Source: an uncultured Bacteroidales bacterium (GTDB lineage: Bacteria; Bacteroidota; Bacteroidia; Bacteroidales; B18-G4). Taken from it: a DNA stretch of 64,000 bases. Numbering within the stretch: position 1 is the first letter of the stretch; each line of letters begins with the position of its first letter. The DNA is taken from contig CAZHFC010000001.1 of NCBI GenBank assembly GCA_964531985.1, positions 29,572-93,571 of the forward strand, in the 5' to 3' direction. The notes beneath the pieces are model-generated. The model was given only the letters and a program-made list of their open reading frames with translations. It made no database searches and was not told the DNA's origin. Below, in pieces: positions 1-64,000 of the stretch. Position numbers and translations under genes: made by a program.

Positions 1-98
1 TTGCATGCCATAAGATTTTTCAAAGGACAAAGGTATTAAAGATGGACCATAGGGAAGGGAGAAAAATCTATTTTGAGCCAATATAAATTATAAGAATT

Positions 99-116
99 CT
101 GTGAAATTATTAACAA
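99..116. promoter_or_regulatory. Putative Rex (NADH/NAD+ sensor) operator
   Basis: CTGTGAAATTATTAACAA matches the Rex consensus TTGTGAA-N4-TTCACAA at 12 of 14 positions. It lies just upstream of the TAATTTTG -7 element (123-130) of the acyl-CoA dehydrogenase gene. Confidence 0.6.
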
Positions 117-168
117 TATGGCTAATTTTGCCGCTTACTCCGTTTGAAATAAAAAAACTGAAAAAAAC

Positions 169-1350
169 ATGGCAGCAAGCATTCAATTTGTGGCACCCGA
201 CCATTACCTGGTTGATGAACTTTATACCGATGAACATAAGATCATTCGCGATGCGGCGAGGGATTGGGTAAACCGTTCGGTAAAACCCGTTATCGAAGAA
301 TACTTTGAAAAAGCGCAATTTCCCAGGCATCTGGTAAAGGAAATGGGCGATATGGGCATGTTTGGCCCTTTCATCCCCGAACAATATGGCGGCCCCGGCC
401 TTGATTATGTTTCCTATGGCCTCATCATGCAGGAACTTGAAAGAGGCGACTCGGGCATCCGCTCCATGGCCTCCGTGCAAACTTCGCTGGTTTGTTTTCC
501 GATATGGAAATATGCCACGGAAGAGCAAAAACAAAAATGGCTTCCACGACTGGTCAGCGGCGAGATCATTGGCTGTTTCGGCCTTACCGAGCCAAACCAT
601 GGCTCCGATCCCGGAAGCATGGTCACTCATTTTGAAGACAAAGGCGACCATGTGGTGCTGAACGGTGCCAAGATGTGGATCACCAACTCCACCATTGCCG
701 ATATTGCCGTTGTCTGGGCAAAAGACGAACAGGGCGTGATCAGGGGAATGTTGGTGGAAGCAGGTGGTGAAGGCTATTCTGCCCCCGAAACCCATGGAAA
801 ATATTCACTGAGGGCTTCTGTTACCGGCGAGCTGGTGTTTGACAATTTGAAGGTCCCCAAAGAAAACCTTTTCCCTGAAATAACAGGCCTGCGCGGCCCG
901 CTGAGTTGCCTCAACTCCGCCCGCTACGGTATCGCCTGGGGAGCCGTGGGCGCAGCCATGGACTGCTACGATGCAGCCCTGCGCTATTCCCTTGAAAGAA
1001 AACAGTTCGGCAAGCCCATCGCTGCCTTTCAGCTTCAACAGAAAAAACTGGCCGAAGCCATTACCGAAATCACCAAGGCCCAGCTTTTGCTCTGGCGACT
1101 GGGATTTCTCCGCAATGAAGGCAAAGCTTCCGCCGCCATGATATCCATGGCCAAACGGAACAATGTGAACATGGCCCTGGAAATTGCCCGCGAAACGCGC
1201 CAGATACTCGGGGCAATGGGCATCACCAACGACTTCCCGATGATGCGCCACATGATGAACCTCGAATCGGTGATCACATACGAAGGCACCCATGATGTAC
1301 ATCTCCTCATAACCGGTGCTGAAATTACGGGTATCCCTGCTTATAAATAG
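169..1350 (+). CDS. gcdH: Acyl-CoA dehydrogenase, glutaryl-CoA dehydrogenase-like
   Basis: Motifs GCFGLTEPNHGSDP, LNGAKMWITN, ERKQFGKPIAAFQLQQ and ESVITYEGTHDVH. Confidence 0.85.
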   Translation: MAASIQFVAPDHYLVDELYTDEHKIIRDAARDWVNRSVKPVIEEYFEKAQFPRHLVKEMGDMGMFGPFIPEQYGGPGLDYVSYGLIMQELERGDSGIRSMASVQTSLVCFPIWKYATEEQKQKWLPRLVSGEIIGCFGLTEPNHGSDPGSMVTHFEDKGDHVVLNGAKMWITNSTIADIAVVWAKDEQGVIRGMLVEAGGEGYSAPETHGKYSLRASVTGELVFDNLKVPKENLFPEITGLRGPLSCLNSARYGIAWGAVGAAMDCYDAALRYSLERKQFGKPIAAFQLQQKKLAEAITEITKAQLLLWRLGFLRNEGKASAAMISMAKRNNVNMALEIARETRQILGAMGITNDFPMMRHMMNLESVITYEGTHDVHLLITGAEITGIPAYK

Positions 1351-1391
1351 CATATCCCACAATTATCTGAATAATAAAAAGTGAACATACA

Positions 1392-1430
1392 AAAAGAGGC
1401 TGTCTCTTTTGATTCGAGACAGCCTCTTTT
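1392..1430. terminator. Bidirectional intrinsic terminator
   Basis: 15-bp inverted repeat aaaagaggctgtctc / gagacagcctctttt with a 9-nt loop, between convergent genes. Confidence 0.9.
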
Positions 1431-1451
1431 ATATTTAGATGATCACGCTGA

Positions 1452-4400
1452 TCACTTCTGTACTTTGATCTTCCTGATCACCTGCGTCTCACCGGCAAGC
1501 ACCCTGAGCAGGTACATGCCATCGGCAAGGCCGGATATATTGAGTTGTTGTGTGTTCTGACCGGCACCCTGGTAACCTGAGTACGAATCCATAACCTTGT
1601 TGCCAACCATATTGTAAACTTCAAAACTTACAGTTTCGGATTGTGAAAGCGTGTAGTTGATGTTCACAATGCTTCTGGCCGGGTTGGGGTAAACATTAAT
1701 GCTTCCTTCATCAATGACCACGCCCTCATCAACAGAGGTGGCAATGGATAAGGGGATCAGGTCGCCGCCGCCCGCCAGGGCAACATAGAGGCCAAAGGCT
1801 TCGCCGTTGCTGTTGTTGGCCGGGTTCAGGAAACCGGAAGCCAGCACTGATATTGCTTCTCCGTCGAGGCCAAGGCTGGCCAGGGGTGCGGCATAGGTCG
1901 CCACAACCACCGTACCGCTTTCATCCCTTACCTCAAGAACATAATCGTTGGTGGCGAGCTCCAGGTATCCTGCAAATTCGCCATACATGAGGTCGTCAAT
2001 GATGGGGCCGCCAACAAAGGCTGTTTCCCAGATGTCAACGGTCGGCGCATCGGTTGAGCCATGGAATACCACTACGTCGGTGTTTGACTGCTCCGAAGCG
2101 ATCTCCCTGGCGGCAGGATAAACATAGATATTAAAAGCTTCTGCGGGATCATAACCGCCCGGGCTTACAATACCATTGGCCACAAGGATATACTTTTCAC
2201 CGCCGGTGAGGGTATAGTTCTGCGACCAGAGCGGGTTTTCAGCGCTGGTGCTGTTGGCCGGCTGGATGGCAATGGTGAATTCCTCACCTGCCGGTGCATC
2301 AATAAACGGAGTGGCCGTCCTGAAAGCAAAGTCGTCGATCAGCAATATGTCATTCAGCCATACATCCACTTGCGCCGCTGCAAGGTCGGCAGAGTTGTGG
2401 ATTACCTGAACGCGTGCTGTGCTGATGCTTTCCTCTGGCAGGGCTATCAGGTCACCACCGGTAGCAAGGGCAACGTAAAGTCCGAAGGCTTCACCGTTGC
2501 TGTTGGCGGAAGGATTCAGAAAACCGGAAGCGATCACGCTGATGGCTTCTCCGTCCAGTCCGAGGGTGCTGAGGGGAGCGCCATACTGGGCTACCACATC
2601 TGTCCCGGCCGAATTCCTGACCTGCAGTGAATAGTCGGCGGTGGGCAGCTCAAGATACCCGGCATATTCGCCATACATCAGGTCGTCGATAAGCATGCCT
2701 GCCGTTACTTCGTAGATGTCAACAACAGGAGCATCCGTAGAGCCGTGAAATACCAGTACGTCGGTGTCCGTCATCCCGCTGCCGTTTTCACGGGCTGCAT
2801 CATATACATAGATGTTGAAAGGTTCAACGGGATCGTAACCCGTGGCACTGACAATACCGTTGGCGATCAGAATATAGGAACCGCCGTCGGCTAGGTTATA
2901 GGTCTGCGACCACAAGGGATTGGAAGCGCTGGTGCTGTTGGCCGGCTGGATGGCGATGGTGAAGTCTGTACCTGCCGGGGCATCGATGAAAGGGGTAGCC
3001 GTCCTGAAAGCAAAGTCGTCGATCAGGAGGGTGTTGTCAAGCCATACATCAACCACCGAAGCATTCAGATCGGCGGAATTGTGGATGACCTGGACCCTGG
3101 CGGTGGATGCGGGTGAAGTCAACTGTATGAGCTGTCCGCCTTCGGGCAGGGCAACAAAAAACCCAAATGCAGGGCCATCGCTGTTGAGCTGCGGATTCAG
3201 AAAACCCGAAGCAATCAGGGCAATGGCTTTGTCGCCCCAGCCAAAACCTGCCAGCGGAGCTTCAAAAACGGCTACAACATCGGTACCCGACTGATCAGTT
3301 ACCTCAAAGGTGTAGTTGGCGGTGGGTATTTCGAAATATCCTGCAAACTGACCATATTCAAGGTTGTCGACAACCGTTGTCTGGGTGCCGGCCTCAACGA
3401 GGTCGATGATGGGTGCATCCGTGGCACCATGGAATACGATCACATCGGTGTTGCCTGACAGGCCCGACATTTCACGGGCCGAAGGATAAACATACAGGTC
3501 GAAAGGAGCGGAAGGGCTATATCCTTCGGGACTTACGATCCCGTTGGCTATGAGCATATATTTTTGTCCTCCTTCAAGAAGGAAGGTTTGCGAATAAACT
3601 GCTGATGCAGGGCTGCTGCTGTTCGGGGGGGCAATGGAAATGGTAAACGCCGTACCGGCCGGTGCATCAACAAATGGGGTGGCCGTACGGAATGCAAAGT
3701 CTGAAATGGCTTTCTCATCGTCGATCCAAACGTCGACAAAAGCGGCATTCAGGTCGGCTGCATTGTGGATCACCTGTACCCGAGCGGTGCTGATATCTTC
3801 CAGCGGAAGCGGAATAAGGTCACCGCCGCCAGCAAGGGCAACATAGAGGCCGAAAGCTTCGCCTTTGTTGTTGGCTTCGGGGTTCAGAAAACCGGATGCC
3901 AAAACAGAGAGTGCCTGCCCGTCAAGGCCGAGGCCGGCAATAGGTGCGGCAAACTGAGCAACAACATTGCTGCCCGAAGCATCGCGTACCTGAAGGGAGT
4001 AGTCGGCAACCGGGAGTTCAAGATAACCCCTGAATTCACCGTAGGCCATGTCATCAATGATGGTTCCGGCACCCTGGGCTACTTCAACAATGTCAACCAC
4101 CGGTGCATCGGTCGAACCATGGAAAACCATAACGTCGGCATTGTCCATCTGGCTTGCCATTTCCCTGGCAACAGGATTTACATAGATGTTAAAAGGAATG
4201 GCAGGCTCGTAGCCGGAAGGGCTTACAATGCCATTGGCAACCAGAACGTATTTCTCGCCTCCCTCAAGGGTATAATCCTGCCACCAGATCGGGTTCTCAG
4301 GGCTGCTGCTGTTCGGGGGAAGGATGGAAATCCTGAACTGAACACCGGCAGGTGCATCAATAAAGGGAGTAGCCGTCCTGAAAGCAAAGTCATCAATCAA

Positions 4401-5924
4401 TAAGATGTCGTTCAGCCACACATCCACAAGCTGTGCTGCTTCGTCGGCCGAGTTGTGAATAACCTGCACGCGTGCAGTGGAAATGCTTTCCTGTGGCAGG
4501 GCGATCAGGTCGCCACCGCTGGCAAGAGCAACATAAAGGCCAAAAGCTTCGCCATTGCTGTTGTTTCCGGGATTCAGAAAACCGGAGGCCAGCACGCTGA
4601 TGGCAGCGCCGTCGAGGCCAAGGCTGCCAAGGGGTGCGCCATACTGGGCAACCACATCGGTTCCGGCAGCATTGCGTACCTGAAGTGAATAATCAGCCGC
4701 GGGAAGCTCCAGGTAACCCCTGAATTCCCCGTAGGGCATATCGTCGATGATGGTGCCGGCACCCTGTGCAACCTCAACAATGTCAACCACGGGTGCATCG
4801 GTTGAACCGTGAAATACAAGTACATCACTCATACCCGGATCCATCGAAATTTCCCTTCCCATGTCATAAACGTAAACATCAAAGGGCTGGGCGGGGTTGT
4901 AAGCATTCAGGTCGATGATGCCGTTGGCTACCAATATGTATTTGCCATTCGGCGCCAGTGTGTAGCTTTGCTCCCAGAGCGCGTTTTCGGGACCGCTGCT
5001 GTTGGCAGGCTGAATGGCAATGGTAAATTCAGTTCCGGCCGGTGCATCGATAAAAGGGGTAGCCGTCCTGAAAGCAAAGTTGTCGATCAATAAAACATCG
5101 TTCAGCCAAACGTCCACTTCCTGGGCGTTTTTATCGGCCGAGTTGTGAATCACCTGCACCCTTGCAGTGGAAATGCTTTCCTGTGGCAGGGCGATCAGGT
5201 CACCACCGTCAGCAAGGGCAACGTAAAGCCCGAAGGCTTCGCCGCCGCTGTTGTTACCGGGGTTCAGGAAACCGGAGGCCAGCACGCTGATGGCAGCGCC
5301 GTCGAGGCCAAGGCTGCCAAGGGGTGCGCCATATTGGGCAACCACATCGGTTCCGGCCGAATTCCTGACCTGCAGCGAATAGTCTGCAGCGGGCAGTTCA
5401 AGGTATCCTGCATAATCACTGTATGCCAGGTCGTCGACGAGCATCCCGGCCGACACTTCAAAGATGTCAACCACGGGAGCATCGGTCGATCCGTGAAATA
5501 CAAGGACATCGGTATTGGAAGCACTCATGGCCGACTCACGGGCTTCGCTGTAAACATATATGTCGAAAGCAGGAGCCGGTGAATAGCCCGAGGGGCTGAC
5601 GATGCCGTTGGCAACCAGTAAATAGGTCTTGCCATCGGTAAGGGTGTAATTCTGCGACCAGAGCGGGTTATCGGCACTGGTGCTGTTCGGGGGCTGGATC
5701 GAAATCGTGAATTCAACCCCTGCGGGAGCATCAATGAACGGACTGGCCGTCCTGAATGAGAAGTCGTCGATGAGCAACTGGTCGTCCAGCCATACATCAA
5801 CGGTTTCAGCGGCCTGGTCGGCCGAGTTGTGAATAACCTGTACCCTGGCCTGACCAAGGGCGACAGTTGCGAGGCCGAAAAAGGCCACTGCTGTAATGAG
5901 TAAAGATTTTTTCAGTGTTTTCAT
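1452..5924 (-). CDS. T9SS-secreted protein with six tandem DUF4397-like double-domain repeats and a type A C-terminal sorting domain
   Basis: N-terminal signal peptide. ARVQVIHNS/AAD and VFHG(S/A)TDAP each recur six times. The C-terminus VYPNPA...GMYLLRV...KIKVQK is a typical T9SS CTD. Confidence 0.85.
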   Translation of the reverse strand: MKTLKKSLLITAVAFFGLATVALGQARVQVIHNSADQAAETVDVWLDDQLLIDDFSFRTASPFIDAPAGVEFTISIQPPNSTSADNPLWSQNYTLTDGKTYLLVANGIVSPSGYSPAPAFDIYVYSEARESAMSASNTDVLVFHGSTDAPVVDIFEVSAGMLVDDLAYSDYAGYLELPAADYSLQVRNSAGTDVVAQYGAPLGSLGLDGAAISVLASGFLNPGNNSGGEAFGLYVALADGGDLIALPQESISTARVQVIHNSADKNAQEVDVWLNDVLLIDNFAFRTATPFIDAPAGTEFTIAIQPANSSGPENALWEQSYTLAPNGKYILVANGIIDLNAYNPAQPFDVYVYDMGREISMDPGMSDVLVFHGSTDAPVVDIVEVAQGAGTIIDDMPYGEFRGYLELPAADYSLQVRNAAGTDVVAQYGAPLGSLGLDGAAISVLASGFLNPGNNSNGEAFGLYVALASGGDLIALPQESISTARVQVIHNSADEAAQLVDVWLNDILLIDDFAFRTATPFIDAPAGVQFRISILPPNSSSPENPIWWQDYTLEGGEKYVLVANGIVSPSGYEPAIPFNIYVNPVAREMASQMDNADVMVFHGSTDAPVVDIVEVAQGAGTIIDDMAYGEFRGYLELPVADYSLQVRDASGSNVVAQFAAPIAGLGLDGQALSVLASGFLNPEANNKGEAFGLYVALAGGGDLIPLPLEDISTARVQVIHNAADLNAAFVDVWIDDEKAISDFAFRTATPFVDAPAGTAFTISIAPPNSSSPASAVYSQTFLLEGGQKYMLIANGIVSPEGYSPSAPFDLYVYPSAREMSGLSGNTDVIVFHGATDAPIIDLVEAGTQTTVVDNLEYGQFAGYFEIPTANYTFEVTDQSGTDVVAVFEAPLAGFGWGDKAIALIASGFLNPQLNSDGPAFGFFVALPEGGQLIQLTSPASTARVQVIHNSADLNASVVDVWLDNTLLIDDFAFRTATPFIDAPAGTDFTIAIQPANSTSASNPLWSQTYNLADGGSYILIANGIVSATGYDPVEPFNIYVYDAARENGSGMTDTDVLVFHGSTDAPVVDIYEVTAGMLIDDLMYGEYAGYLELPTADYSLQVRNSAGTDVVAQYGAPLSTLGLDGEAISVIASGFLNPSANSNGEAFGLYVALATGGDLIALPEESISTARVQVIHNSADLAAAQVDVWLNDILLIDDFAFRTATPFIDAPAGEEFTIAIQPANSTSAENPLWSQNYTLTGGEKYILVANGIVSPGGYDPAEAFNIYVYPAAREIASEQSNTDVVVFHGSTDAPTVDIWETAFVGGPIIDDLMYGEFAGYLELATNDYVLEVRDESGTVVVATYAAPLASLGLDGEAISVLASGFLNPANNSNGEAFGLYVALAGGGDLIPLSIATSVDEGVVIDEGSINVYPNPARSIVNINYTLSQSETVSFEVYNMVGNKVMDSYSGYQGAGQNTQQLNISGLADGMYLLRVLAGETQVIRKIKVQK
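1750..5850 (-). repeat. Six intragenic tandem repeats of 684-690 bp (228-230 aa)
   Basis: The IHN anchor occurs at 5827, 5143, 4453, 3763, 3079 and 2395, giving spacings of 684, 690, 690, 684 and 684 bp. Outer boundaries are approximate. Confidence 0.9.
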
Positions 5925-6253
5925 GTTTTTAATGTTTATGATTTGTTTTTCGTTTTACAACATCATAAACAGCTTTATGGGAATAATGTTTAAGAAAAAT
6001 AAAAAAAAGTTAAACAAAATATCTTTATAGAAACACATGTTGTTGTTTAACAAGTTATTATATAATAATCTCCACAGAATTTTAACAATTTTTTAAGAAT
6101 TGAACCGGCTTATCCGGTATAAGCGGGCCCGGTGACAAGCCCGGAAATTTGAATACTGTCGCATTTATTGTTTCGATGTTGATTCAAAAATTCTCCGGCC
6201 TCAATAAGCTTCCTTAAAGAAAAGGCATACCTTTATCATACAAACCAATTGAT

Positions 6254-7906
6254 ATGGGAAGGAAAACACTGTTTATTATTATCGTCATGGCCGGACTTGT
6301 CGGGAGCATACTGGTTTCATGCAATAAGAATCCCGATACGGAATTGCGTCCTGCATACCTGCAGATGCATCTTCCAAGGCATGAGCTGAAACATGGCACT
6401 TACTACTGTGTCAGCAGTTCTGAACGTTCAATCGAGCTTCAGTTCAGCGAGGTGATCGATGAAACAACCCTTGATGGCAATATCATATTGCGGGATATGG
6501 AAGAGGATCTGACTGAGTCCGTGCAAGTGCAATGCTCGGGAAAGCAGGTGCTGATCATGTTTCAGGAAGGCTTTGCTTTATTGCCGGGATGGAAGTATGA
6601 AATCCATGTGCTGCAGGGCCTCAGATCCATAGGAGGTTTAAGCATGCCATCCGGCACCATCATCGAGTGCCGGACATCCATTGATCATGGCCCCGCACAG
6701 ATACCCGCGGCAGGAGGCAATATGATGCAGCGGAATTCCATCGCGATCATCTCCGATATACACATGGGAGACCCCAGGGCATACAATTATAATTACTGCT
6801 GGTTCGGAAAGAACCGCGAAGCGCTGGAATTTTTCCTTGATTTTGTTCGCGACAGCAGCAGTGTAAAACAGCTTGTGATACTGGGCGACCTGTTCGACGA
6901 ATGGCTGGTTCCGTATACCATTGCGCCTTACGATTCGGCGAATGATATTTCCGGTACCCGCGATTTCTTTATGGCTGTGGCGGCGGCTCCGCTCAACGGC
7001 ACCATATTTGGTAAACTGCGGGAAATTGCCCTACACGACAGCATTGACCTTGTATATGTGCCCGGGAATCACGATATGCTCGGTACACAGGAGATACTGG
7101 AGGAAATCATCCCGGGAGTCCTATGGGCGGGCGGACCCGATGGCCTGGGCTCGTATTCCCCTTTCCCGGAAATGATATTTGAGCACGGACACAGGTATGA
7201 TTTCTTCAATTGCCCGCAATCTTTGGTTAAGCCCGGACATGTGCTGCCGCCTGGTTATTTTATATCACGTTTATATGCAAAAGGAATGATGGAGTCGGCC
7301 GGAAGCGGGAAATCCGGATCGGCGACGGGCAGCTCGATAGAGTTCAGGGCCGCATGGGACATTGCTTATTATTATTGTATTGCCCATTTCATGATGGACC
7401 TTCCCGATGCCAATGCTTCAAACATCCTCATGGGCGGCATTGATGGTTATGAAGAACCCTTTTCATTTCATGCCGCCAAAGAAATGTATGCCACCAATAT
7501 CGAAGACTACTGGCCTGCCACACAGGTGCTGAATGCGGTTCCGGTGCCTACGCCCTGTTGTTTCCAGGCCATCTGGAACGGGCACAGCGATATGTTTTCA
7601 GCAGCGGTAAGGCAATACCTTGAACAACCCCCGGCGCCAAAGGCATACAAGATCTCCGCTTTCGGGCATACCCACCAGCCCATGCTTGAGGTTTTCCCCG
7701 GAGGATCGGGTTTTACGGGTATTTATGCAAATTCCGGCTCCTGGATCGACGAAGACCAGTCTTCCCACAAGGTGAGGACATTCCTGCTTGTCACTCCGAA
7801 AGCATGGACGGGTTCAGAACTGGATGTGGTGGGCCTGTATCAGTATAATCCGGGCATGGACAATGCTTACAAGGCTGTTCTGCTGGCAGAGGAGAGTATC
7901 GAATGA
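6254..7906 (+). CDS. Lipoprotein with an Ig-like (SbsA/Big_5-type) domain and a calcineurin-like metallophosphoesterase domain
   Basis: Lipobox LVSC. All five metallophosphoesterase motifs are present: SDIH, GDLFD, GNHD, EHGH and GHTH. The N-terminal segment IELQFSEVIDETTL...LLPGWKYEI resembles Big_5. Confidence 0.75.
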   Translation: MGRKTLFIIIVMAGLVGSILVSCNKNPDTELRPAYLQMHLPRHELKHGTYYCVSSSERSIELQFSEVIDETTLDGNIILRDMEEDLTESVQVQCSGKQVLIMFQEGFALLPGWKYEIHVLQGLRSIGGLSMPSGTIIECRTSIDHGPAQIPAAGGNMMQRNSIAIISDIHMGDPRAYNYNYCWFGKNREALEFFLDFVRDSSSVKQLVILGDLFDEWLVPYTIAPYDSANDISGTRDFFMAVAAAPLNGTIFGKLREIALHDSIDLVYVPGNHDMLGTQEILEEIIPGVLWAGGPDGLGSYSPFPEMIFEHGHRYDFFNCPQSLVKPGHVLPPGYFISRLYAKGMMESAGSGKSGSATGSSIEFRAAWDIAYYYCIAHFMMDLPDANASNILMGGIDGYEEPFSFHAAKEMYATNIEDYWPATQVLNAVPVPTPCCFQAIWNGHSDMFSAAVRQYLEQPPAPKAYKISAFGHTHQPMLEVFPGGSGFTGIYANSGSWIDEDQSSHKVRTFLLVTPKAWTGSELDVVGLYQYNPGMDNAYKAVLLAEESIE

Positions 7907-7965
7907 TCGGATGCCGGAAGCTTATGTTTTCCGGCAACGGGTAGGATAATGCTGGCAGCCCGGAC

Positions 7966-8112
7966 TTAACGGAGCTTGTTGCTCAGTCCGTCTTTCCTGC
8001 AGATGGGGCATTCGGTATTCTTGTTGGTTGAAATATAACCACAACGGTCGCATTTGTAATACCTGAAATACTGTTTCCTGCTGGTCTGCGGTATTTTAAG
8101 ACCTAATTTCAT
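7966..8112 (-). CDS. 48-aa Cys4 zinc-ribbon/rubredoxin-like microprotein (below the ORF-track size cutoff)
   Basis: Translates as MKLGLKIPQTSRKQYFRYYKCDRCGYISTNKNTECPICRKDGLSNKLR*, with CxxCG-x9-CPxC. There is an A-rich leader before the ATG and a sigma-54 promoter upstream. Confidence 0.75.
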   Translation of the reverse strand: MKLGLKIPQTSRKQYFRYYKCDRCGYISTNKNTECPICRKDGLSNKLR

Positions 8113-8149
8113 TTCTTTTGTGTTCTATGGGGTTTGACATGCAACGTAT

Positions 8150-8165
8150 AGCAATCAACGTGCCA
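8150..8165 (-). promoter_or_regulatory. Sigma-54 (-24/-12) promoter
   Basis: The minus strand reads TGGCACGTTGATTGCT, a perfect match to TGGCACG-N4-TTGCW, 37 nt upstream of the microprotein ATG. Confidence 0.8.
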
Positions 8166-8229
8166 TATGTTGTAATATGTTATTATACAGGTTTTTAAAA
8201 AGAAATGTTACAGAGGGAGAGGATTATTT

Positions 8230-8279
8230 TATCCGTTTCCGGGAGGATGATGGCCTTTTGCATATCCGAAAACGGATAT
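8230..8279. promoter_or_regulatory. Paired palindromic sites, putative enhancer (UAS) for a sigma-54 activator
   Basis: Palindrome ATATCCG-AAAA-CGGATAT (8262-8279) and an imperfect copy TATCCGTTTCCGGGA (8230-8244), 65-115 bp upstream of the -24 box. Confidence 0.6.
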
Positions 8280-8304
8280 AGCGATCGTTATGTTTGTTAT
8301 ATTT

Positions 8305-8673
8305 TTATTTGGAAGGGTGGATCAGTATGGATTTCGACCTGATGTTATATTCGCCGGTATTTGAGTCGATGGCTTTGAGCGTAACCAGAAAGGTCTTGTC
8401 TTCGCCTGTGTTGTTGTAATAGGTATAAGTGGGCTCGAATTGGCCGGAGGTGGATCCGTTATGGAAGGTCCATACCCATTGATCGCTGTATTCCGATGTA
8501 TTATGGAACTGGACGGTTGCGGGTGCAGGGCCTTCGTTCCCACTCACGTAAAAACTGGCAATCGGCAGGGTGAGGGTCCCCACATTTTCACGCTCCTGTT
8601 CATCAACTTTGGCACATGACATCAAGAGGAGAATGCCGGCAGGCAACAGAATAAATAGCAGGATCTTGTTCAT
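8305..8673 (-). CDS. Small PKD-domain lipoprotein
   Basis: Lipobox LMSC and a PKD signature PIASF...APATVQFHNTS..WVWTF..G.TS..FEPTYTY. Confidence 0.75.
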   Translation of the reverse strand: MNKILLFILLPAGILLLMSCAKVDEQERENVGTLTLPIASFYVSGNEGPAPATVQFHNTSEYSDQWVWTFHNGSTSGQFEPTYTYYNNTGEDKTFLVTLKAIDSNTGEYNIRSKSILIHPSK

Positions 8674-8947
8674 TTTCTTGGGTTTTTATTATGATATAAT
8701 TGATTCAATATAAAATGGTTCATATGGTTGTATTCGTGCATGCCATTGCCTGGCACTTTGACGATATTGAAAAGTTTATGATCAAAAATAAGTATATAAA
8801 ACGCATTTTCAAAGGTTATAAAGTATGCGGCTGTATTTTTTAAGTTTACGGCAAAATGTAAATAAATTCGGGTTTTTTGATTTTGGTTTGAGGTTTTGAT
8901 ACTATTTTTGACGAAATGGCGTTTATGGATAAACTTTTTCCGCTTGC

Positions 8948-10012
8948 ATGAAAAAGATCCTTCTCATCACCGTATTGCTGATTATTGCGTTTGGCGCTTC
9001 TTCACAGGCACCAAAGTACAGCAATGAGTTTCTTGCAATCGGTGTCGGGGCCCGCCCCCTTTCCATGGCCGGTGCACAAACAGCCATTGCAATGGATGTT
9101 ACGGCCGGGTATTACAATCCTGCCGGCCTTGTCAGGCAAACTTCCGATTACCAGATCGGTTTGATGCACAACGAATATTTCGCGGGAATCGCCAAATACG
9201 ATTACGCCGCTTTTTCCATGCGGCTCGACACGGCTGCCGCAGTCGGGCTTTCGGTGATCCGCCTCGGTATTGATGACATTCCCAATACGATCGATCTTTA
9301 CGACGACCAGGGCAATATCAATTACGACCGTATCACCAGGTTTTCGGCTGCCGATTATGCCATGTTGTTTTCATATGCCCGGAAAAGCAGGATCAGGGGG
9401 CTGAGTTACGGAGGCAACGTTAAAGTCATATTCAGACAGATCGGCAGTTTTGCCAAGGCATATGGCTTTGGCCTCGATGCCGGAGTACAATACAGGACCG
9501 GTAATTGGTTTTTTGGCGCCCTTGGCAGGGATATCACCTCCACTTTTAATGCCTGGACCTACGATCTGACCGATAATATGACGGAAGTATTCAGGGAAAC
9601 AGGCAATGAAATACCTGAGAATTCGCTTGAAGTTACCCTGCCCCGGCTTAACCTCGGTGCCGGCCGGTCCATCCGGATATCTGATAGTTTTTCTTCCCTG
9701 CTCGTCATCGACCTGGATGTGACCTTCGATGGAAAAAGAAATACCCTGGTCAGATCAAACCCGATTAGCATCGATCCTAAATTCGGAGTCGAATTAACTT
9801 TCAGGGATATTGTATACGTGCGCGGAGGCGTGGGCAACATTCAGCAAATCACCGATTTCGATAATAAAACAAGCACGAAGGCGCAACCGAACTTCGGGGT
9901 GGGCTTCATCATCAAAAAGATGGTCTCCATTGATTATGCCCTTACCAATGTGGGCAATTCTGATTTCTATTCAAATGTCTTTTCCCTCAGGATCGACCTG
10001 AACGGCAAATAG
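8948..10012 (+). CDS. PorV/PorQ-family outer-membrane beta-barrel (PorV-like paralog)
   Basis: Signal peptide, and an N-terminal FLAIGVGARPLSMAGA...YYNPAGL motif characteristic of FadL-like PorV/PorQ barrels. Confidence 0.75.
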   Translation: MKKILLITVLLIIAFGASSQAPKYSNEFLAIGVGARPLSMAGAQTAIAMDVTAGYYNPAGLVRQTSDYQIGLMHNEYFAGIAKYDYAAFSMRLDTAAAVGLSVIRLGIDDIPNTIDLYDDQGNINYDRITRFSAADYAMLFSYARKSRIRGLSYGGNVKVIFRQIGSFAKAYGFGLDAGVQYRTGNWFFGALGRDITSTFNAWTYDLTDNMTEVFRETGNEIPENSLEVTLPRLNLGAGRSIRISDSFSSLLVIDLDVTFDGKRNTLVRSNPISIDPKFGVELTFRDIVYVRGGVGNIQQITDFDNKTSTKAQPNFGVGFIIKKMVSIDYALTNVGNSDFYSNVFSLRIDLNGK

Positions 10013-10082
10013 CATTTCCAAACAATTTCCCCTTTTTACCCTCCAGTTTTCTTATCTTTGAAACAGTTTTAATACTGCCTTT

Positions 10083-10922
10083 ATGCATGGATTCTCATCT
10101 TATTCCCATTCCCGTGAACAGTTACTGGAAAGGGCTGCCGTAATCCTCCGGCCTGAACTCCGGGCCGGATCACCTACCGAAGCATTGCGTTTTCTGCTCG
10201 GTATCATTGACCTTACAAGCCTGGAGGCAACCGATACGGATGCAGGTATCAGGGCCCTGTGCAAACAGGCCGTTTCCTTTTCAGTCCGTAAGCCGGGAAC
10301 CCCCGATGTGGCTGCGGTCTGCGTTTATCCGCCCTTCACTTCCCTCGTTAAACAGGAACTTCATGGCAGTACTGTTAAAACGGCTTGTGTTGCTGCGGCT
10401 TTTCCCTCCGGGCAGGCCCCCCTTCAATTGAAACTGCAGGAAGTTAAATACGCGCTGGCCGAAGGCGCGGAAGAAATCGATATGGTCATCAGCCGTGGAA
10501 AGTTCCTGGAGGAAAAATACCGGGAGGTGGGGGATGAGATCAGGGCCGTAAAAGAGCTTTGCGGAAAAGTTAAGCTGAAGGTGATACTCGAAACCGGGGA
10601 GTTGCAGTCGGTCGAAAATGTCAGGAAAGCCTGCGAGATCGCCCTGCCTGCCGGAGCCGATTTCCTCAAGACTTCCACCGGAAAGGTGCAGCCTGCAGCT
10701 ACCATCGATGCCTTTGTGATCATGCTCGACACCATTCTGGAGTTTTACGGGATGACCGGCAAAATGACTGGCATAAAGGCTGCTGGTGGCATCGCCGATG
10801 CATCTGCCGCTTTGCAATATTTTATGCTTGTGAAGGAAATCCTGGGTGAGGCATGGTTGAGCAAAGACTTATTCCGTATCGGCGCCAGCCGGCTGGCCGA
10901 AAATATCTTCAGTGAACTTTAA
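10083..10922 (+). CDS. deoC: Deoxyribose-phosphate aldolase
   Basis: Motifs IDLTSL, AAVCVYP, GAEEIDMV, LKVILETGEL, ADFLKTSTGK, GIKAAGGI and FRIGAS. Confidence 0.95.
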   Translation: MHGFSSYSHSREQLLERAAVILRPELRAGSPTEALRFLLGIIDLTSLEATDTDAGIRALCKQAVSFSVRKPGTPDVAAVCVYPPFTSLVKQELHGSTVKTACVAAAFPSGQAPLQLKLQEVKYALAEGAEEIDMVISRGKFLEEKYREVGDEIRAVKELCGKVKLKVILETGELQSVENVRKACEIALPAGADFLKTSTGKVQPAATIDAFVIMLDTILEFYGMTGKMTGIKAAGGIADASAALQYFMLVKEILGEAWLSKDLFRIGASRLAENIFSEL

Positions 10923-10970
10923 AATGCTTCGTTTGTTAATTTTTCACTTGTCGTACGAAAAAAGATTTCA

Positions 10971-11762
10971 ATGAAGCATGTTACCCTCCTGTTGACAGTT
11001 TTCTTCAGCCTGCAACTTATTTCTGCACAAACACCGCTTGATACCGCGGTGAACTTTTCGGTTAAGGATATTCATGGAAATACCCTTGAGCTTTTTCCCA
11101 TTCTGGATGAGGGGAACCTGGTGGTAATCGATTTTTTCTCCACTTCCTGCGGCCCCTGTGCCTTCTATGCCCCGGAGATACAGGCTTCGTATGAGCATTT
11201 TGGCGAAAACGGCAGCAATGTCTTTTTTATGGGGATTTGCTGGGGCGATGACAATGCGGGCGTGGCCCATTTCGATTCCCTTTACGGTGTCACTTATCCC
11301 TCGGTCAGCGGCAGTCAGGGAGGCGGCAACCTCGTCCATAACCTTTATCAGATCGATGCAACACCCACCGTGATACTGATCACGCCCGACAGGCTCATCG
11401 TTGAAAATTTTATCTGGGAACCCACCACCCTTAACCTGAATGCAGCCATCACAGCCGCCGGCGGCTTTCCCCTCGGAACGGATGACCATTATCCCCATAC
11501 GGGCAACCCGGTGTTCTTTTATCCCAACCCTTCCGCCGGAAAAATATATGCTGCCGTTGAATCCGCCAATTCTTCCAAATGGCATCTTGAGGTGCATAAC
11601 CTGCCGGGGAGCCTGGTATACCGTTCACCGGCCGAAACGGCCCCTGCCGGGAAACATCTCATAATGGCCGGGCTGGGCGGATTGCCTGGTGGTATATATT
11701 TTATCAGGATCTTAAAGGATGATGTCCCTTTCAGCCTGAATAAGGTTGTCCTCCTCGACTAA
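10971..11762 (+). CDS. Thioredoxin-like (TlpA/redoxin) protein with a T9SS C-terminal domain
   Basis: Signal peptide, VVIDFFSTSCGPC active site, cis-Pro motif ATPT, and a CTD FYPNPS...GGIYFIRI...KVVL. Confidence 0.8.
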   Translation: MKHVTLLLTVFFSLQLISAQTPLDTAVNFSVKDIHGNTLELFPILDEGNLVVIDFFSTSCGPCAFYAPEIQASYEHFGENGSNVFFMGICWGDDNAGVAHFDSLYGVTYPSVSGSQGGGNLVHNLYQIDATPTVILITPDRLIVENFIWEPTTLNLNAAITAAGGFPLGTDDHYPHTGNPVFFYPNPSAGKIYAAVESANSSKWHLEVHNLPGSLVYRSPAETAPAGKHLIMAGLGGLPGGIYFIRILKDDVPFSLNKVVLLD

Positions 11763-11960
11763 CAGTTTCCATATTTTCCATCAACCATTTTCCGGTCATT
11801 ACTGAAATATTTTTATTTATGCCCGGCTATACTGCAGGAAACGGATTTTTTTGCAGTAATTTTATGGCACGAAACCGGCAGGTATTGCCATCATTCATTA
11901 TGTGATCAAACCCGGCAGCCATAAAAAGGTTTCGTCAAAATGTTTCATTAAAACCGATAT

Positions 11961-12473
11961 TTGATGAGAAAAAATATCACCATCAGGCTTTCTGCGGCCC
12001 TGGCCATTGATATCCTGGCTGTTTGTGTCGTTGTGTTCATGGGCGACCTGTCAGCTTTTTTTAAGGTACCATTGTACCAGTATGATCTGATGCGGCTCCT
12101 GGTCATTTTATCCATTGCCTTTACGCCGCGCTGGAACGGCTTTTTGCTGGCTTTCCTGCTACCCTTGATCTCGTGGTATTTTGGCGGGCATCCGCATTTT
12201 CTGAAAAGCGGACTGATGATGGTCGAACTGCTTGTGAATGTTTGGTTGTTCTGGTTCCTTTTCGACCGCATACGCTTCTCCCTGCTGTCAATGATACTGG
12301 CCATCCTGTTCAGTAAACTGCTTTACTACACCTTGAAATACCTGTTTATCACCCAGGGATGGATCAGCGGTGAACTTGTCAGCACACCGGTCGACCTTCA
12401 GTTGATCACCGGCCTGCTATACAGTGTCTTCATATTCATTGTTTTTAATGTTGGAGGAAGAAAGAAAAAATGA
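11961..12473 (+). CDS. Small polytopic membrane protein, ECF S-component-like
   Basis: About five or six hydrophobic segments in 170 aa, with LPLISWYFGGHP...MMVEL resembling S-component patterns. Confidence 0.55.
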   Translation: MMRKNITIRLSAALAIDILAVCVVVFMGDLSAFFKVPLYQYDLMRLLVILSIAFTPRWNGFLLAFLLPLISWYFGGHPHFLKSGLMMVELLVNVWLFWFLFDRIRFSLLSMILAILFSKLLYYTLKYLFITQGWISGELVSTPVDLQLITGLLYSVFIFIVFNVGGRKKK

Positions 12474-12901
12474 TAACGATAAACAAAATCACCAGGGCAG
12501 TAATGCTGTCCCTGTTTTCCGTTTTCCTGTTCACGGCCTGCGACACATCGGATGATAATAATCCGTCACCTGTTCCGGATGCCCGCGATAAGTTCACCGG
12601 AACCTGGCAGGTAAACGATGAGATTTGCATCAAGGGGAAATATGTTGTCGGTATTACCAGGGATCCCTCGAATTCGGCCCAGGTGCTGATCTCGAACTTT
12701 GCTTTCTCCAATACCAGTCAGCCCGATACGGCCATCGTTGCCGGCAGCTCCATCGTGGTATACAAGCAGAAGAACAGTGAAGGCTGGTCGATCGAAGGAA
12801 ATGGATTTTATAAGTCGAACGGCAGCATTGAATGGACCTATACCCTTATTATCTCAGGCTTCCAGGAAAGCTGTTCGGCTACCTATGTCAGGGGCAAGTG
12901 A
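12470..12901 (+). CDS. Hypothetical lipoprotein
   Basis: Lipobox FTAC, a DARDKFTGTW motif, and a 4-bp ATGA overlap with the upstream gene. Confidence 0.7.
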   Translation: MITINKITRAVMLSLFSVFLFTACDTSDDNNPSPVPDARDKFTGTWQVNDEICIKGKYVVGITRDPSNSAQVLISNFAFSNTSQPDTAIVAGSSIVVYKQKNSEGWSIEGNGFYKSNGSIEWTYTLIISGFQESCSATYVRGK

Positions 12902-12937
12902 TGCTGGCCTGCCATGTGGGCTTATGCCATGGCCTTC

Positions 12938-13303
12938 TCATTCAAGGCTCACTTCGCTTTCGATTATGCTGAGCCGGTTAACCACGGCTTCGTATATCTC
13001 TTCAAGGGTCTTCAGGTCACTTTTATAATAGTCGAGACTGTTATCGAATTGCTCTTTGCTCACCCCGTGCTTTGAAAATACGTGGGCGTAAAATCCTTCT
13101 GCTGTATCTTCTGTTTCATGGCCCAGGTTCTGCTTTTCCCTGAGGGCGGATTCAGCCAGTTCAATGTCGGTCAGGATCAGCACCATTTCTTCTTTTGGGA
13201 TCAGTCCTTCCGGTTCCCGGGCACGCTCAGTATCATAGGTCTGGTAGCATGAAGCCAGCAAAAACAGGCCGGTTAAAAGCAGGAAAACCTTTGTTTTACC
13301 CAT
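12938..13303 (-). CDS. DUF4296-family lipoprotein
   Basis: The start is placed at ATG 13303 (MGKTKVFLLL...LASC). Pattern LIPKEEMVLILTDI...VFSKHGVSKEQFDNSLDYY...IYEAV. Confidence 0.75.
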   Translation of the reverse strand: MGKTKVFLLLTGLFLLASCYQTYDTERAREPEGLIPKEEMVLILTDIELAESALREKQNLGHETEDTAEGFYAHVFSKHGVSKEQFDNSLDYYKSDLKTLEEIYEAVVNRLSIIESEVSLE

Positions 13304-13307
13304 GGGA

Positions 13308-15500
<2,193 letters not shown>

Positions 15501-15677
15501 GTTCCTCAAAACTTAAAAATCAATATCTTTGTGAGGCCGTAGTAAAAATTATCAGGAATTAATAACGTTATATTAAATGATTATGTTCTGTGCTTTTCTG
15601 ATCATGCGCAATTTTTATTCCCGCTTTAACAAATATAAGGATAAAAGCTGTTTTTAAAAACAAAAAAAATAAAAAAA

Positions 15678-16649
15678 GTGTTAATAAATTCACAGGATAA
15701 CATCCGGGAAATTGCCTTATCGACCATTGAGAATGAGGCTGCTGCCATCAGTGGCCTGAAAAGGGCCATTAATAAGGATTTCGAAACATGTGTCCGGCGG
15801 ATATTTGCTTCCTCCGGCAGGCTGATCATTACCGGTATCGGAAAAAGTGCCAATATTGCGCAAAAGATCGTCTCTACACTGAACTCGACCGGCACACCGG
15901 CGGTTTTCATGCATGCCGCCGACGCCGTCCATGGCGATCTGGGCATCGTTCGTGACGATGACATCGTGATGTGCCTCTCCAAGAGCGGGGAAACACCGGA
16001 GATCAGGGTGCTCGTGCCACTGCTCAGGGCCCGGCAGAATATTTTGATCGCCATGGCCGGTAACATGGAATCGTATCTGGCTAAACAGGCCGACCTGGTC
16101 CTCGATACCTCGGTTGAAAAGGAGGCCTGCCCGAATAACCTGGCACCTACGGCCAGCACTACCGCGCAACTGGTCATGGGCGATGCGCTGGCCATGGCAC
16201 TGCTCTCCCTCCGGGGCTTCACATCCGAGGATTTTGCCCGCTTCCATCCCGGCGGCTCCCTCGGGAAAAGAATGTACCTGAAAGTGTCGGACCTCTGCGT
16301 TAACAACGAAAAACCCATGGTACATCCCGGCGCCGGGATCAGGGAAGTGATCGTAGAGATCTCTTCCAAAAGGCTTGGGGCGGCCGTGGTGATGGACCAT
16401 GACAAACTGCTGGGCATCATTACCGACGGCGACCTCAGGCGGATGCTGGAACAGGATACCGATATAAATGAACTGAAAGCCATAGATATCATGACCCGAA
16501 ACCCGAAATCCATTGATGAAGATGAACTGGTGGTGAATGCACTGGAGATCATGCGGCAGAATAAGATCACCCAGCTTCCCGTGATAGGGAAAAACACCTA
16601 TGTGGGCGTCATCCATATGCATGATATCATCAGGGAAGGAATCATTTGA
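15678..16649 (+). CDS. kdsD: KpsF/GutQ arabinose-5-phosphate isomerase (SIS domain plus two CBS domains)
   Basis: Motifs TGIGKS, HGDLG, SKSGET, EACPNNLAPTAST, FHPGGSLG and GIITDGDLRR. Confidence 0.92.
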   Translation: MLINSQDNIREIALSTIENEAAAISGLKRAINKDFETCVRRIFASSGRLIITGIGKSANIAQKIVSTLNSTGTPAVFMHAADAVHGDLGIVRDDDIVMCLSKSGETPEIRVLVPLLRARQNILIAMAGNMESYLAKQADLVLDTSVEKEACPNNLAPTASTTAQLVMGDALAMALLSLRGFTSEDFARFHPGGSLGKRMYLKVSDLCVNNEKPMVHPGAGIREVIVEISSKRLGAAVVMDHDKLLGIITDGDLRRMLEQDTDINELKAIDIMTRNPKSIDEDELVVNALEIMRQNKITQLPVIGKNTYVGVIHMHDIIREGII

Positions 16650-16659
16650 AATCCTGATC

Positions 16660-17019
16660 ATGAACAAAAAAGTTGAAGAATACAATGCCTACCGGCAGCA
16701 GATGAACGAGCGGCTGCTGAAAGCCGGAAACAATAAGATCATTAAACGGATCTTTAACCTGGATACAAACACCTATACCGACGGTGCCCTGGATGTACGC
16801 ACCAAGGAACTGCTTGGCCTGGTTGCATCCATGGTGCTTCGTTGCGATGATTGTATCAAATACCACCTTCAGCAGTGCTGCCGGCTTGGGGTGACAAGTG
16901 AGGAGATCATGGAGGTGTTTGGGGTGGCCAACCTGGTAGGCGGCACCATTGTAATCCCCCATACTCGCCGTGCATTGGAATTCTGGGAAGCTTTGCAAGC
17001 CGAAAACAATGGAAAGTAA
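16660..17019 (+). CDS. Carboxymuconolactone decarboxylase/AhpD-family protein
   Basis: GALDVRTKELLGLVASMVLRCDDCIKYH. The start is placed at ATG 16660, after the kdsD stop. Confidence 0.85.
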   Translation: MNKKVEEYNAYRQQMNERLLKAGNNKIIKRIFNLDTNTYTDGALDVRTKELLGLVASMVLRCDDCIKYHLQQCCRLGVTSEEIMEVFGVANLVGGTIVIPHTRRALEFWEALQAENNGK

Positions 17020-17058
17020 AGACCGGACCCGGATCAATTCCGCAATGGAAAGGATTAA

Positions 17059-19536
17059 ATGAAACGCAGCAGGCAACTGTATACCGCAGTACTTGTCATC
17101 ATGGCCATGCTTACGGCAGGGCCGGCATCCGCCCAGATCACCAAGATCATGGGAAAGGTGACCAATGCATCCGATTCTGAGCCCATACCTTTCGTCAATA
17201 TCTATTTCAGCGGTACCAACATCGGCGCCACATCCGATTTCGAAGGCCGTTATGTGATAGAAACCTATTATCCCGGCGATTCGCTTACGGCTTCCTATGT
17301 CGGTTATTTGCCACAGAACAGGAAGGTTACGCCAAAAATTTTCCAGATTGTGAACTTTGAACTGTCGCCTGATGAGATCATGCTGAAGGAAGTGGTGATC
17401 CTGCCCGGCGAAAACCCCGCCGAGCTTATTCTGAGAAAGGTCATCGAAAATAAGGAGATCAATAACAGGAAGGAATTTGATGCTTACGAATATGAAGTAT
17501 ATACCAAAGTACAGTTCGATGCCAATAACCTGAATGAAAGACTGCAGGACCGCAGGCTGATCCGGCCCTTCAATTTCATCTTCGACTATACCGATACTTC
17601 AACCCTGAACGGAAAGGCTTACCTCCCCGTATTCTTGTCTGAAACCCTCTCGGAGATCTATTACCGCAAGGAACCGCGAAGCCGCATAGAGATCATACGT
17701 GCCTCGAAACTGTCGGGCGTTGAAAATGAAAGCATCACGCAGTTTCTCGGCGACCTGAATTCCAACATCAATATTTACGATAATTATATCACCCTTTTTC
17801 AGAAAAACTTCGTGTCGCCTGTGGCAAATTTTGGGCTGTCATTTTACAGGTATTACCTTGTCGACAGCCTCTATATCGACAATCAATGGTGCTACCAGAT
17901 CATGTTCAAGCCGCGCAGGAAGCAGGAACTCACCTTTACGGGGGCCTTATGGGTGCACGATACCACTTTTGCAGTTAAAAAAGTGGAGATGGAGATGGCC
18001 CGCGACGCCAATCTCAATTTTGTCAGTGCCGGACTGATCAGGCAGGAATACAGCCTCATTGAGGGCAAACACTGGATGCTTACCGGCGATTACCTGCTTG
18101 GCGATTTCAATATTACCAGAAACGCCAAAACCATTGGTGTTTATGGGCACCGTACCTCATCCCTGAAAAATTTCGTATTTGACCGGCCGCGGGAGAATGA
18201 TTTCTACAAAAGTCCGGTCAATGTCATCGTGGCCGAAGATGCGAGGGAACATGACGATCTGTATTGGGAGCTGGTGCGTCACGACAGCCTGACAAGCCGC
18301 GAAAAGGGCATATACGAGATGATCGATTCCATCAAGGGCATTCCCCTGTTCGATACCTACATGGATCTGGGATATATGCTGGGAAGCGGTTACTATGTAT
18401 GGGGTAACTTTGAGCTGGGCCCGTACTATAAGCTATTGAGCTTTAATGCCATTGAAGGGGCCCGCTTCAGGTTTGGCGGGCAAACGAGCAACCAGTTCAG
18501 CACAAGACTGATGCTTAGCGGTCATTTGGCATACGGCACCAAAGATATGCGGCTGAAATACGGCCTGGGGTTCCTTTATATGTTCAACAAAAATCCGAGA
18601 AGATCCCTGAGCGGGAATTATCTGTATGACATGGTACAGCTTGGGCAAAGCCAGGATGCCTTCAGCCAGGAAAGCTTTTTTGCCGTATTCTTCAGGAGAA
18701 ACCCGGCCAACAAACTATCCATGCTTGAGAGTTACGACCTGGCGTATGAACATGAATGGATCACGGGCTTTTCAAACACCTTTGTTTTTTCCCACAGGAA
18801 GTTGTTCCCGGTAGGGAACACAACCTTTGTGGTTTATCCCGAAGAGGACCTGGTATTGGTGGAGGATAATATTATTTCCGCCGAAATAGGACTACGGACC
18901 CGCTGGGCGCACAAGGAAAGATATATTCACGGTGAATTTACCCGCATCACCGTCGGGACAAAATATCCCATCTTAGAGCTGTATTATGGCTATGGCATGC
19001 CCGGCCTGTTTCAAAGCGAATATGAATATCATAAGATCCAGTTTCAGGTGCGGCAATGGTTCAATGTGTTTTCGATCGGCTGGTCGAAATATATCCTTGA
19101 AACGGGAAAACTATGGGGTACCCTGCCGTACCCCCTGCTGAAACTGCAGCCGGCCAACGAAACATTCCTTTTTGATGAATTTGCCTTTAACCTGATGAAC
19201 TATTATGAGTTTATCAATGACCAATATGTGAGCATCTATTATACGCATCATTTTGACGGGTTTTTTCTCAATCGCATTCCTTTGATGCGAAAACTGAAAT
19301 GGCGAAGCGTTGTGCATGGCCGGGCATTGTATGGTTCCCTTTCCCCCCGTAATCTGGCTTATTCCGATTTCCCGGGGCAGCAGGTCGAAAGCACCACCCC
19401 TTACTATGAGGCTGGAGCCGGTATTGAGAATATCCTGAAATTTTTCCGGGTGGATGCCATCTGGCGCCTGACGCACCGTGAGAGTGCACGCCTGCGAAAT
19501 TTCGGGATCTATATATCCGCAGCACTGTCTTTTTAA
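17059..19536 (+). CDS. Outer-membrane protein with a carboxypeptidase-regulatory-like N-domain (DUF5686-like)
   Basis: Signal peptide, GKVTNASDSEPIPFVNI...SYVGY, a barrel-like C-terminus PYYEAGAGIENILKFFRVD, and a terminal F. Confidence 0.75.
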   Translation: MKRSRQLYTAVLVIMAMLTAGPASAQITKIMGKVTNASDSEPIPFVNIYFSGTNIGATSDFEGRYVIETYYPGDSLTASYVGYLPQNRKVTPKIFQIVNFELSPDEIMLKEVVILPGENPAELILRKVIENKEINNRKEFDAYEYEVYTKVQFDANNLNERLQDRRLIRPFNFIFDYTDTSTLNGKAYLPVFLSETLSEIYYRKEPRSRIEIIRASKLSGVENESITQFLGDLNSNINIYDNYITLFQKNFVSPVANFGLSFYRYYLVDSLYIDNQWCYQIMFKPRRKQELTFTGALWVHDTTFAVKKVEMEMARDANLNFVSAGLIRQEYSLIEGKHWMLTGDYLLGDFNITRNAKTIGVYGHRTSSLKNFVFDRPRENDFYKSPVNVIVAEDAREHDDLYWELVRHDSLTSREKGIYEMIDSIKGIPLFDTYMDLGYMLGSGYYVWGNFELGPYYKLLSFNAIEGARFRFGGQTSNQFSTRLMLSGHLAYGTKDMRLKYGLGFLYMFNKNPRRSLSGNYLYDMVQLGQSQDAFSQESFFAVFFRRNPANKLSMLESYDLAYEHEWITGFSNTFVFSHRKLFPVGNTTFVVYPEEDLVLVEDNIISAEIGLRTRWAHKERYIHGEFTRITVGTKYPILELYYGYGMPGLFQSEYEYHKIQFQVRQWFNVFSIGWSKYILETGKLWGTLPYPLLKLQPANETFLFDEFAFNLMNYYEFINDQYVSIYYTHHFDGFFLNRIPLMRKLKWRSVVHGRALYGSLSPRNLAYSDFPGQQVESTTPYYEAGAGIENILKFFRVDAIWRLTHRESARLRNFGIYISAALSF

Positions 19537-19551
19537 TTAAATTTGAAACTT

Positions 19552-20277
19552 ATGATACTGAGAACCGAAAACCTGATAAAAAAATACGGACGCAGGACAG
19601 TCGTGCGGGATGTGTCCTTTCATGTTGAACAGGGCGAGATCGTTGGCTTGCTGGGGCCCAACGGAGCAGGGAAAACAACATCTTTCTATATGATCGTGGG
19701 GCTTATCAAGCCGTTTTCGGGAAAGGTTTTTCTGGGCGATCTGGACATCACTTCCTACCCCATGTATAAACGGGCCAAGTCCGGGATCGGCTACCTCGCC
19801 CAGGAGGCTTCCGTATTTCGCAAGCTTAGCGTAGAAGACAACATCCGGGCGGTGCTGCAGTTTTCGAAATTCTCCAAAAACGAACAAAACCGGCGGCTCG
19901 AAAGCCTTCTTGAAGAGTTTGGCCTGCAGCAGGTGCGAAAAAGCTATGGAATTCAGCTTTCGGGAGGGGAAAGACGGCGAACCGAGATTGCCCGCGCCCT
20001 GGCCACCGACCCCAGCTTCATCCTGCTTGACGAGCCTTTTGCCGGTGTCGACCCCATCGCTGTGGAAGACATACAGAGTATCGTTTCAAAATTGATTGAA
20101 AAGAATATCGGCGTGCTTATCACCGACCATAATGTTCATGAAACGCTCAGCATCACCCACCGGGCTTACCTGCTCTTCGAAGGCAGCATCCTGAAGGCAG
20201 GCACTGCCGAAGAACTGGCTGAGGATGAACATGTACGCAGGGTTTACCTCGGCGAAAACTTCTCACTTACCCGATAA
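19552..20277 (+). CDS. lptB: LPS export ABC transporter ATP-binding protein
   Basis: Motifs [46 protein letters not shown] and VYLGENF. Confidence 0.95.
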
Positions 20278-20412
20278 CGCACATCTCATACTCCCTTTGC
20301 CCTTGCATAAGGTTGAACCATTGAACGATCGATAAAACGAAACAAATGAAGGCTTCTAATATCGCGCAACCCTGCATGCCCGGTCTTTCAGCTCATCAGC
20401 TCTGTTCACTGA

Positions 20413-22695
20413 TCAGAAACGGTAAGTGATCTCTGCCATCACAAAACGTCCGGGCGGAAGCTTGCCTTTCCGGTCGATGGTTTTATTGTCGGATATGTTT
20501 TGCATGCTCAGCGATATGCCGATGCCCTGCGACAGGTTTTTGCTTATCCTGACATTGAACAGGTGGTGAGCGGGGATATAAGCGGTATTCACGTTATTAT
20601 ACCATTGATCGCCCGTAAACTGCCAGTCGACCAGCAAATTCAGTACCTTGTTTCGCCAGCATACCGAGGCGTAGGCCATGGAGGCGGGCACCCCGGTCAG
20701 GGATTTCCCGCTTAGCTCCTTGCCTGCCGGCCCCGGATCATTAAGCTTGATGATGCGTGAATGATTGATGCTGTAATTGGCCGTAATGGCTAAACCCGGC
20801 AGGGCTTTCCAGGTGGCAGAGATTTCCGCTCCCGCGATCTCAATTTCGCCGATGTTTTGTCGCTGCAGGATGGAACCGGGGTCGTGGCCGCCTGTTATTG
20901 CCGAATCGACCGTGGCAACAAAATACTGTAAATCATGCCCCCGCGAATAATACACCGAAGGCTCCACCACCAGCCTGTTTCCGGCCATCCAGCTAAGCCC
21001 CGTTTCATAATTGATAATGCACTCGGGCCTGAGGCGGGGGTTGGCCACTATATAGCCTTCCGATATTTCGCCCGAAACAGTCAGGTCGGTGATTGCCGGG
21101 GCCGTAAAACCCGTCGATGCGGAAACATAAACTCCCAGGTTTTTCTTAAGCCGGTAATGTATGGCCAGCTTCGGACTGAGTTTTTGCCATGCATTCGCTT
21201 CGAAACGGGTCGAAATATCATTAACGGAACCGGTGTCGGTGGATAACTGGTATGCTTCCCGGTATCCGTCGAAGAACTGTGCATAGTCGAACCGCAGTCC
21301 GGCTACCAGGGAGATATTTTTCCGCAGGCTGATCTCATCTTGTATAAAGATGCCTGCCACAGCCAGTTTACCGCCATACTCCGCCTTATCTGAGGAGGTC
21401 CGGTAAATGTCATTGACCTTCATCCCGCCCATTTTCCCTTCTGCCCCGGCGGTGAGGAGATGGTTACCGGCAAAGCGCCGCGAAAGGTTCAGCCTGAAGC
21501 CATAGTCGTTGATCACCGACCGGCTGTCGGATAGCTTATATACGCCTTCCGGGTTGATGTTTTCGCTTTGCCTGTTGTAATGTTCCAGTTGATAGAACAA
21601 GCGCGCATTGATATGCATTTTCCCCTGTGTTTTTTCAAAGCCCGCGCTTGCGAGATGATTCTGGTAATGCTCAAATGCCCCATGCTTTTCAAACACTTTA
21701 ATGCCACTGCCGAAATGCCCGTTATAATAGCGGTATTGCACGTCAAGGCTTGTGCCAGGATTAAATTGATAGCCAAAGAGAATGCCGGCATTATATTCCC
21801 GCAGATCGACTTTTGTATCGAGGCTGTCGCGGCTTTCTTCCGGTTCGGAATAATATCCGTTGCTTCTGCGGCTGAATCCGTTCACTTTCCAGTAGTATCC
21901 GCTGCCACGGTAGAGGTCGATGCCGCCCACGCCGAAGGCGCCCCCAAAAGTTCCCATTGAACCGCCAAAGGTGCTTACCCTCCCTTCCACGGGCTTTTTC
22001 GGTTTCGGGCTGCTGATGCTGATCACGCCCCCCATGGCGTTGTTTCCGTAGATGGCTGAATTTGGCCCTTTCGACACTTCGATCTTCTCAACCTCCTGTG
22101 GTTCTATGAAGCTCCAGTTCATTGCACCTCCGGCCAGTTTGTTCATCGGAACGCCGTTGAGCAGCAACAGGGAGCGTGCACTGCCGGGCAAGCCGCGCAT
22201 GCTCACATTGGCGCTTTTCGAAAATATTCCGCGGGGCCTGTGGATATAGACATTGGCCACACCCGCCAGCAAGCCGTCGGTGTTGTTTGCCGGGAGCATG
22301 CCGGTCTGTCGCGGGGGCAGCAGCGCTACCCGTCCCGGGATCCCGGAATTTTTCCTGCTGTTCAGGGTGGCTGTTATGGTTTCCGGATCAATATCAATGA
22401 TGTCGGGCCTGAGGAAAATAGTTAACCCGGTCATATTGGTGTTAAAGTTAACAGACAGGCTGTCGCTGAAATATCCGGGATGTGTGATCAGGATGGTGTA
22501 GTTCCCCGGTGGCAGTTTTGAAAAAGTAAAAACGCCTTTGTTATTTGTAACGGTGCCGGCCTGTATTTCATTGATGACGACATGCACTTCGGGCAAAGGG
22601 GTTTTGTTGTAATCATCACGAACGGTTCCCTGCAGTACGAACACATCACCTGCTGAAGCCGCAAGGCCGGCAAGGAAAAAGAAAAGAATGTTCAT
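20413..22695 (-). CDS. TonB-dependent outer-membrane receptor
   Basis: N-terminal carboxypeptidase-like domain, plug motifs SMRGL...LLLLNGVP and IEVSKGPNSAIYGNNAMGGVI, and a C-terminus QNISD...PGRFVMAEITYRF. Confidence 0.9.
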   Translation of the reverse strand: MNILFFFLAGLAASAGDVFVLQGTVRDDYNKTPLPEVHVVINEIQAGTVTNNKGVFTFSKLPPGNYTILITHPGYFSDSLSVNFNTNMTGLTIFLRPDIIDIDPETITATLNSRKNSGIPGRVALLPPRQTGMLPANNTDGLLAGVANVYIHRPRGIFSKSANVSMRGLPGSARSLLLLNGVPMNKLAGGAMNWSFIEPQEVEKIEVSKGPNSAIYGNNAMGGVISISSPKPKKPVEGRVSTFGGSMGTFGGAFGVGGIDLYRGSGYYWKVNGFSRRSNGYYSEPEESRDSLDTKVDLREYNAGILFGYQFNPGTSLDVQYRYYNGHFGSGIKVFEKHGAFEHYQNHLASAGFEKTQGKMHINARLFYQLEHYNRQSENINPEGVYKLSDSRSVINDYGFRLNLSRRFAGNHLLTAGAEGKMGGMKVNDIYRTSSDKAEYGGKLAVAGIFIQDEISLRKNISLVAGLRFDYAQFFDGYREAYQLSTDTGSVNDISTRFEANAWQKLSPKLAIHYRLKKNLGVYVSASTGFTAPAITDLTVSGEISEGYIVANPRLRPECIINYETGLSWMAGNRLVVEPSVYYSRGHDLQYFVATVDSAITGGHDPGSILQRQNIGEIEIAGAEISATWKALPGLAITANYSINHSRIIKLNDPGPAGKELSGKSLTGVPASMAYASVCWRNKVLNLLVDWQFTGDQWYNNVNTAYIPAHHLFNVRISKNLSQGIGISLSMQNISDNKTIDRKGKLPPGRFVMAEITYRF

Positions 22696-23090
22696 TGTTT
22701 TTCAGACTTTCCGGCATTCCGGTTTTTTTTGAATCCGGCAAAGGCTTCTTCCACGGCATCATCCAGTTTTGTGCACAATGCATCATATGCTTCGAGTAAT
22801 TTCAGTGCGCCCGGTGTGAGACGTGAATAGCCTCCTTCGTGTCCGCCGCGTTTCTTTTCCGTCAGCTCATACCCAAGAAGCGATTCTGCCTTTTTCAGGT
22901 CGCTCCATGCCTTGCGGTAACTGACCCCCTGTTTTGAAGCTGCGGCCGAGAGCGATCCTTTTTCCAGGATCGCCCTCAGCAGGCCGTAGGTTTCTTCAGA
23001 AAGAATGTCTTCGCCGCTTACCGACGACAGCCAGAGTTTATAACTCAACAGTACGTTAAAGCGGCTGTTTTTCCTTTTTGGTGCCATCAT
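22692..23090 (-). CDS. modE: ModE-like winged-helix regulator (DNA-binding domain only, no TOBE/mop domains)
   Basis: LLRAILEKGSLSAAASKQGVSYRKAW...AE..LG..L....GG..GG.S.LT is the ModE N-terminal signature. The protein is 132 aa. Confidence 0.8.
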   Translation of the reverse strand: MMAPKRKNSRFNVLLSYKLWLSSVSGEDILSEETYGLLRAILEKGSLSAAASKQGVSYRKAWSDLKKAESLLGYELTEKKRGGHEGGYSRLTPGALKLLEAYDALCTKLDDAVEEAFAGFKKNRNAGKSEKQ

Positions 23091-23101
23091 TTGCTTTAGT
23101 T

Positions 23102-23125
23102 CATTATGTAAAAATAAACATAACG
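23102..23125. promoter_or_regulatory. ModE-type operator box
   Basis: CATTATGT-aaaaataa-ACATAACG is a 24-bp dyad matching the ModE consensus CGTTATAT-N8-ATATAACG at 13 of 16 positions, 11 bp from the modE-like start. Confidence 0.7.
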
Positions 23126-23202
23126 TTATAGATTACATGCAACAGGCATAAAAAACCATAATGGATTTTATCCGGGGCGATGGTATGCGTGCCCTGCTTA
23201 TG

Positions 23203-23628
23203 TCAGTGGCAGTTTTTCGAATATTGCTTCACTGCCTGGTAAAAATATTTTTGTTTGGCTTCGGTATCGCAATAGGCATCGATCTCTTTGGAGAGTGCCG
23301 TTAATTGCTGATCGAGGCTGACAATGGCCTCTTTGTGCTCTTTCTGGGCCACATCGCTCAGGGCCATTTCTGCAGATTTGTTCAGGTTTTCCATTTTACA
23401 GACCATTTCTGCTTTGCGCTCGGCGTAGCCGTTGATCTTCTGCACGTCTTCGTATGAAAGTCCCGTTCTTTCGCTCTGGTTTTGCATGCGCTCCTGGTAT
23501 TCTTCGTATTGCTGGGTGTTTGGCGTTGCCGTAAGCTGGCGGTTTTCGGTGGTCGTTTCGCGGGTTGATGAACAGGAAGCAAGTATTAAAAGGCCGAGGG
23601 CCGGCAGGAGAAATGACAGGGTTTTCAT
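23203..23628 (-). CDS. Hypothetical helical lipoprotein
   Basis: Lipobox LASC, with its own TATCTTTG -7 element at 23657-23664 on the minus strand. Confidence 0.7.
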   Translation of the reverse strand: MKTLSFLLPALGLLILASCSSTRETTTENRQLTATPNTQQYEEYQERMQNQSERTGLSYEDVQKINGYAERKAEMVCKMENLNKSAEMALSDVAQKEHKEAIVSLDQQLTALSKEIDAYCDTEAKQKYFYQAVKQYSKNCH

Positions 23629-23803
23629 TATATCTCGTTTAGTGTGATGGTTGCTGCAAAGATAATAAACTCCATGAACAATCTATACATGATAAATGTT
23701 AGTTGGGGGCGACAATGACAGGCAGGCCTGAAGCGGTCATGCCGGCATGATAAAAGCATAATCTGTTTCTCTCAGATTATTTTTTGGTTTTGTTTGATTC
23801 GAG

Positions 23804-23827
23804 AAAGGGCCGGGATTCCGGCCCTTT
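23804..23827 (-). terminator. Intrinsic terminator after aor
   Basis: Hairpin aaagggccgg-gatt-ccggcccttt immediately after the aor stop codon. Confidence 0.75.
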
Positions 23828-23832
23828 TTTCA

Positions 23833-25989
23833 TTACTCCTGGTGTGGTTTAACCACCTCGATCAGTTCCGGCAGGTCCATGCCCAGTTCCTTGAGATGGG
23901 AGATTTTCGGTACACCGTTTTTGGTCCATCCGCGACGCAGGTACACGGCATCGAGGAGTTTCTCATAGCGGTCTTCGCGGTATTTCCTGAGAAGGGCTTT
24001 CTTCTCGGCGGTTGTTTTTCCTGCCGGATCGATGCCAATCGTTTCCTTAAGCTGTTTGTCGTAGCGTTCTGCTCTGGATTCGTATTCTTCGTCGGTAACG
24101 GGTCCGGCTGCACGAAAAGGCTGGGCATCGAATTTCCTGATTCCATAGCCCCGTCTGAGGTTGAAGATGCGCTGGAAATTGTATACCCTTTCCGACTGCC
24201 TGATCAGCTCTTCCTTGCCGAAGGGTTTTCCCGTTACGGCGCTGTAAATGGTTACGTAGTTATCGACGTGTTCGGGTACCTTGGCCGGCTCATCGGTTTC
24301 GGCATTGTTTTCGGGTTCAACGTCGTTCCAGGGCAATTTGCACAGGCCCACCAGCCCGAACCATGTACGGAACATGGGGAAGTAGTGCAGGGCTTCGGCC
24401 TTGTCCTCGAAAGTGGGGATCTGGTTGTTTACCATATCCATGAAGATAAGCCACGCTTCGTCATGCTGTGGTCCCTTGTTGGTCATGGCAAAACCACCCT
24501 GCTGGGCCAGTGATTCTTTGGATACGTATTCGGAGTATTCCAGTCCCTTGTTTTCCATGCCGATATCCTGCAGGAAAGCGGGGTCGCCCCAGCCCTTTTC
24601 AATGAACAGTGCTTTCATCCGGCGAACGCCCAGGCCGGCCACCAGTCCAAAGCCTTCGCCCCGGGCAAGCTGGTGTATCAGTTCCATGGCTGCATCGGCA
24701 TTGCCGAAGTTCAGTTTCAGTCCGCCTGTACGTTCTTCGTTGAGGATGCCGTTTTCGTAGCATTCCATAATAAAGGCCATCAGCGTTCCCCAGGTAATGG
24801 TACAAATGCCGTAGGTGTCGCAATAAAAGTTTGCTTCTATCACATAGTCGGGGTTGAAGATGCCGCAATTGGAGCCCAGTCCGCCGGCATTTTCATATTC
24901 CGGACCATCTACGATCACTTTCTGGCCGGCATAGGGGCCGGTCCTGACAAGGTATTCATCTACGCCCTTGGAGCAGGACATGTTGCAGCCGATCCAGCAA
25001 CCATCCGGGATGCCCTGTGTAAAGCGCGATTTCCACACTTCTGAGTGTATGCCGTCGGCTTCGGGATGGCTTCCGAACTTAAAATTATGCACAGGCAACA
25101 GGTCATAGTCGTTCATGATGTTCACCAGGTGGGCCGTCCCTTTGGACCTCATCTCTGCCTGGCTGTCGTCAAGCTCCCGCATTTCCCTGTTAAAGCGTTT
25201 ACCGCGCTCCATGATCGCGTCGAGGTCGGCTACGTCGTTAAGGTTGCCTTTAACGCCCGGTATCCTGCAAACCAGGGCTTTGATCTTTTTATTGCGGAAC
25301 ACCGTTCCGATACCGCCACGGCCTGCTTGTTTCAGCCTCACTTTTTTCCTTTTCGGATCGTAAAAACTGAAATTCAGCATGCCGATGAGTGAATGGCCGG
25401 CGGCAGCGCCGGTCGATACTACGGCTATGTTTTTTCTGTCTTTTTCGTCTTCGGCAAACATTTCGGTAAGCACTTCGGCCAGCTCATGGCTGTCGATGGG
25501 TTCGAGCGGCGCTTCAAAGATCTCCACGCGGTGATTCACGCCGTCGATAAAGATCATAATGTCGTTCTCAGCCTTACCCTGCAGTTCAATGGCGTCGAAG
25601 CCCGAAAACTTGAGGAAGGGGCCGAAAAACCCACCCACATTGCTGTCGATCGGGATGTTTGTCTGAGGGGAGATGGAAACACAGATCGATTTCCCTGTTC
25701 CCGAATATTGTGTGATACCACCGATAGGGCCGGAAGAGATGTTGATCTCGTTTTCGGGATCATCCCATTTGGTTTCGGGCGTTGTAGCGTCCCATAACAG
25801 CCGCAACCCGTATCCCTTGCCCCCGATGAACTTCTCCTTCATCAGCGGTGGCACTGTTTTTTCTCTTATCTCATTGCCGGATACGTTGATGTAAAGTATC
25901 TTGTCGGTGTAACCCCGGTGCAATGGCGTCCATTCATACTTCCATTCCTTCAGGGTTTTGTGGGCGTTCTTCATTTCTGTAATATCCAT
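23833..25989 (-). CDS. aor: Aldehyde:ferredoxin oxidoreductase family (tungstopterin, 4Fe-4S) enzyme
   Basis: Motifs KFIGGKG, SPQT...DSNVGG, QAGRGGIG, CWIGCNMSC plus distal GLCK, GPEYE, CDTYG and ERVYNFQRIFN. The start is placed at ATG 25989 (the ORF track starts at 25998). Confidence 0.9.
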   Translation of the reverse strand: MDITEMKNAHKTLKEWKYEWTPLHRGYTDKILYINVSGNEIREKTVPPLMKEKFIGGKGYGLRLLWDATTPETKWDDPENEINISSGPIGGITQYSGTGKSICVSISPQTNIPIDSNVGGFFGPFLKFSGFDAIELQGKAENDIMIFIDGVNHRVEIFEAPLEPIDSHELAEVLTEMFAEDEKDRKNIAVVSTGAAAGHSLIGMLNFSFYDPKRKKVRLKQAGRGGIGTVFRNKKIKALVCRIPGVKGNLNDVADLDAIMERGKRFNREMRELDDSQAEMRSKGTAHLVNIMNDYDLLPVHNFKFGSHPEADGIHSEVWKSRFTQGIPDGCWIGCNMSCSKGVDEYLVRTGPYAGQKVIVDGPEYENAGGLGSNCGIFNPDYVIEANFYCDTYGICTITWGTLMAFIMECYENGILNEERTGGLKLNFGNADAAMELIHQLARGEGFGLVAGLGVRRMKALFIEKGWGDPAFLQDIGMENKGLEYSEYVSKESLAQQGGFAMTNKGPQHDEAWLIFMDMVNNQIPTFEDKAEALHYFPMFRTWFGLVGLCKLPWNDVEPENNAETDEPAKVPEHVDNYVTIYSAVTGKPFGKEELIRQSERVYNFQRIFNLRRGYGIRKFDAQPFRAAGPVTDEEYESRAERYDKQLKETIGIDPAGKTTAEKKALLRKYREDRYEKLLDAVYLRRGWTKNGVPKISHLKELGMDLPELIEVVKPHQE

Positions 25990-26079
25990 AATGATCAAGC
26001 TTTATAATGCCGTTGAAATTAGCTTTCAAAATTATCAATTTATCCTTATCCAGCTATGGATTTGCAATGTTAAAAAACT

Positions 26080-26101
26080 GATATGCAAATTAATGCATAT
26101 C
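26080..26101. promoter_or_regulatory. Palindromic operator candidate in the aor / thiF divergent region
   Basis: GATATGCA-aattaa-TGCATATC, about 45 bp upstream of the aor -7 element TAATTTTG (26027-26034, minus strand). Confidence 0.5.
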
Positions 26102-26394
26102 GATTATGAAATGATAATGCTTTAAGGTATACCGGATTACGGACTGTTTAGAAGTTTTTTAAATTAGAGAAAGGTTTTGCCTGGGGGAGTGAAATCTGAT
26201 TAAACTATCACCCCGAACCCGGTACCTGTTTTTACGTGCAAATTCTTTTCGGTTTTTGATAACAACCATTCCGCCACTTCAAATATCAAAAATCAGCTAT
26301 CAGCGATCATCTGCCGTTTTTTCAATTCCAAAGGTCTCACAGCCGTCACAAGCAACTGAACAATCAAACGAAACCATTATCTTTGTATGCAGAT

Positions 26395-26979
26395 ATGACA
26401 TCCGAAGCGATAAGGGAGCGGTTAAAAGGCAAAACTGTCGGTATAGCCGGCTGCGGGGGGCTGGGCTCCAATGCGGCCGTCGCGTTGGCGCGGGTTGGCA
26501 TCGGGAAGCTTATCCTGGTGGATTTCGACCGAGTTGAGGCGTCCAACCTTAACCGGCAGTATTATTTCCGTGATCAGATCGGACAACCGAAAGTTGAGGC
26601 CCTGAAGCAGAACATCCATGCCATCGATCCGGAGATCACCATTCGCACCCATATGCTCAGGCTCGACCCGGAGCGTTTGGTTGAACTGTTTTCCGGCTGC
26701 GAAGTCATCATAGAAGCCTTCGATACCGACTGTGACAAGCAAATGATCATTGAGACCGTGCTGACCGATATGCCTGACAGATACCTGATATCAGGACAGG
26801 GGCTTGCCGGGTTCGGCGATAATGAAAGCATCGTCACAAGGCAGTACGACAGGCTTTTCATTATTGGCGACGGTTTGCGTGAGGTTTCCGACGGGCTTCC
26901 GCCACTTGCCCCCAGGGTGGGGGTGGTGGCCGCCATGCAGGCCAACCTGGCCCTTGAACTCCTGATGAAAAACGAATGA
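26395..26979 (+). CDS. thiF: ThiF/MoeB-family sulfur-carrier adenylyltransferase
   Basis: Motifs GIAGCGGLGS, LVDFDRVEASNLNRQ and IEAFD. The start is placed at ATG 26395, downstream of TATCTTTG (26378-26385). Confidence 0.85.
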   Translation: MTSEAIRERLKGKTVGIAGCGGLGSNAAVALARVGIGKLILVDFDRVEASNLNRQYYFRDQIGQPKVEALKQNIHAIDPEITIRTHMLRLDPERLVELFSGCEVIIEAFDTDCDKQMIIETVLTDMPDRYLISGQGLAGFGDNESIVTRQYDRLFIIGDGLREVSDGLPPLAPRVGVVAAMQANLALELLMKNE

Positions 26980-26980
26980 G

Positions 26981-27184
26981 ATGGAAATTACACTGAACAA
27001 CAGGAAAGAAAATATCGAACGGGAACCGATCAGCCTTGCTGAACTGATCGATTACAAGAATTTTTCATTCAAACTGCTGGTGACCAAGGTCAACGGGAAG
27101 CTGGTTAAAAAAGAGGAACGCGATGAGGTCATGATCAGGCCGGGCGATGAGGTGCAGGTGTTGCACATGATCTCGGGCGGATGA
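26981..27184 (+). CDS. thiS: ThiS/MoaD ubiquitin-like sulfur carrier
   Basis: 67 aa, with VNG...GDEVQVLHMISGG and a C-terminal GG. Confidence 0.85.
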   Translation: MEITLNNRKENIEREPISLAELIDYKNFSFKLLVTKVNGKLVKKEERDEVMIRPGDEVQVLHMISGG

Positions 27185-27305
27185 TGGACTTTGTGATGAT
27201 TCGGTTGTGGGATCCGGGAATGCCGGCACTGGCCCTGATAAGTGAATAGGTCACATCGCCTGATGCCTTATCGCCCGGTTTTTGAAATGACTGCCAGAAG
27301 GCTGA

Positions 27306-28523
27306 TCATACCACTTCCGCTACCACAAAGGTGCTTCCGCCCACAAACACCAGGTCGTTTTCCCCTGCATTCTGCAGTGCTGCATGATAAGCTTCTTTTA
27401 CTGTAGCAAAGATGTTTCCCTTTAATCCAAATGCCGAGGCAGCCTGCCGCAGCTCCGCTGCATCCATCGCCCTTGGGATACCGGCCTTGCAGAAATAATA
27501 TTCAGCGGTGGCCGGGAGCAATTCCAGCACCGGGTCAATATTTTTGTCGGCTACCAGGCCCAGTACGAAGTGAAGGTTTTTATGCGGCGTTTGGCCGATC
27601 ATGTCCAGCACTTCACGGATGCCGTCGCGGTTATGCCCGATGTCGCATATGGCCAGAGGATCCATCTGTATCACTTGCCAGCGGCCCAGCAATCCGGTGT
27701 TTTCAACAACTTTTTCAATCCCGCGGCGAAAATGAAGGGGTGAAACTGAAAATCCGGCTTCTTTCAACTGCTCAATGGCGGCCATTACAGTGACCAGGTT
27801 CCGCTTCTGCCAGGGGCCCTTCAGGGCCGGCTCCATAAGGGCAACATAGCGCTGGTCGGCAAAGACCAGCCTGGTTTGCACCTCTCCGGCCCTGCCGGCG
27901 AAAACATGTTTTGTTTCCTCCTGCGTTTCGCCCACGATGGCCGGCACGCCGGCCTTGATGATGCCGGCTTTCTCCCTGGCGATCTTTTCCAGCGTATCGC
28001 CCAGGAACTGCATGTGGTCGTAACCGATGTTGGTGATCACCGACAACAGGGGGGTGATCACGTTGGTCGAATCCAGCCGCCCGCCCATGCCGGCCTCGAT
28101 CACGGCAATGTCAACCTTCTCATTCCTGAAGTGGTCGAAAGCCATGCCCACCGTCATCTCGAAAAAAGAAAGCCCCATCCCTTCAAATTCTTCCCTGTAC
28201 CCGGCAATGAAATCCACCACCTTGTCCTCCGGGATCATCTGTCCGTTGATCCTGATCCTTTCCCTGAAGTCTTTTATGTGTGGTGATGTATAAAGCCCGG
28301 TTTTATAACCGGCCTGCTGCAGCACCGATGCCATCATGTGCGATACCGAGCCTTTGCCGTTGGTCCCGGCCACATGCACCGCCCTGAAAGCGTTTTCGGG
28401 ATTGCCGAGCAGGCGGCACAGGGCAATGGTGTTCGACAGGTCGGCCTTGTAGGCAGCCGGCCCGATGCGCTGGAACATGGGCAGTTGGCTGTACATATAA
28501 TCCAGAGTATCCCGGTAGTTCAT
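27306..28523 (-). CDS. folC: Folylpolyglutamate synthase / dihydrofolate synthase
   Basis: Motifs HVAGTNGKGS, GLYTSPH, EAGMGGRLDSTNV, IAREKAGIIK and GRWQ. Confidence 0.95.
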   Translation of the reverse strand: MNYRDTLDYMYSQLPMFQRIGPAAYKADLSNTIALCRLLGNPENAFRAVHVAGTNGKGSVSHMMASVLQQAGYKTGLYTSPHIKDFRERIRINGQMIPEDKVVDFIAGYREEFEGMGLSFFEMTVGMAFDHFRNEKVDIAVIEAGMGGRLDSTNVITPLLSVITNIGYDHMQFLGDTLEKIAREKAGIIKAGVPAIVGETQEETKHVFAGRAGEVQTRLVFADQRYVALMEPALKGPWQKRNLVTVMAAIEQLKEAGFSVSPLHFRRGIEKVVENTGLLGRWQVIQMDPLAICDIGHNRDGIREVLDMIGQTPHKNLHFVLGLVADKNIDPVLELLPATAEYYFCKAGIPRAMDAAELRQAASAFGLKGNIFATVKEAYHAALQNAGENDLVFVGGSTFVVAEVV

Positions 28524-28611
28524 GTCGCAAAGGTAATAATGAATGATGCATGCTGTTTGGGTTAAAGGTTGGACGGTATTCCTTTTCCAATCAGCCGGTT
28601 TAACGGCATCA

Positions 28612-29448
28612 TCAATTCAGCCTGATAAAATTATAGGTGATGGTCCCTCTTTGCCTTTCGGGTGCGTTGGGATCGGAGGCGAAGACCGATCGCAGGGCGG
28701 CTTCTTCGGCCAGCCTTCGCAGACGCAGGTCGGTGATGGTGGTTCCCCTTGCCCCGGCCATGGCCGAAACCACTTTGCCGCTGCGGTCAACCCTGATCTC
28801 CACCACTACCTTTCCCTGTTCTTCTGAGTCGTATGCAGGCTTGGGCAGGTGTTTCACCCCTCGTCCCCCCAGGTCATAACCTACACCTTCACCCTGCCCG
28901 CCCTGTCCTTCATAGGCAGCGGCAGCGGGCGTGCCGTTGGGATCGCCCTGGTCGCCGGGCTGGCCGGTTATTCCTTCGTTGCTGCCGTCTCCGCTGGTCT
29001 GGCTGCTGCCACGGTATAAGGCCCGTTCAATCACTTTGGGCGGCTCCGGCTCAGGCTCCTCTTCCTGAACAACTTCTTCTTCTGCAGCTTGATCGTCGGG
29101 GTCGACAGGTTTTTCTTCTTCCCTTGGTTTTTCTTTGTCTTTAATGTCTTCCTGGCGGATGGCCGGTGCCTCTTCCACTTCCTGTGTAATCAGGTCTTCT
29201 TCGGGCTCCGGATCCGGGTCGGTCTGCGGGGGAGGTGTTTGTCGCTGCGGGCGCTCAACGGGCGGTGGCGACAACTCCTGCACAACCCCCATACCCTGGC
29301 GGCTGCTACCCAGGTTCACCTCCACGCCTTCTTCACCGGGCAGAGGAAGCGGGGTGGAAAGGGCAAAATACAAGAGCGCGAGCAACACCAGCAGGTGAAA
29401 CCCGATGGTTACAACCAGTCCCCTGAACCTGTTATTGTTCTCGCTCAT
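28612..29448 (-). CDS. tonB: Energy transducer TonB
   Basis: N-terminal TM helix with His, a Pro/Glu-rich linker and a TonB_C domain (GKVVVEIRVDRSGKV). It follows exbB-exbD. Confidence 0.85.
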   Translation of the reverse strand: MSENNNRFRGLVVTIGFHLLVLLALLYFALSTPLPLPGEEGVEVNLGSSRQGMGVVQELSPPPVERPQRQTPPPQTDPDPEPEEDLITQEVEEAPAIRQEDIKDKEKPREEEKPVDPDDQAAEEEVVQEEEPEPEPPKVIERALYRGSSQTSGDGSNEGITGQPGDQGDPNGTPAAAAYEGQGGQGEGVGYDLGGRGVKHLPKPAYDSEEQGKVVVEIRVDRSGKVVSAMAGARGTTITDLRLRRLAEEAALRSVFASDPNAPERQRGTITYNFIRLN

Positions 29449-29453
29449 TTATG

Positions 29454-29867
29454 CTATCGTTTTGGCTGGGTGGCCAGGATCACTTTATGTTTGGTATTGT
29501 ATTTACGGTTGATGTTGTTCACGGCATCGATCACGTTCACCACATACTGGACAGGAACGCTTTTGTCAGACCTGAGCACCACCGATGCATCGACCTGCCC
29601 GGCAATGCTATTGTCGATCCTGTCCTGCAACTGTAATTCGCTTACACGGTTTTCGTTCACGAAATACTGGTACTTGTCGTTGATGTATACCGTGACCGAT
29701 TGCTTGGCCATGGTCTTGCTGTTGCTGGTCGGCAACAGCAGTTTGATGGCGTTGGGTGCCACCAGGGTGGAGGTAAGCATGAAGAATATCAGTAGCAGGA
29801 ATACCAGATCCGACATGGATGCCATGCTGAATTCCGCCTTTCTCTTATTTCTTGGTTGAATGGCCAT
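29454..29867 (-). CDS. exbD: Biopolymer transport protein ExbD
   Basis: Motifs SMSDLVFLLLIFFM and VLRSDKSVP. Confidence 0.92.
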   Translation of the reverse strand: MAIQPRNKRKAEFSMASMSDLVFLLLIFFMLTSTLVAPNAIKLLLPTSNSKTMAKQSVTVYINDKYQYFVNENRVSELQLQDRIDNSIAGQVDASVVLRSDKSVPVQYVVNVIDAVNNINRKYNTKHKVILATQPKR

Positions 29868-29878
29868 TTTACTTGGTT

Positions 29879-30568
29879 TTAGGCTGCAGGTTCGTTCAGC
29901 AGGTCCATAAATTCGGTGGACCTGGCTTCGAGCAGGTAAACCAGCTTCTCAACCTTGGCCACCAGGATGTTGTAGCAGACATAGGCGAGGATCCCTACGA
30001 TCAGTCCGCCAACGGTGGTGATCATGGCCTGGTAAATACCCGTGGAGAGCAGCGAGATGTCGATGTTATTGCCGGCCATCGACATATCGTAAAAGGCAAT
30101 GATCATGCCGATCACGGTGCCGAGAAAGCCCAGCATGGGGGCTGCACCGGCAATGGTAGCCAGCCCGGCAACATTCTTTTCAAGCCTCGAAACCTCCAGC
30201 TTTCCCACGTTTTCGATGGCTGCGTTGATGTCGTTGAGTGGCCTGCCGATGCGCATCAGCCCTTTCTCTATCATGCGTGCAATGGGGCTTTTGTTGCTTT
30301 TGCACAAGGCAAGTCCCGAGTCAACACGGCCGCCTTTGATAAAATCGCGGATGTTGTTCATGAAGTGCTTGTCTTCGCGGGAGGCTCTGTTGATGGTAAG
30401 AAACCTTTCAACAAAGATGTAAACGGCAATGACAGACAACAGGCCGAGTATGGCCATGATCCATCCTCCCTTCAGGACAAGCTCGTAAATGGTCAGGGAG
30501 ATCTCCGTTGGTTCCGTGCCGGCCTGCCCGGCCGCATCGGTCAGTTGTAATAAAATGCTTAATATCAT
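29879..30568 (-). CDS. exbB: MotA/TolQ/ExbB proton channel protein
   Basis: Motifs LATIAGAAPMLGFLGTVIGMI and GIYQAMITTVGGL. Confidence 0.92.
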   Translation of the reverse strand: MILSILLQLTDAAGQAGTEPTEISLTIYELVLKGGWIMAILGLLSVIAVYIFVERFLTINRASREDKHFMNNIRDFIKGGRVDSGLALCKSNKSPIARMIEKGLMRIGRPLNDINAAIENVGKLEVSRLEKNVAGLATIAGAAPMLGFLGTVIGMIIAFYDMSMAGNNIDISLLSTGIYQAMITTVGGLIVGILAYVCYNILVAKVEKLVYLLEARSTEFMDLLNEPAA

Positions 30569-30730
30569 CTTAAAGTATTTTGCATTAAAAGTAAAATGTT
30601 AATCACTTGCCGTATTCGTCAACGGCCTCCATTTGTCAACATGAGTTTGTTAATATTAACTTGGAACGGGCCGTTTTATTATATGCGATGGCCGGCATCC
30701 GGCAACCCGTTGAAAATAATTTCTTTACTC

Positions 30731-31792
30731 TCAGGAGATGACGATCCTGCCCGAACTGTGATCCTTTCCCGATCCGGTTACTGAACCAAGGATGTTCACC
30801 CTGTTTTGGAGACGCAATAAGCCGAGAAGGGCAAATATCATGGCTTCCTTGTAATCTGTTACTGTCGCTTCGGGAACAACCACTTCGGGTCCGCTCTTTT
30901 GCCTGATCCTCTCCATCAGGAATTCGTTCCAGGCGCCCCCGCCCGTGACCAGCATCCTGCCCTTGTTTTTATTATCAGCTACGGCGGCAACGCGCAGGGC
31001 GATATGTTCGGTGCAGGTTCTGAGAAGGTCGGGGATGGCTGCCCGGCAGTTGTCGAGCATAGGGAAGATATGTTTGCTGGCATATTCGCGTCCGAGTGAA
31101 CGGGGTCCTTTCAGCTTGTAAAAGGGCAGGGATTCAAGTTTTTCCAGCAGGCCGGGCAGCAAATTTCCCATGGCTGCTGTTTTTCCGCCCTTATCATAAG
31201 GCATGCCGGTTTTTTCCGCCAGGTGGTTGAGCATCATGTTGGCCGGGCAAACATCAAAGGCGATCCTTTTCCCGTCAAGGTCGCAGGAGATGTTGGCAAT
31301 TCCGCCCAGGTTCAGGCAGTATCCGTAATCCGCGAACAGCAGTTTGTCGCCCAGGGGTACCAGGGGTGCCCCTTGTCCGCCCATTGCCACATCGGCGCTC
31401 CTGAAGTCGAATATTACCGGCAGTCCGCACAGGCGGGCGATCTCTTCACCCTTGCCGATCTGAAGGGTCAGGCCGGCCGCGGGGTCGTGGAAGATGGTAT
31501 GGCCGTGCGAGGCGATGAAGCCGGGACTGATCTGGCTGGCTTCCATGAAATGACGGGCTGCTTCACCCATCCATATGCCCAGGTCGCGGTCGGCGCGGGT
31601 GATGGCTTCCTCACCGGCTCCGGGCAGGGCCAGCAGTCGTTCCCGCCATTCCGCTGTGTAGGGGATGGTGGTCGCCCGAAGTATGGCGTATGACCACCTG
31701 CCTTCCCCATCCTCCGAAAAACGGCAACAGGCAAGATCAAGGCCGTCGTGTGAGGTCCCTGACATGATCCCGATGCCATAATGTTCCTTCAA
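30731..31792 (-). CDS. anmK: Anhydro-N-acetylmuramic acid kinase
   Basis: Motifs GIMSGTSHDGLD, SHGHT, DFRSADVAMGGQGAPLVP and LNLGGIAN. Confidence 0.93.
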   Translation of the reverse strand: MKEHYGIGIMSGTSHDGLDLACCRFSEDGEGRWSYAILRATTIPYTAEWRERLLALPGAGEEAITRADRDLGIWMGEAARHFMEASQISPGFIASHGHTIFHDPAAGLTLQIGKGEEIARLCGLPVIFDFRSADVAMGGQGAPLVPLGDKLLFADYGYCLNLGGIANISCDLDGKRIAFDVCPANMMLNHLAEKTGMPYDKGGKTAAMGNLLPGLLEKLESLPFYKLKGPRSLGREYASKHIFPMLDNCRAAIPDLLRTCTEHIALRVAAVADNKNKGRMLVTGGGAWNEFLMERIRQKSGPEVVVPEATVTDYKEAMIFALLGLLRLQNRVNILGSVTGSGKDHSSGRIVIS

Positions 31793-31801
31793 TGCTTTTC
31801 T

Positions 31802-33079
31802 TTACAGGTATTCGATCAGTTTTTCAAGTTCCATGCCCCTCGAAGCTTTCAGCAGGATATGACAGTTGCGGAAAGGATGATGCCTCAGCCAGTCGGCAGC
31901 GGCATCCGCATCGTCGAAGACCGGGATCCGGCGGTCGGTGCAAACGGCCCGGAATTGCGGGCCAACCAGGATGATCTGTTCAAAATACATGCGTGCTTCC
32001 TCAAGTACTGCCCGGTGTTCGGCCTGAGCGTCTTTACCAAGTTCAAACATGTCGCCCAGGATGACCACCCGGGGTTCCCGGCCGAAATGCCTGAAGTTTC
32101 TGAGGGTTCCCAGCATACTGGCGGGGTTCGCATTATACGCGTCCATCATCAGCGTGTTGCTGTCACGTGTAATAAGCTGGCTTCTTCTGTCACCGGGAAT
32201 ATAATGGCTGATGGCTTCAGCAAGGTCATCAGGCCGGATGCCAAAGGAATCACCCACGCATATGGCGGCCATGATATTGGCGAACTGATAATCGCCAAAC
32301 AACCTGGTACCGATCTGCCGACCCTTCCATTCCACTTTCACAAAGGGAGTCGGGCTGATGAGCTTGCCCTGTACATCGGCTTCCGGGCCGCTGCCATAGG
32401 TGGTTTTCGGGTGTTCCTGCAACAACTGCATCAGCAGGCTGTCGTCGTGGTTCACCCAGATGCTGCCATTCTTTTTTATAAGATAGCGGTAAAGTTCGGT
32501 CTTGGCCCTGATCACCCCCTCAAGGCTTCCGAAGCCTTCAAGGTGTGCCTTGCCGATATTCGTGATGAGGCCGTGTGTGGGCGCTGCCAGTTCGCAGAGG
32601 TGTGCGATCTCGCCTTCATGGTTGGCACCCATTTCAATCACGGCCACTTCATGCCCGGGATTCATGCCCAGAAGGGTCAGGGGCACCCCGATATGGTTGT
32701 TGAGGTTGCCTGTGGTGGCATGAATGCTGAAGCCTTTGGCAAGCACCTTGCTGATCAGTTCCTTGGTGGTGGTCTTGCCATTGCTTCCCGTCAGGCCGAT
32801 CACCGGGATCTTAAATTGCTTCCGGTGCCATGAAGCCAGTTCCTGCAGGGTTTGCAAGGTGTCATCAACCAGCAGGCAGTCTTTTCCCGTGTCGTATTTC
32901 GGGTCATCGATCACAGCCAGTTTGGCACCATTTTCCATTGCGCGGGAAGCGAAGCGGTTACCGTTGAATTTTTCGCCCTGCAGGGCAAAGAATATCATGC
33001 CTTTCCCGGTCTGTCTCGAATCGGTGCTTACCCCGCCCGATTGCAGGTAAAGCTTGTAAAGGTTTTGGATGAGCGCCAT
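31802..33079 (-). CDS. murF: UDP-MurNAc-tripeptide--D-Ala-D-Ala ligase
   Basis: Motifs STDSR, TGSNGKTTTKE, NLNNHIGVPLTL, DAYNANP, GDMFELG and LLKASRG. Confidence 0.95.
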   Translation of the reverse strand: MALIQNLYKLYLQSGGVSTDSRQTGKGMIFFALQGEKFNGNRFASRAMENGAKLAVIDDPKYDTGKDCLLVDDTLQTLQELASWHRKQFKIPVIGLTGSNGKTTTKELISKVLAKGFSIHATTGNLNNHIGVPLTLLGMNPGHEVAVIEMGANHEGEIAHLCELAAPTHGLITNIGKAHLEGFGSLEGVIRAKTELYRYLIKKNGSIWVNHDDSLLMQLLQEHPKTTYGSGPEADVQGKLISPTPFVKVEWKGRQIGTRLFGDYQFANIMAAICVGDSFGIRPDDLAEAISHYIPGDRRSQLITRDSNTLMMDAYNANPASMLGTLRNFRHFGREPRVVILGDMFELGKDAQAEHRAVLEEARMYFEQIILVGPQFRAVCTDRRIPVFDDADAAADWLRHHPFRNCHILLKASRGMELEKLIEYL

Positions 33080-33091
33080 GGCTGCAAAGAT

Positions 33092-33124
33092 AAAAAAACC
33101 CCATCCATGTTGAGGGGATGGGGT
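33092..33124 (-). terminator. Intrinsic terminator after gldJ, abutting the murF promoter
   Basis: Stem accccatcc / ggatggggt followed by a T run on the minus strand. The murF -7 element TATCTTTG is at 33085-33092. Confidence 0.8.
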
Positions 33125-33148
33125 GGTGATTCGCTGTTTTGATATTTT

Positions 33149-34642
33149 TTAGCGGCCCGGATTCGGGCTTCCGACCCTTGACATTGCACAGCGGAAGCCG
33201 ATATAGTTGGTAGCCACATTCTGGTTCATGAACCTTCTTTGCCCGGGGCTCAGGAAATAAGCAGGATCTCTCCATGAACCGCCCTTGTATACGCGTGCTT
33301 CGTCGCTGATGAGCGAAGTGACCCCGTATTCATACATGGCATTGGTCTGGTTCGACTGTGTAGGTTCCGACAGCCAGTCGTTGCTCTCGGAGAGTTGCGA
33401 CATCTGATCGCCGTCGAAGTAGTTCCTGTTGTCGGCTTTGCGGTAGTTTTGCCTTCCAACCAATTCCTCTTCGGTTACTTCTTCATAGCGGATGCGGCCC
33501 AGGCTGTCTTTGTCGACCAGGAAGCCGTCCTGGTCCCTGACGGCATTTTCAAAGATATTTCCCCTGTATGGGTTGAAGTCGGAGAAGTCTTCGAGCGAGA
33601 GAGGCCTGTACACGTCGAGCACCCATTCGCTGACGTTCCCGCCCATGTTATAGAGTCCGTAATCATTGGGCCAGTATGAGCCGATGGGTGCGGGAATGTC
33701 GGCACCGTCATTCAGTGTTCCGGCAACGCCCATATAGTCGCCCCTGCCTCTTTTAAAGTTGGCCACGAAACTGCCGTAATAGCGTTTTTCGTCGGTACGG
33801 GTGTAGTTGCCGTTCCAGGGATAACGCCTTCTTTCAACCACCCTTTCGTATAGTGTGTTCCCGATCAGCCCGAGTGCGGCATATTCCCATTCTGCCTCAG
33901 TGGGCAGGCGGTAGCGCGGAAGGATCAGGCCGTCCTTGATACTGGCGTTGCGTTCGCCGGTAGAGTTGGGGTTGAGGTTCCTGAGGGGTTTGTTGACAAG
34001 CCCTTCATACTGGCCGGCCAGGTATGCTTCGGTGTTGAAGTTGTTCTCGTTTTTCTGGTCGGGGTCAAGGTCGAGGATGCCTTCGTTGATCAGCATCCAT
34101 TCGTTTACCCTGTCGGTACGCCATGAGCAATAGTCGTTGGCCTGTACCCAGGTCACACCCACCACCGGATAGTTGTGGTACGCGGGATGGCGGAGATAGG
34201 TTTCCACCAGGGGTTCGTTGTACGACAGCCTGTCGCGCCATACCAGGGTATCGGGCAGGGCATTTACATGAACCTGCGGATAGTCGGTGCCGAAAACCCT
34301 CTTCAGCCAGTAAAGGTATTCAAGGTAATCGAGGTTGCTCACTTCCGTTTCGTCCATATAAAATGACGATATGGTTACCCTGCGCGGAAAGTTGTCCCAG
34401 TCGAACATCAGGTCTTCCTGTGTCGATCCCATCACAAATGTCCCGCCTTCGATCAGGATAAGCCCGGGCCCGGTGACCTGTTCCCGCAACTGGGACACTT
34501 CAAATCCACCGTTTTCGGGGTTGTTGTATTCCCAGTTTGTCGTTCGTGAATATTCCTTTTTTCTGAAAAGGCTGCATGACGACAGTGATGCGATGAAAAC
34601 AATCGTTAGGAATAACAGGGCTAATTTGCTGTGTTTCATCAT
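33149..34642 (-). CDS. gldJ: Gliding motility lipoprotein GldJ (FGE-sulfatase fold)
   Basis: Lipobox LSSC, motifs FYMDETEVSN, ALPDTLVWR, YLRHPAY.NYPVVGV, RLPTEAEWEYAA and IGFRCAM, and a position between porP/porU and murF. Confidence 0.8.
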   Translation of the reverse strand: MMKHSKLALLFLTIVFIASLSSCSLFRKKEYSRTTNWEYNNPENGGFEVSQLREQVTGPGLILIEGGTFVMGSTQEDLMFDWDNFPRRVTISSFYMDETEVSNLDYLEYLYWLKRVFGTDYPQVHVNALPDTLVWRDRLSYNEPLVETYLRHPAYHNYPVVGVTWVQANDYCSWRTDRVNEWMLINEGILDLDPDQKNENNFNTEAYLAGQYEGLVNKPLRNLNPNSTGERNASIKDGLILPRYRLPTEAEWEYAALGLIGNTLYERVVERRRYPWNGNYTRTDEKRYYGSFVANFKRGRGDYMGVAGTLNDGADIPAPIGSYWPNDYGLYNMGGNVSEWVLDVYRPLSLEDFSDFNPYRGNIFENAVRDQDGFLVDKDSLGRIRYEEVTEEELVGRQNYRKADNRNYFDGDQMSQLSESNDWLSEPTQSNQTNAMYEYGVTSLISDEARVYKGGSWRDPAYFLSPGQRRFMNQNVATNYIGFRCAMSRVGSPNPGR

Positions 34643-34679
34643 TTTCGTTGAGCTTAATTATTCGTTAGTGAGTTATTAA

Positions 34680-35702
34680 CTAAAATCGCGGGCAATTTAT
34701 TGCCCTGATGCGTCTTCTTTTTTGGTCGAGGCAATTAAATTGCCATCCCAGCGACACCTCATGTGCCCCGCCGGTTGTGTTTTTAAGTTGTGAAAGGGTG
34801 ATATCGTAGCTGTAGCCTACTTTTAGGCCCCTCCATTCAAGTCCGATCATGGGTACGATGGCATCGGCATTTTCGAAGTTATGCCTGAACCAGGCACCGG
34901 CCACGAAGGGCCTTTTATTTACATATATGCCAACATTCAGTTGGTGGAACATCCCTTGCTGCATATACATGAAGTTGGGGGAGATGGCGAAGCTGCCGTA
35001 GTTTTCGTCTTCCACCACACTGCCGGTCAGGTCGAAGAACAAGCCCCCGTGGGCGGTGATCCTCATGCTGAGATTGCTGGCACTGGCGTCGTAGAAACCA
35101 TTGGCGGGTTCGGTCAGATGATGAACGGCCACGCCCCCGTAAATATTGCCTTTATGGGAGAATGCGATGCCCGCGGCAAAATCGGGATAAGCAATGCCGG
35201 TATTGTCGGGAGGGACTTCGGAGGTGGGGTTTACCACGCCCAGGCCGGGATCGATCATGTCACCGAAAACCAGGTTTTCCCACCTCAGTTTGGTAAGTAT
35301 GTAACTGGCTTGAAGGCCAAAGTTGATATATGTCCAGTTTCCGACCTGCAGGCGGAAGGAGTACATGGCGCTGATGATATTGGTTGTAAGCAGTTCCCCG
35401 GCATTATCCCCGACAAAATAGACGCCTACCCCACCCGAGATCTTTGGAATATGCATGTCGAAGGATGCACTGTAAGTAACAAAGTTGTCGGGCAGCGAGG
35501 GCCACTGGTTGCGGTAACTCAGATCGATGCGCGGGCATACGTTCGACCCGGCCAGGGCGGGGTTGAGGTATAGATGACTGGCATAGAACTGTGAAAAATG
35601 CGGATCAGGCACAGACTGGCCCCTTGAAGCCAATGCCATGCCAAGAAAAGCAAGCACCGTTAATGTCTGAATCGTTCTTGTCATCCTAATAAGGATCGTC
35701 AA
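34680..35702 (-). CDS. porP: PorP/SprF-family T9SS outer-membrane barrel
   Basis: Motifs DPHFSQFY..LYLNPALAG, YRNQWP and GYSYDITLS...GAHEVSL. The start may be ATG 35684. Confidence 0.85.
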   Translation of the reverse strand: MTILIRMTRTIQTLTVLAFLGMALASRGQSVPDPHFSQFYASHLYLNPALAGSNVCPRIDLSYRNQWPSLPDNFVTYSASFDMHIPKISGGVGVYFVGDNAGELLTTNIISAMYSFRLQVGNWTYINFGLQASYILTKLRWENLVFGDMIDPGLGVVNPTSEVPPDNTGIAYPDFAAGIAFSHKGNIYGGVAVHHLTEPANGFYDASASNLSMRITAHGGLFFDLTGSVVEDENYGSFAISPNFMYMQQGMFHQLNVGIYVNKRPFVAGAWFRHNFENADAIVPMIGLEWRGLKVGYSYDITLSQLKNTTGGAHEVSLGWQFNCLDQKRRRIRAINCPRF

Positions 35703-35898
35703 TATACTAAAATAAGCCTACAATATTACAAATCATTTTGAAATATACCATACAAATATTTCGTGGGTAATTATAATTTTGCAATATTAGTAAAAGTACA
35801 ACGTTTAAAATTACAATTCAAATATACTGAATTTTATTATTTATAATGGAATATTTCTGTTTCACCCCCGTCTTTTGCCGGGCCTTATAATAATACCC

Positions 35899-38800
35899 AT
35901 GATCAAAAGGTTTTCATTCTGCCTTCTTTTTTTGATAATTTTTCGGCCTTTTTTCTCTTTTGCCGATTCGGGTCCACTGAAGAAGGAGCTCCGATGGTCG
36001 GATGTGAGCAGGTTCAGCATCAGCGATGACAGGCAGATGTATTTTCTGTCATTTGAAGGATGTGTTTATGAGGAAGCAACGGCCGATCTGCCGGTATACC
36101 GGGATCGATTTGCGATTGGCGGCATGAATTCGCGCGTTGAAGCAGTGTTGACTGAGCAGCTTTGGGAGGATCTGCCTTCAGACGAAATTGAAAGGATTGC
36201 CGGCTACGGCCTGATCGGCCCCGCACCCCGGATCGTTACTGACATTGCCATTGAACGAAAGGAACCATACGCCACCGTATCTTTCGTTCCGCTTCGCAGG
36301 GATCCCGCAAGCGGCCGCTATCAAAAACTCCTGTCGTTTACCCTGAACATAAAGGTAACGCCGGTTGGGGCACCCTCCACGGCTGCAGGCAGGACCTACA
36401 GGCAGAATTCCGTGCTTGCCACCGGTAACTGGTATAAAATGGCCGTTAAGTTTTCGGGCATACATAAGATCACATACAATGACCTGATTGCCCTTGGCAT
36501 GAACCCGGCCGGTATCGACCCCGGGAATATCCGTATCTATGGAAACGGCGGCGGCATGCTGCCCGAGCCTTGCGGCGCTTTCCGCTATGATGACCTGATG
36601 GAGAATGCCATCTTTGTTTCCGGCCAGGGCGATGGCAGTTTCGATACCCAGGATTACATCCTCTTCTACGGTGAATCGCCTCACGTGTGGGAGTGGGATG
36701 AAGGAAGACAGGCTTTTGTCCATACCAGCAACATCTATTCCGATTACAATTATTATTTTATCACGGCCGACCTTGGCACGGGAAAACGTATCCAGGGCCA
36801 GGCATCCGTCACCCTGCCTTTAACGCATCTGGTAAACAGCTTTACCGACAGGAAATTTATTGAAAAGGACGACCTGAACATTGTGAAGACCGGCCGCGAC
36901 TGGTTCGAATCTCCTCCTTACGAAGTACAGTTGAGCAATGATTATGACTTCAGCTTTCCCGATATCGTTCCCGGGAGCAATGTCGGGATGCGCAGCCGGG
37001 TGGCTGCCCGTTCTTCCATGGGCAGCAATTTTAAATATTACCTGAATGGCACGCAGCTCATTGAAACGCTGCCGGTGTCGGCCGTCTCTTTTTCATCCGA
37101 TCAATATGCCCATACCGCTGGTATCGAAAGTACGTTCGAAGTGGGAAGCCCGAATGTCAGGATCAAGGTAACATACAGCAAACCTGCTTCAGCATCGGTT
37201 GGCTGGATGGATTATATCGCCCTGAACGCCCGCCGCTACCTGAGGTTCACAGGTGGTCAGATGGCTTTCAGGGATCCGCAGTCCGGCGGCCCCGGGAATG
37301 TGGCCGAATATGAATTGTCGAATGCTTCCGCTTCTGTGGAGGTGTGGAATGTGAGTGATCCCATGAATGTGGCCCGCGTCGGGACAAGCCTTGACGGATC
37401 CCTGATGCGTTTCAGGATTCCGGCCGACAGCATTGAAGAGTTCGTGGCTTTCGACGGCACTTCCTTTTATGGGGTTGCAGCCGCAGGCAAGGTGGATAAC
37501 CAGAACCTGCACGCCATCACCATGCCCGATATGGTCATCGTTTCATACCCCTCATTTCTCAGCGAGGCCAACCGCCTGGCAAACCACCACCGGAATTTCG
37601 ACGGCATGGAGGTATTTGTTACGACTCCTCAGAAGATCTATAATGAGTTTTCCTCGGGAGCCCAGGATGTGACCGCCATCAGGGATTTTATAAAGATGCT
37701 GTACGACAAGGCCTCTCCGGGTAGTGAATGTCGCTACCTGCTGCTTTTCGGCGATGCTTCGTATGATTATAAGGACAGGGTGAGCGACAATACGAATTTT
37801 GTTCCCACCTGGCAGGACAAAAGGTCGATGAACATCATCACTTCCATTGCAACGGATGATTATTTCGGTTTTCTCGACGACAACGAAGGGGGATCGGGAA
37901 CCAACCAGCTTCTCGATCTGGGTATCGGACGGCTGGTAGCGTCAACCCCCGAGTCGGCCAGGCAGATGGTCGACAAGGTCATCCATTATGCCACCGCCAC
38001 CCCCGATGTATTCGGAAACTGGCGTAATGTGGTATGTTTCGTGGCCGATGATGAAGATGCAAACGTGCACATGCAGCAACATGCAGAAAAACTTGCCACA
38101 CGCCTCGACACCACCTATGGATACCTGAACGTGGACAAGATCTACCTGGATGCCTATGAACAGATCAGCACTTCGGGCGGGCAGCGCGCACCACAGGTAA
38201 ACCAGGCCATCAACAACAGGATGGAGAAGGGCAGCCTCATCATGAATTATACAGGGCATGGCGGGGAAGTTGGATGGGCCCATGAAAGGATACTGGAACT
38301 CAAGGATATTAACAGCTGGACCAATTACAACAAATTACCGGTTTTCATCACGGCCACCTGTGAATTCAGCCGCTATGACGACCCCACGCGTACATCGGCC
38401 GGGGAACTGGTGCTGCTCAACCCCGATGGCGGCGCGATCGCGCTCTTTACCACGGCCAGGGCCACCTATGGCTCACCCAATTTCCAGCTTAACAATGCCA
38501 TGTTCGACAATATGTTCGAAAAAGTGGACGGTGAATATCCGCGTTTCGGCGACCTGATCCGCTACGCGAAAAACAAGAGCGGGAACTCCACCGACAATGA
38601 CAAGAAATTCGTCCTGCTCGGGAACCCTGCCCTCAGGCTGGCTTATCCGGAACACCGTGTCCGGACCATACAGATCAACAATGTGAATGTTTCCCCTTTG
38701 AACGACACCCTCAGGGCCCTTCAAAAGGTAAGTGTCAGCGGCATTATCCTCGATGAGGCCGGGAACAAACTAAACAGCTATAACGGAACGCTCAGGCCGG

Positions 38801-39732
38801 TGGTTTATGACAAACCCACACAGATAGAAACACTCGTTACCGACCCCGCCAGCAAACCATTCACCTTCGGGCTCCGCATGGCGATCCTTTATAACGGAAA
38901 GGCCAGCATTACCAACGGCGAATTCTCCTTCACCTTCATCGTACCCAAAGACATCATCTATAAATACGGCTACGGCAAGATCAGCTATTATCTGAACAAC
39001 AACGACAGTGACGGAACCGGATATTACGGGAATGTCATTATCGGGGGATTCGACAGCAATGTGCCCCCCGACGATGAAGGGCCTGAGATAGACCTCTATA
39101 TGAACGACGAGAACTTTGCATTTGGCGGTATTACCGACGAAAACCCGGTATTGCTGGCCTTTGTTACCGACTCAAGCGGGATCAATACCGTGGGATCAGG
39201 CATCGGGCATGATATCGTGGCCACACTCGACAACGACAACAACAAATCGGTGATCATCAATGAATACTACGAGTCGGATATCGACAGCTATACCAGCGGC
39301 ACCATCCGCTATCCCCTCGCAGGCCTGTCTGAGGGCCCCCATTCCATGAAGCTGAAGGTTTGGGATGTGCATAACAATTCAAGTGAATCCTATACGGAAT
39401 TCGTGGTGGCATCGTCGGCGGAACTCGCCATTGATCATGTGCTGAACTATCCAAACCCGTTTACCACAAGTACGGCTTTTTATTTTGATCATAACCAGCC
39501 CAATACGATGCTTGAAGTACAGGTACAGGTATTTTCCGTGTCGGGCCGTTTGATCAAAACCATCGATCAGTTTGTTATAAGCAATGGTTACCGTTCAGAA
39601 CCCATTTACTGGGATGGCCGTGACGATTTTGGCGATCGCATCGGCCGGGGGGTCTATATATATAAGGTAAGGGTCCGCAACCAGGATGGCTCCTTTGCCG
39701 AAAAGCTGGAAAAACTGGTCATCCTGCGATAG
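35899..39732 (+). CDS. porU: T9SS sortase PorU (gingipain-like C25 peptidase), copy 1
   Basis: Motifs SVLATGNWYK, IYNEFSSG, YLLLFGDASYDYK, NYTGHGGE (catalytic His) and ITATCEFSRYD (catalytic Cys), and a CTD NYPNPF...WDGRD..G...GVYIY. The start is placed at ATG 35899. Confidence 0.92.
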   Translation: MIKRFSFCLLFLIIFRPFFSFADSGPLKKELRWSDVSRFSISDDRQMYFLSFEGCVYEEATADLPVYRDRFAIGGMNSRVEAVLTEQLWEDLPSDEIERIAGYGLIGPAPRIVTDIAIERKEPYATVSFVPLRRDPASGRYQKLLSFTLNIKVTPVGAPSTAAGRTYRQNSVLATGNWYKMAVKFSGIHKITYNDLIALGMNPAGIDPGNIRIYGNGGGMLPEPCGAFRYDDLMENAIFVSGQGDGSFDTQDYILFYGESPHVWEWDEGRQAFVHTSNIYSDYNYYFITADLGTGKRIQGQASVTLPLTHLVNSFTDRKFIEKDDLNIVKTGRDWFESPPYEVQLSNDYDFSFPDIVPGSNVGMRSRVAARSSMGSNFKYYLNGTQLIETLPVSAVSFSSDQYAHTAGIESTFEVGSPNVRIKVTYSKPASASVGWMDYIALNARRYLRFTGGQMAFRDPQSGGPGNVAEYELSNASASVEVWNVSDPMNVARVGTSLDGSLMRFRIPADSIEEFVAFDGTSFYGVAAAGKVDNQNLHAITMPDMVIVSYPSFLSEANRLANHHRNFDGMEVFVTTPQKIYNEFSSGAQDVTAIRDFIKMLYDKASPGSECRYLLLFGDASYDYKDRVSDNTNFVPTWQDKRSMNIITSIATDDYFGFLDDNEGGSGTNQLLDLGIGRLVASTPESARQMVDKVIHYATATPDVFGNWRNVVCFVADDEDANVHMQQHAEKLATRLDTTYGYLNVDKIYLDAYEQISTSGGQRAPQVNQAINNRMEKGSLIMNYTGHGGEVGWAHERILELKDINSWTNYNKLPVFITATCEFSRYDDPTRTSAGELVLLNPDGGAIALFTTARATYGSPNFQLNNAMFDNMFEKVDGEYPRFGDLIRYAKNKSGNSTDNDKKFVLLGNPALRLAYPEHRVRTIQINNVNVSPLNDTLRALQKVSVSGIILDEAGNKLNSYNGTLRPVVYDKPTQIETLVTDPASKPFTFGLRMAILYNGKASITNGEFSFTFIVPKDIIYKYGYGKISYYLNNNDSDGTGYYGNVIIGGFDSNVPPDDEGPEIDLYMNDENFAFGGITDENPVLLAFVTDSSGINTVGSGIGHDIVATLDNDNNKSVIINEYYESDIDSYTSGTIRYPLAGLSEGPHSMKLKVWDVHNNSSESYTEFVVASSAELAIDHVLNYPNPFTTSTAFYFDHNQPNTMLEVQVQVFSVSGRLIKTIDQFVISNGYRSEPIYWDGRDDFGDRIGRGVYIYKVRVRNQDGSFAEKLEKLVILR

Positions 39733-39813
39733 ATCGGGGCACAATCCGATAATTGGATGATGCGGGCAACCACAGCAGGGAAATCATTGTCTTGATTAAA
39801 ACAGTTTATAATA

Positions 39814-42800
39814 ATGAAAAGAAATACCATCCTCCTGTTATTATTATTTTTCTCTTCTCTTTTATCGCATGCCCAGAAGCATACGGCGGAGGTGTACCCG
39901 GGTCAGTATATCATTGAAGAACGATACCTTACCAGCGAAATATCTGAAATATTCCTTGATTTTGACCAGGCAAAGCTGGATGATGCCTATGGCATGCTCC
40001 CGGTGTATATCAGCCGTATCCCCCTTAAGTCTTCAGAGAACAGCATTATTGCCGGTTTCACGGATGTTTCCTGGCATGTATTGCATGATGAGCGCCTGCC
40101 TTTTGTGTCGGGCATAGAACAGGTGGGAAATGAATTCGGACTCGAAACTTCGGTCATGTTCATCGACGGTGAGCCCTATGCTGAATTGCTGATTGTCCCG
40201 TTCCGCAATGCTGGCGGCGCTTCCGTTGAAGTGATTGACAGTTGCCGGGTTTCAATTGAGATCACAGAGACCGCGGCAGCGCCGGTCAGCATAAAAAACA
40301 ATTTCGTATCGAATTCCGTGCTGGCTACAGGAGACTGGTATCGCCTGGCTACCGGCGAAACCGGAATATACCGGATCTCATACGACGACCTGCTGGAAAT
40401 GGGCATACAGCCATCTTCCATCGATCCGCGTACCATCAGGATCTTCGGGAACGGAAACGGTATCATTCCCGAAAAAAATTCCGATCCCCGGTTCGATGAC
40501 CTTCTCGAAAATCCCATCCTGGTTTTTGGAGAAGATGACGGTTCATTCGACCAGGGTGATTATATCCTTTTCTACGGACAGTCGGCCGTGTGCTGGAAAT
40601 ATGTTCCCTTTGTGGGGTACGGGATTTTCAGCCATACCATCAACCCTTATACCGACCATACCTTTTATTTCCTTAATTTCAACCAGGAGGAGGGAATGAG
40701 AATACCAGTGGCCGACCATTCGGGACTGATCCCTACTTCCTACGTGAATGAATTCAGCGATTATGCCGTTCATGAAAATGATGCGGTGAACATCCTGAAA
40801 ACCGGCAGGGAATGGTATGGCGAGCTCTTCCGCGACCAAACGGTATACGAGTATAGCTTTCACTTTCCGAATATCGTGCAGGATTATCCCGTAAGCCTCA
40901 TGAGCAACATGGCGGCACACTCCACCGTCGAGAGCAATTTTGACTTTTATTATGGTGATCAGCACCTGATGAAGGTCCCCATTACCCGGATTTTGCCAGG
41001 TACAACTATTTATGCCTGGACCGCTACTCCCGATACCGTTGGTTTTTATCCCGCCCAGGGCGATGAGGTGACCATCAGGGTGGAATATGACAAGCCTGCT
41101 TCCATATCGCAGGGATGGATGAATTATGTATCGCTCAATGCAAGACGGAAACTGATCTTTACCGGTCCCTTCATGTCGTTTCGCGACCACCTCCATGTCG
41201 GCCCTGCCGCCGTTTCCGAATATAAGGTTTCGGCTGCCGGCGAAGGTTTGTCCGTCTGGGATGTCACCGACCCTTTCTCCATTGTCCGGCTGCAGGGAAG
41301 CTTTTCGAACGATAACTTCATCTTCAGGTCGCCGGCAGATGAGATCAGGGAGTTCATCGCCTTTGACGGCAGTGGGTTCAACAAAGCGGAATTCGTCGAA
41401 AAGGTGGAAAACCAGGACCTCCATGCTTATGACCCTGCCACCTACATTATCCTGACCCATCCCGATTTCATGCAACAGGCACAGCGTATGCTGAGCCTGC
41501 GCCAGCAACTGGACGGCATGAGCGGTTTCATTGTAACCCCCGGGGAAATATATAATGAATTCAGTTCGGGGAAACAGGATCCGGCCGCCATTAGGGATTT
41601 TATAAGAATGCTTTACGAGAAGGCCGATTCTGCCAACAGACCGCGTTACCTCCTGCTGCTTGGCGATGCATCATATGACTATAAAGACAGGCTGCCGAAC
41701 AATACCAATTTAGTGCCGACTTACCAGTCGCAGGAAGCCCTTAAACTCGGCTATTCCTTTGTTACCGATGACTTTTTCGGATTGCTCGACGAAGGAGAAG
41801 GGATCAATGCCTTCGGAAAATCAGTTGAGATCGGCATCGGGCGTTTCCCTGTCCATACGGATGAGCAGGCTTCGCAGATGGTCGACAAGATCGAGGCCTA
41901 CATGACCATGAAGCCATATGTGCTGGATGAATGGCGAAACTATATCAGCTTCATTGCCGATGATGAGGATCAGAACCTGCATTTCAACCAGGCTGAGAAG
42001 TTGCAGCACATGATCGATACCGGTTACCGTTCCTACAACCGCCTGAAGATATACATGGATGCCTTTCCGCAGGAGTCGAGCCCGTCGGGAAGCCGGTATC
42101 CCGGGGTGACCGAAGCCATAAACGATCTGATGGAGAGCGGAAGCCTGGTGATCAACTATACGGGTCACGGTGGCGAAGCGGGCTGGGCCCACGAAGGCGT
42201 GCTCGACATTCCCACCATCAATTCCTGGGATAATCACGACCGCCTGCCGCTTTTTATCACGGCTACCTGTGAGTTCAGCCGTTTCGACGATCCCGGCCTC
42301 ATCTCCGCCGGCGAATATGTGTTTCTGAACCCCAATGGCGGAGGTATCGGCTTGCTTACCACCTCCAGGCTGGCCTGGGCCGATCCGAATTTCAGGCTGA
42401 ACCGGGCCGTATACCAGTTTATGTTCAAAAAGCCCGGGGGTGAACATTACCGCCTGGGCGACATTGTGAGGCTGGCCAAAACAGATCAGAACAACGGAAC
42501 CAATATCAAGAATTTCGTCCTGCTGGGCGACCCCGCCCTGAAACTGGCATACCCCGAATGCTATGTCGAGACGACCTCCATCAATGGCAAGCAAACGGGC
42601 TTTATGCCCGATACACTCACCGGCATGGCGCAGGTCAGCGTCAGCGGCATCATCAAGGATGTGTACGGCGACACCCTTCGCAACTTTAACGGCCTGCTGT
42701 TCCCTTCGGTCTTTGACAAGGAAGTGATGATGTCGACCCTTGGAAATGACCTGGGTTCCATGCCTGCACAATTCTATGTGATGGGCGAAAAACTATACAG

Positions 42801-43647
42801 GGGTAAGGTGACCGTGGTGAACGGTGAATTCAGTTTCGACCTGTTCATGCCGCAAAGCACCCTCACGAATTACGGTTTTGGAAAGATCAGCTATTATGCC
42901 TACGATACCGTGAACTACCGTGATGCCCACGGATACCGGAAAGTCACCGTGGGCGGCGCGAATCCCGATGCCCCTGCAGATGTAACAGGGCCCGACATGA
43001 ACCTGTATATGAACAATACGGACTTTGTGTCAGGAGGGCTTACCGGCAGGGATCCGGTCTTCCTGGCCTACCTCTTTGATGAGCATGGCGTTAACGCAAG
43101 GGGAAGCGCAATCGGTCGCGATATTACCCTTACCCTGAACGGAGATGCGGAAACCATGGTGGTACTGAACGATGTTTTTGAACCCGAAATCGACTCATAC
43201 CAGGCCGGATGGATCAGCTACCCCCTTACAGACCTGCCCGACGGAAAGCATTACCTTAGCCTGAAAGCCTGGGATAATATGAACAACCCTTCGGAAAAGA
43301 CCATCGAATTTGAGGTTAGCGTCGACAGGCCGGTTGCGCTCACCGGGGTGATAAATTATCCCAACCCCTTTACCGAGATTACCTATTTTGTTTTTGACCA
43401 TAATAAGCCTGAAAACAGCTTTAAGGTTGAATTGCACATTTTCAATATTCATGGTCAACTGGTAAGGGTGCTTACTGCAAATACTCCGGCGCAGGGGCTT
43501 TCGGTTGCCCCCCTGGCATGGGACGGCACCGACCAGGGTGGAAACAGGCTGGGGCATGGAATGTATGTTTACAGGCTGCACGTGACCGATGAACAGGGAA
43601 CGGTTTTCGTCCAGACATCAAAGCTGATCTATACAGGCCGTAAATAA
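39814..43647 (+). CDS. porU: T9SS sortase PorU, copy 2 (diverged tandem paralog)
   Basis: The same motif series in the same order: SVLATGDWYR, IYNEFSSG, YLLLLGDASYDYK, NYTGHGGE, ITATCEFSRFD and NYPNPF...WDGTD. Confidence 0.9.
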   Translation: MKRNTILLLLLFFSSLLSHAQKHTAEVYPGQYIIEERYLTSEISEIFLDFDQAKLDDAYGMLPVYISRIPLKSSENSIIAGFTDVSWHVLHDERLPFVSGIEQVGNEFGLETSVMFIDGEPYAELLIVPFRNAGGASVEVIDSCRVSIEITETAAAPVSIKNNFVSNSVLATGDWYRLATGETGIYRISYDDLLEMGIQPSSIDPRTIRIFGNGNGIIPEKNSDPRFDDLLENPILVFGEDDGSFDQGDYILFYGQSAVCWKYVPFVGYGIFSHTINPYTDHTFYFLNFNQEEGMRIPVADHSGLIPTSYVNEFSDYAVHENDAVNILKTGREWYGELFRDQTVYEYSFHFPNIVQDYPVSLMSNMAAHSTVESNFDFYYGDQHLMKVPITRILPGTTIYAWTATPDTVGFYPAQGDEVTIRVEYDKPASISQGWMNYVSLNARRKLIFTGPFMSFRDHLHVGPAAVSEYKVSAAGEGLSVWDVTDPFSIVRLQGSFSNDNFIFRSPADEIREFIAFDGSGFNKAEFVEKVENQDLHAYDPATYIILTHPDFMQQAQRMLSLRQQLDGMSGFIVTPGEIYNEFSSGKQDPAAIRDFIRMLYEKADSANRPRYLLLLGDASYDYKDRLPNNTNLVPTYQSQEALKLGYSFVTDDFFGLLDEGEGINAFGKSVEIGIGRFPVHTDEQASQMVDKIEAYMTMKPYVLDEWRNYISFIADDEDQNLHFNQAEKLQHMIDTGYRSYNRLKIYMDAFPQESSPSGSRYPGVTEAINDLMESGSLVINYTGHGGEAGWAHEGVLDIPTINSWDNHDRLPLFITATCEFSRFDDPGLISAGEYVFLNPNGGGIGLLTTSRLAWADPNFRLNRAVYQFMFKKPGGEHYRLGDIVRLAKTDQNNGTNIKNFVLLGDPALKLAYPECYVETTSINGKQTGFMPDTLTGMAQVSVSGIIKDVYGDTLRNFNGLLFPSVFDKEVMMSTLGNDLGSMPAQFYVMGEKLYRGKVTVVNGEFSFDLFMPQSTLTNYGFGKISYYAYDTVNYRDAHGYRKVTVGGANPDAPADVTGPDMNLYMNNTDFVSGGLTGRDPVFLAYLFDEHGVNARGSAIGRDITLTLNGDAETMVVLNDVFEPEIDSYQAGWISYPLTDLPDGKHYLSLKAWDNMNNPSEKTIEFEVSVDRPVALTGVINYPNPFTEITYFVFDHNKPENSFKVELHIFNIHGQLVRVLTANTPAQGLSVAPLAWDGTDQGGNRLGHGMYVYRLHVTDEQGTVFVQTSKLIYTGRK

Positions 43648-43884
43648 TTTAAACCCTGTACAACATATTCATTTGTTTTTTGTTATAAGAGCCAAAGAAA
43701 TGTTATCAAATTGAATATCAACCATGGCGTGCAATATAAGTTTACAAATAATCGTTACATTTGCACGTTTTTTAAAAGCATACCCTATTAATATGAAACC
43801 ATCTGCTATCAGCACAGGAATATACATCATTGATGATATGTGCAGCATGGAGGTTCCGTCATACAACTAAAATACGATTTCCAT

Positions 43885-45099
43885 ATGATCAAACGAAGCA
43901 GTCTTTTTTTGGTGTTAATTTTTGCGGGGATGATCTCTTCGAAAGCACAGGATGTTACATACGACCAGGTTGGTGAGAAAGACCAGTTAAATACCATTAC
44001 TACGGCGGTGCCCTTCCTGATGATCGCTCCCGATGCCAGGAGTGGTGCGCTGGGCGATGCCGGCGTTGCCTCCACGCCGGATGCCAACTCCATGCACTGG
44101 AACCCTGCCAAATATGCCTTTATCGACAAGCAGATGGGCTTTTCACTGTCGTTCAGCCCCTGGCTGCGTAAACTGGTTAACGATATTTATCTCGGTTATC
44201 TCACCGGTTATTATAAGATCGACGACATGCAAACGGTGGCCTTCGGCCTCAGGTATTTTTCGCTTGGTGAAATCCTTTTTACCGATGAAATTGGCAACCC
44301 GCTGAATTATTATTCACCTTACGAGTTTTCACTCGATGGTACCTATGCCAGGAAGTTTTCCGAGAAGTGGTCGGGCGGCGTGGCGGCCAGGTTCATATAT
44401 TCAAACCTTACCCAGGGCCAGTATGTGGGCGGGGCCGAATCCAGTGCCGGCGTTTCCGTTGCAGCCGACGTTTCAGTCTATTACCAGAACGAGATTGAGA
44501 TGGGAACCCTCGACGGCCTCTTCGCATGGGGCCTGAACATCTCCAATATTGGCACCAAGATCTCCTATAACGAAACCAATATCAAAAAGGACTTTATCCC
44601 CACCAATTTCAGGATCGGGCCCTCGTTAAGCCTGGATATTGATGATTATAACTCCATGACTTTCATGCTCGACTTCAACAAACTGCTGGTGCCGACACCA
44701 CCCATTTATGAGCGTGATTCATTCGGGCAGTTTGTAACTACACCTGATGGCGAAAAAGTGATCCTGAAAGGCAGGGATCCCGAAGTGTCGGTGGTGCAGG
44801 GAATGATTCAGTCGTGGTACGATGCCCCGGGCGGTTTTTCTGAAGAAATGAGGGAATGGAGTTTCGGCGGGGGTGTTGAATACTGGTATAACAAGCTCTT
44901 TGCCATCAGGGGCGGATTTTTCTACGAAGACAAGACCAAGGGCAACCGTAAGTTCTTTACCCTGGGTGCCGGTTTGAGGTATAATGTTTTTTCGATTGAT
45001 TTCTCCTATCTCATCCCGCTGGAACAGCAAAACCCGCTGGAAAACACCCTTCGGTTTACCCTTCTTTTCGATTTTGACGCATTTAAGAACCAGGATTAA
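43885..45099 (+). CDS. porV: T9SS shuttle protein PorV
   Basis: Motifs ITTAVPFLMIAPDARSGALGD, WNPAKYAF, KGNRKFFTLG and NPLENTLRFTL, in porU-porV-ispF synteny. The start is placed at ATG 43885. Confidence 0.92.
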   Translation: MIKRSSLFLVLIFAGMISSKAQDVTYDQVGEKDQLNTITTAVPFLMIAPDARSGALGDAGVASTPDANSMHWNPAKYAFIDKQMGFSLSFSPWLRKLVNDIYLGYLTGYYKIDDMQTVAFGLRYFSLGEILFTDEIGNPLNYYSPYEFSLDGTYARKFSEKWSGGVAARFIYSNLTQGQYVGGAESSAGVSVAADVSVYYQNEIEMGTLDGLFAWGLNISNIGTKISYNETNIKKDFIPTNFRIGPSLSLDIDDYNSMTFMLDFNKLLVPTPPIYERDSFGQFVTTPDGEKVILKGRDPEVSVVQGMIQSWYDAPGGFSEEMREWSFGGGVEYWYNKLFAIRGGFFYEDKTKGNRKFFTLGAGLRYNVFSIDFSYLIPLEQQNPLENTLRFTLLFDFDAFKNQD

Positions 45100-45102
45100 A
45101 CC

Positions 45103-45588
45103 ATGGATTGGCGGATCGGCCACGGATATGACCTGCACAGGCTGGTGCCCGGCAGGCCTTTGTGGCTGGGCGGGGTGCTGATCCCTTACCCCCTTGGGCT
45201 GGAAGGCCACTCCGATGCCGACGTGCTTCTCCATGCCATTTGTGATGCCCTGCTCGGGGCAATCGCCCTGGGCGATATCGGCAGGCATTTCCCGGATACG
45301 GACAAGCAATACAAAAATATTGACAGCAAGCTGCTGCTCGAAAAGGTTGCCGCCATGATTCACGAACGGGGCTGGGCCATTCAAAACCTTGATGCCACGC
45401 TGGTGCTTGAGGCTCCGAAAGTAGCTTCTTATATTGAGGAGATGCGGAAACTGCTCGCCGCCATTCTCAAGACCGAAACGGGCAGGGTTTCGGTAAAGGC
45501 TACCACCACCGAAGGGCTGGGGCCCGAAGGCCGTGGGGAGTGCATCTCGGCCCACGCCCTGGTGCTGATCGCCAGGGAGGACGGCTGA
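45103..45588 (+). CDS. ispF: 2-C-methyl-D-erythritol 2,4-cyclodiphosphate synthase
   Basis: Motifs RIGHGYDLH, GHSDADVLLHAICDALLGA, DIGRHFPD and VKATTTEGLG. Confidence 0.97.
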   Translation: MDWRIGHGYDLHRLVPGRPLWLGGVLIPYPLGLEGHSDADVLLHAICDALLGAIALGDIGRHFPDTDKQYKNIDSKLLLEKVAAMIHERGWAIQNLDATLVLEAPKVASYIEEMRKLLAAILKTETGRVSVKATTTEGLGPEGRGECISAHALVLIAREDG

Positions 45589-45633
45589 GCCGTTCTCCGC
45601 CCTTTCAAAAATGATTAACTTTATGCCCTGCCA

Positions 45634-46389
45634 ATGACCATGGACTACCGCGATTATCTATACCTGCTTGAGTTCCTGCTGCTGCTGGCAATATTCATAT
45701 ACCTTCTTCGCTTCATCTTCTTCAATTACGGTGGCAGGATACGGAAACCCGCATCATGGGTTGCCGCGGTGAAGGAAGGCAGGGTGCCGGAAGCCTTGAA
45801 GAGGCTGGAGCGAAAATACCCCGACCGCATCCGGTTTTACAACCTGTGGCTGCAGGCAGAACGGCTCAGGCGTGAAGGCATTGGCGGATGCATGGCCGAA
45901 GTGGGCGTATATAAAGGCCGGACAGCGGAAGTCATGCATCATTGCGCACCTGAAAGGCCCCTCCACCTTTTCGATACTTTTGAAGGTTTTCCTGTTTCCG
46001 ACCTGGAAGATGAAACAGGACGGGCTTCGGGATATACCACCCGGCACTTTGCCGGCACTTCTCCCGACAGGGTCAGGGCCATGCTCGGCAATCCCCCCGG
46101 GCTTACCATCCATAAAGGTTATTTCCCGGATACAGCAGCGGCGTTGGAAAATGAAAGTTTTGCAATGGTCAGCCTCGATGCCGACCTCGCCCGCCCGACC
46201 AGGGCCGCCCTGGAGTTTTTTTACCCGAGGCTTGCGCCCGGCGGTGTGATCCTTGTCCATGACTATAACAGCGACTGGCCCGGACTGGTCACAGCCGTCG
46301 ACAACTTTTGCCGGGGTATTCCGGAAAATCCGCTAGCCGTTCCCGATGCCGACAGCACGGTGATGATCGTGAAATCCAAAAAACATTAG
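45634..46389 (+). CDS. TylF/MycF-family O-methyltransferase with an N-terminal TM anchor
   Basis: Motifs AEVGVYKG, FDTFEGFP, KGYFPDT, LDADL and L.PGGVILVHDY. Confidence 0.85.
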   Translation: MTMDYRDYLYLLEFLLLLAIFIYLLRFIFFNYGGRIRKPASWVAAVKEGRVPEALKRLERKYPDRIRFYNLWLQAERLRREGIGGCMAEVGVYKGRTAEVMHHCAPERPLHLFDTFEGFPVSDLEDETGRASGYTTRHFAGTSPDRVRAMLGNPPGLTIHKGYFPDTAAALENESFAMVSLDADLARPTRAALEFFYPRLAPGGVILVHDYNSDWPGLVTAVDNFCRGIPENPLAVPDADSTVMIVKSKKH

Positions 46390-46510
46390 CTGCGTGCCAC
46401 ACCCGGAGGCAGAAACCGGATTTTTAAGTTTTGCCGCTCTTCTCTGTTAAAACCGATGGACAGCTTAACGGAATTATCTTATTTTTGTCATTATCAATTA
46501 ATGGCATATT

Positions 46511-48877
46511 TTGAAACCCCGTTTATCATTTCCGTGCGTGATCTTCCTCCTGCTGGCAATGGCTTCATGCAGCAATACGAAGCATTTACCCGATAACCGT
46601 TATCTGGTTACCCAGAGCAGGGTTCGTTTTGCCGGTAAAAATCCGGGTATTGATGCCGCCGAACTGGCAGGGCTTAACAGGCAGAAGCCCAACAAAAGGT
46701 TCCTTGGCATTATGAGGTTTAAACTCTGGGCCTATACCTGGTCGCAGAAACAAAAGGAATCAAGATTCAGCAACTGGCTTGAAAATACCGTAGGGGAGCG
46801 TCCGGTGCTCCTCGACACCTTCGATATTGAACGGAGCTGCACCGAAATGAAGAAGTACCTGGAGAATACCGGGTATTTTTACTCCACGGTCGATTATCAT
46901 GTCGATTTCCGTAAGCGAAAGAAAAGGGCGCATCTGAACTATATCGTTGATCCCGCCAGGCCCTACAGGATCAGAAAGGTAATGTATGAAATTGAAGATC
47001 CCGTGCTCATGGGCTGGATCATGAAGGACACGGCCGCAGCACTGGTTAAGCCCGGCCATGTTTATAACGTGTATACCCTCGACAGGGAACGGGAAAGGAT
47101 CACAGATTTTTTAAACAATAACGGTTATTTCGGCTTTGTACGCGATTATATCTTTTTTGAGGTCGACAGCGCTTTTAATTCCAGGGAGATGGAATTGTAC
47201 GTCAGGGTTAAAAATATCAGGAGGCCGGACCCCGACACGGCCGGAAAATTCATTGAACACAAGCATTCGCGATACAGGATTGCCCGGGTTACCGTAAATT
47301 CCGACTTTGACCCGTCAAGGCAGGGCAGGCAGGGTGCCCCTTACGACACCCTGGTTAACAGATCATACGGGGGGCCGGATGATCACCCGGCGAAAACATA
47401 TAATATCCTCTACCGCGACAAGCTGCGGATTAATCCCAGGTTGCTTGCCCAGAACATTCTGATAGAGGAAGGCGAACCTTTTAAACAAAGGGATGTTGAT
47501 GAAACATACAAACGATTTGGCTCACTCGACATCTATAAATACGCAAATATAAGCTTCAGGGAACAACCCGGCGGTGCGGACACTTCCAACGGCTTGTTCA
47601 GGAAACTCGACTGCCGGATCAACCTGCAGCGTGCACCGCTCAACCAATACAGTATTGAAGCGGAAGGTACCAACTCAGGCGGAGACCTTGGCATCGGTGG
47701 CAACATCACCTACCGGAACCGGAATATTTTCCGGAACGGGGAAACATTGCAACTCCGATTGCGGGGCGCTCTGGAAGCGCAGCGCACCAACAGGCCCGAA
47801 GGGGAAGACCAGCAACAGTTTCTGTTCTTTAACACTTTTGAATACGGGGCCGAAGCACAGCTCACATTCCCGCGCTTCCTGATACCTGTGAAGATGGATA
47901 GGTTTTCAAAGTATTTTAAACCGGTAACAACCATCAGTACGGGTTATAACTACAGGAGGCGCCCTACGTACGACCGCTATGTGATCAATTTCATTTTTGG
48001 ATATAAATGGCAGGAATCAGAATATAAAACGCATATCATTCAGCCCCTGAACATCAGTTCTGTTAAGGTATTTCCCACCAGGGCTTTCACCGAGGAGCTC
48101 GAAAAGATCAACGATACCAGGCTGAAGAACCAGTATACCGATCACCTGATCATGGCCCTGCAATACAGTTTTGTTTTCAATAATCAGGACATTAAAAAGG
48201 TCCGTGATTTTTTCTATTTCAAGGGCGATATTGAGACTTCCGGCAATCTGCTGAGTCTTTTCAGTCAGGCAGCCGGAAGTGTCAGGGATACGGCAGGGTT
48301 TTACAGGATTGCAGGTATCAGGTTTGCTCAGTATGGAAGGGTGGAACTCGATTTTCGCTATTACTGGGTACACACAAAGAACAGCCAGGTTGTGTTCAGG
48401 GTCTCTGCGGGGCTGGGGCTGCCCTACGGAAACTCTGAGTCGCTTCCTTTTGAAAAGGGCTTTTACCTGGGCGGAGCCAACGGCATGCGCGGGTGGATAT
48501 ACCGCGATCTGGGTCCCGGCGGGTTTTCCGGTGATGGAAGGAATTTTGACAAGATGGGCGATATGATGATCGAAACCAACATTGAATACCGGTTTCCCGT
48601 GTATGGGTTTTTCAAGGGAGCACTGTTTACGGATGCCGGCAACGGATGGCTGTTACGCGAAAACGATAATTTTCCCAATGCCGGTTTCAACCCCGACACC
48701 TTTTACCGGCAGATTGCCTGGGATGCCGGCATCGGCCTGCGTTTCGACTTCAATTTTTTTATTTTCAGGCTCGATTTTGCCACGCGCCTGCGCGACCCTT
48801 CAAAGCCTGAAGGAAAACGCTGGGTGGCTGATCAGGGTATCTGGTTCTGGAATCTCGGGATCGGATATCCTTTCTGA
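46511..48877 (+). CDS. Omp85/BamA-TamA family lipoprotein (TamL-like)
   Basis: Lipobox MASC, a POTRA-like region, FYLGGANGMRGW..R.LGPG, and a C-terminal NLGIGYPF. Confidence 0.85.
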   Translation: MKPRLSFPCVIFLLLAMASCSNTKHLPDNRYLVTQSRVRFAGKNPGIDAAELAGLNRQKPNKRFLGIMRFKLWAYTWSQKQKESRFSNWLENTVGERPVLLDTFDIERSCTEMKKYLENTGYFYSTVDYHVDFRKRKKRAHLNYIVDPARPYRIRKVMYEIEDPVLMGWIMKDTAAALVKPGHVYNVYTLDRERERITDFLNNNGYFGFVRDYIFFEVDSAFNSREMELYVRVKNIRRPDPDTAGKFIEHKHSRYRIARVTVNSDFDPSRQGRQGAPYDTLVNRSYGGPDDHPAKTYNILYRDKLRINPRLLAQNILIEEGEPFKQRDVDETYKRFGSLDIYKYANISFREQPGGADTSNGLFRKLDCRINLQRAPLNQYSIEAEGTNSGGDLGIGGNITYRNRNIFRNGETLQLRLRGALEAQRTNRPEGEDQQQFLFFNTFEYGAEAQLTFPRFLIPVKMDRFSKYFKPVTTISTGYNYRRRPTYDRYVINFIFGYKWQESEYKTHIIQPLNISSVKVFPTRAFTEELEKINDTRLKNQYTDHLIMALQYSFVFNNQDIKKVRDFFYFKGDIETSGNLLSLFSQAAGSVRDTAGFYRIAGIRFAQYGRVELDFRYYWVHTKNSQVVFRVSAGLGLPYGNSESLPFEKGFYLGGANGMRGWIYRDLGPGGFSGDGRNFDKMGDMMIETNIEYRFPVYGFFKGALFTDAGNGWLLRENDNFPNAGFNPDTFYRQIAWDAGIGLRFDFNFFIFRLDFATRLRDPSKPEGKRWVADQGIWFWNLGIGYPF

Positions 48878-50319
48878 TGATTTTGCCAATGAATGATTCC
48901 GGCTTTTTTGCAAAGCAATGGCATGATGCCTTCCCCTATCCGCCCACGGCCGGTCAGGAGGAAGCCATTGCCATGATATCTGCTTTTGTCACCAGGCCGG
49001 TCAACGATCAGGCCTTTCTCCTGAAAGGCTATGCCGGTACGGGAAAAACGTCGCTTGTCAGCTCCCTGGTCGAAGTGCTCAAAAACATCAGGATGCGCTC
49101 GGTGCTACTGGCACCTACCGGACGGGCCGCAAAGGTCATAAGCGGGTATTCGGGGCGAAGGGCATACACCATCCACAGGAAATTATACCAGCAATCGGTC
49201 ACTTCCGACGGAAGGGTCCGCATCACCCTTACTGACAATAAGCACAAAAATACCATTTTCATCGTGGATGAGGCTTCCATGATCCCCGACAACCCGCAAT
49301 CGGACGGGAGCCTTTTCGGCAGCAGGAAGCTGCTGAACGACCTTGTTACATATGTTTCGCAGGGTGAAGGCTGTAAACTGCTGCTGATCGGCGATACGGC
49401 ACAACTGCCACCGGTCGGGATCGAGCTGAGCCCCGCCCTGCACATCCAATACCTGAAAAGCAATTTCCGGCTCGGGGTGGTCATGTTCGAATTGCACGAA
49501 GTGATGCGGCAGGCAAGGGATTCAGGAATATTGTCAAATGCCACGGCTTTGCGCGAAAAGATCAGGATGGATGACCCTGACCTGCCCGTACTCGACAATG
49601 AAGGCTTTGCTGATGTGGTCAGGCTGGAAGGTGCCGACTTGCAGGATTACCTGCAGGATGCCTATGCATCGGGAGAACTCAACGATACAGTGGTCATCTG
49701 CCGGTCGAATAAAAGGGCGAACCTGTTCAACAGGGAGATCCGCAACCGCATTATATACCATGAGGATGAAGTGTGTGCGGGCGATTACCTCATGGTGGTG
49801 CGAAATAATTATTTCTGGCTTCCAGAAGGCTCAGAAGCGGGCTTCATCGCCAACGGCGATATGATCGAACTGCTTCGCATCAGGAATACCCGCGTGCTGT
49901 ACGGGCAACGATTTGCCGATGTTACCTTTCGCCTGGTCGACTATCCAGGCGAGAAAGAGATCGATGCCTGCATCCTGCTCGATACCCTGATGGCCGAAAC
50001 CCCCGCATTGCCGCCTGCCATGCAAAACAGCTTTTACGAAAACGTGATGAATGACTATGCCGACATTCCGTCGCATGCCATGCGCCTGGCAAAAATGCGT
50101 CAGAACAAATGGTTCAACGCACTTCAGGTTAAATTCGCCTATGCGCTTACCTGTCATAAAACCCAGGGCGGGCAATGGAAATATGTATTCGTGGACAAGG
50201 GGTATCTGCGGGAGGATATGATCGACCGGGAATACCTGCGATGGCTGTATACGGCCATCACCCGTGCAACTGAAAAGGTTTTTTTGATCAATTTCACGGA
50301 AGAATGGTGGCATGGATAA
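48877..50319 (+). CDS. RecD-like SF1B ATP-dependent helicase
   Basis: Motifs GYAGTGKT, LAPTGRAAK, IVDEASM, GDTAQLPPV, AYALTCHKTQG and YTAITRA. Confidence 0.88.
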   Translation: MILPMNDSGFFAKQWHDAFPYPPTAGQEEAIAMISAFVTRPVNDQAFLLKGYAGTGKTSLVSSLVEVLKNIRMRSVLLAPTGRAAKVISGYSGRRAYTIHRKLYQQSVTSDGRVRITLTDNKHKNTIFIVDEASMIPDNPQSDGSLFGSRKLLNDLVTYVSQGEGCKLLLIGDTAQLPPVGIELSPALHIQYLKSNFRLGVVMFELHEVMRQARDSGILSNATALREKIRMDDPDLPVLDNEGFADVVRLEGADLQDYLQDAYASGELNDTVVICRSNKRANLFNREIRNRIIYHEDEVCAGDYLMVVRNNYFWLPEGSEAGFIANGDMIELLRIRNTRVLYGQRFADVTFRLVDYPGEKEIDACILLDTLMAETPALPPAMQNSFYENVMNDYADIPSHAMRLAKMRQNKWFNALQVKFAYALTCHKTQGGQWKYVFVDKGYLREDMIDREYLRWLYTAITRATEKVFLINFTEEWWHG

Positions 50320-50450
50320 GTTTTATTACCTTTGGATAACAGAGAACCAATAACCAAATCAATGAAACCCCCGTTTGCCGGCCTGTGAAATGTTGGCTTT
50401 GCAGCCGCGATATGGGGTTTTATTGAATTGTTAAACTAAAAACCAATGTG

Positions 50451-50987
50451 ATGAAAAAGAATGTAAAAGTGATCTCATCCGCCCTGGCCATTTTGGCCAT
50501 GGCCTTGTTTCCCTTGCTGGCCGGAGCACAAAACGGCTATGAAATTTCTTCGTTCGAAGGCAGGTTTTCCATCACTTTCCCGGATAAACCGGATTATTCC
50601 GTCGAAGATATTGAAACAGACGTAGGCATGCTGAAAATGCATACCTATATCTATGAAGGTTCTGATGATGTGGCTTTCCTGCTTGCATATATCGATTATC
50701 CGCAGGACCTGGTGGAAGAATCCGATGCCGACGACCTGCTGGAAGCAGCCATGGAGGGCGCCGTGGGGTCATGGGGCTTTGACATGAACAGCCTGAAAAA
50801 GGAAACAAGATGGCACAATGGGAATAAAGGCCTTTATGCCAAGGGGAGCACGGATGATACCCATACTGCCTACGAGGTGATACTGGCCGGCAACCGGCTT
50901 TACCAGCTGGCCATCCTGCAATATAACAGTCCGATCGATGAGAATGAACTCAATACTTTTTTCACTTCCTTTAAGATCAGCGATTAA
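50451..50987 (+). CDS. Hypothetical exported protein
   Basis: Signal peptide ending LAGA-Q, an acidic alpha/beta domain, and a promoter TACCTTTG at 50327-50334. Confidence 0.65.
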   Translation: MKKNVKVISSALAILAMALFPLLAGAQNGYEISSFEGRFSITFPDKPDYSVEDIETDVGMLKMHTYIYEGSDDVAFLLAYIDYPQDLVEESDADDLLEAAMEGAVGSWGFDMNSLKKETRWHNGNKGLYAKGSTDDTHTAYEVILAGNRLYQLAILQYNSPIDENELNTFFTSFKISD

Positions 50988-50988
50988 G

Positions 50989-51702
50989 ATGTTTTTTTCT
51001 AAGGGTTTTCACCCTTTTTTGCCAGCCCCTGCAGTGCTTGGGGCTGTAGTCTTATTATGGCTGCCCCTTGGCGCTCTTTTATCGCAAAACCTCGAATACC
51101 ATGAACAGCGCGGATCGGAGGTTTTTGCGTACCATTATGCTTTTACCGAAACGGCGGACGGATACAGGATATTCGTTCACCGCATGAACGGCAGTGACAC
51201 CACCGACTGGCAGGTGCTCACTACCGGCCTCGCCTTTAAAACCCTTTCATGGCGGTATGTGCGCATGGGCGAAGAAACCGACGTGGAAGCCAGGCTGGTG
51301 CATGATGGCGTTCAGATCAGGGGCCGGCTTGATGGAAAGGAAATCGATGAACTGGAAGAGCCCGGTGAAGGGGAGCCTTGGATACAGCTTTTCCCGATGA
51401 ATCCCGGCATGGAACAATTCATTTTTTCATCAGCGGATGAGATCGTGTTCTGGTCGATAGGGACTGAAAGACCGGCCGATATGAAGATCAACAGCTTCAG
51501 GGCAGAGAAGGAAGAAGTTGCCTGGTCGGATGATTATGGCTGTGAAGTGCTGCGTATAAACTTCGCCCCAACGGGCTGGCGGTCGTATTTCTGGAACGGC
51601 GACTACTATTTCCGGCCCTCCGACGGCCGTGTGCTGGGCTACAGGGGAGATGGCGCCCCCGGCAAACCTTCATCCAAAACCACCCTTGTAAGGGAGGAAT
51701 GA
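50989..51702 (+). CDS. Hypothetical exported beta-rich protein
   Basis: The start is placed at ATG 50989, one base after the upstream stop. The N-terminus is hydrophobic. Confidence 0.6.
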   Translation: MFFSKGFHPFLPAPAVLGAVVLLWLPLGALLSQNLEYHEQRGSEVFAYHYAFTETADGYRIFVHRMNGSDTTDWQVLTTGLAFKTLSWRYVRMGEETDVEARLVHDGVQIRGRLDGKEIDELEEPGEGEPWIQLFPMNPGMEQFIFSSADEIVFWSIGTERPADMKINSFRAEKEEVAWSDDYGCEVLRINFAPTGWRSYFWNGDYYFRPSDGRVLGYRGDGAPGKPSSKTTLVREE

Positions 51703-51764
51703 GACCGCTGGCGTAGTGTTATGGCTTTCAAGCAGCAGTGATGGGACGTAATTGCTGAAGAGGG

Positions 51765-51803
51765 AAAAAAGAAAAGCCTCACAATTCCCATGCAAGGCTT
51801 TTT
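51765..51803 (-). terminator. Terminator downstream of tRNA-Val (possibly bidirectional)
   Basis: On the minus strand, aaaagccttgca / tgtgaggctttt forms a 12-bp stem with two G-U pairs, followed by cttttttc. Confidence 0.7.
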
Positions 51804-51855
51804 GATTAAGCTAACTACTTATAAAGCAGAAAATTGAGTTTTAACCCAAAACTCG

Positions 51856-51930
51856 TGGGAGTTACTGGATTCGAACCAGTGACCCTCTGCTTGTAAGGCA
51901 GATGCTCTGAACCAACTGAGCTAAACTCCC
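51856..51930 (-). tRNA. tRNA-Val(TAC)
   Basis: GGGAGTTTAGCTCAGTTGGTTCAGAGCATCTGCCTTACAAGCAGAGGGTCACTGGTTCGAATCCAGTAACTCCCA folds as a cloverleaf with anticodon TAC. CCA is not encoded. Confidence 0.97.
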
Positions 51931-52071
51931 CTAAAGAACGATCATCCAAAAGGGACAGCAAAAATAAGACGAATAATTGGTTTGGCAAAATATTTTGTGA
52001 AGGAATTGTTGGTTTTATTCAGAAATCAGCATTCCCCTTATCCCGGAAGGGTAATTTCACTTATCTCCATG

Positions 52072-52656
52072 TCAGGCCAGCGTATCCTTTGCATCATCTG
52101 CATACATCGGGCTCAGGTTGAAGCGGTCGGGGTGCCGCGGATGCTTGTCGCGGTAAAAGTCCTGGATGAGCTGTAAGTCCTTTTCATAATCACCGCTGGG
52201 ATACAGGGTCAGGCCGTAGCCTACCTTTTTTTCACGGTAGTCCAGATATACGCATCCGATGGGGACATTGGCTTGCATGGCGATGGCATAGAAACCTTTT
52301 TTCCATTTCCTGACCAGTTTTCGCGTTCCTTCCGGTGTGACCATCAGGTAAAAACTGTCGCTCTTTTCGAATAACCCGGCAACATGATCAACAATGCGGT
52401 TGTTGCGGTGCCTGTCGACAGGGATGCCGCCGGCCTGCCTGACCAGCCACCCGAGCGGTCCCCCAAAGGCTTCCTTCTTGATCAGGAATCGCGTTTTCAT
52501 GCCAAGGATGGTAGCGGCAAACCTGCCGAAGACAAAATCGAAATTGCTGGTATGCGGGGCGGCCAGCAATACGCATTTCTTCAGGCCGGCCGGCGGCCGC
52601 TCGGCAATCTTCCATCCCGATACCCAAAAATAAAACCTGGCGAAAAGACGTATCAT
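52072..52656 (-). CDS. 1-acyl-sn-glycerol-3-phosphate acyltransferase family (PlsC-like)
   Basis: Motifs APHTSNFD (HxxxxD), GGIPVDR and TPEGTR. Confidence 0.88.
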   Translation of the reverse strand: MIRLFARFYFWVSGWKIAERPPAGLKKCVLLAAPHTSNFDFVFGRFAATILGMKTRFLIKKEAFGGPLGWLVRQAGGIPVDRHRNNRIVDHVAGLFEKSDSFYLMVTPEGTRKLVRKWKKGFYAIAMQANVPIGCVYLDYREKKVGYGLTLYPSGDYEKDLQLIQDFYRDKHPRHPDRFNLSPMYADDAKDTLA

Positions 52657-52828
52657 CCGTGTCGGTTATTATATTGCAAATATACCGAATTTCAATTCTT
52701 CCTCCAAATCAGTGCGAGCAACATCATCATCATGCTTATATTATGCACAAAAAAACAGGTGGCATTAACATCAATTATTATCTTTGTTTCCGAAGTTTAG
52801 TTGATTTATTCATTAAAACCTTCCTCCC

Positions 52829-55672
52829 ATGAAAAGATCTTTTGTCCTGGCTTTTGCCATTCTTGCGCTTTTCTCTGTCGCTGCGCAGGATATTAACTAC
52901 AAAACGGAGGCTCCGGTACCCCTTGATCCAGCCGTGATCTACGGGACCCTCGATAATGGCCTCACCTACTACATCCGTGAAAATGCCAAACCCGAAAACA
53001 GGGCCGAGTTTTACCTCGTGGTCGATGTGGGAGCGGTACAGGAAGATGATTCGCAGGATGGACTGGCCCATTTTTGCGAACATATGTGCTTTAACGGAAC
53101 CGAAAATTTCGAAAAACATGAGATTATCCATTACCTGCAATCGATCGGCATGAAGTTTGGCCCGGAAATCAACGCTTTTACGGGACAGGACGTTACCACC
53201 TACATGTTGCAGAAGGTTCCCACCGATAAGCCTTCAACGGTCGATACGGCTTTGCTGATCCTCTACGACTGGGCATATCATGTTGCCTTTGAAGATGAAG
53301 AGATCGATTATGAGAGGGGCGTGATCCATGAAGAGTGGAGAACGCGGAGGGGCGCACAGTTCCGCATGATGACGAAAACCAGCAAGACGCTGTATAAGGG
53401 ATCAAAGTACGCCGACAGGGATGTGATCGGCAATATCGATATCATCAACAACTGTGATTATGAAGAACTGAGAAGGTTCTACCGCGAATGGTACCGGCCG
53501 GAACTGCAGGCCGTGATCGCAGTGGGCGATTTCGATGCCGCTGATATGGAAGTCAGGATCAGGGAACTCTTTTCGCAGGCCCCCGTCAGGGAGAATTACC
53601 GTGAAAAGGAAATTTATCCTGTTCCGGATCACAACGAGACATATATTGCCATCGAAACAGATCCTGAAGCACAGTACAACCTTGTGCAGGTGTACTGGAA
53701 ACATGATGTTGCTCCCGAAAAAAACATGGGATATTACCGGAAGAGCATACTCAGTCAGGTTTATGCCATGATGCTCAACAGCCGCCTGGAAGAACTTACC
53801 CGGCTGGACGACCCGCCTTTTTTGTATGCCGTAAGCATGTATACCAATATGGTGAGAAGCAAGGATGCTTACATTGCGTTTGCCTTGACCTCGAACGAGA
53901 ATGTCCAGGCAGGACTTGAGGCATTGCTGGTTGAAAATGAAAGGCTGAAAAGGCATGGATTTACCGAAACGGAATTTGAACGGGCCCGTGCCGACTACCT
54001 CAAACAGCTCGAAAAACAATACCGCGAACGCGATAAGCAGGAGTCAGATGCTTATGTGTGGCTGTATTATTCACATTTTCTCCAGGATGAACCCTCGCCC
54101 GGTATCGCATATTCTTATGCATTTGTTCAGCAGTTGCTCCCGGCCGTTAGCCTTGATGAAATAAACCAGCTGGCCTCCGAATGGATCAGTGATGAGAACC
54201 GCGTGGTGGTGCTCACAGGTCCCGAGTCGGAATCATCGTCGATGCCCGACGCCGGTGAAGTGCTGGAACTGGTCAGAAAGGTGGATGAAATGGAAATAGA
54301 TGCCTATATCGACCGGTTCTCGGATGCACCGCTGATGGCCGAAACACCGGTTCCTGGCAAGATCATAAAAAAAAGCAGGGATAAAAAACTCGGCACTTTG
54401 CGCTGGGAATTGTCAAACGGGGTTCATGTTGTTTTCAAGCCCACCGATTTCAAGGATGATGAGATATTGATGACAGCCTTCAGCTATGGCGGGACTAGCC
54501 TGTATGATGTGAAGGACCTGATGTCGGCTGAAAACAGTTCGGGAGTGATCCAAAGGAGCGGACTGGCAGGATTTGACGACACTGAGCTCAAAAAGAAGTT
54601 ATCAGGGAAGATTGTCAGTGTCAGCCCCTTTATCGGGGAAACTTCCGAGGGTTTTAACGGGCAATGTTCGCCCGATGACCTGGAAACCATGCTGCAGCTG
54701 GTACATTTGTATTTTACAAGCCCGCGGCAGGACGAGACGGCCTTTAATGCATACCTGAAGTTGATGAAAGGCCTGATCGACAACCGTTCCAATGATCCCT
54801 CCTCGGCCCTGCAGGATACCATCATGGTAACCCTGGCAAACTATCACGATCGGGTGAGGCCCCTGACAACGGAACTTCTTGATGAAGTAAACTTCAGGAA
54901 GCTGCATTATATATTTTCCGAAAGGTTTGGCGATCCAGGCAGCTTTACTTTTTATTTTGTTGGCAATATCGACCCGGATGAGGCAAAACCAATGATCCTG
55001 ACTTACCTGGGCGGACTTCCCCTGGTCGAGCGTAATGAAAGCTGGAAAGACCATGGCATCAGGCCTCCCGCCGAAACAGTGGAAAAGGTGGTCATGAAAG
55101 GGATGGAAGTTCCCAAAGCCACCGTATCAATCATGTATACCAGTGTTTACGATTATGATGATGCCATGGGAAGAATGGAACTTTCGGCCCTCTGCGATAT
55201 ACTGGATGTTCGCTATACCGAAACCATCCGTGAAGAACAGGGCGGGACCTATGGAGTGGGCGTGCGGCCGCAACAGGTCAACTATCCCTGGGAACACTAT
55301 ATGGTAAGGATCTATTTTGATTGCGATCCCGAGAATGCCGCCAAGCTGAAGGGCATCGTCTATGAGGAAATAGAAAAACTCAAAACAGAAGGTCCCCGGG
55401 CCAAAGACCTGAATGGTGTAAAGGAAAACCTCCTGAAGTCGAGGGCCGAACGGCTCAAGCAGAACAGGTTCTGGCTTAATTCGCTGAAAAGTATGGATTT
55501 TGACCAGTCCGACCCCGGCAATTTTTTCAAATATGAAGAAATGGTCAACAGCATGAGCATAGAAAGCCTGAAAGATGCCGCCAACAGGTTTTTTGGCATT
55601 GATCATATAGAGGTGATCATGCTGCCCGACGGTGAAGTGGAAAACATCAGGAATCCCCTGTTGCAGAATTGA
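52829..55672 (+). CDS. M16 (pitrilysin/PqqL-like) zinc peptidase, exported
   Basis: Signal peptide, GLAHFCEHMCFNGT (HxxEH), NAFT, ERGVIHEEWR and IREEQGGTY. Confidence 0.9.
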   Translation: MKRSFVLAFAILALFSVAAQDINYKTEAPVPLDPAVIYGTLDNGLTYYIRENAKPENRAEFYLVVDVGAVQEDDSQDGLAHFCEHMCFNGTENFEKHEIIHYLQSIGMKFGPEINAFTGQDVTTYMLQKVPTDKPSTVDTALLILYDWAYHVAFEDEEIDYERGVIHEEWRTRRGAQFRMMTKTSKTLYKGSKYADRDVIGNIDIINNCDYEELRRFYREWYRPELQAVIAVGDFDAADMEVRIRELFSQAPVRENYREKEIYPVPDHNETYIAIETDPEAQYNLVQVYWKHDVAPEKNMGYYRKSILSQVYAMMLNSRLEELTRLDDPPFLYAVSMYTNMVRSKDAYIAFALTSNENVQAGLEALLVENERLKRHGFTETEFERARADYLKQLEKQYRERDKQESDAYVWLYYSHFLQDEPSPGIAYSYAFVQQLLPAVSLDEINQLASEWISDENRVVVLTGPESESSSMPDAGEVLELVRKVDEMEIDAYIDRFSDAPLMAETPVPGKIIKKSRDKKLGTLRWELSNGVHVVFKPTDFKDDEILMTAFSYGGTSLYDVKDLMSAENSSGVIQRSGLAGFDDTELKKKLSGKIVSVSPFIGETSEGFNGQCSPDDLETMLQLVHLYFTSPRQDETAFNAYLKLMKGLIDNRSNDPSSALQDTIMVTLANYHDRVRPLTTELLDEVNFRKLHYIFSERFGDPGSFTFYFVGNIDPDEAKPMILTYLGGLPLVERNESWKDHGIRPPAETVEKVVMKGMEVPKATVSIMYTSVYDYDDAMGRMELSALCDILDVRYTETIREEQGGTYGVGVRPQQVNYPWEHYMVRIYFDCDPENAAKLKGIVYEEIEKLKTEGPRAKDLNGVKENLLKSRAERLKQNRFWLNSLKSMDFDQSDPGNFFKYEEMVNSMSIESLKDAANRFFGIDHIEVIMLPDGEVENIRNPLLQN

Positions 55673-55705
55673 TCTTATCAGGGTGAACACCCGGAAGTGG
55701 CGGAG

Positions 55706-57433
55706 TTAAAAATCGATGTCGAGGCCGAGCTGGTTGCGAAGGTTTGTGATCTCGGGGTTTTTCTCCGCCATTTTCTTATAGATCTCGTCAGGAAAATAAG
55801 CCTTGTTTTCCTGTTCGCCCGGGTCTGCCAAACGGATGCCCGCCGAAATGAAGTCGTTGTTCAGGTCCTTGCGAAGATGTGCGAGCATGCCCGGTAAAAG
55901 ATCCCTGATCTCTTTTTCAATTACCTTGTTGTGCGCCGTGATCTCAATTTCGAAGTTTTCCTTTAGCACGGGCATGGAATCAGTGAGGCTGCTACGCAGG
56001 TTTTCGGAGTGTTTGCAAACTGCCGCAACACATGCTGCCCAGCGGCCATGAAGGTCGGCCTCACTGAAAGGGCTCTTGTTCTTAGGCGCGATGGTGGCTT
56101 CCGTCTTCTTTTCGTGCCTGCCATTAAGCTTTTCCGAAGTCTTTTTAATGGAGATTTGGTCGAGAATGGGATCAGGTACAGGATCTTTTTTTTCTTCTTT
56201 CTTAATAACCGGTTCTTCCGCAACACTTTTTTTCTTCACTGTTTCATTTGAGTAATCACTTTTTGGCGGTTTGGCAGGTCCGGAGCCGGGGCCGGGTAAA
56301 ACAGCCTTATTTTTGCTTTCCTCTTTCCTGTCGTGGGGATATCCCATCAAGCCACACATCTGCAAGACCGCAAGTTCAAGCAAAAGGCGTTTGTTGCTGC
56401 TGGTCTTGTATTGGCTGTCGTACTGATAGTTGATGCTGAGCGACCTTAGCAGGAAAGTCGTGTCGCACAGATCCGATTGCTGCAGGTAGCGTTTTTTCAG
56501 GTTTTCGCTTACTTCGAGCAGGCCGGCCGTTTCCGCGTCTTTGCAAACCAGCAGGTTTCGCAGGTGCTCGCCCAGGCCGGTAATGAAGTATTGCCCGTCG
56601 AAACCGTTATCAATGATCTCGTTGATGATGAGGAGCGTGTTGGCGGCGTCTCCCTTCAGGATATATTCAATCAGACTGAAGTAGTAATCATAATCCAATA
56701 CGTTCAGGTTCTGGATCACCTGCTGGTAGGTGATCTCGTTCCCGCTGAAGCTGACAAGCTGGTCGAAGATCGAAAGTGCATCGCGCATCGCGCCATCCGC
56801 TTTCTGTGCAATAATATGCAGGGCATCCTCACTGGCATTTACCTTTTCATTGCCGGCAACATATTTCAGGTGTGCGGCAATGTCGTCAACGGATATCCGC
56901 TTGAAGTCGAAGATCTGGCAACGCGAAAGAATGGTAGGGATAATCTTGTGCTTTTCGGTTGTGGCAAGGATGAACTTTGCATAGGAAGGCGGCTCTTCCA
57001 GAGTCTTTAAAAAAGCATTGAAAGCGGATGCAGACAGCATGTGCACCTCATCGATGATGTATACTTTGTAACGGCCCAGTTGTGGAGGGATCCTGACCTG
57101 GTCGACCAGGTTGCGGATGTCTTCCACCGAGTTGTTGGAAGCCGCGTCGAGTTCATGGATGTTGAAGGAGGCGGAACTGTTGAACGACTTACAGGATTCG
57201 CACACGTTACAGGCTTCAATGTTTTCGGTAATGTTCTGGCAGTTGATGGTCTTTGCCAGTATCCTGGCACAGGTGGTCTTACCCACGCCACGCGGCCCGC
57301 AGAATAAAAATGCCTGGGCCAGTTGCCCGGTCCTGATGGCGTTTTTGAGGGTTCTGGTGATGGTGGCCTGCCCAACTACCGTATCAAAAGTAGCCGGCCT
57401 GTATTTTCGTGCCGAAACAATGAAGTTCTCCAT
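55706..57433 (-). CDS. dnaX: DNA polymerase III subunit gamma/tau
   Basis: Motifs ARKYRP, GPRGVGKTT, ELDAASN, IIDEVHML, FNAFLKTLEEPP and TILSRC. Confidence 0.96.
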   Translation of the reverse strand: MENFIVSARKYRPATFDTVVGQATITRTLKNAIRTGQLAQAFLFCGPRGVGKTTCARILAKTINCQNITENIEACNVCESCKSFNSSASFNIHELDAASNNSVEDIRNLVDQVRIPPQLGRYKVYIIDEVHMLSASAFNAFLKTLEEPPSYAKFILATTEKHKIIPTILSRCQIFDFKRISVDDIAAHLKYVAGNEKVNASEDALHIIAQKADGAMRDALSIFDQLVSFSGNEITYQQVIQNLNVLDYDYYFSLIEYILKGDAANTLLIINEIIDNGFDGQYFITGLGEHLRNLLVCKDAETAGLLEVSENLKKRYLQQSDLCDTTFLLRSLSINYQYDSQYKTSSNKRLLLELAVLQMCGLMGYPHDRKEESKNKAVLPGPGSGPAKPPKSDYSNETVKKKSVAEEPVIKKEEKKDPVPDPILDQISIKKTSEKLNGRHEKKTEATIAPKNKSPFSEADLHGRWAACVAAVCKHSENLRSSLTDSMPVLKENFEIEITAHNKVIEKEIRDLLPGMLAHLRKDLNNDFISAGIRLADPGEQENKAYFPDEIYKKMAEKNPEITNLRNQLGLDIDF

Positions 57434-57573
57434 TCGGGTTTTGGTGTTTTGGATTTCAAAAGTACAAAATATCCCTTACCGCCTCACCTCCTTTTTTGCA
57501 CTTTTAACGGCTTATGGCCCGCCCGGATAATAATCCCTCACCATCAAATGATCAAAATATTATCTTTGTATAT

Positions 57574-58866
57574 ATGATAATCGTATTCAGCCCCCAGCTA
57601 AGCCCGCGGATCAGGTACATATTCAAACTGATCCTGGGCGAATTGCTTGGTGATGAGCCATTGTTTACATCCAGTACCGAAGAGTTTGCGGCCGCCGGGG
57701 GGCCGAAGATCAATTATTCAAAAGATCCGAAGCACGGCGGTTTGTTTTTCGAGGCCCACGGGCTGCTCAGCGAAAAGGATATCCTGAACCAGGAAACGGT
57801 ATTTCCCGAAGGAGATCAATCCCACGGCTTCTTTGCGGTTTACAATAAACAGTCGGCCATGAATTTCGATCCTTTCGCTGCCTCCTTCTACCTGGTTACC
57901 CGTTACGAGGAATACCTCCCCTATGTTCGTGATGAGTACGGCCGCTTCCAGGCAGTTGAAAGCCTGGCCTGGAAAAAGGGTTTTCTCGATAAACCGGTGG
58001 TCAATACCTGGGCCGGGATGATTGCTGAAAAGATCAGTCAAAAATGGCCTTCCTGGCAGGCAAAGAAACCGGAATACCGCTTTATCCCGACCATCGATAT
58101 TAATGCGGCATGGCGCTATAAACGCAAGGGCTTTTTCAGGACGGTGGCTGGCCTGGCCAATTCATTGTCGAACATTGATTTCGGGCAGGCTACCGACAGG
58201 ATCCGGGTTGTCAGCAATCTCAGCCGCGACCCTTTTGATACCTATGATGCCCAACTCGCCCTGAACAGGAAATACGGGCTCGACACCATCTATTTTGTTT
58301 TATTTGCCGATTACGATACCAATGACAGAAATACGCCCGTTGGCAACAGGCACTTCAGGATATTGATCAAAACCCTCGCCGACTACTGCCGGATCGGGAT
58401 ACATACTTCCTTTGCTTCGCTGAAATCGACTGAAAAGCTTGACCATGAATTCCGCAGGCTTTCGGCTGTTTTAAATAAGGATATTAACATGACAAGGCAG
58501 CATTTCCATGTGCTGAACATGCCGCTTACATACCGTGGATTTGTGAACAGGGATGTTGAAAACGATTATTCGATGGGCTATGCCGTTACACCGGGATTCA
58601 GGGCCGGTATCTGCAGCCCCTTCAACTTCTACGACCTCGATTTTGAAGTTGAAACCCCCATGCGGATATGGCCTTTTGCCATAGTCGACAAGGGCCTTGA
58701 ACAGGGCTTCGGCCTTGAAGATTCGTTCAGCAGCATCATCGCCCGGGTCAAGGCTGTCAACGGTACCCTGGTGACCCTCTGGAATAACGAATCACTGGTG
58801 AGCGAAGGTGCCGGCCCGGTCAACATCGGCACCTACGAGACGGTTATCCGGATGGCCCTGCAGTAG
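57574..58866 (+). CDS. CE4/polysaccharide deacetylase-like protein (DUF7033-type), copy 1
   Basis: Motifs FDPFAASFYLVTRYEEY..D.YGRF, PTIDIN, IGIH, RQHF and DYSMGY...GFRAG. The start is placed at ATG 57574, after TATCTTTG. Confidence 0.75.
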   Translation: MIIVFSPQLSPRIRYIFKLILGELLGDEPLFTSSTEEFAAAGGPKINYSKDPKHGGLFFEAHGLLSEKDILNQETVFPEGDQSHGFFAVYNKQSAMNFDPFAASFYLVTRYEEYLPYVRDEYGRFQAVESLAWKKGFLDKPVVNTWAGMIAEKISQKWPSWQAKKPEYRFIPTIDINAAWRYKRKGFFRTVAGLANSLSNIDFGQATDRIRVVSNLSRDPFDTYDAQLALNRKYGLDTIYFVLFADYDTNDRNTPVGNRHFRILIKTLADYCRIGIHTSFASLKSTEKLDHEFRRLSAVLNKDINMTRQHFHVLNMPLTYRGFVNRDVENDYSMGYAVTPGFRAGICSPFNFYDLDFEVETPMRIWPFAIVDKGLEQGFGLEDSFSSIIARVKAVNGTLVTLWNNESLVSEGAGPVNIGTYETVIRMALQ

Positions 58867-58934
58867 GCGATATAACAAAATCATTATGCGACTTCGATTA
58901 TTCCCAGTATCTTTGCTCTGATCATAGTTTTTTC

Positions 58935-60125
58935 ATGTTAAGAAGCCTTTACCGATACAGCAGATTTTTTTTGTTGAGCATGGTCCCCGGGCGGCTTGCC
59001 TACATAATGCGCGATCTCAGGCGGTATTGCCTGTCTGGAAACAGATTTTTCAAAAATGAAGATACCGGGCCCAGGCAAAAGAAACTGGCCATTGCCCACG
59101 GGGTGAACTGGCTCCTGCTTGCGCAGGCGTCAACCCCCGATGACGGGATGGGATCATATCACCTCATTAACGGATGGTCGGCTTCCTATCCCGAAACAAC
59201 AGGCTATATCATACCCACCCTGCTTGAATATGCCGCTGAAAGGAACGATCGCAATATTATGGATGCAGCCGTAAAGGCAGCCAACTGGCTTATCGCGATC
59301 CAAAAACCTTCGGGTGGCTGGCAGGGTGGAAGGATAAATGAAAACAGGGCGGAGATCGTATTCAATACTGCCCAGATCATCCGCGGTTTGATTGCCGTGT
59401 ACCGTGTGCTTAAAGAGGATAAATACCTGCAGTCGGCCTGCCGGGCCGGCGACTGGCTTTGCAGCATACAGGATAAGGCGGGAACATGGACCAGCTTCGC
59501 GCTGATGGGGCAGGCAAGGGTGTACGACAGCTACGTCGATTATCCGCTGCTGATGCTGCACCGCGAAACCGGCCTCGGAAAATACAAGGAATCAGCCATC
59601 AGCAACCTCAACTGGATCGTTGACAAAAAACAACAACCAAATGCCTGGTTTGAAGATTGTGATAATACTGTTAAACGCAACGACAAGCCCATACTGCATA
59701 CCATCGCCTATACCATCGACGGCTTGCTCGATTGTGGCATTTACCTGGGGGAAAGAAAATATACAGGGGCTGCCGTTAAAGCTGCCGATGTGCTGATGGA
59801 AAAGTTCATGCGCGACGGATATTTACATGGCCGATACGACCGTCACTGGAAAGGCAGCGAGCATATGATCCTTACAGCTTGTGCACAGATGTCGGTTGTT
59901 TGGATGAAAATTGCCTGCTACGCGGGTAACAAAAATTATCATGCGGCAGCCGGCCGGATGAACAACCTGCTTGTGAAACTGCAAAGCAGGCATGGCATGA
60001 GGCATACTTTGGGCGCTATCAGCGGATCCTATCCGCTCTGGGGCCGCTATGAACCTTTTGCTTTTCCCAACTGGGCAACCAAATACCTGGTAGATGCCCT
60101 TATGATGGAAGAAATGAATATATGA
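58935..60125 (+). CDS. Alpha/alpha-toroid protein (prenyltransferase/squalene-cyclase-repeat or glycosidase-like), function unknown
   Basis: Repeated WLxxxQxxxGxW (QW-like) motifs, plus SYPETTGYIIPT, FNTAQI, HTIAY and NWATKY. Confidence 0.65.
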   Translation: MLRSLYRYSRFFLLSMVPGRLAYIMRDLRRYCLSGNRFFKNEDTGPRQKKLAIAHGVNWLLLAQASTPDDGMGSYHLINGWSASYPETTGYIIPTLLEYAAERNDRNIMDAAVKAANWLIAIQKPSGGWQGGRINENRAEIVFNTAQIIRGLIAVYRVLKEDKYLQSACRAGDWLCSIQDKAGTWTSFALMGQARVYDSYVDYPLLMLHRETGLGKYKESAISNLNWIVDKKQQPNAWFEDCDNTVKRNDKPILHTIAYTIDGLLDCGIYLGERKYTGAAVKAADVLMEKFMRDGYLHGRYDRHWKGSEHMILTACAQMSVVWMKIACYAGNKNYHAAAGRMNNLLVKLQSRHGMRHTLGAISGSYPLWGRYEPFAFPNWATKYLVDALMMEEMNI

Positions 60126-60135
60126 CAAGGATCAC

Positions 60136-61704
60136 GTGAAACCGGAAAACCAAATGCTTGCCGACAGACTGCAGCGATCCTTCCAGTCCTTCGCTGCCAA
60201 CCATGCCATTAGCATGGGAAAGCAGACCATAACCTATGAAGCGCTGAACGCCAAGGCCTGCCGCATTGGCAATGCCATACAGCATGCCGCTCCCGCATTC
60301 CCGGGGCCGGTAGCCATCCTGGGCAGTGCAGGCCCTGAGACCTGTGCAGCCATTTGTGGCACCCTGTTTTCCGGCAGGGCCTATATGCCACTGAACCCTC
60401 GTTTTCCTGATGCCAGGAACCGGAAGATGCTCGACCTTTCAGGTGTTCGTACCATCTTTTGTGAAATGGCATCCCTTGCCTTGCTCCCCGGCCTGCTTTC
60501 CGACAGGAAAAATATGACGATTATCTGTGAAAATATTCCTGCATCCCTGCCGCAAAGCATGCCGCAACACCGCTTTCTTGCCTGTGAAAATAAGCAGGAA
60601 GAATTGCTGCCGGCAGAAAAACCCTGCCCAGGTGATACAGCCTATCTGCTTTTTACATCAGGCTCTACAGGAACACCCAAAGGCGTGCCAGTTTCCAATG
60701 CGAATGTTACGGCTTATCTCGATCATGTACTGAGCAGGTGGGATTTTTTCGAAGAAGATCGCTTTTCGCAGACTTTTGACCTGACATTCGATCTCAGCGT
60801 TCATGATATGATGGTTTGCTGGCTTTCGGGCGCATGCCTCTGCATTCCGCCCGACCCCTCACCCCTTAAACTGGCTTCATATATCAGGGAGGAAGACCTT
60901 AGTGTATGGTTTTCTGTACCTTCTGCAGCCATGCTCATGGACAGGATGCGCCTGCTTAAAAAGGATGCCTTTGGCAATATCAGGCTTAGCTTCTTTTGCG
61001 GTGAGGCCCTGCCGGTCATCCTTGCCGAAAAGTGGTTTGAAGCGACAGGCGGAAAAGCAGTGATTAACCTGTACGGCCCCACCGAGGCAACCATCGCCAT
61101 CAGTGCCTGTGAGTATGGCAGGGAACAGCCTAAAAGCAAAAACGGCATTGCCTGTATCGGGAAGATCTTCGATAAACAGGAATATTGCCTGCTGGAACCG
61201 GGTACCATGAATGCCGTCAGGCATCAGGGTGAGCTCTGCCTGCGGGGCAGCCAGGTGATCAGCGAATACCTGAATGATGAGGACCTCAACGCAAAATACC
61301 TGCTTGATATCGAAGGAACAGGCCCCGGAAAGTGGTACAGGACAGGCGACCTCGTGGAAGAAGATGCCGGAGGTGACCTCTTTTACCTGGGAAGAACCGA
61401 TGCAGAAGTGAAAATTCTGGGATACCGGGTCAACCTCCACGAAGTCGACGCCATCATGGCAGATGCCTGCGGAACAGCCGAAGTGGCATCGGCGGCCGCC
61501 GAATATAAGGGGCGCATGCTGATCACGGGCTTTGTCGGAGGAGGGAGCAGGCAGGATGAGGCTGCCATTATCCGTCATTGCCGCAAAAGCCTTCCATGGT
61601 ATATGATCCCCGAAAGGATTATATTTGTGGAAGAATTGCCGCTGAATGACAACGGCAAGATCGACAGGAATAAACTAAAGGAGTTGCTCAATGACCAAAA
61701 ATGA
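60136..61704 (+). CDS. Stand-alone amino acid adenylation enzyme, DltA-like
   Basis: Motifs AYLLFTSGSTGTPKGV, TFDLSV, FFCGEAL, NLYGPTEATIA, YRTGDL, VKILGYRV and LPLNDNGKIDR. Confidence 0.88.
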   Translation: MKPENQMLADRLQRSFQSFAANHAISMGKQTITYEALNAKACRIGNAIQHAAPAFPGPVAILGSAGPETCAAICGTLFSGRAYMPLNPRFPDARNRKMLDLSGVRTIFCEMASLALLPGLLSDRKNMTIICENIPASLPQSMPQHRFLACENKQEELLPAEKPCPGDTAYLLFTSGSTGTPKGVPVSNANVTAYLDHVLSRWDFFEEDRFSQTFDLTFDLSVHDMMVCWLSGACLCIPPDPSPLKLASYIREEDLSVWFSVPSAAMLMDRMRLLKKDAFGNIRLSFFCGEALPVILAEKWFEATGGKAVINLYGPTEATIAISACEYGREQPKSKNGIACIGKIFDKQEYCLLEPGTMNAVRHQGELCLRGSQVISEYLNDEDLNAKYLLDIEGTGPGKWYRTGDLVEEDAGGDLFYLGRTDAEVKILGYRVNLHEVDAIMADACGTAEVASAAAEYKGRMLITGFVGGGSRQDEAAIIRHCRKSLPWYMIPERIIFVEELPLNDNGKIDRNKLKELLNDQK

Positions 61705-61957
61705 GATCAGAGAGGCCATTATCCGGCAACTGGAAGAAAAACTGCTGGTGTTTGAGATCAGGCCGGAGGAAGTCACCCCTGATTTCGACCTGGTAAAAAG
61801 CGGTCTGCTCGACAGCATGGCTTTTGTCGACCTCATTGCCGGTATTGAAAATACCTGCGGCATAGAGATCGATTTTGAAGAGGCCACGACCGGCGATGAC
61901 TTTACCAAAATGGGACCCCTGGTCGAATTGATATTTAAAACCATAGATGAAGGATAA
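61691..61957 (+). CDS. Carrier protein (DltC/ACP-like)
   Basis: 88-aa acidic protein with a phosphopantetheine site SGLLDSMAFV. It overlaps the adenylation gene. Confidence 0.85.
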   Translation: MTKNEIREAIIRQLEEKLLVFEIRPEEVTPDFDLVKSGLLDSMAFVDLIAGIENTCGIEIDFEEATTGDDFTKMGPLVELIFKTIDEG

Positions 61958-62438
61958 ACTGCTTATTAGGGAAATAACGAGCAGGGAGGATGTAGTCCTT
62001 CCGGAAGTCAGCAGGCTTTTTACAGAGATGTATGATCATATGCGTGAGCACGGGCTGATGCTCAACATTCCCGCGGATGGCTGTGAGCGCTGGCTTGCCA
62101 CGGCACTGCAGGGCCCTGGACGCTTTTCGAGGCTGATCGTTTGCAGGTCGAACCTGAAGGTGACAGGCTTTGCCCATGCCGGCATCAGGATCACACCCGA
62201 TTACCTCGGCAACAGGAAGGTGGGGGTGATATCCCATGTTTTTGTTGAACCGCAGGTAAGGGGAAGGGGTGCCGGAAAGGAAATGGTAAAAGACCTTGAA
62301 AGATGGTTTGCCGAGAAGCAGGTGCATTCCGTTGAGCTACAGGTACTCACAAAAAATATCCCTGCCGTCGTATTCTGGGAAAAACTGGGATACCTGCCGG
62401 AACTGATGCAATTCAGGAAACCCTTTATTGACGGCTGA
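61947..62438 (+). CDS. GNAT-family N-acyltransferase
   Basis: Motif A (FVEPQVRGRGAGK) and motif B (N.PAVVFWEKLGY). Confidence 0.88.
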   Translation: MKDKLLIREITSREDVVLPEVSRLFTEMYDHMREHGLMLNIPADGCERWLATALQGPGRFSRLIVCRSNLKVTGFAHAGIRITPDYLGNRKVGVISHVFVEPQVRGRGAGKEMVKDLERWFAEKQVHSVELQVLTKNIPAVVFWEKLGYLPELMQFRKPFIDG

Positions 62439-62456
62439 ACAGGCAGATCCCATGCA

Positions 62457-63332
62457 ATGACCTTGAATAAGGATCGAACATATATCCCATGTGCTGAGCT
62501 GGCTCCACGCCTGAAGATTGGGGAAGGGGAAGTGGTGCTGCTGACTTCCGACGTGCTCAGGCTTGCCATGCGGGCTCGCAGGGGAGAAGGAGGTTTCAGC
62601 AGCGAAAAGTTTATTGAAGGTTTTATCACGCAGATCGGGAGTGAAGGGACTCTCCTCATTCCGGCATACAACTTCGACCTGGAGACCGGCGACCGTTTCG
62701 ACATCAGGAAAACCCAGCCCATGACAGGCTCCCTGGCCCTGGCTGCCATGAACCTCCCTGCCTTCTGCCGTACCGCCCACCCCTTGCATTCATTCCTGGT
62801 TGCCGGAAACGATGCCAGCAGGCTCTGTGCCATGAAAAATAACAGCTCCTTTGGCCCCGATTCCCCCTTTGCCTACCTGATGGAAAAAAATGCCCTTATG
62901 GTTTTTGTCGGAACCACACCTGCCGAAGCAATGACCTTTGTGCATTTTGTTGAGGAATCGGAACAGGTATGGTACAGGAAATATAAGAATATCAGCCTGC
63001 ATTATACCGCTGCCGGCGGGACAAGCAGCCGGAGAACATACAGCCTTTTTGCGAAAAAAAAAGGCTGGACCATGAAACTGCATTTGCTGCAGGAAAAGCT
63101 GAAGCAGGGAAATCTGACGGAGACTGAATTCAACGGCGTTCCCGTATTCACCATCCGTTGTGCCGAAGCCTATGACATCATCAGCAAAGACATACGGGAG
63201 CATGCCGCTGCAGGGATTGCCGGATTCAGCACGGGATTATATCTTCGCGATACAATAAAGGAGGCCGCTGTGCGGTTAAAGATATTCAGAACGCTATATG
63301 GCAGGATCAGGAGTGGTAAACGTACTGGTTGA
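62457..63332 (+). CDS. AAC(3)/YokD (Antibiotic_NAT) family acyltransferase
   Basis: Motifs GTLLIPAYN, RTAHPLHSF, SSFGPDSPF and TFVHFVEE. Confidence 0.82.
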   Translation: MTLNKDRTYIPCAELAPRLKIGEGEVVLLTSDVLRLAMRARRGEGGFSSEKFIEGFITQIGSEGTLLIPAYNFDLETGDRFDIRKTQPMTGSLALAAMNLPAFCRTAHPLHSFLVAGNDASRLCAMKNNSSFGPDSPFAYLMEKNALMVFVGTTPAEAMTFVHFVEESEQVWYRKYKNISLHYTAAGGTSSRRTYSLFAKKKGWTMKLHLLQEKLKQGNLTETEFNGVPVFTIRCAEAYDIISKDIREHAAAGIAGFSTGLYLRDTIKEAAVRLKIFRTLYGRIRSGKRTG

Positions 63333-64000
63333 TGACTACGGGCCGCGGACCCAATGGATCTTCAGGCTGATGTTTGAAGAGATCCTCGGCATGCCGTTTG
63401 TCATTAATGGGCCGGATGATGCCCGGGCCAGGGCCGTCCTCAACTATTCCGCGGCTGACATGCCCGGTGTGCCTTCCATCAGACCGGCGGGACTGCTGGC
63501 TGAGCGAAGCATCAGCAGTCAGCAGATCAGCGTTGAAGACCATGACGGAATGCCGGTCTTTTACCGGGTGAAAGGCGGCGACCTGCCCTTCGACCCCTTT
63601 TCCATGGCATTCTACCTGGTTTCTCGCTACGAAGAGTACCTCCCCTTTGAACCCGACAGGCATGGACGCTTCCCGCATACGGCCTCCCTGGCCTGGAAGG
63701 AAGATTTTCTCAAGGAACCGCTGGTTAACCGGCTTGCCATGAGCATCAGGGATCTTTTGCTGAAACATTACCCCGGACTGCCATCCCCCACGGGGAAATA
63801 TTCATTTTTTCCGACGGTCGACGTCGATATGGCATATGCCCACCTGGGAAAGGGCTTTTTCAGGACCGGCGCCGCCATGGCTAAACTGTTGCTAAAAGGT
63901 GAGGCCGGTGAGATCCGTAGCCGTGTCCGCACCATGTCGGGAAAGCAGGAGGATCCGTACGACAATTTTGAACGCATGCACAGGACGTTTGAAGGAAGCG
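63313..64000 (+). CDS. CE4/polysaccharide deacetylase-like protein, copy 2 (runs off the window; absent from the ORF track)
   Basis: A GTG start at 63313 opens a frame with no stop to the window end. FDPFSMAFYLVSRYEEYLPFEPDRHGRF and FFPTVDVDMAYAHLGKGFFRT align with the 57574 gene. Confidence 0.85.
   Translation, partial: MVNVLVDDYGPRTQWIFRLMFEEILGMPFVINGPDDARARAVLNYSAADMPGVPSIRPAGLLAERSISSQQISVEDHDGMPVFYRVKGGDLPFDPFSMAFYLVSRYEEYLPFEPDRHGRFPHTASLAWKEDFLKEPLVNRLAMSIRDLLLKHYPGLPSPTGKYSFFPTVDVDMAYAHLGKGFFRTGAAMAKLLLKGEAGEIRSRVRTMSGKQEDPYDNFERMHRTFEGS

Follow-up and report, generated by a model that had tools for sequence, protein, structure and literature searches.

In Porphyromonas gingivalis, PorU cleaves the CTD of T9SS cargo and transfers the cargo to anionic LPS delivered by PorZ, according to a 2023 review (PMC10202324), which also states that PorU's choice of effectors for release versus attachment remains to be unravelled. 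Paralogue pairs have a precedent elsewhere in the T9SS: GldN/GldO and GldK/GldJ of Flavobacterium johnsoniae, as described in two reviews (PMC9127263 and PMC10202324), are adjacent and partly redundant, but they are ring components and not sortases. Our literature search found no paper on tandem PorU pairs and no described PorU equivalent of these ring-component pairs.

The window analyzed here (the whole stretch of 64,000 nucleotides, from an uncultured Bacteroidales bacterium) carries two PorU genes in tandem, porU-A (35899..39732, + strand) and porU-B (39814..43647, + strand). P. gingivalis PorU (6ZA2) shares with both copies the same architecture from ~aa 170 to the C-terminus, the C25 Cys/His dyad, a retained type-A CTD (presumably retained here as well) and linkage to porV. 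On the other hand, P. gingivalis has one short-form PorU, whereas the window encodes two 44%-identical paralogues, each with an extra N-terminal domain of ~150 aa. PorU2/PorV2 (NF052324 and NF052325), catalogued as a putative second T9SS sorting module, likewise includes a second PorU-like peptidase, but porU-B adjoins porV, not porV2. The gingipain zymogens RgpB and Kgp (4IEF, 5MUN) share the C25 fold, and the N-terminal domain of porU-B is predicted to fold like their prodomain; however, gingipains are cargo proteases with a mature domain of ~435 aa, and their sequence match to the PorU copies is weak (E 2e-6).

The tandem locus and its genes

A profile scan gave the gene order anmK, murF, gldJ and porP/sprF on the - strand, and porU-A, porU-B, porV and ispF on the + strand. 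Upstream of the pair, gldJ (33149..34642, -; TIGR03524 GldJ 499 bits, cut-off 458), encoding a T9SS/gliding lipoprotein, is divergent from porU-A, and a porP/sprF-family gene (34680..35702, -; TIGR03519 219.5 bits, cut-off 90.6) encodes a T9SS outer-membrane protein; downstream, porV (43840..45099, +; NF033710 502 bits, cut-off 250) encodes the PorV on which both PorUs presumably dock, and ispF (45103..45588, +; TIGR00151 210 bits) closes the conserved porU-porV-ispF block. These profile scores support the neighbors that a sequence-only reading of the DNA had named when it placed the pair in the gldJ / porU-porV-ispF locus. That reading had also described two PorU ORFs of about 1277 aa, 81 bp apart with no obvious terminator, and both the ORF list and a terminator scan agree: porU-A, listed as 35875/35899..39732 (+), is 1277 aa long when counted from the ATG at 35899, porU-B has the same length, and the scan found no terminator-like site in the 81-bp spacer between them (39733..39813, +), which also lacks TAnnTTTG.

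We take TAnnTTTG to be the Bacteroidetes -7 promoter motif. A pattern search found one match, TAATTTTG (35774..35781, +), 118 bp upstream of the porU-A start, and a -7-like motif, TACATTTG (43756..43763, +), within the 192-bp gap upstream of porV; since the window holds 47 TAnnTTTG matches versus 35 expected, both are weak evidence as promoter motifs. From the layout of the locus, porU-A and porU-B are probably co-transcribed.

Each copy carries all the parts of a PorU. Judged by eye only, porU-A starts with a signal peptide at aa 1-22 (MIKRFSFCLLFLIIFRPFFSFA, followed by DSG) and porU-B with one at aa 1-20 (MKRNTILLLLLFFSSLLSHA, followed by QKH), both N-termini resembling typical signal peptidase I signals. 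The C25 peptidase spans aa 545-914 of porU-A (PF01364 368 bits) and aa 544-911 of porU-B (361 bits), and the type-A CTD spans aa 1184-1277 and aa 1182-1277 respectively (TIGR04183 24.6 and 24.4 bits, cut-off 23; 29.3 bits each in the genome search). The catalytic residues are His787 (38257-38259) and Cys821 (38359-38361) in porU-A, and His785 (42166-42168) and Cys819 (42268-42270) in porU-B. The motifs around them, NYTGHGGE (His) and ITATCEF (Cys), are intact in both copies and align with HGG and ATCDF of 6ZA2; thus the motifs and CTD earlier read in both genes are indeed present. BLASTP aligned 1234 aa of the two proteins at 44% identity, 16 positions being gapped, which bears out the view of a diverged pair and excludes both an assembly duplicate and a recent copy.

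Under the PorU model NF033707 (cut-off 420 bits), porU-A scored 1397.2 bits (model positions 1-1095) and porU-B 1262.6 bits (1-1094), and no other sequence of the genome (3.28 Mb, 95% complete) exceeded the cut-off. The PorU of PDB 6ZA2 matched aa 170-1284 of the porU-A ORF (P0001) at E 3.6e-142 (phmmer). PorU2 (NF052324, cut-off 450 bits) was rejected for both copies, which scored 155 (porU-A) and 177.6 bits (porU-B). A gingipain-type cargo protease was rejected as well, as 1CVR and 4IEF_B matched at only E 2e-6 to 6e-6 over ~200 aa versus E 3.6e-142 over the full length for 6ZA2. By sequence, therefore, both genes encode full-length PorUs, with CTD cleavage and sortase activity predicted; by analogy, both are assumed to follow the mechanism of P. 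gingivalis PorU. No scanned model tells the clade of porU-B apart from ordinary PorU, and public annotation would label both copies plain PorU; annotation pipelines put two evolutionarily distinct lineages under one name.

The extra N-terminal domain spans about aa 23-160 of porU-A and aa 21 to about 155 of porU-B. The model for the N-terminal domain of the "PorU long form" (NF052318, cut-off 40) was passed by porU-A (52.1 bits), while porU-B (18.7 bits) fell below it; a profile comparison (hhalign 100%, E 1.6e-48) nevertheless shows that the two domains are homologous. An AF2 model of the porU-B domain (39874-40338; pLDDT 85), searched with Foldseek, matched the prodomains of the gingipains 4IEF and 5MUN (E 7e-6 to 4e-5, TM about 0.57), suggesting a gingipain-prodomain-like fold in porU-B and, through homology, a related domain in porU-A. 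The solved P. gingivalis PorU is without this N-terminal domain.

Ancestry, distribution and constraint

In a FastTree phylogeny of 148 rows, the downstream copies from 14 families formed one clade (35 rows, SH-like support 99). IQ-TREE under LG+G4 (60 rows) recovered a B clade of 17 rows with SH-aLRT 99, and IQ-TREE under LG+C20 PMSF (42 rows x 556 columns) gave values of 97 for the A/B split, 87 for the B clade and 89 for the A+B sister grouping. The rows were hand-picked from match lists: every tandem pair visible there was taken, together with singles that for the most part scored high, and five partial ORFs were excluded. Across the three trees, the B clade covers 14-15 Bacteroidales families, so that the second copy does form a conserved clade, a point on which the sequence-only reading had asked for a phylogeny; porU-A is the copy closest to single-copy PorUs. 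As the downstream copies of 14-15 families fall in one clade, the trees indicate a single ancient tandem duplication in a Bacteroidales sub-lineage, with porU-A and porU-B inherited together since. On this phylogenetic evidence, porU-B is a member of a paralogue lineage retained by many related families.

Record titles place this lineage in anaerobic digesters and sediments. Within the family of the window, each of the 22 genomes sampled had at least two PorU matches, adjacent on one contig in 19 genomes and on separate short contigs in three. Within the order sample, 49 of 201 genomes had at least two PorU matches, and adjacent full-length pairs were found in at least 24 of the 201, among the matches listed (150 of 242). 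Outside the order, two full-length PorU copies were found in 0 of 105 PorU-positive genomes. The earlier reading had allowed that tandem pairs might be both common and redundant in this lineage: common they are, within the family and the order alike, but because the pair is ancient and retained, this argues against simple redundancy.

The two copies have traveled together. Among 33 genomes the pairwise identities of A correlated with those of B (r = 0.96, a value that none of 999 permutations reached in a Mantel test), and identity between A and B was 42.6% within one genome versus 41.3% between genomes, thus giving no sign of gene conversion. Six single-copy relatives carry porU-porV-ispF in the same order, and tblastn at E 1e-5 found no porU-B remnants in them. 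With porU-A intact, porU-B contains at least two frame changes in one long-read assembly (G004) and at least five in another (G013), which may be real decay or consensus errors, and the single-copy PorU of a third (G194) falls within the A clade in both the FastTree and the LG+C20 trees; porU-B therefore appears dispensable in some lineages.

Both genes are under constraint. The catalytic His and Cys are invariant in 35/35 B-clade and 33/33 A-partner sequences. The dN/dS ratios (NG86) were 0.092, 0.079 and 0.151 for porU-A and 0.102, 0.154, 0.107 and 0.166 for porU-B, with five of eight genome pairs excluded as saturated (dS undefined). Thus purifying selection acts on both copies (dN/dS 0.08-0.17), and for the second copy, at 0.10-0.17, neutral drift is not what was found. 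Constraint is unequal, however: A was more conserved than B in 99.6% of 528 genome pairs, and 222 columns are identically conserved in both copies, 33 in A only and 11 in B only. Copy B is under somewhat relaxed constraint, and copy A is the slower-evolving. Only one column passed as clade-diagnostic (thresholds 0.85 for A plus singles and 0.80 for B), and the columns discriminating A from B had an overlap distribution equal to that of a control split.

Partners, cargo and the role of the second copy

The genome holds one PorV match above cut-off (the porV at 43840..45099), one PorQ (contig C24, 345 bits) and one PorZ (contig C19, 616 bits), which rules out a second attachment complex scoring above the cut-offs. 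The window also contains a PorV2 gene (8948-10012, 501 bits); a tie between porU-B and this orphan PorV2 was rejected, because the B-clade genomes of the order sample that have PorV2 all belong to the family of the window. As for cargo, TIGR04183 gave 148 type-A CTD matches in the 3.28-Mb genome, and an HMM of our own, built from the cargo CTDs of the window, identified 161 ORFs, 160 of them with the match ending at the C-terminus. Average-linkage clustering of these 161 candidates at k = 2 to 8 revealed no two CTD classes (silhouettes 0.025-0.058), although the test was crude and covered a single genome.

We favor, with moderate confidence, the explanation that these are two working PorU genes from one ancient duplication, A being the housekeeping copy and B a non-redundant specialist that shares PorV, PorQ and PorZ with it. 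One transcript starting upstream of porU-A would yield both PorUs, which would leave via Sec and then the T9SS, with the CTD retained and docking on PorV; both would begin as zymogens held inactive by the prodomain. The proposal that porU-A retains the ancestral housekeeping role draws on its proximity to single-copy PorUs and its higher conservation in 99.6% of genome pairs. The faster-evolving porU-B would be the specialist, with PorV, PorQ and PorZ common to both copies, and most likely would handle part of the ~150-cargo job, either a cargo subset or one outcome (release versus anchoring). We infer that labor is divided between the two; the sequence-only reading had suggested different cargo classes, different acceptors, release versus anchoring roles, or a heteromeric attachment complex. 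Speaking against such a division are the single clade-diagnostic column, the lack of CTD classes, the single PorV, PorQ and PorZ, and the apparent dispensability of porU-B in some lineages. More specifically, and only tentatively, PorU-B may be a dedicated second sortase that splits the functions of a single PorU, through separate anchoring and release copies or through a mutually gating heterodimer.

Were A and B instead isoenzymes of the same specificity, retained for the throughput of unusually many CTD cargoes, several observations would follow naturally: i) the 148 type-A CTD matches in a genome of this size; ii) the 136 to at least 150 CTD matches in three B carriers (G152, G090 and G099) versus 56 in the nested single-copy G194; iii) the near-absence of clade-diagnostic residues and of CTD subclasses. 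However, the cargo comparison consists of two contrasts in which genome size is a confounder, and a relative with one PorU (G211) likewise has at least 150 CTD matches, so that a big cargo load is possible without porU-B. Moreover, dosage duplicates seldom last at 42% identity over 14-15 families with both dN/dS at ~0.1, and equal isoenzymes sit poorly with 33 columns conserved in A only versus 11 in B only. We consider dosage rather unlikely. In another alternative, A and B would form a heterodimer in the attachment complex and, for example, block each other's active sites in the manner reported for the P. gingivalis PorU homodimer. There, as the review describes it, PorU is inhibited on dimerization by its partner's beta-hairpin (PMC10202324). 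The adjacency of the two genes, their probable co-transcription and their strict co-inheritance would all suit a heteromer, as would the presence of a single PorV, PorQ and PorZ for two PorUs; but the catalytic dyad is complete in both copies, so that neither is merely a regulatory subunit, and B seemingly decays or is lost alone in some lineages, which an obligate heteromer would hardly tolerate. An A-B heteromer is thus improbable.

The relaxed constraint on B also bears on whether it is still a sortase at all. Copy B evolves faster than its partner in 99.6% of the 528 genome pairs, no longer conserves 33 positions that A keeps, and has a gingipain-like prodomain as well as a CTD of the cargo type; porU-B could have become a secreted or surface C25 peptidase of PorU architecture acting on other substrates. 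Yet its match covers the PorU equivalog model in full (1263 bits, against 1397 for porU-A), and it shares 222 identical columns with A, whole active-site motifs included, and always lies between porU-A and porV among the matches listed; loss of the sortase role is accordingly very improbable. A specialist sortase beside a housekeeping one remains our preferred reading.

The attachment step of the T9SS has been studied mechanistically only in organisms with a single PorU. In many uncultured Bacteroidales families, whose genomes encode ~150 or more CTD cargoes, the intact and adjacent PorU pair, kept under purifying selection, offers a natural experiment on how effectors are chosen for release or attachment. 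If functions are indeed split between the copies, or gated in a heterodimer, this two-sortase system in 14-15 families would provide a direct handle on the decision between attached and released cargo.

The tandem porU pair and its locus

Two genes for the T9SS sortase PorU lie in tandem on the forward strand: porU-A (copy A; 35899..39732, 1277 aa from the ATG at 35899, with the ORF open from 35875) and porU-B (copy B; 39814..43647, 1277 aa). The 81-bp spacer between them contained neither a terminator-like site (terminator scan) nor a match to TAnnTTTG, the Bacteroidetes -7 promoter motif (pattern search); matches to this motif were found 5' of porU-A (35774) and 5' of porV (43756), which is weak evidence given 47 matches in the window against 35 expected. 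The neighbours of the pair on the reverse strand are anmK, murF, gldJ and porP/sprF, and downstream on the forward strand follow porV, ispF, a TylF-like methyltransferase gene, tamL and a RecD-like helicase gene.

The two proteins were 44% identical across 1234 aa. Both spanned the whole of the PorU model NF033707 (1397 bits for A and 1263 bits for B; cut-off 420) and also matched Peptidase_C25 (368 bits for A, 361 bits for B) and the type-A model of the T9SS C-terminal domain, or CTD (24.6 and 24.4 bits; cut-off 23). Their PorU2 scores (155 and 178 bits) stayed below the cut-off of 450. Moreover, beyond its first ~170 residues copy A aligned along its whole length with the P. gingivalis PorU structure 6ZA2 (E 3.6e-142). 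The sequence-only reading had described two tandem full-length PorU sortases here, and this description proved correct in every particular, the signal peptides being assessed by eye only.

The TylF-like O-methyltransferase gene (45634-46389, +), between ispF and tamL, was also present in the closest relative (locus L042) and had no match above 50% identity in three congeneric loci (L047, L051 and L052). The recD-like gene is inverted in these three loci, and so is tamL in L047 and L051, which extend that far.

Distribution and origin of the duplication

A genome-wide profile search of the source genome (3.28 Mb, 72 contigs, 95% complete) found exactly two PorU genes, porU-A and porU-B. At least two PorU matches were present in each of the 22 genomes sampled from the same family; in 19 of these genomes they were neighbours on a single contig, and in the other three they lay on different short contigs. 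Across an even sample of 201 genomes of the order (each at least 90% complete), PorU was found in 187, with two or more matches in 49, some of which were a single porU split by contig ends; adjacent full-length pairs were present in at least 24 order genomes (among the 150 of 242 matches listed). Outside the order, none of the 105 PorU-positive genomes of a phylum-level sample had two full-length PorUs, and the two double matches there were single porU genes in two pieces. Six single-copy relatives had the order porU-porV-ispF, and no remnant of porU-B was found in them by tblastn. The porU-porV gap of one of them (G194, locus L192) was ~1.25 kb, versus roughly 50-160 bp in the five others, and showed no similarity to porU-B (tblastn).

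For phylogenetic analysis, every tandem pair among the matches listed was combined with mostly high-scoring single-copy genes and outgroups, and five partial PorU ORFs (<1100 aa) were excluded. The FastTree phylogeny (148 rows) united the downstream copies from 14 families in one clade of 35 rows (B clade; support 99) and placed the upstream partners, together with some single-copy PorUs, in a separate clade of 56 rows (A clade; support 97). The B clade was also found by IQ-TREE under LG+G4 (60 rows), where it comprised 17 rows (SH-aLRT 99) and a fifteenth family was added. To guard against mutual attraction of the faster-evolving downstream copies, we also used the site-heterogeneous LG+C20 model (PMSF; 42 rows x 556 columns): the branch splitting A from B had a support of 97, the two clades were sisters (support 89), and most single-copy PorUs fell outside A+B, with one (G194) nested within the A clade. 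The phylogeny proposed in the sequence-only reading therefore places copy 2 in a conserved clade.

When 33 genomes were compared in pairs, the identity between their A copies and the identity between their B copies were correlated (r = 0.96), a value reached in none of the 999 permutations of a Mantel test, and A and B were no more alike within a genome (42.6%) than between genomes (41.3%). The results are best read as a single tandem duplication that took place in the families' common ancestor, after which the two copies were inherited together with no gene conversion between them. Younger, independent PorU duplications also appeared in the trees, tandem in G117 and G072/G196 and non-adjacent in G023, G031 and G091. 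The second tandem PorU of another genome (G024, locus L082, family f3) was extremely divergent, with a score of 873 bits and a terminal FastTree branch of 1.81, and its placement is unreliable.

Full-text literature searches returned no description of a natural PorU paralogue pair. The "two PorU" of PMC11285876 are a pair of engineered mutants; the duplication described by a Chryseobacterium preprint is a laboratory mutation.

Constraint on the two copies and their N-terminal domain

The catalytic His and Cys were invariant in all 35 B-clade and all 33 partner sequences. The dN/dS values (NG86; five of the eight genome pairs had to be dropped because of saturation) were 0.092, 0.079 and 0.151 for copy A and 0.102, 0.154, 0.107 and 0.166 for copy B, so that copy 2 is not evolving neutrally. 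Across 528 genome pairs, A was more conserved than B in 99.6% (mean identity 49.9% vs 44.0%), and A was the copy nearer to the single-copy PorUs. Among the columns conserved across 16 paired genomes, 222 were identical in both copies, 33 were conserved in A only and 11 in B only, a difference that was widest C-terminal to the peptidase domain. Clade-diagnostic residues were almost absent: one column passed strict thresholds, and the discriminating columns of the A/B split were distributed as in a control split. Judged by its sequence, copy B is constrained, catalytically intact in its residues and somewhat relaxed, and no sequence signature pointing to a specific new function of B was found.

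In two congeners, both long-read MAGs with megabase contigs, porU-A was intact and porU-B carried frame changes: at least five in G013 (loci L074/L052) and at least two in G004 (L075/L051). This could be real decay or assembly error; porV of G013 had one frame change as well, so consensus errors may be involved.

Both copies carry ~150 N-terminal residues that P. gingivalis PorU lacks. Copy A passed the "PorU long form" model and B scored 18.7 bits (cut-off 40); homology between the N-domain profiles (34 A-type and 24 B-type sequences) was nevertheless clear (hhalign probability 100%, E 1.6e-48). The AlphaFold2 model of the B N-domain (pLDDT 85) resembled in fold the prodomains of the gingipains RgpB and Kgp (4IEF, 5MUN; E 7e-6 to 4e-5, TM ~0.57), with no further structural matches at E 0.001. 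The predicted fold suggests that both PorUs may be made as prodomain-inhibited zymogens.

Partners, cargo and proposed roles of the pair

Above curated cut-offs, the source genome encodes one PorV, one PorQ and one PorZ, and no PorU2 was found anywhere in it. An orphan PorV2 gene of the window (8948-10012, +; NF052325, 501 bits, cut-off 325) is flanked by a metallophosphoesterase-like gene (6254-7906) and by deoC (10083-10922), with no ORF of at least 150 aa in the ~1 kb upstream (7907-8947). A third PorV/PorQ-family barrel (362 aa; NF033709, 155 bits, under the PorV and PorQ cut-offs) was located on contig C26 of the source genome (~22689-25979; L174, L180), directly 3' of a 1399-aa ORF with a weakly PorZ-like C-terminus (41 bits); the two may be a further PorZ/PorQ-like pair.

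The cargo load is very heavy for a 3.28-Mb genome (148 type-A and 12 type-B CTD matches), and clustering of 161 candidate CTDs from this genome revealed no two-class structure. Within the window, cargo includes a 1490-aa protein with 12 DUF4397 repeats and a type-A CTD (1452-5924, -) and an AhpC/TSA-thioredoxin-like protein with a type-A CTD (10971-11762, +), probably a thiol-disulfide oxidoreductase that is secreted or held at the cell surface. Elsewhere in the genome, contigs C9, C14 and C37 (L003-L008, L186-L191) carry arrays of ~1000-1400-aa ORFs with weak C25/PorU-like matches (40-70 bits), several with a type-A CTD, presumably gingipain-like cargo peptidases; contig C2 (~5009-18564) carries four consecutive ~1200-aa ORFs, each with a terminal type-B CTD (TIGR04131, 62-67 bits).

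Two PorUs might be kept for dosage, to serve this large cargo load. In two phylogenetically matched contrasts, carriers of B had more CTD candidates than a single-copy relative (156 and 390 vs 71; 354 vs 214), but these carriers also have larger genomes and at most 150 candidates were scored; we consider dosage unlikely. An A-B heterodimer, an idea suggested by the latency of dimeric P. gingivalis PorU described in PMC10202324, is more doubtful still, and that B is a peptidase with a non-sortase role seems highly improbable. The sequence-only reading had allowed that tandem pairs might be both common and redundant in this lineage: common they are, whereas retention across 14-15 families at a dN/dS of ~0.1 argues against plain redundancy.

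At the sequence level, porU-A and porU-B are an ancient, conserved paralogue pair with intact catalytic residues, both of which annotation would name simply PorU. We propose that both would be exported, docked on the single PorV and work as sortases, with B serving as a non-redundant specialist.
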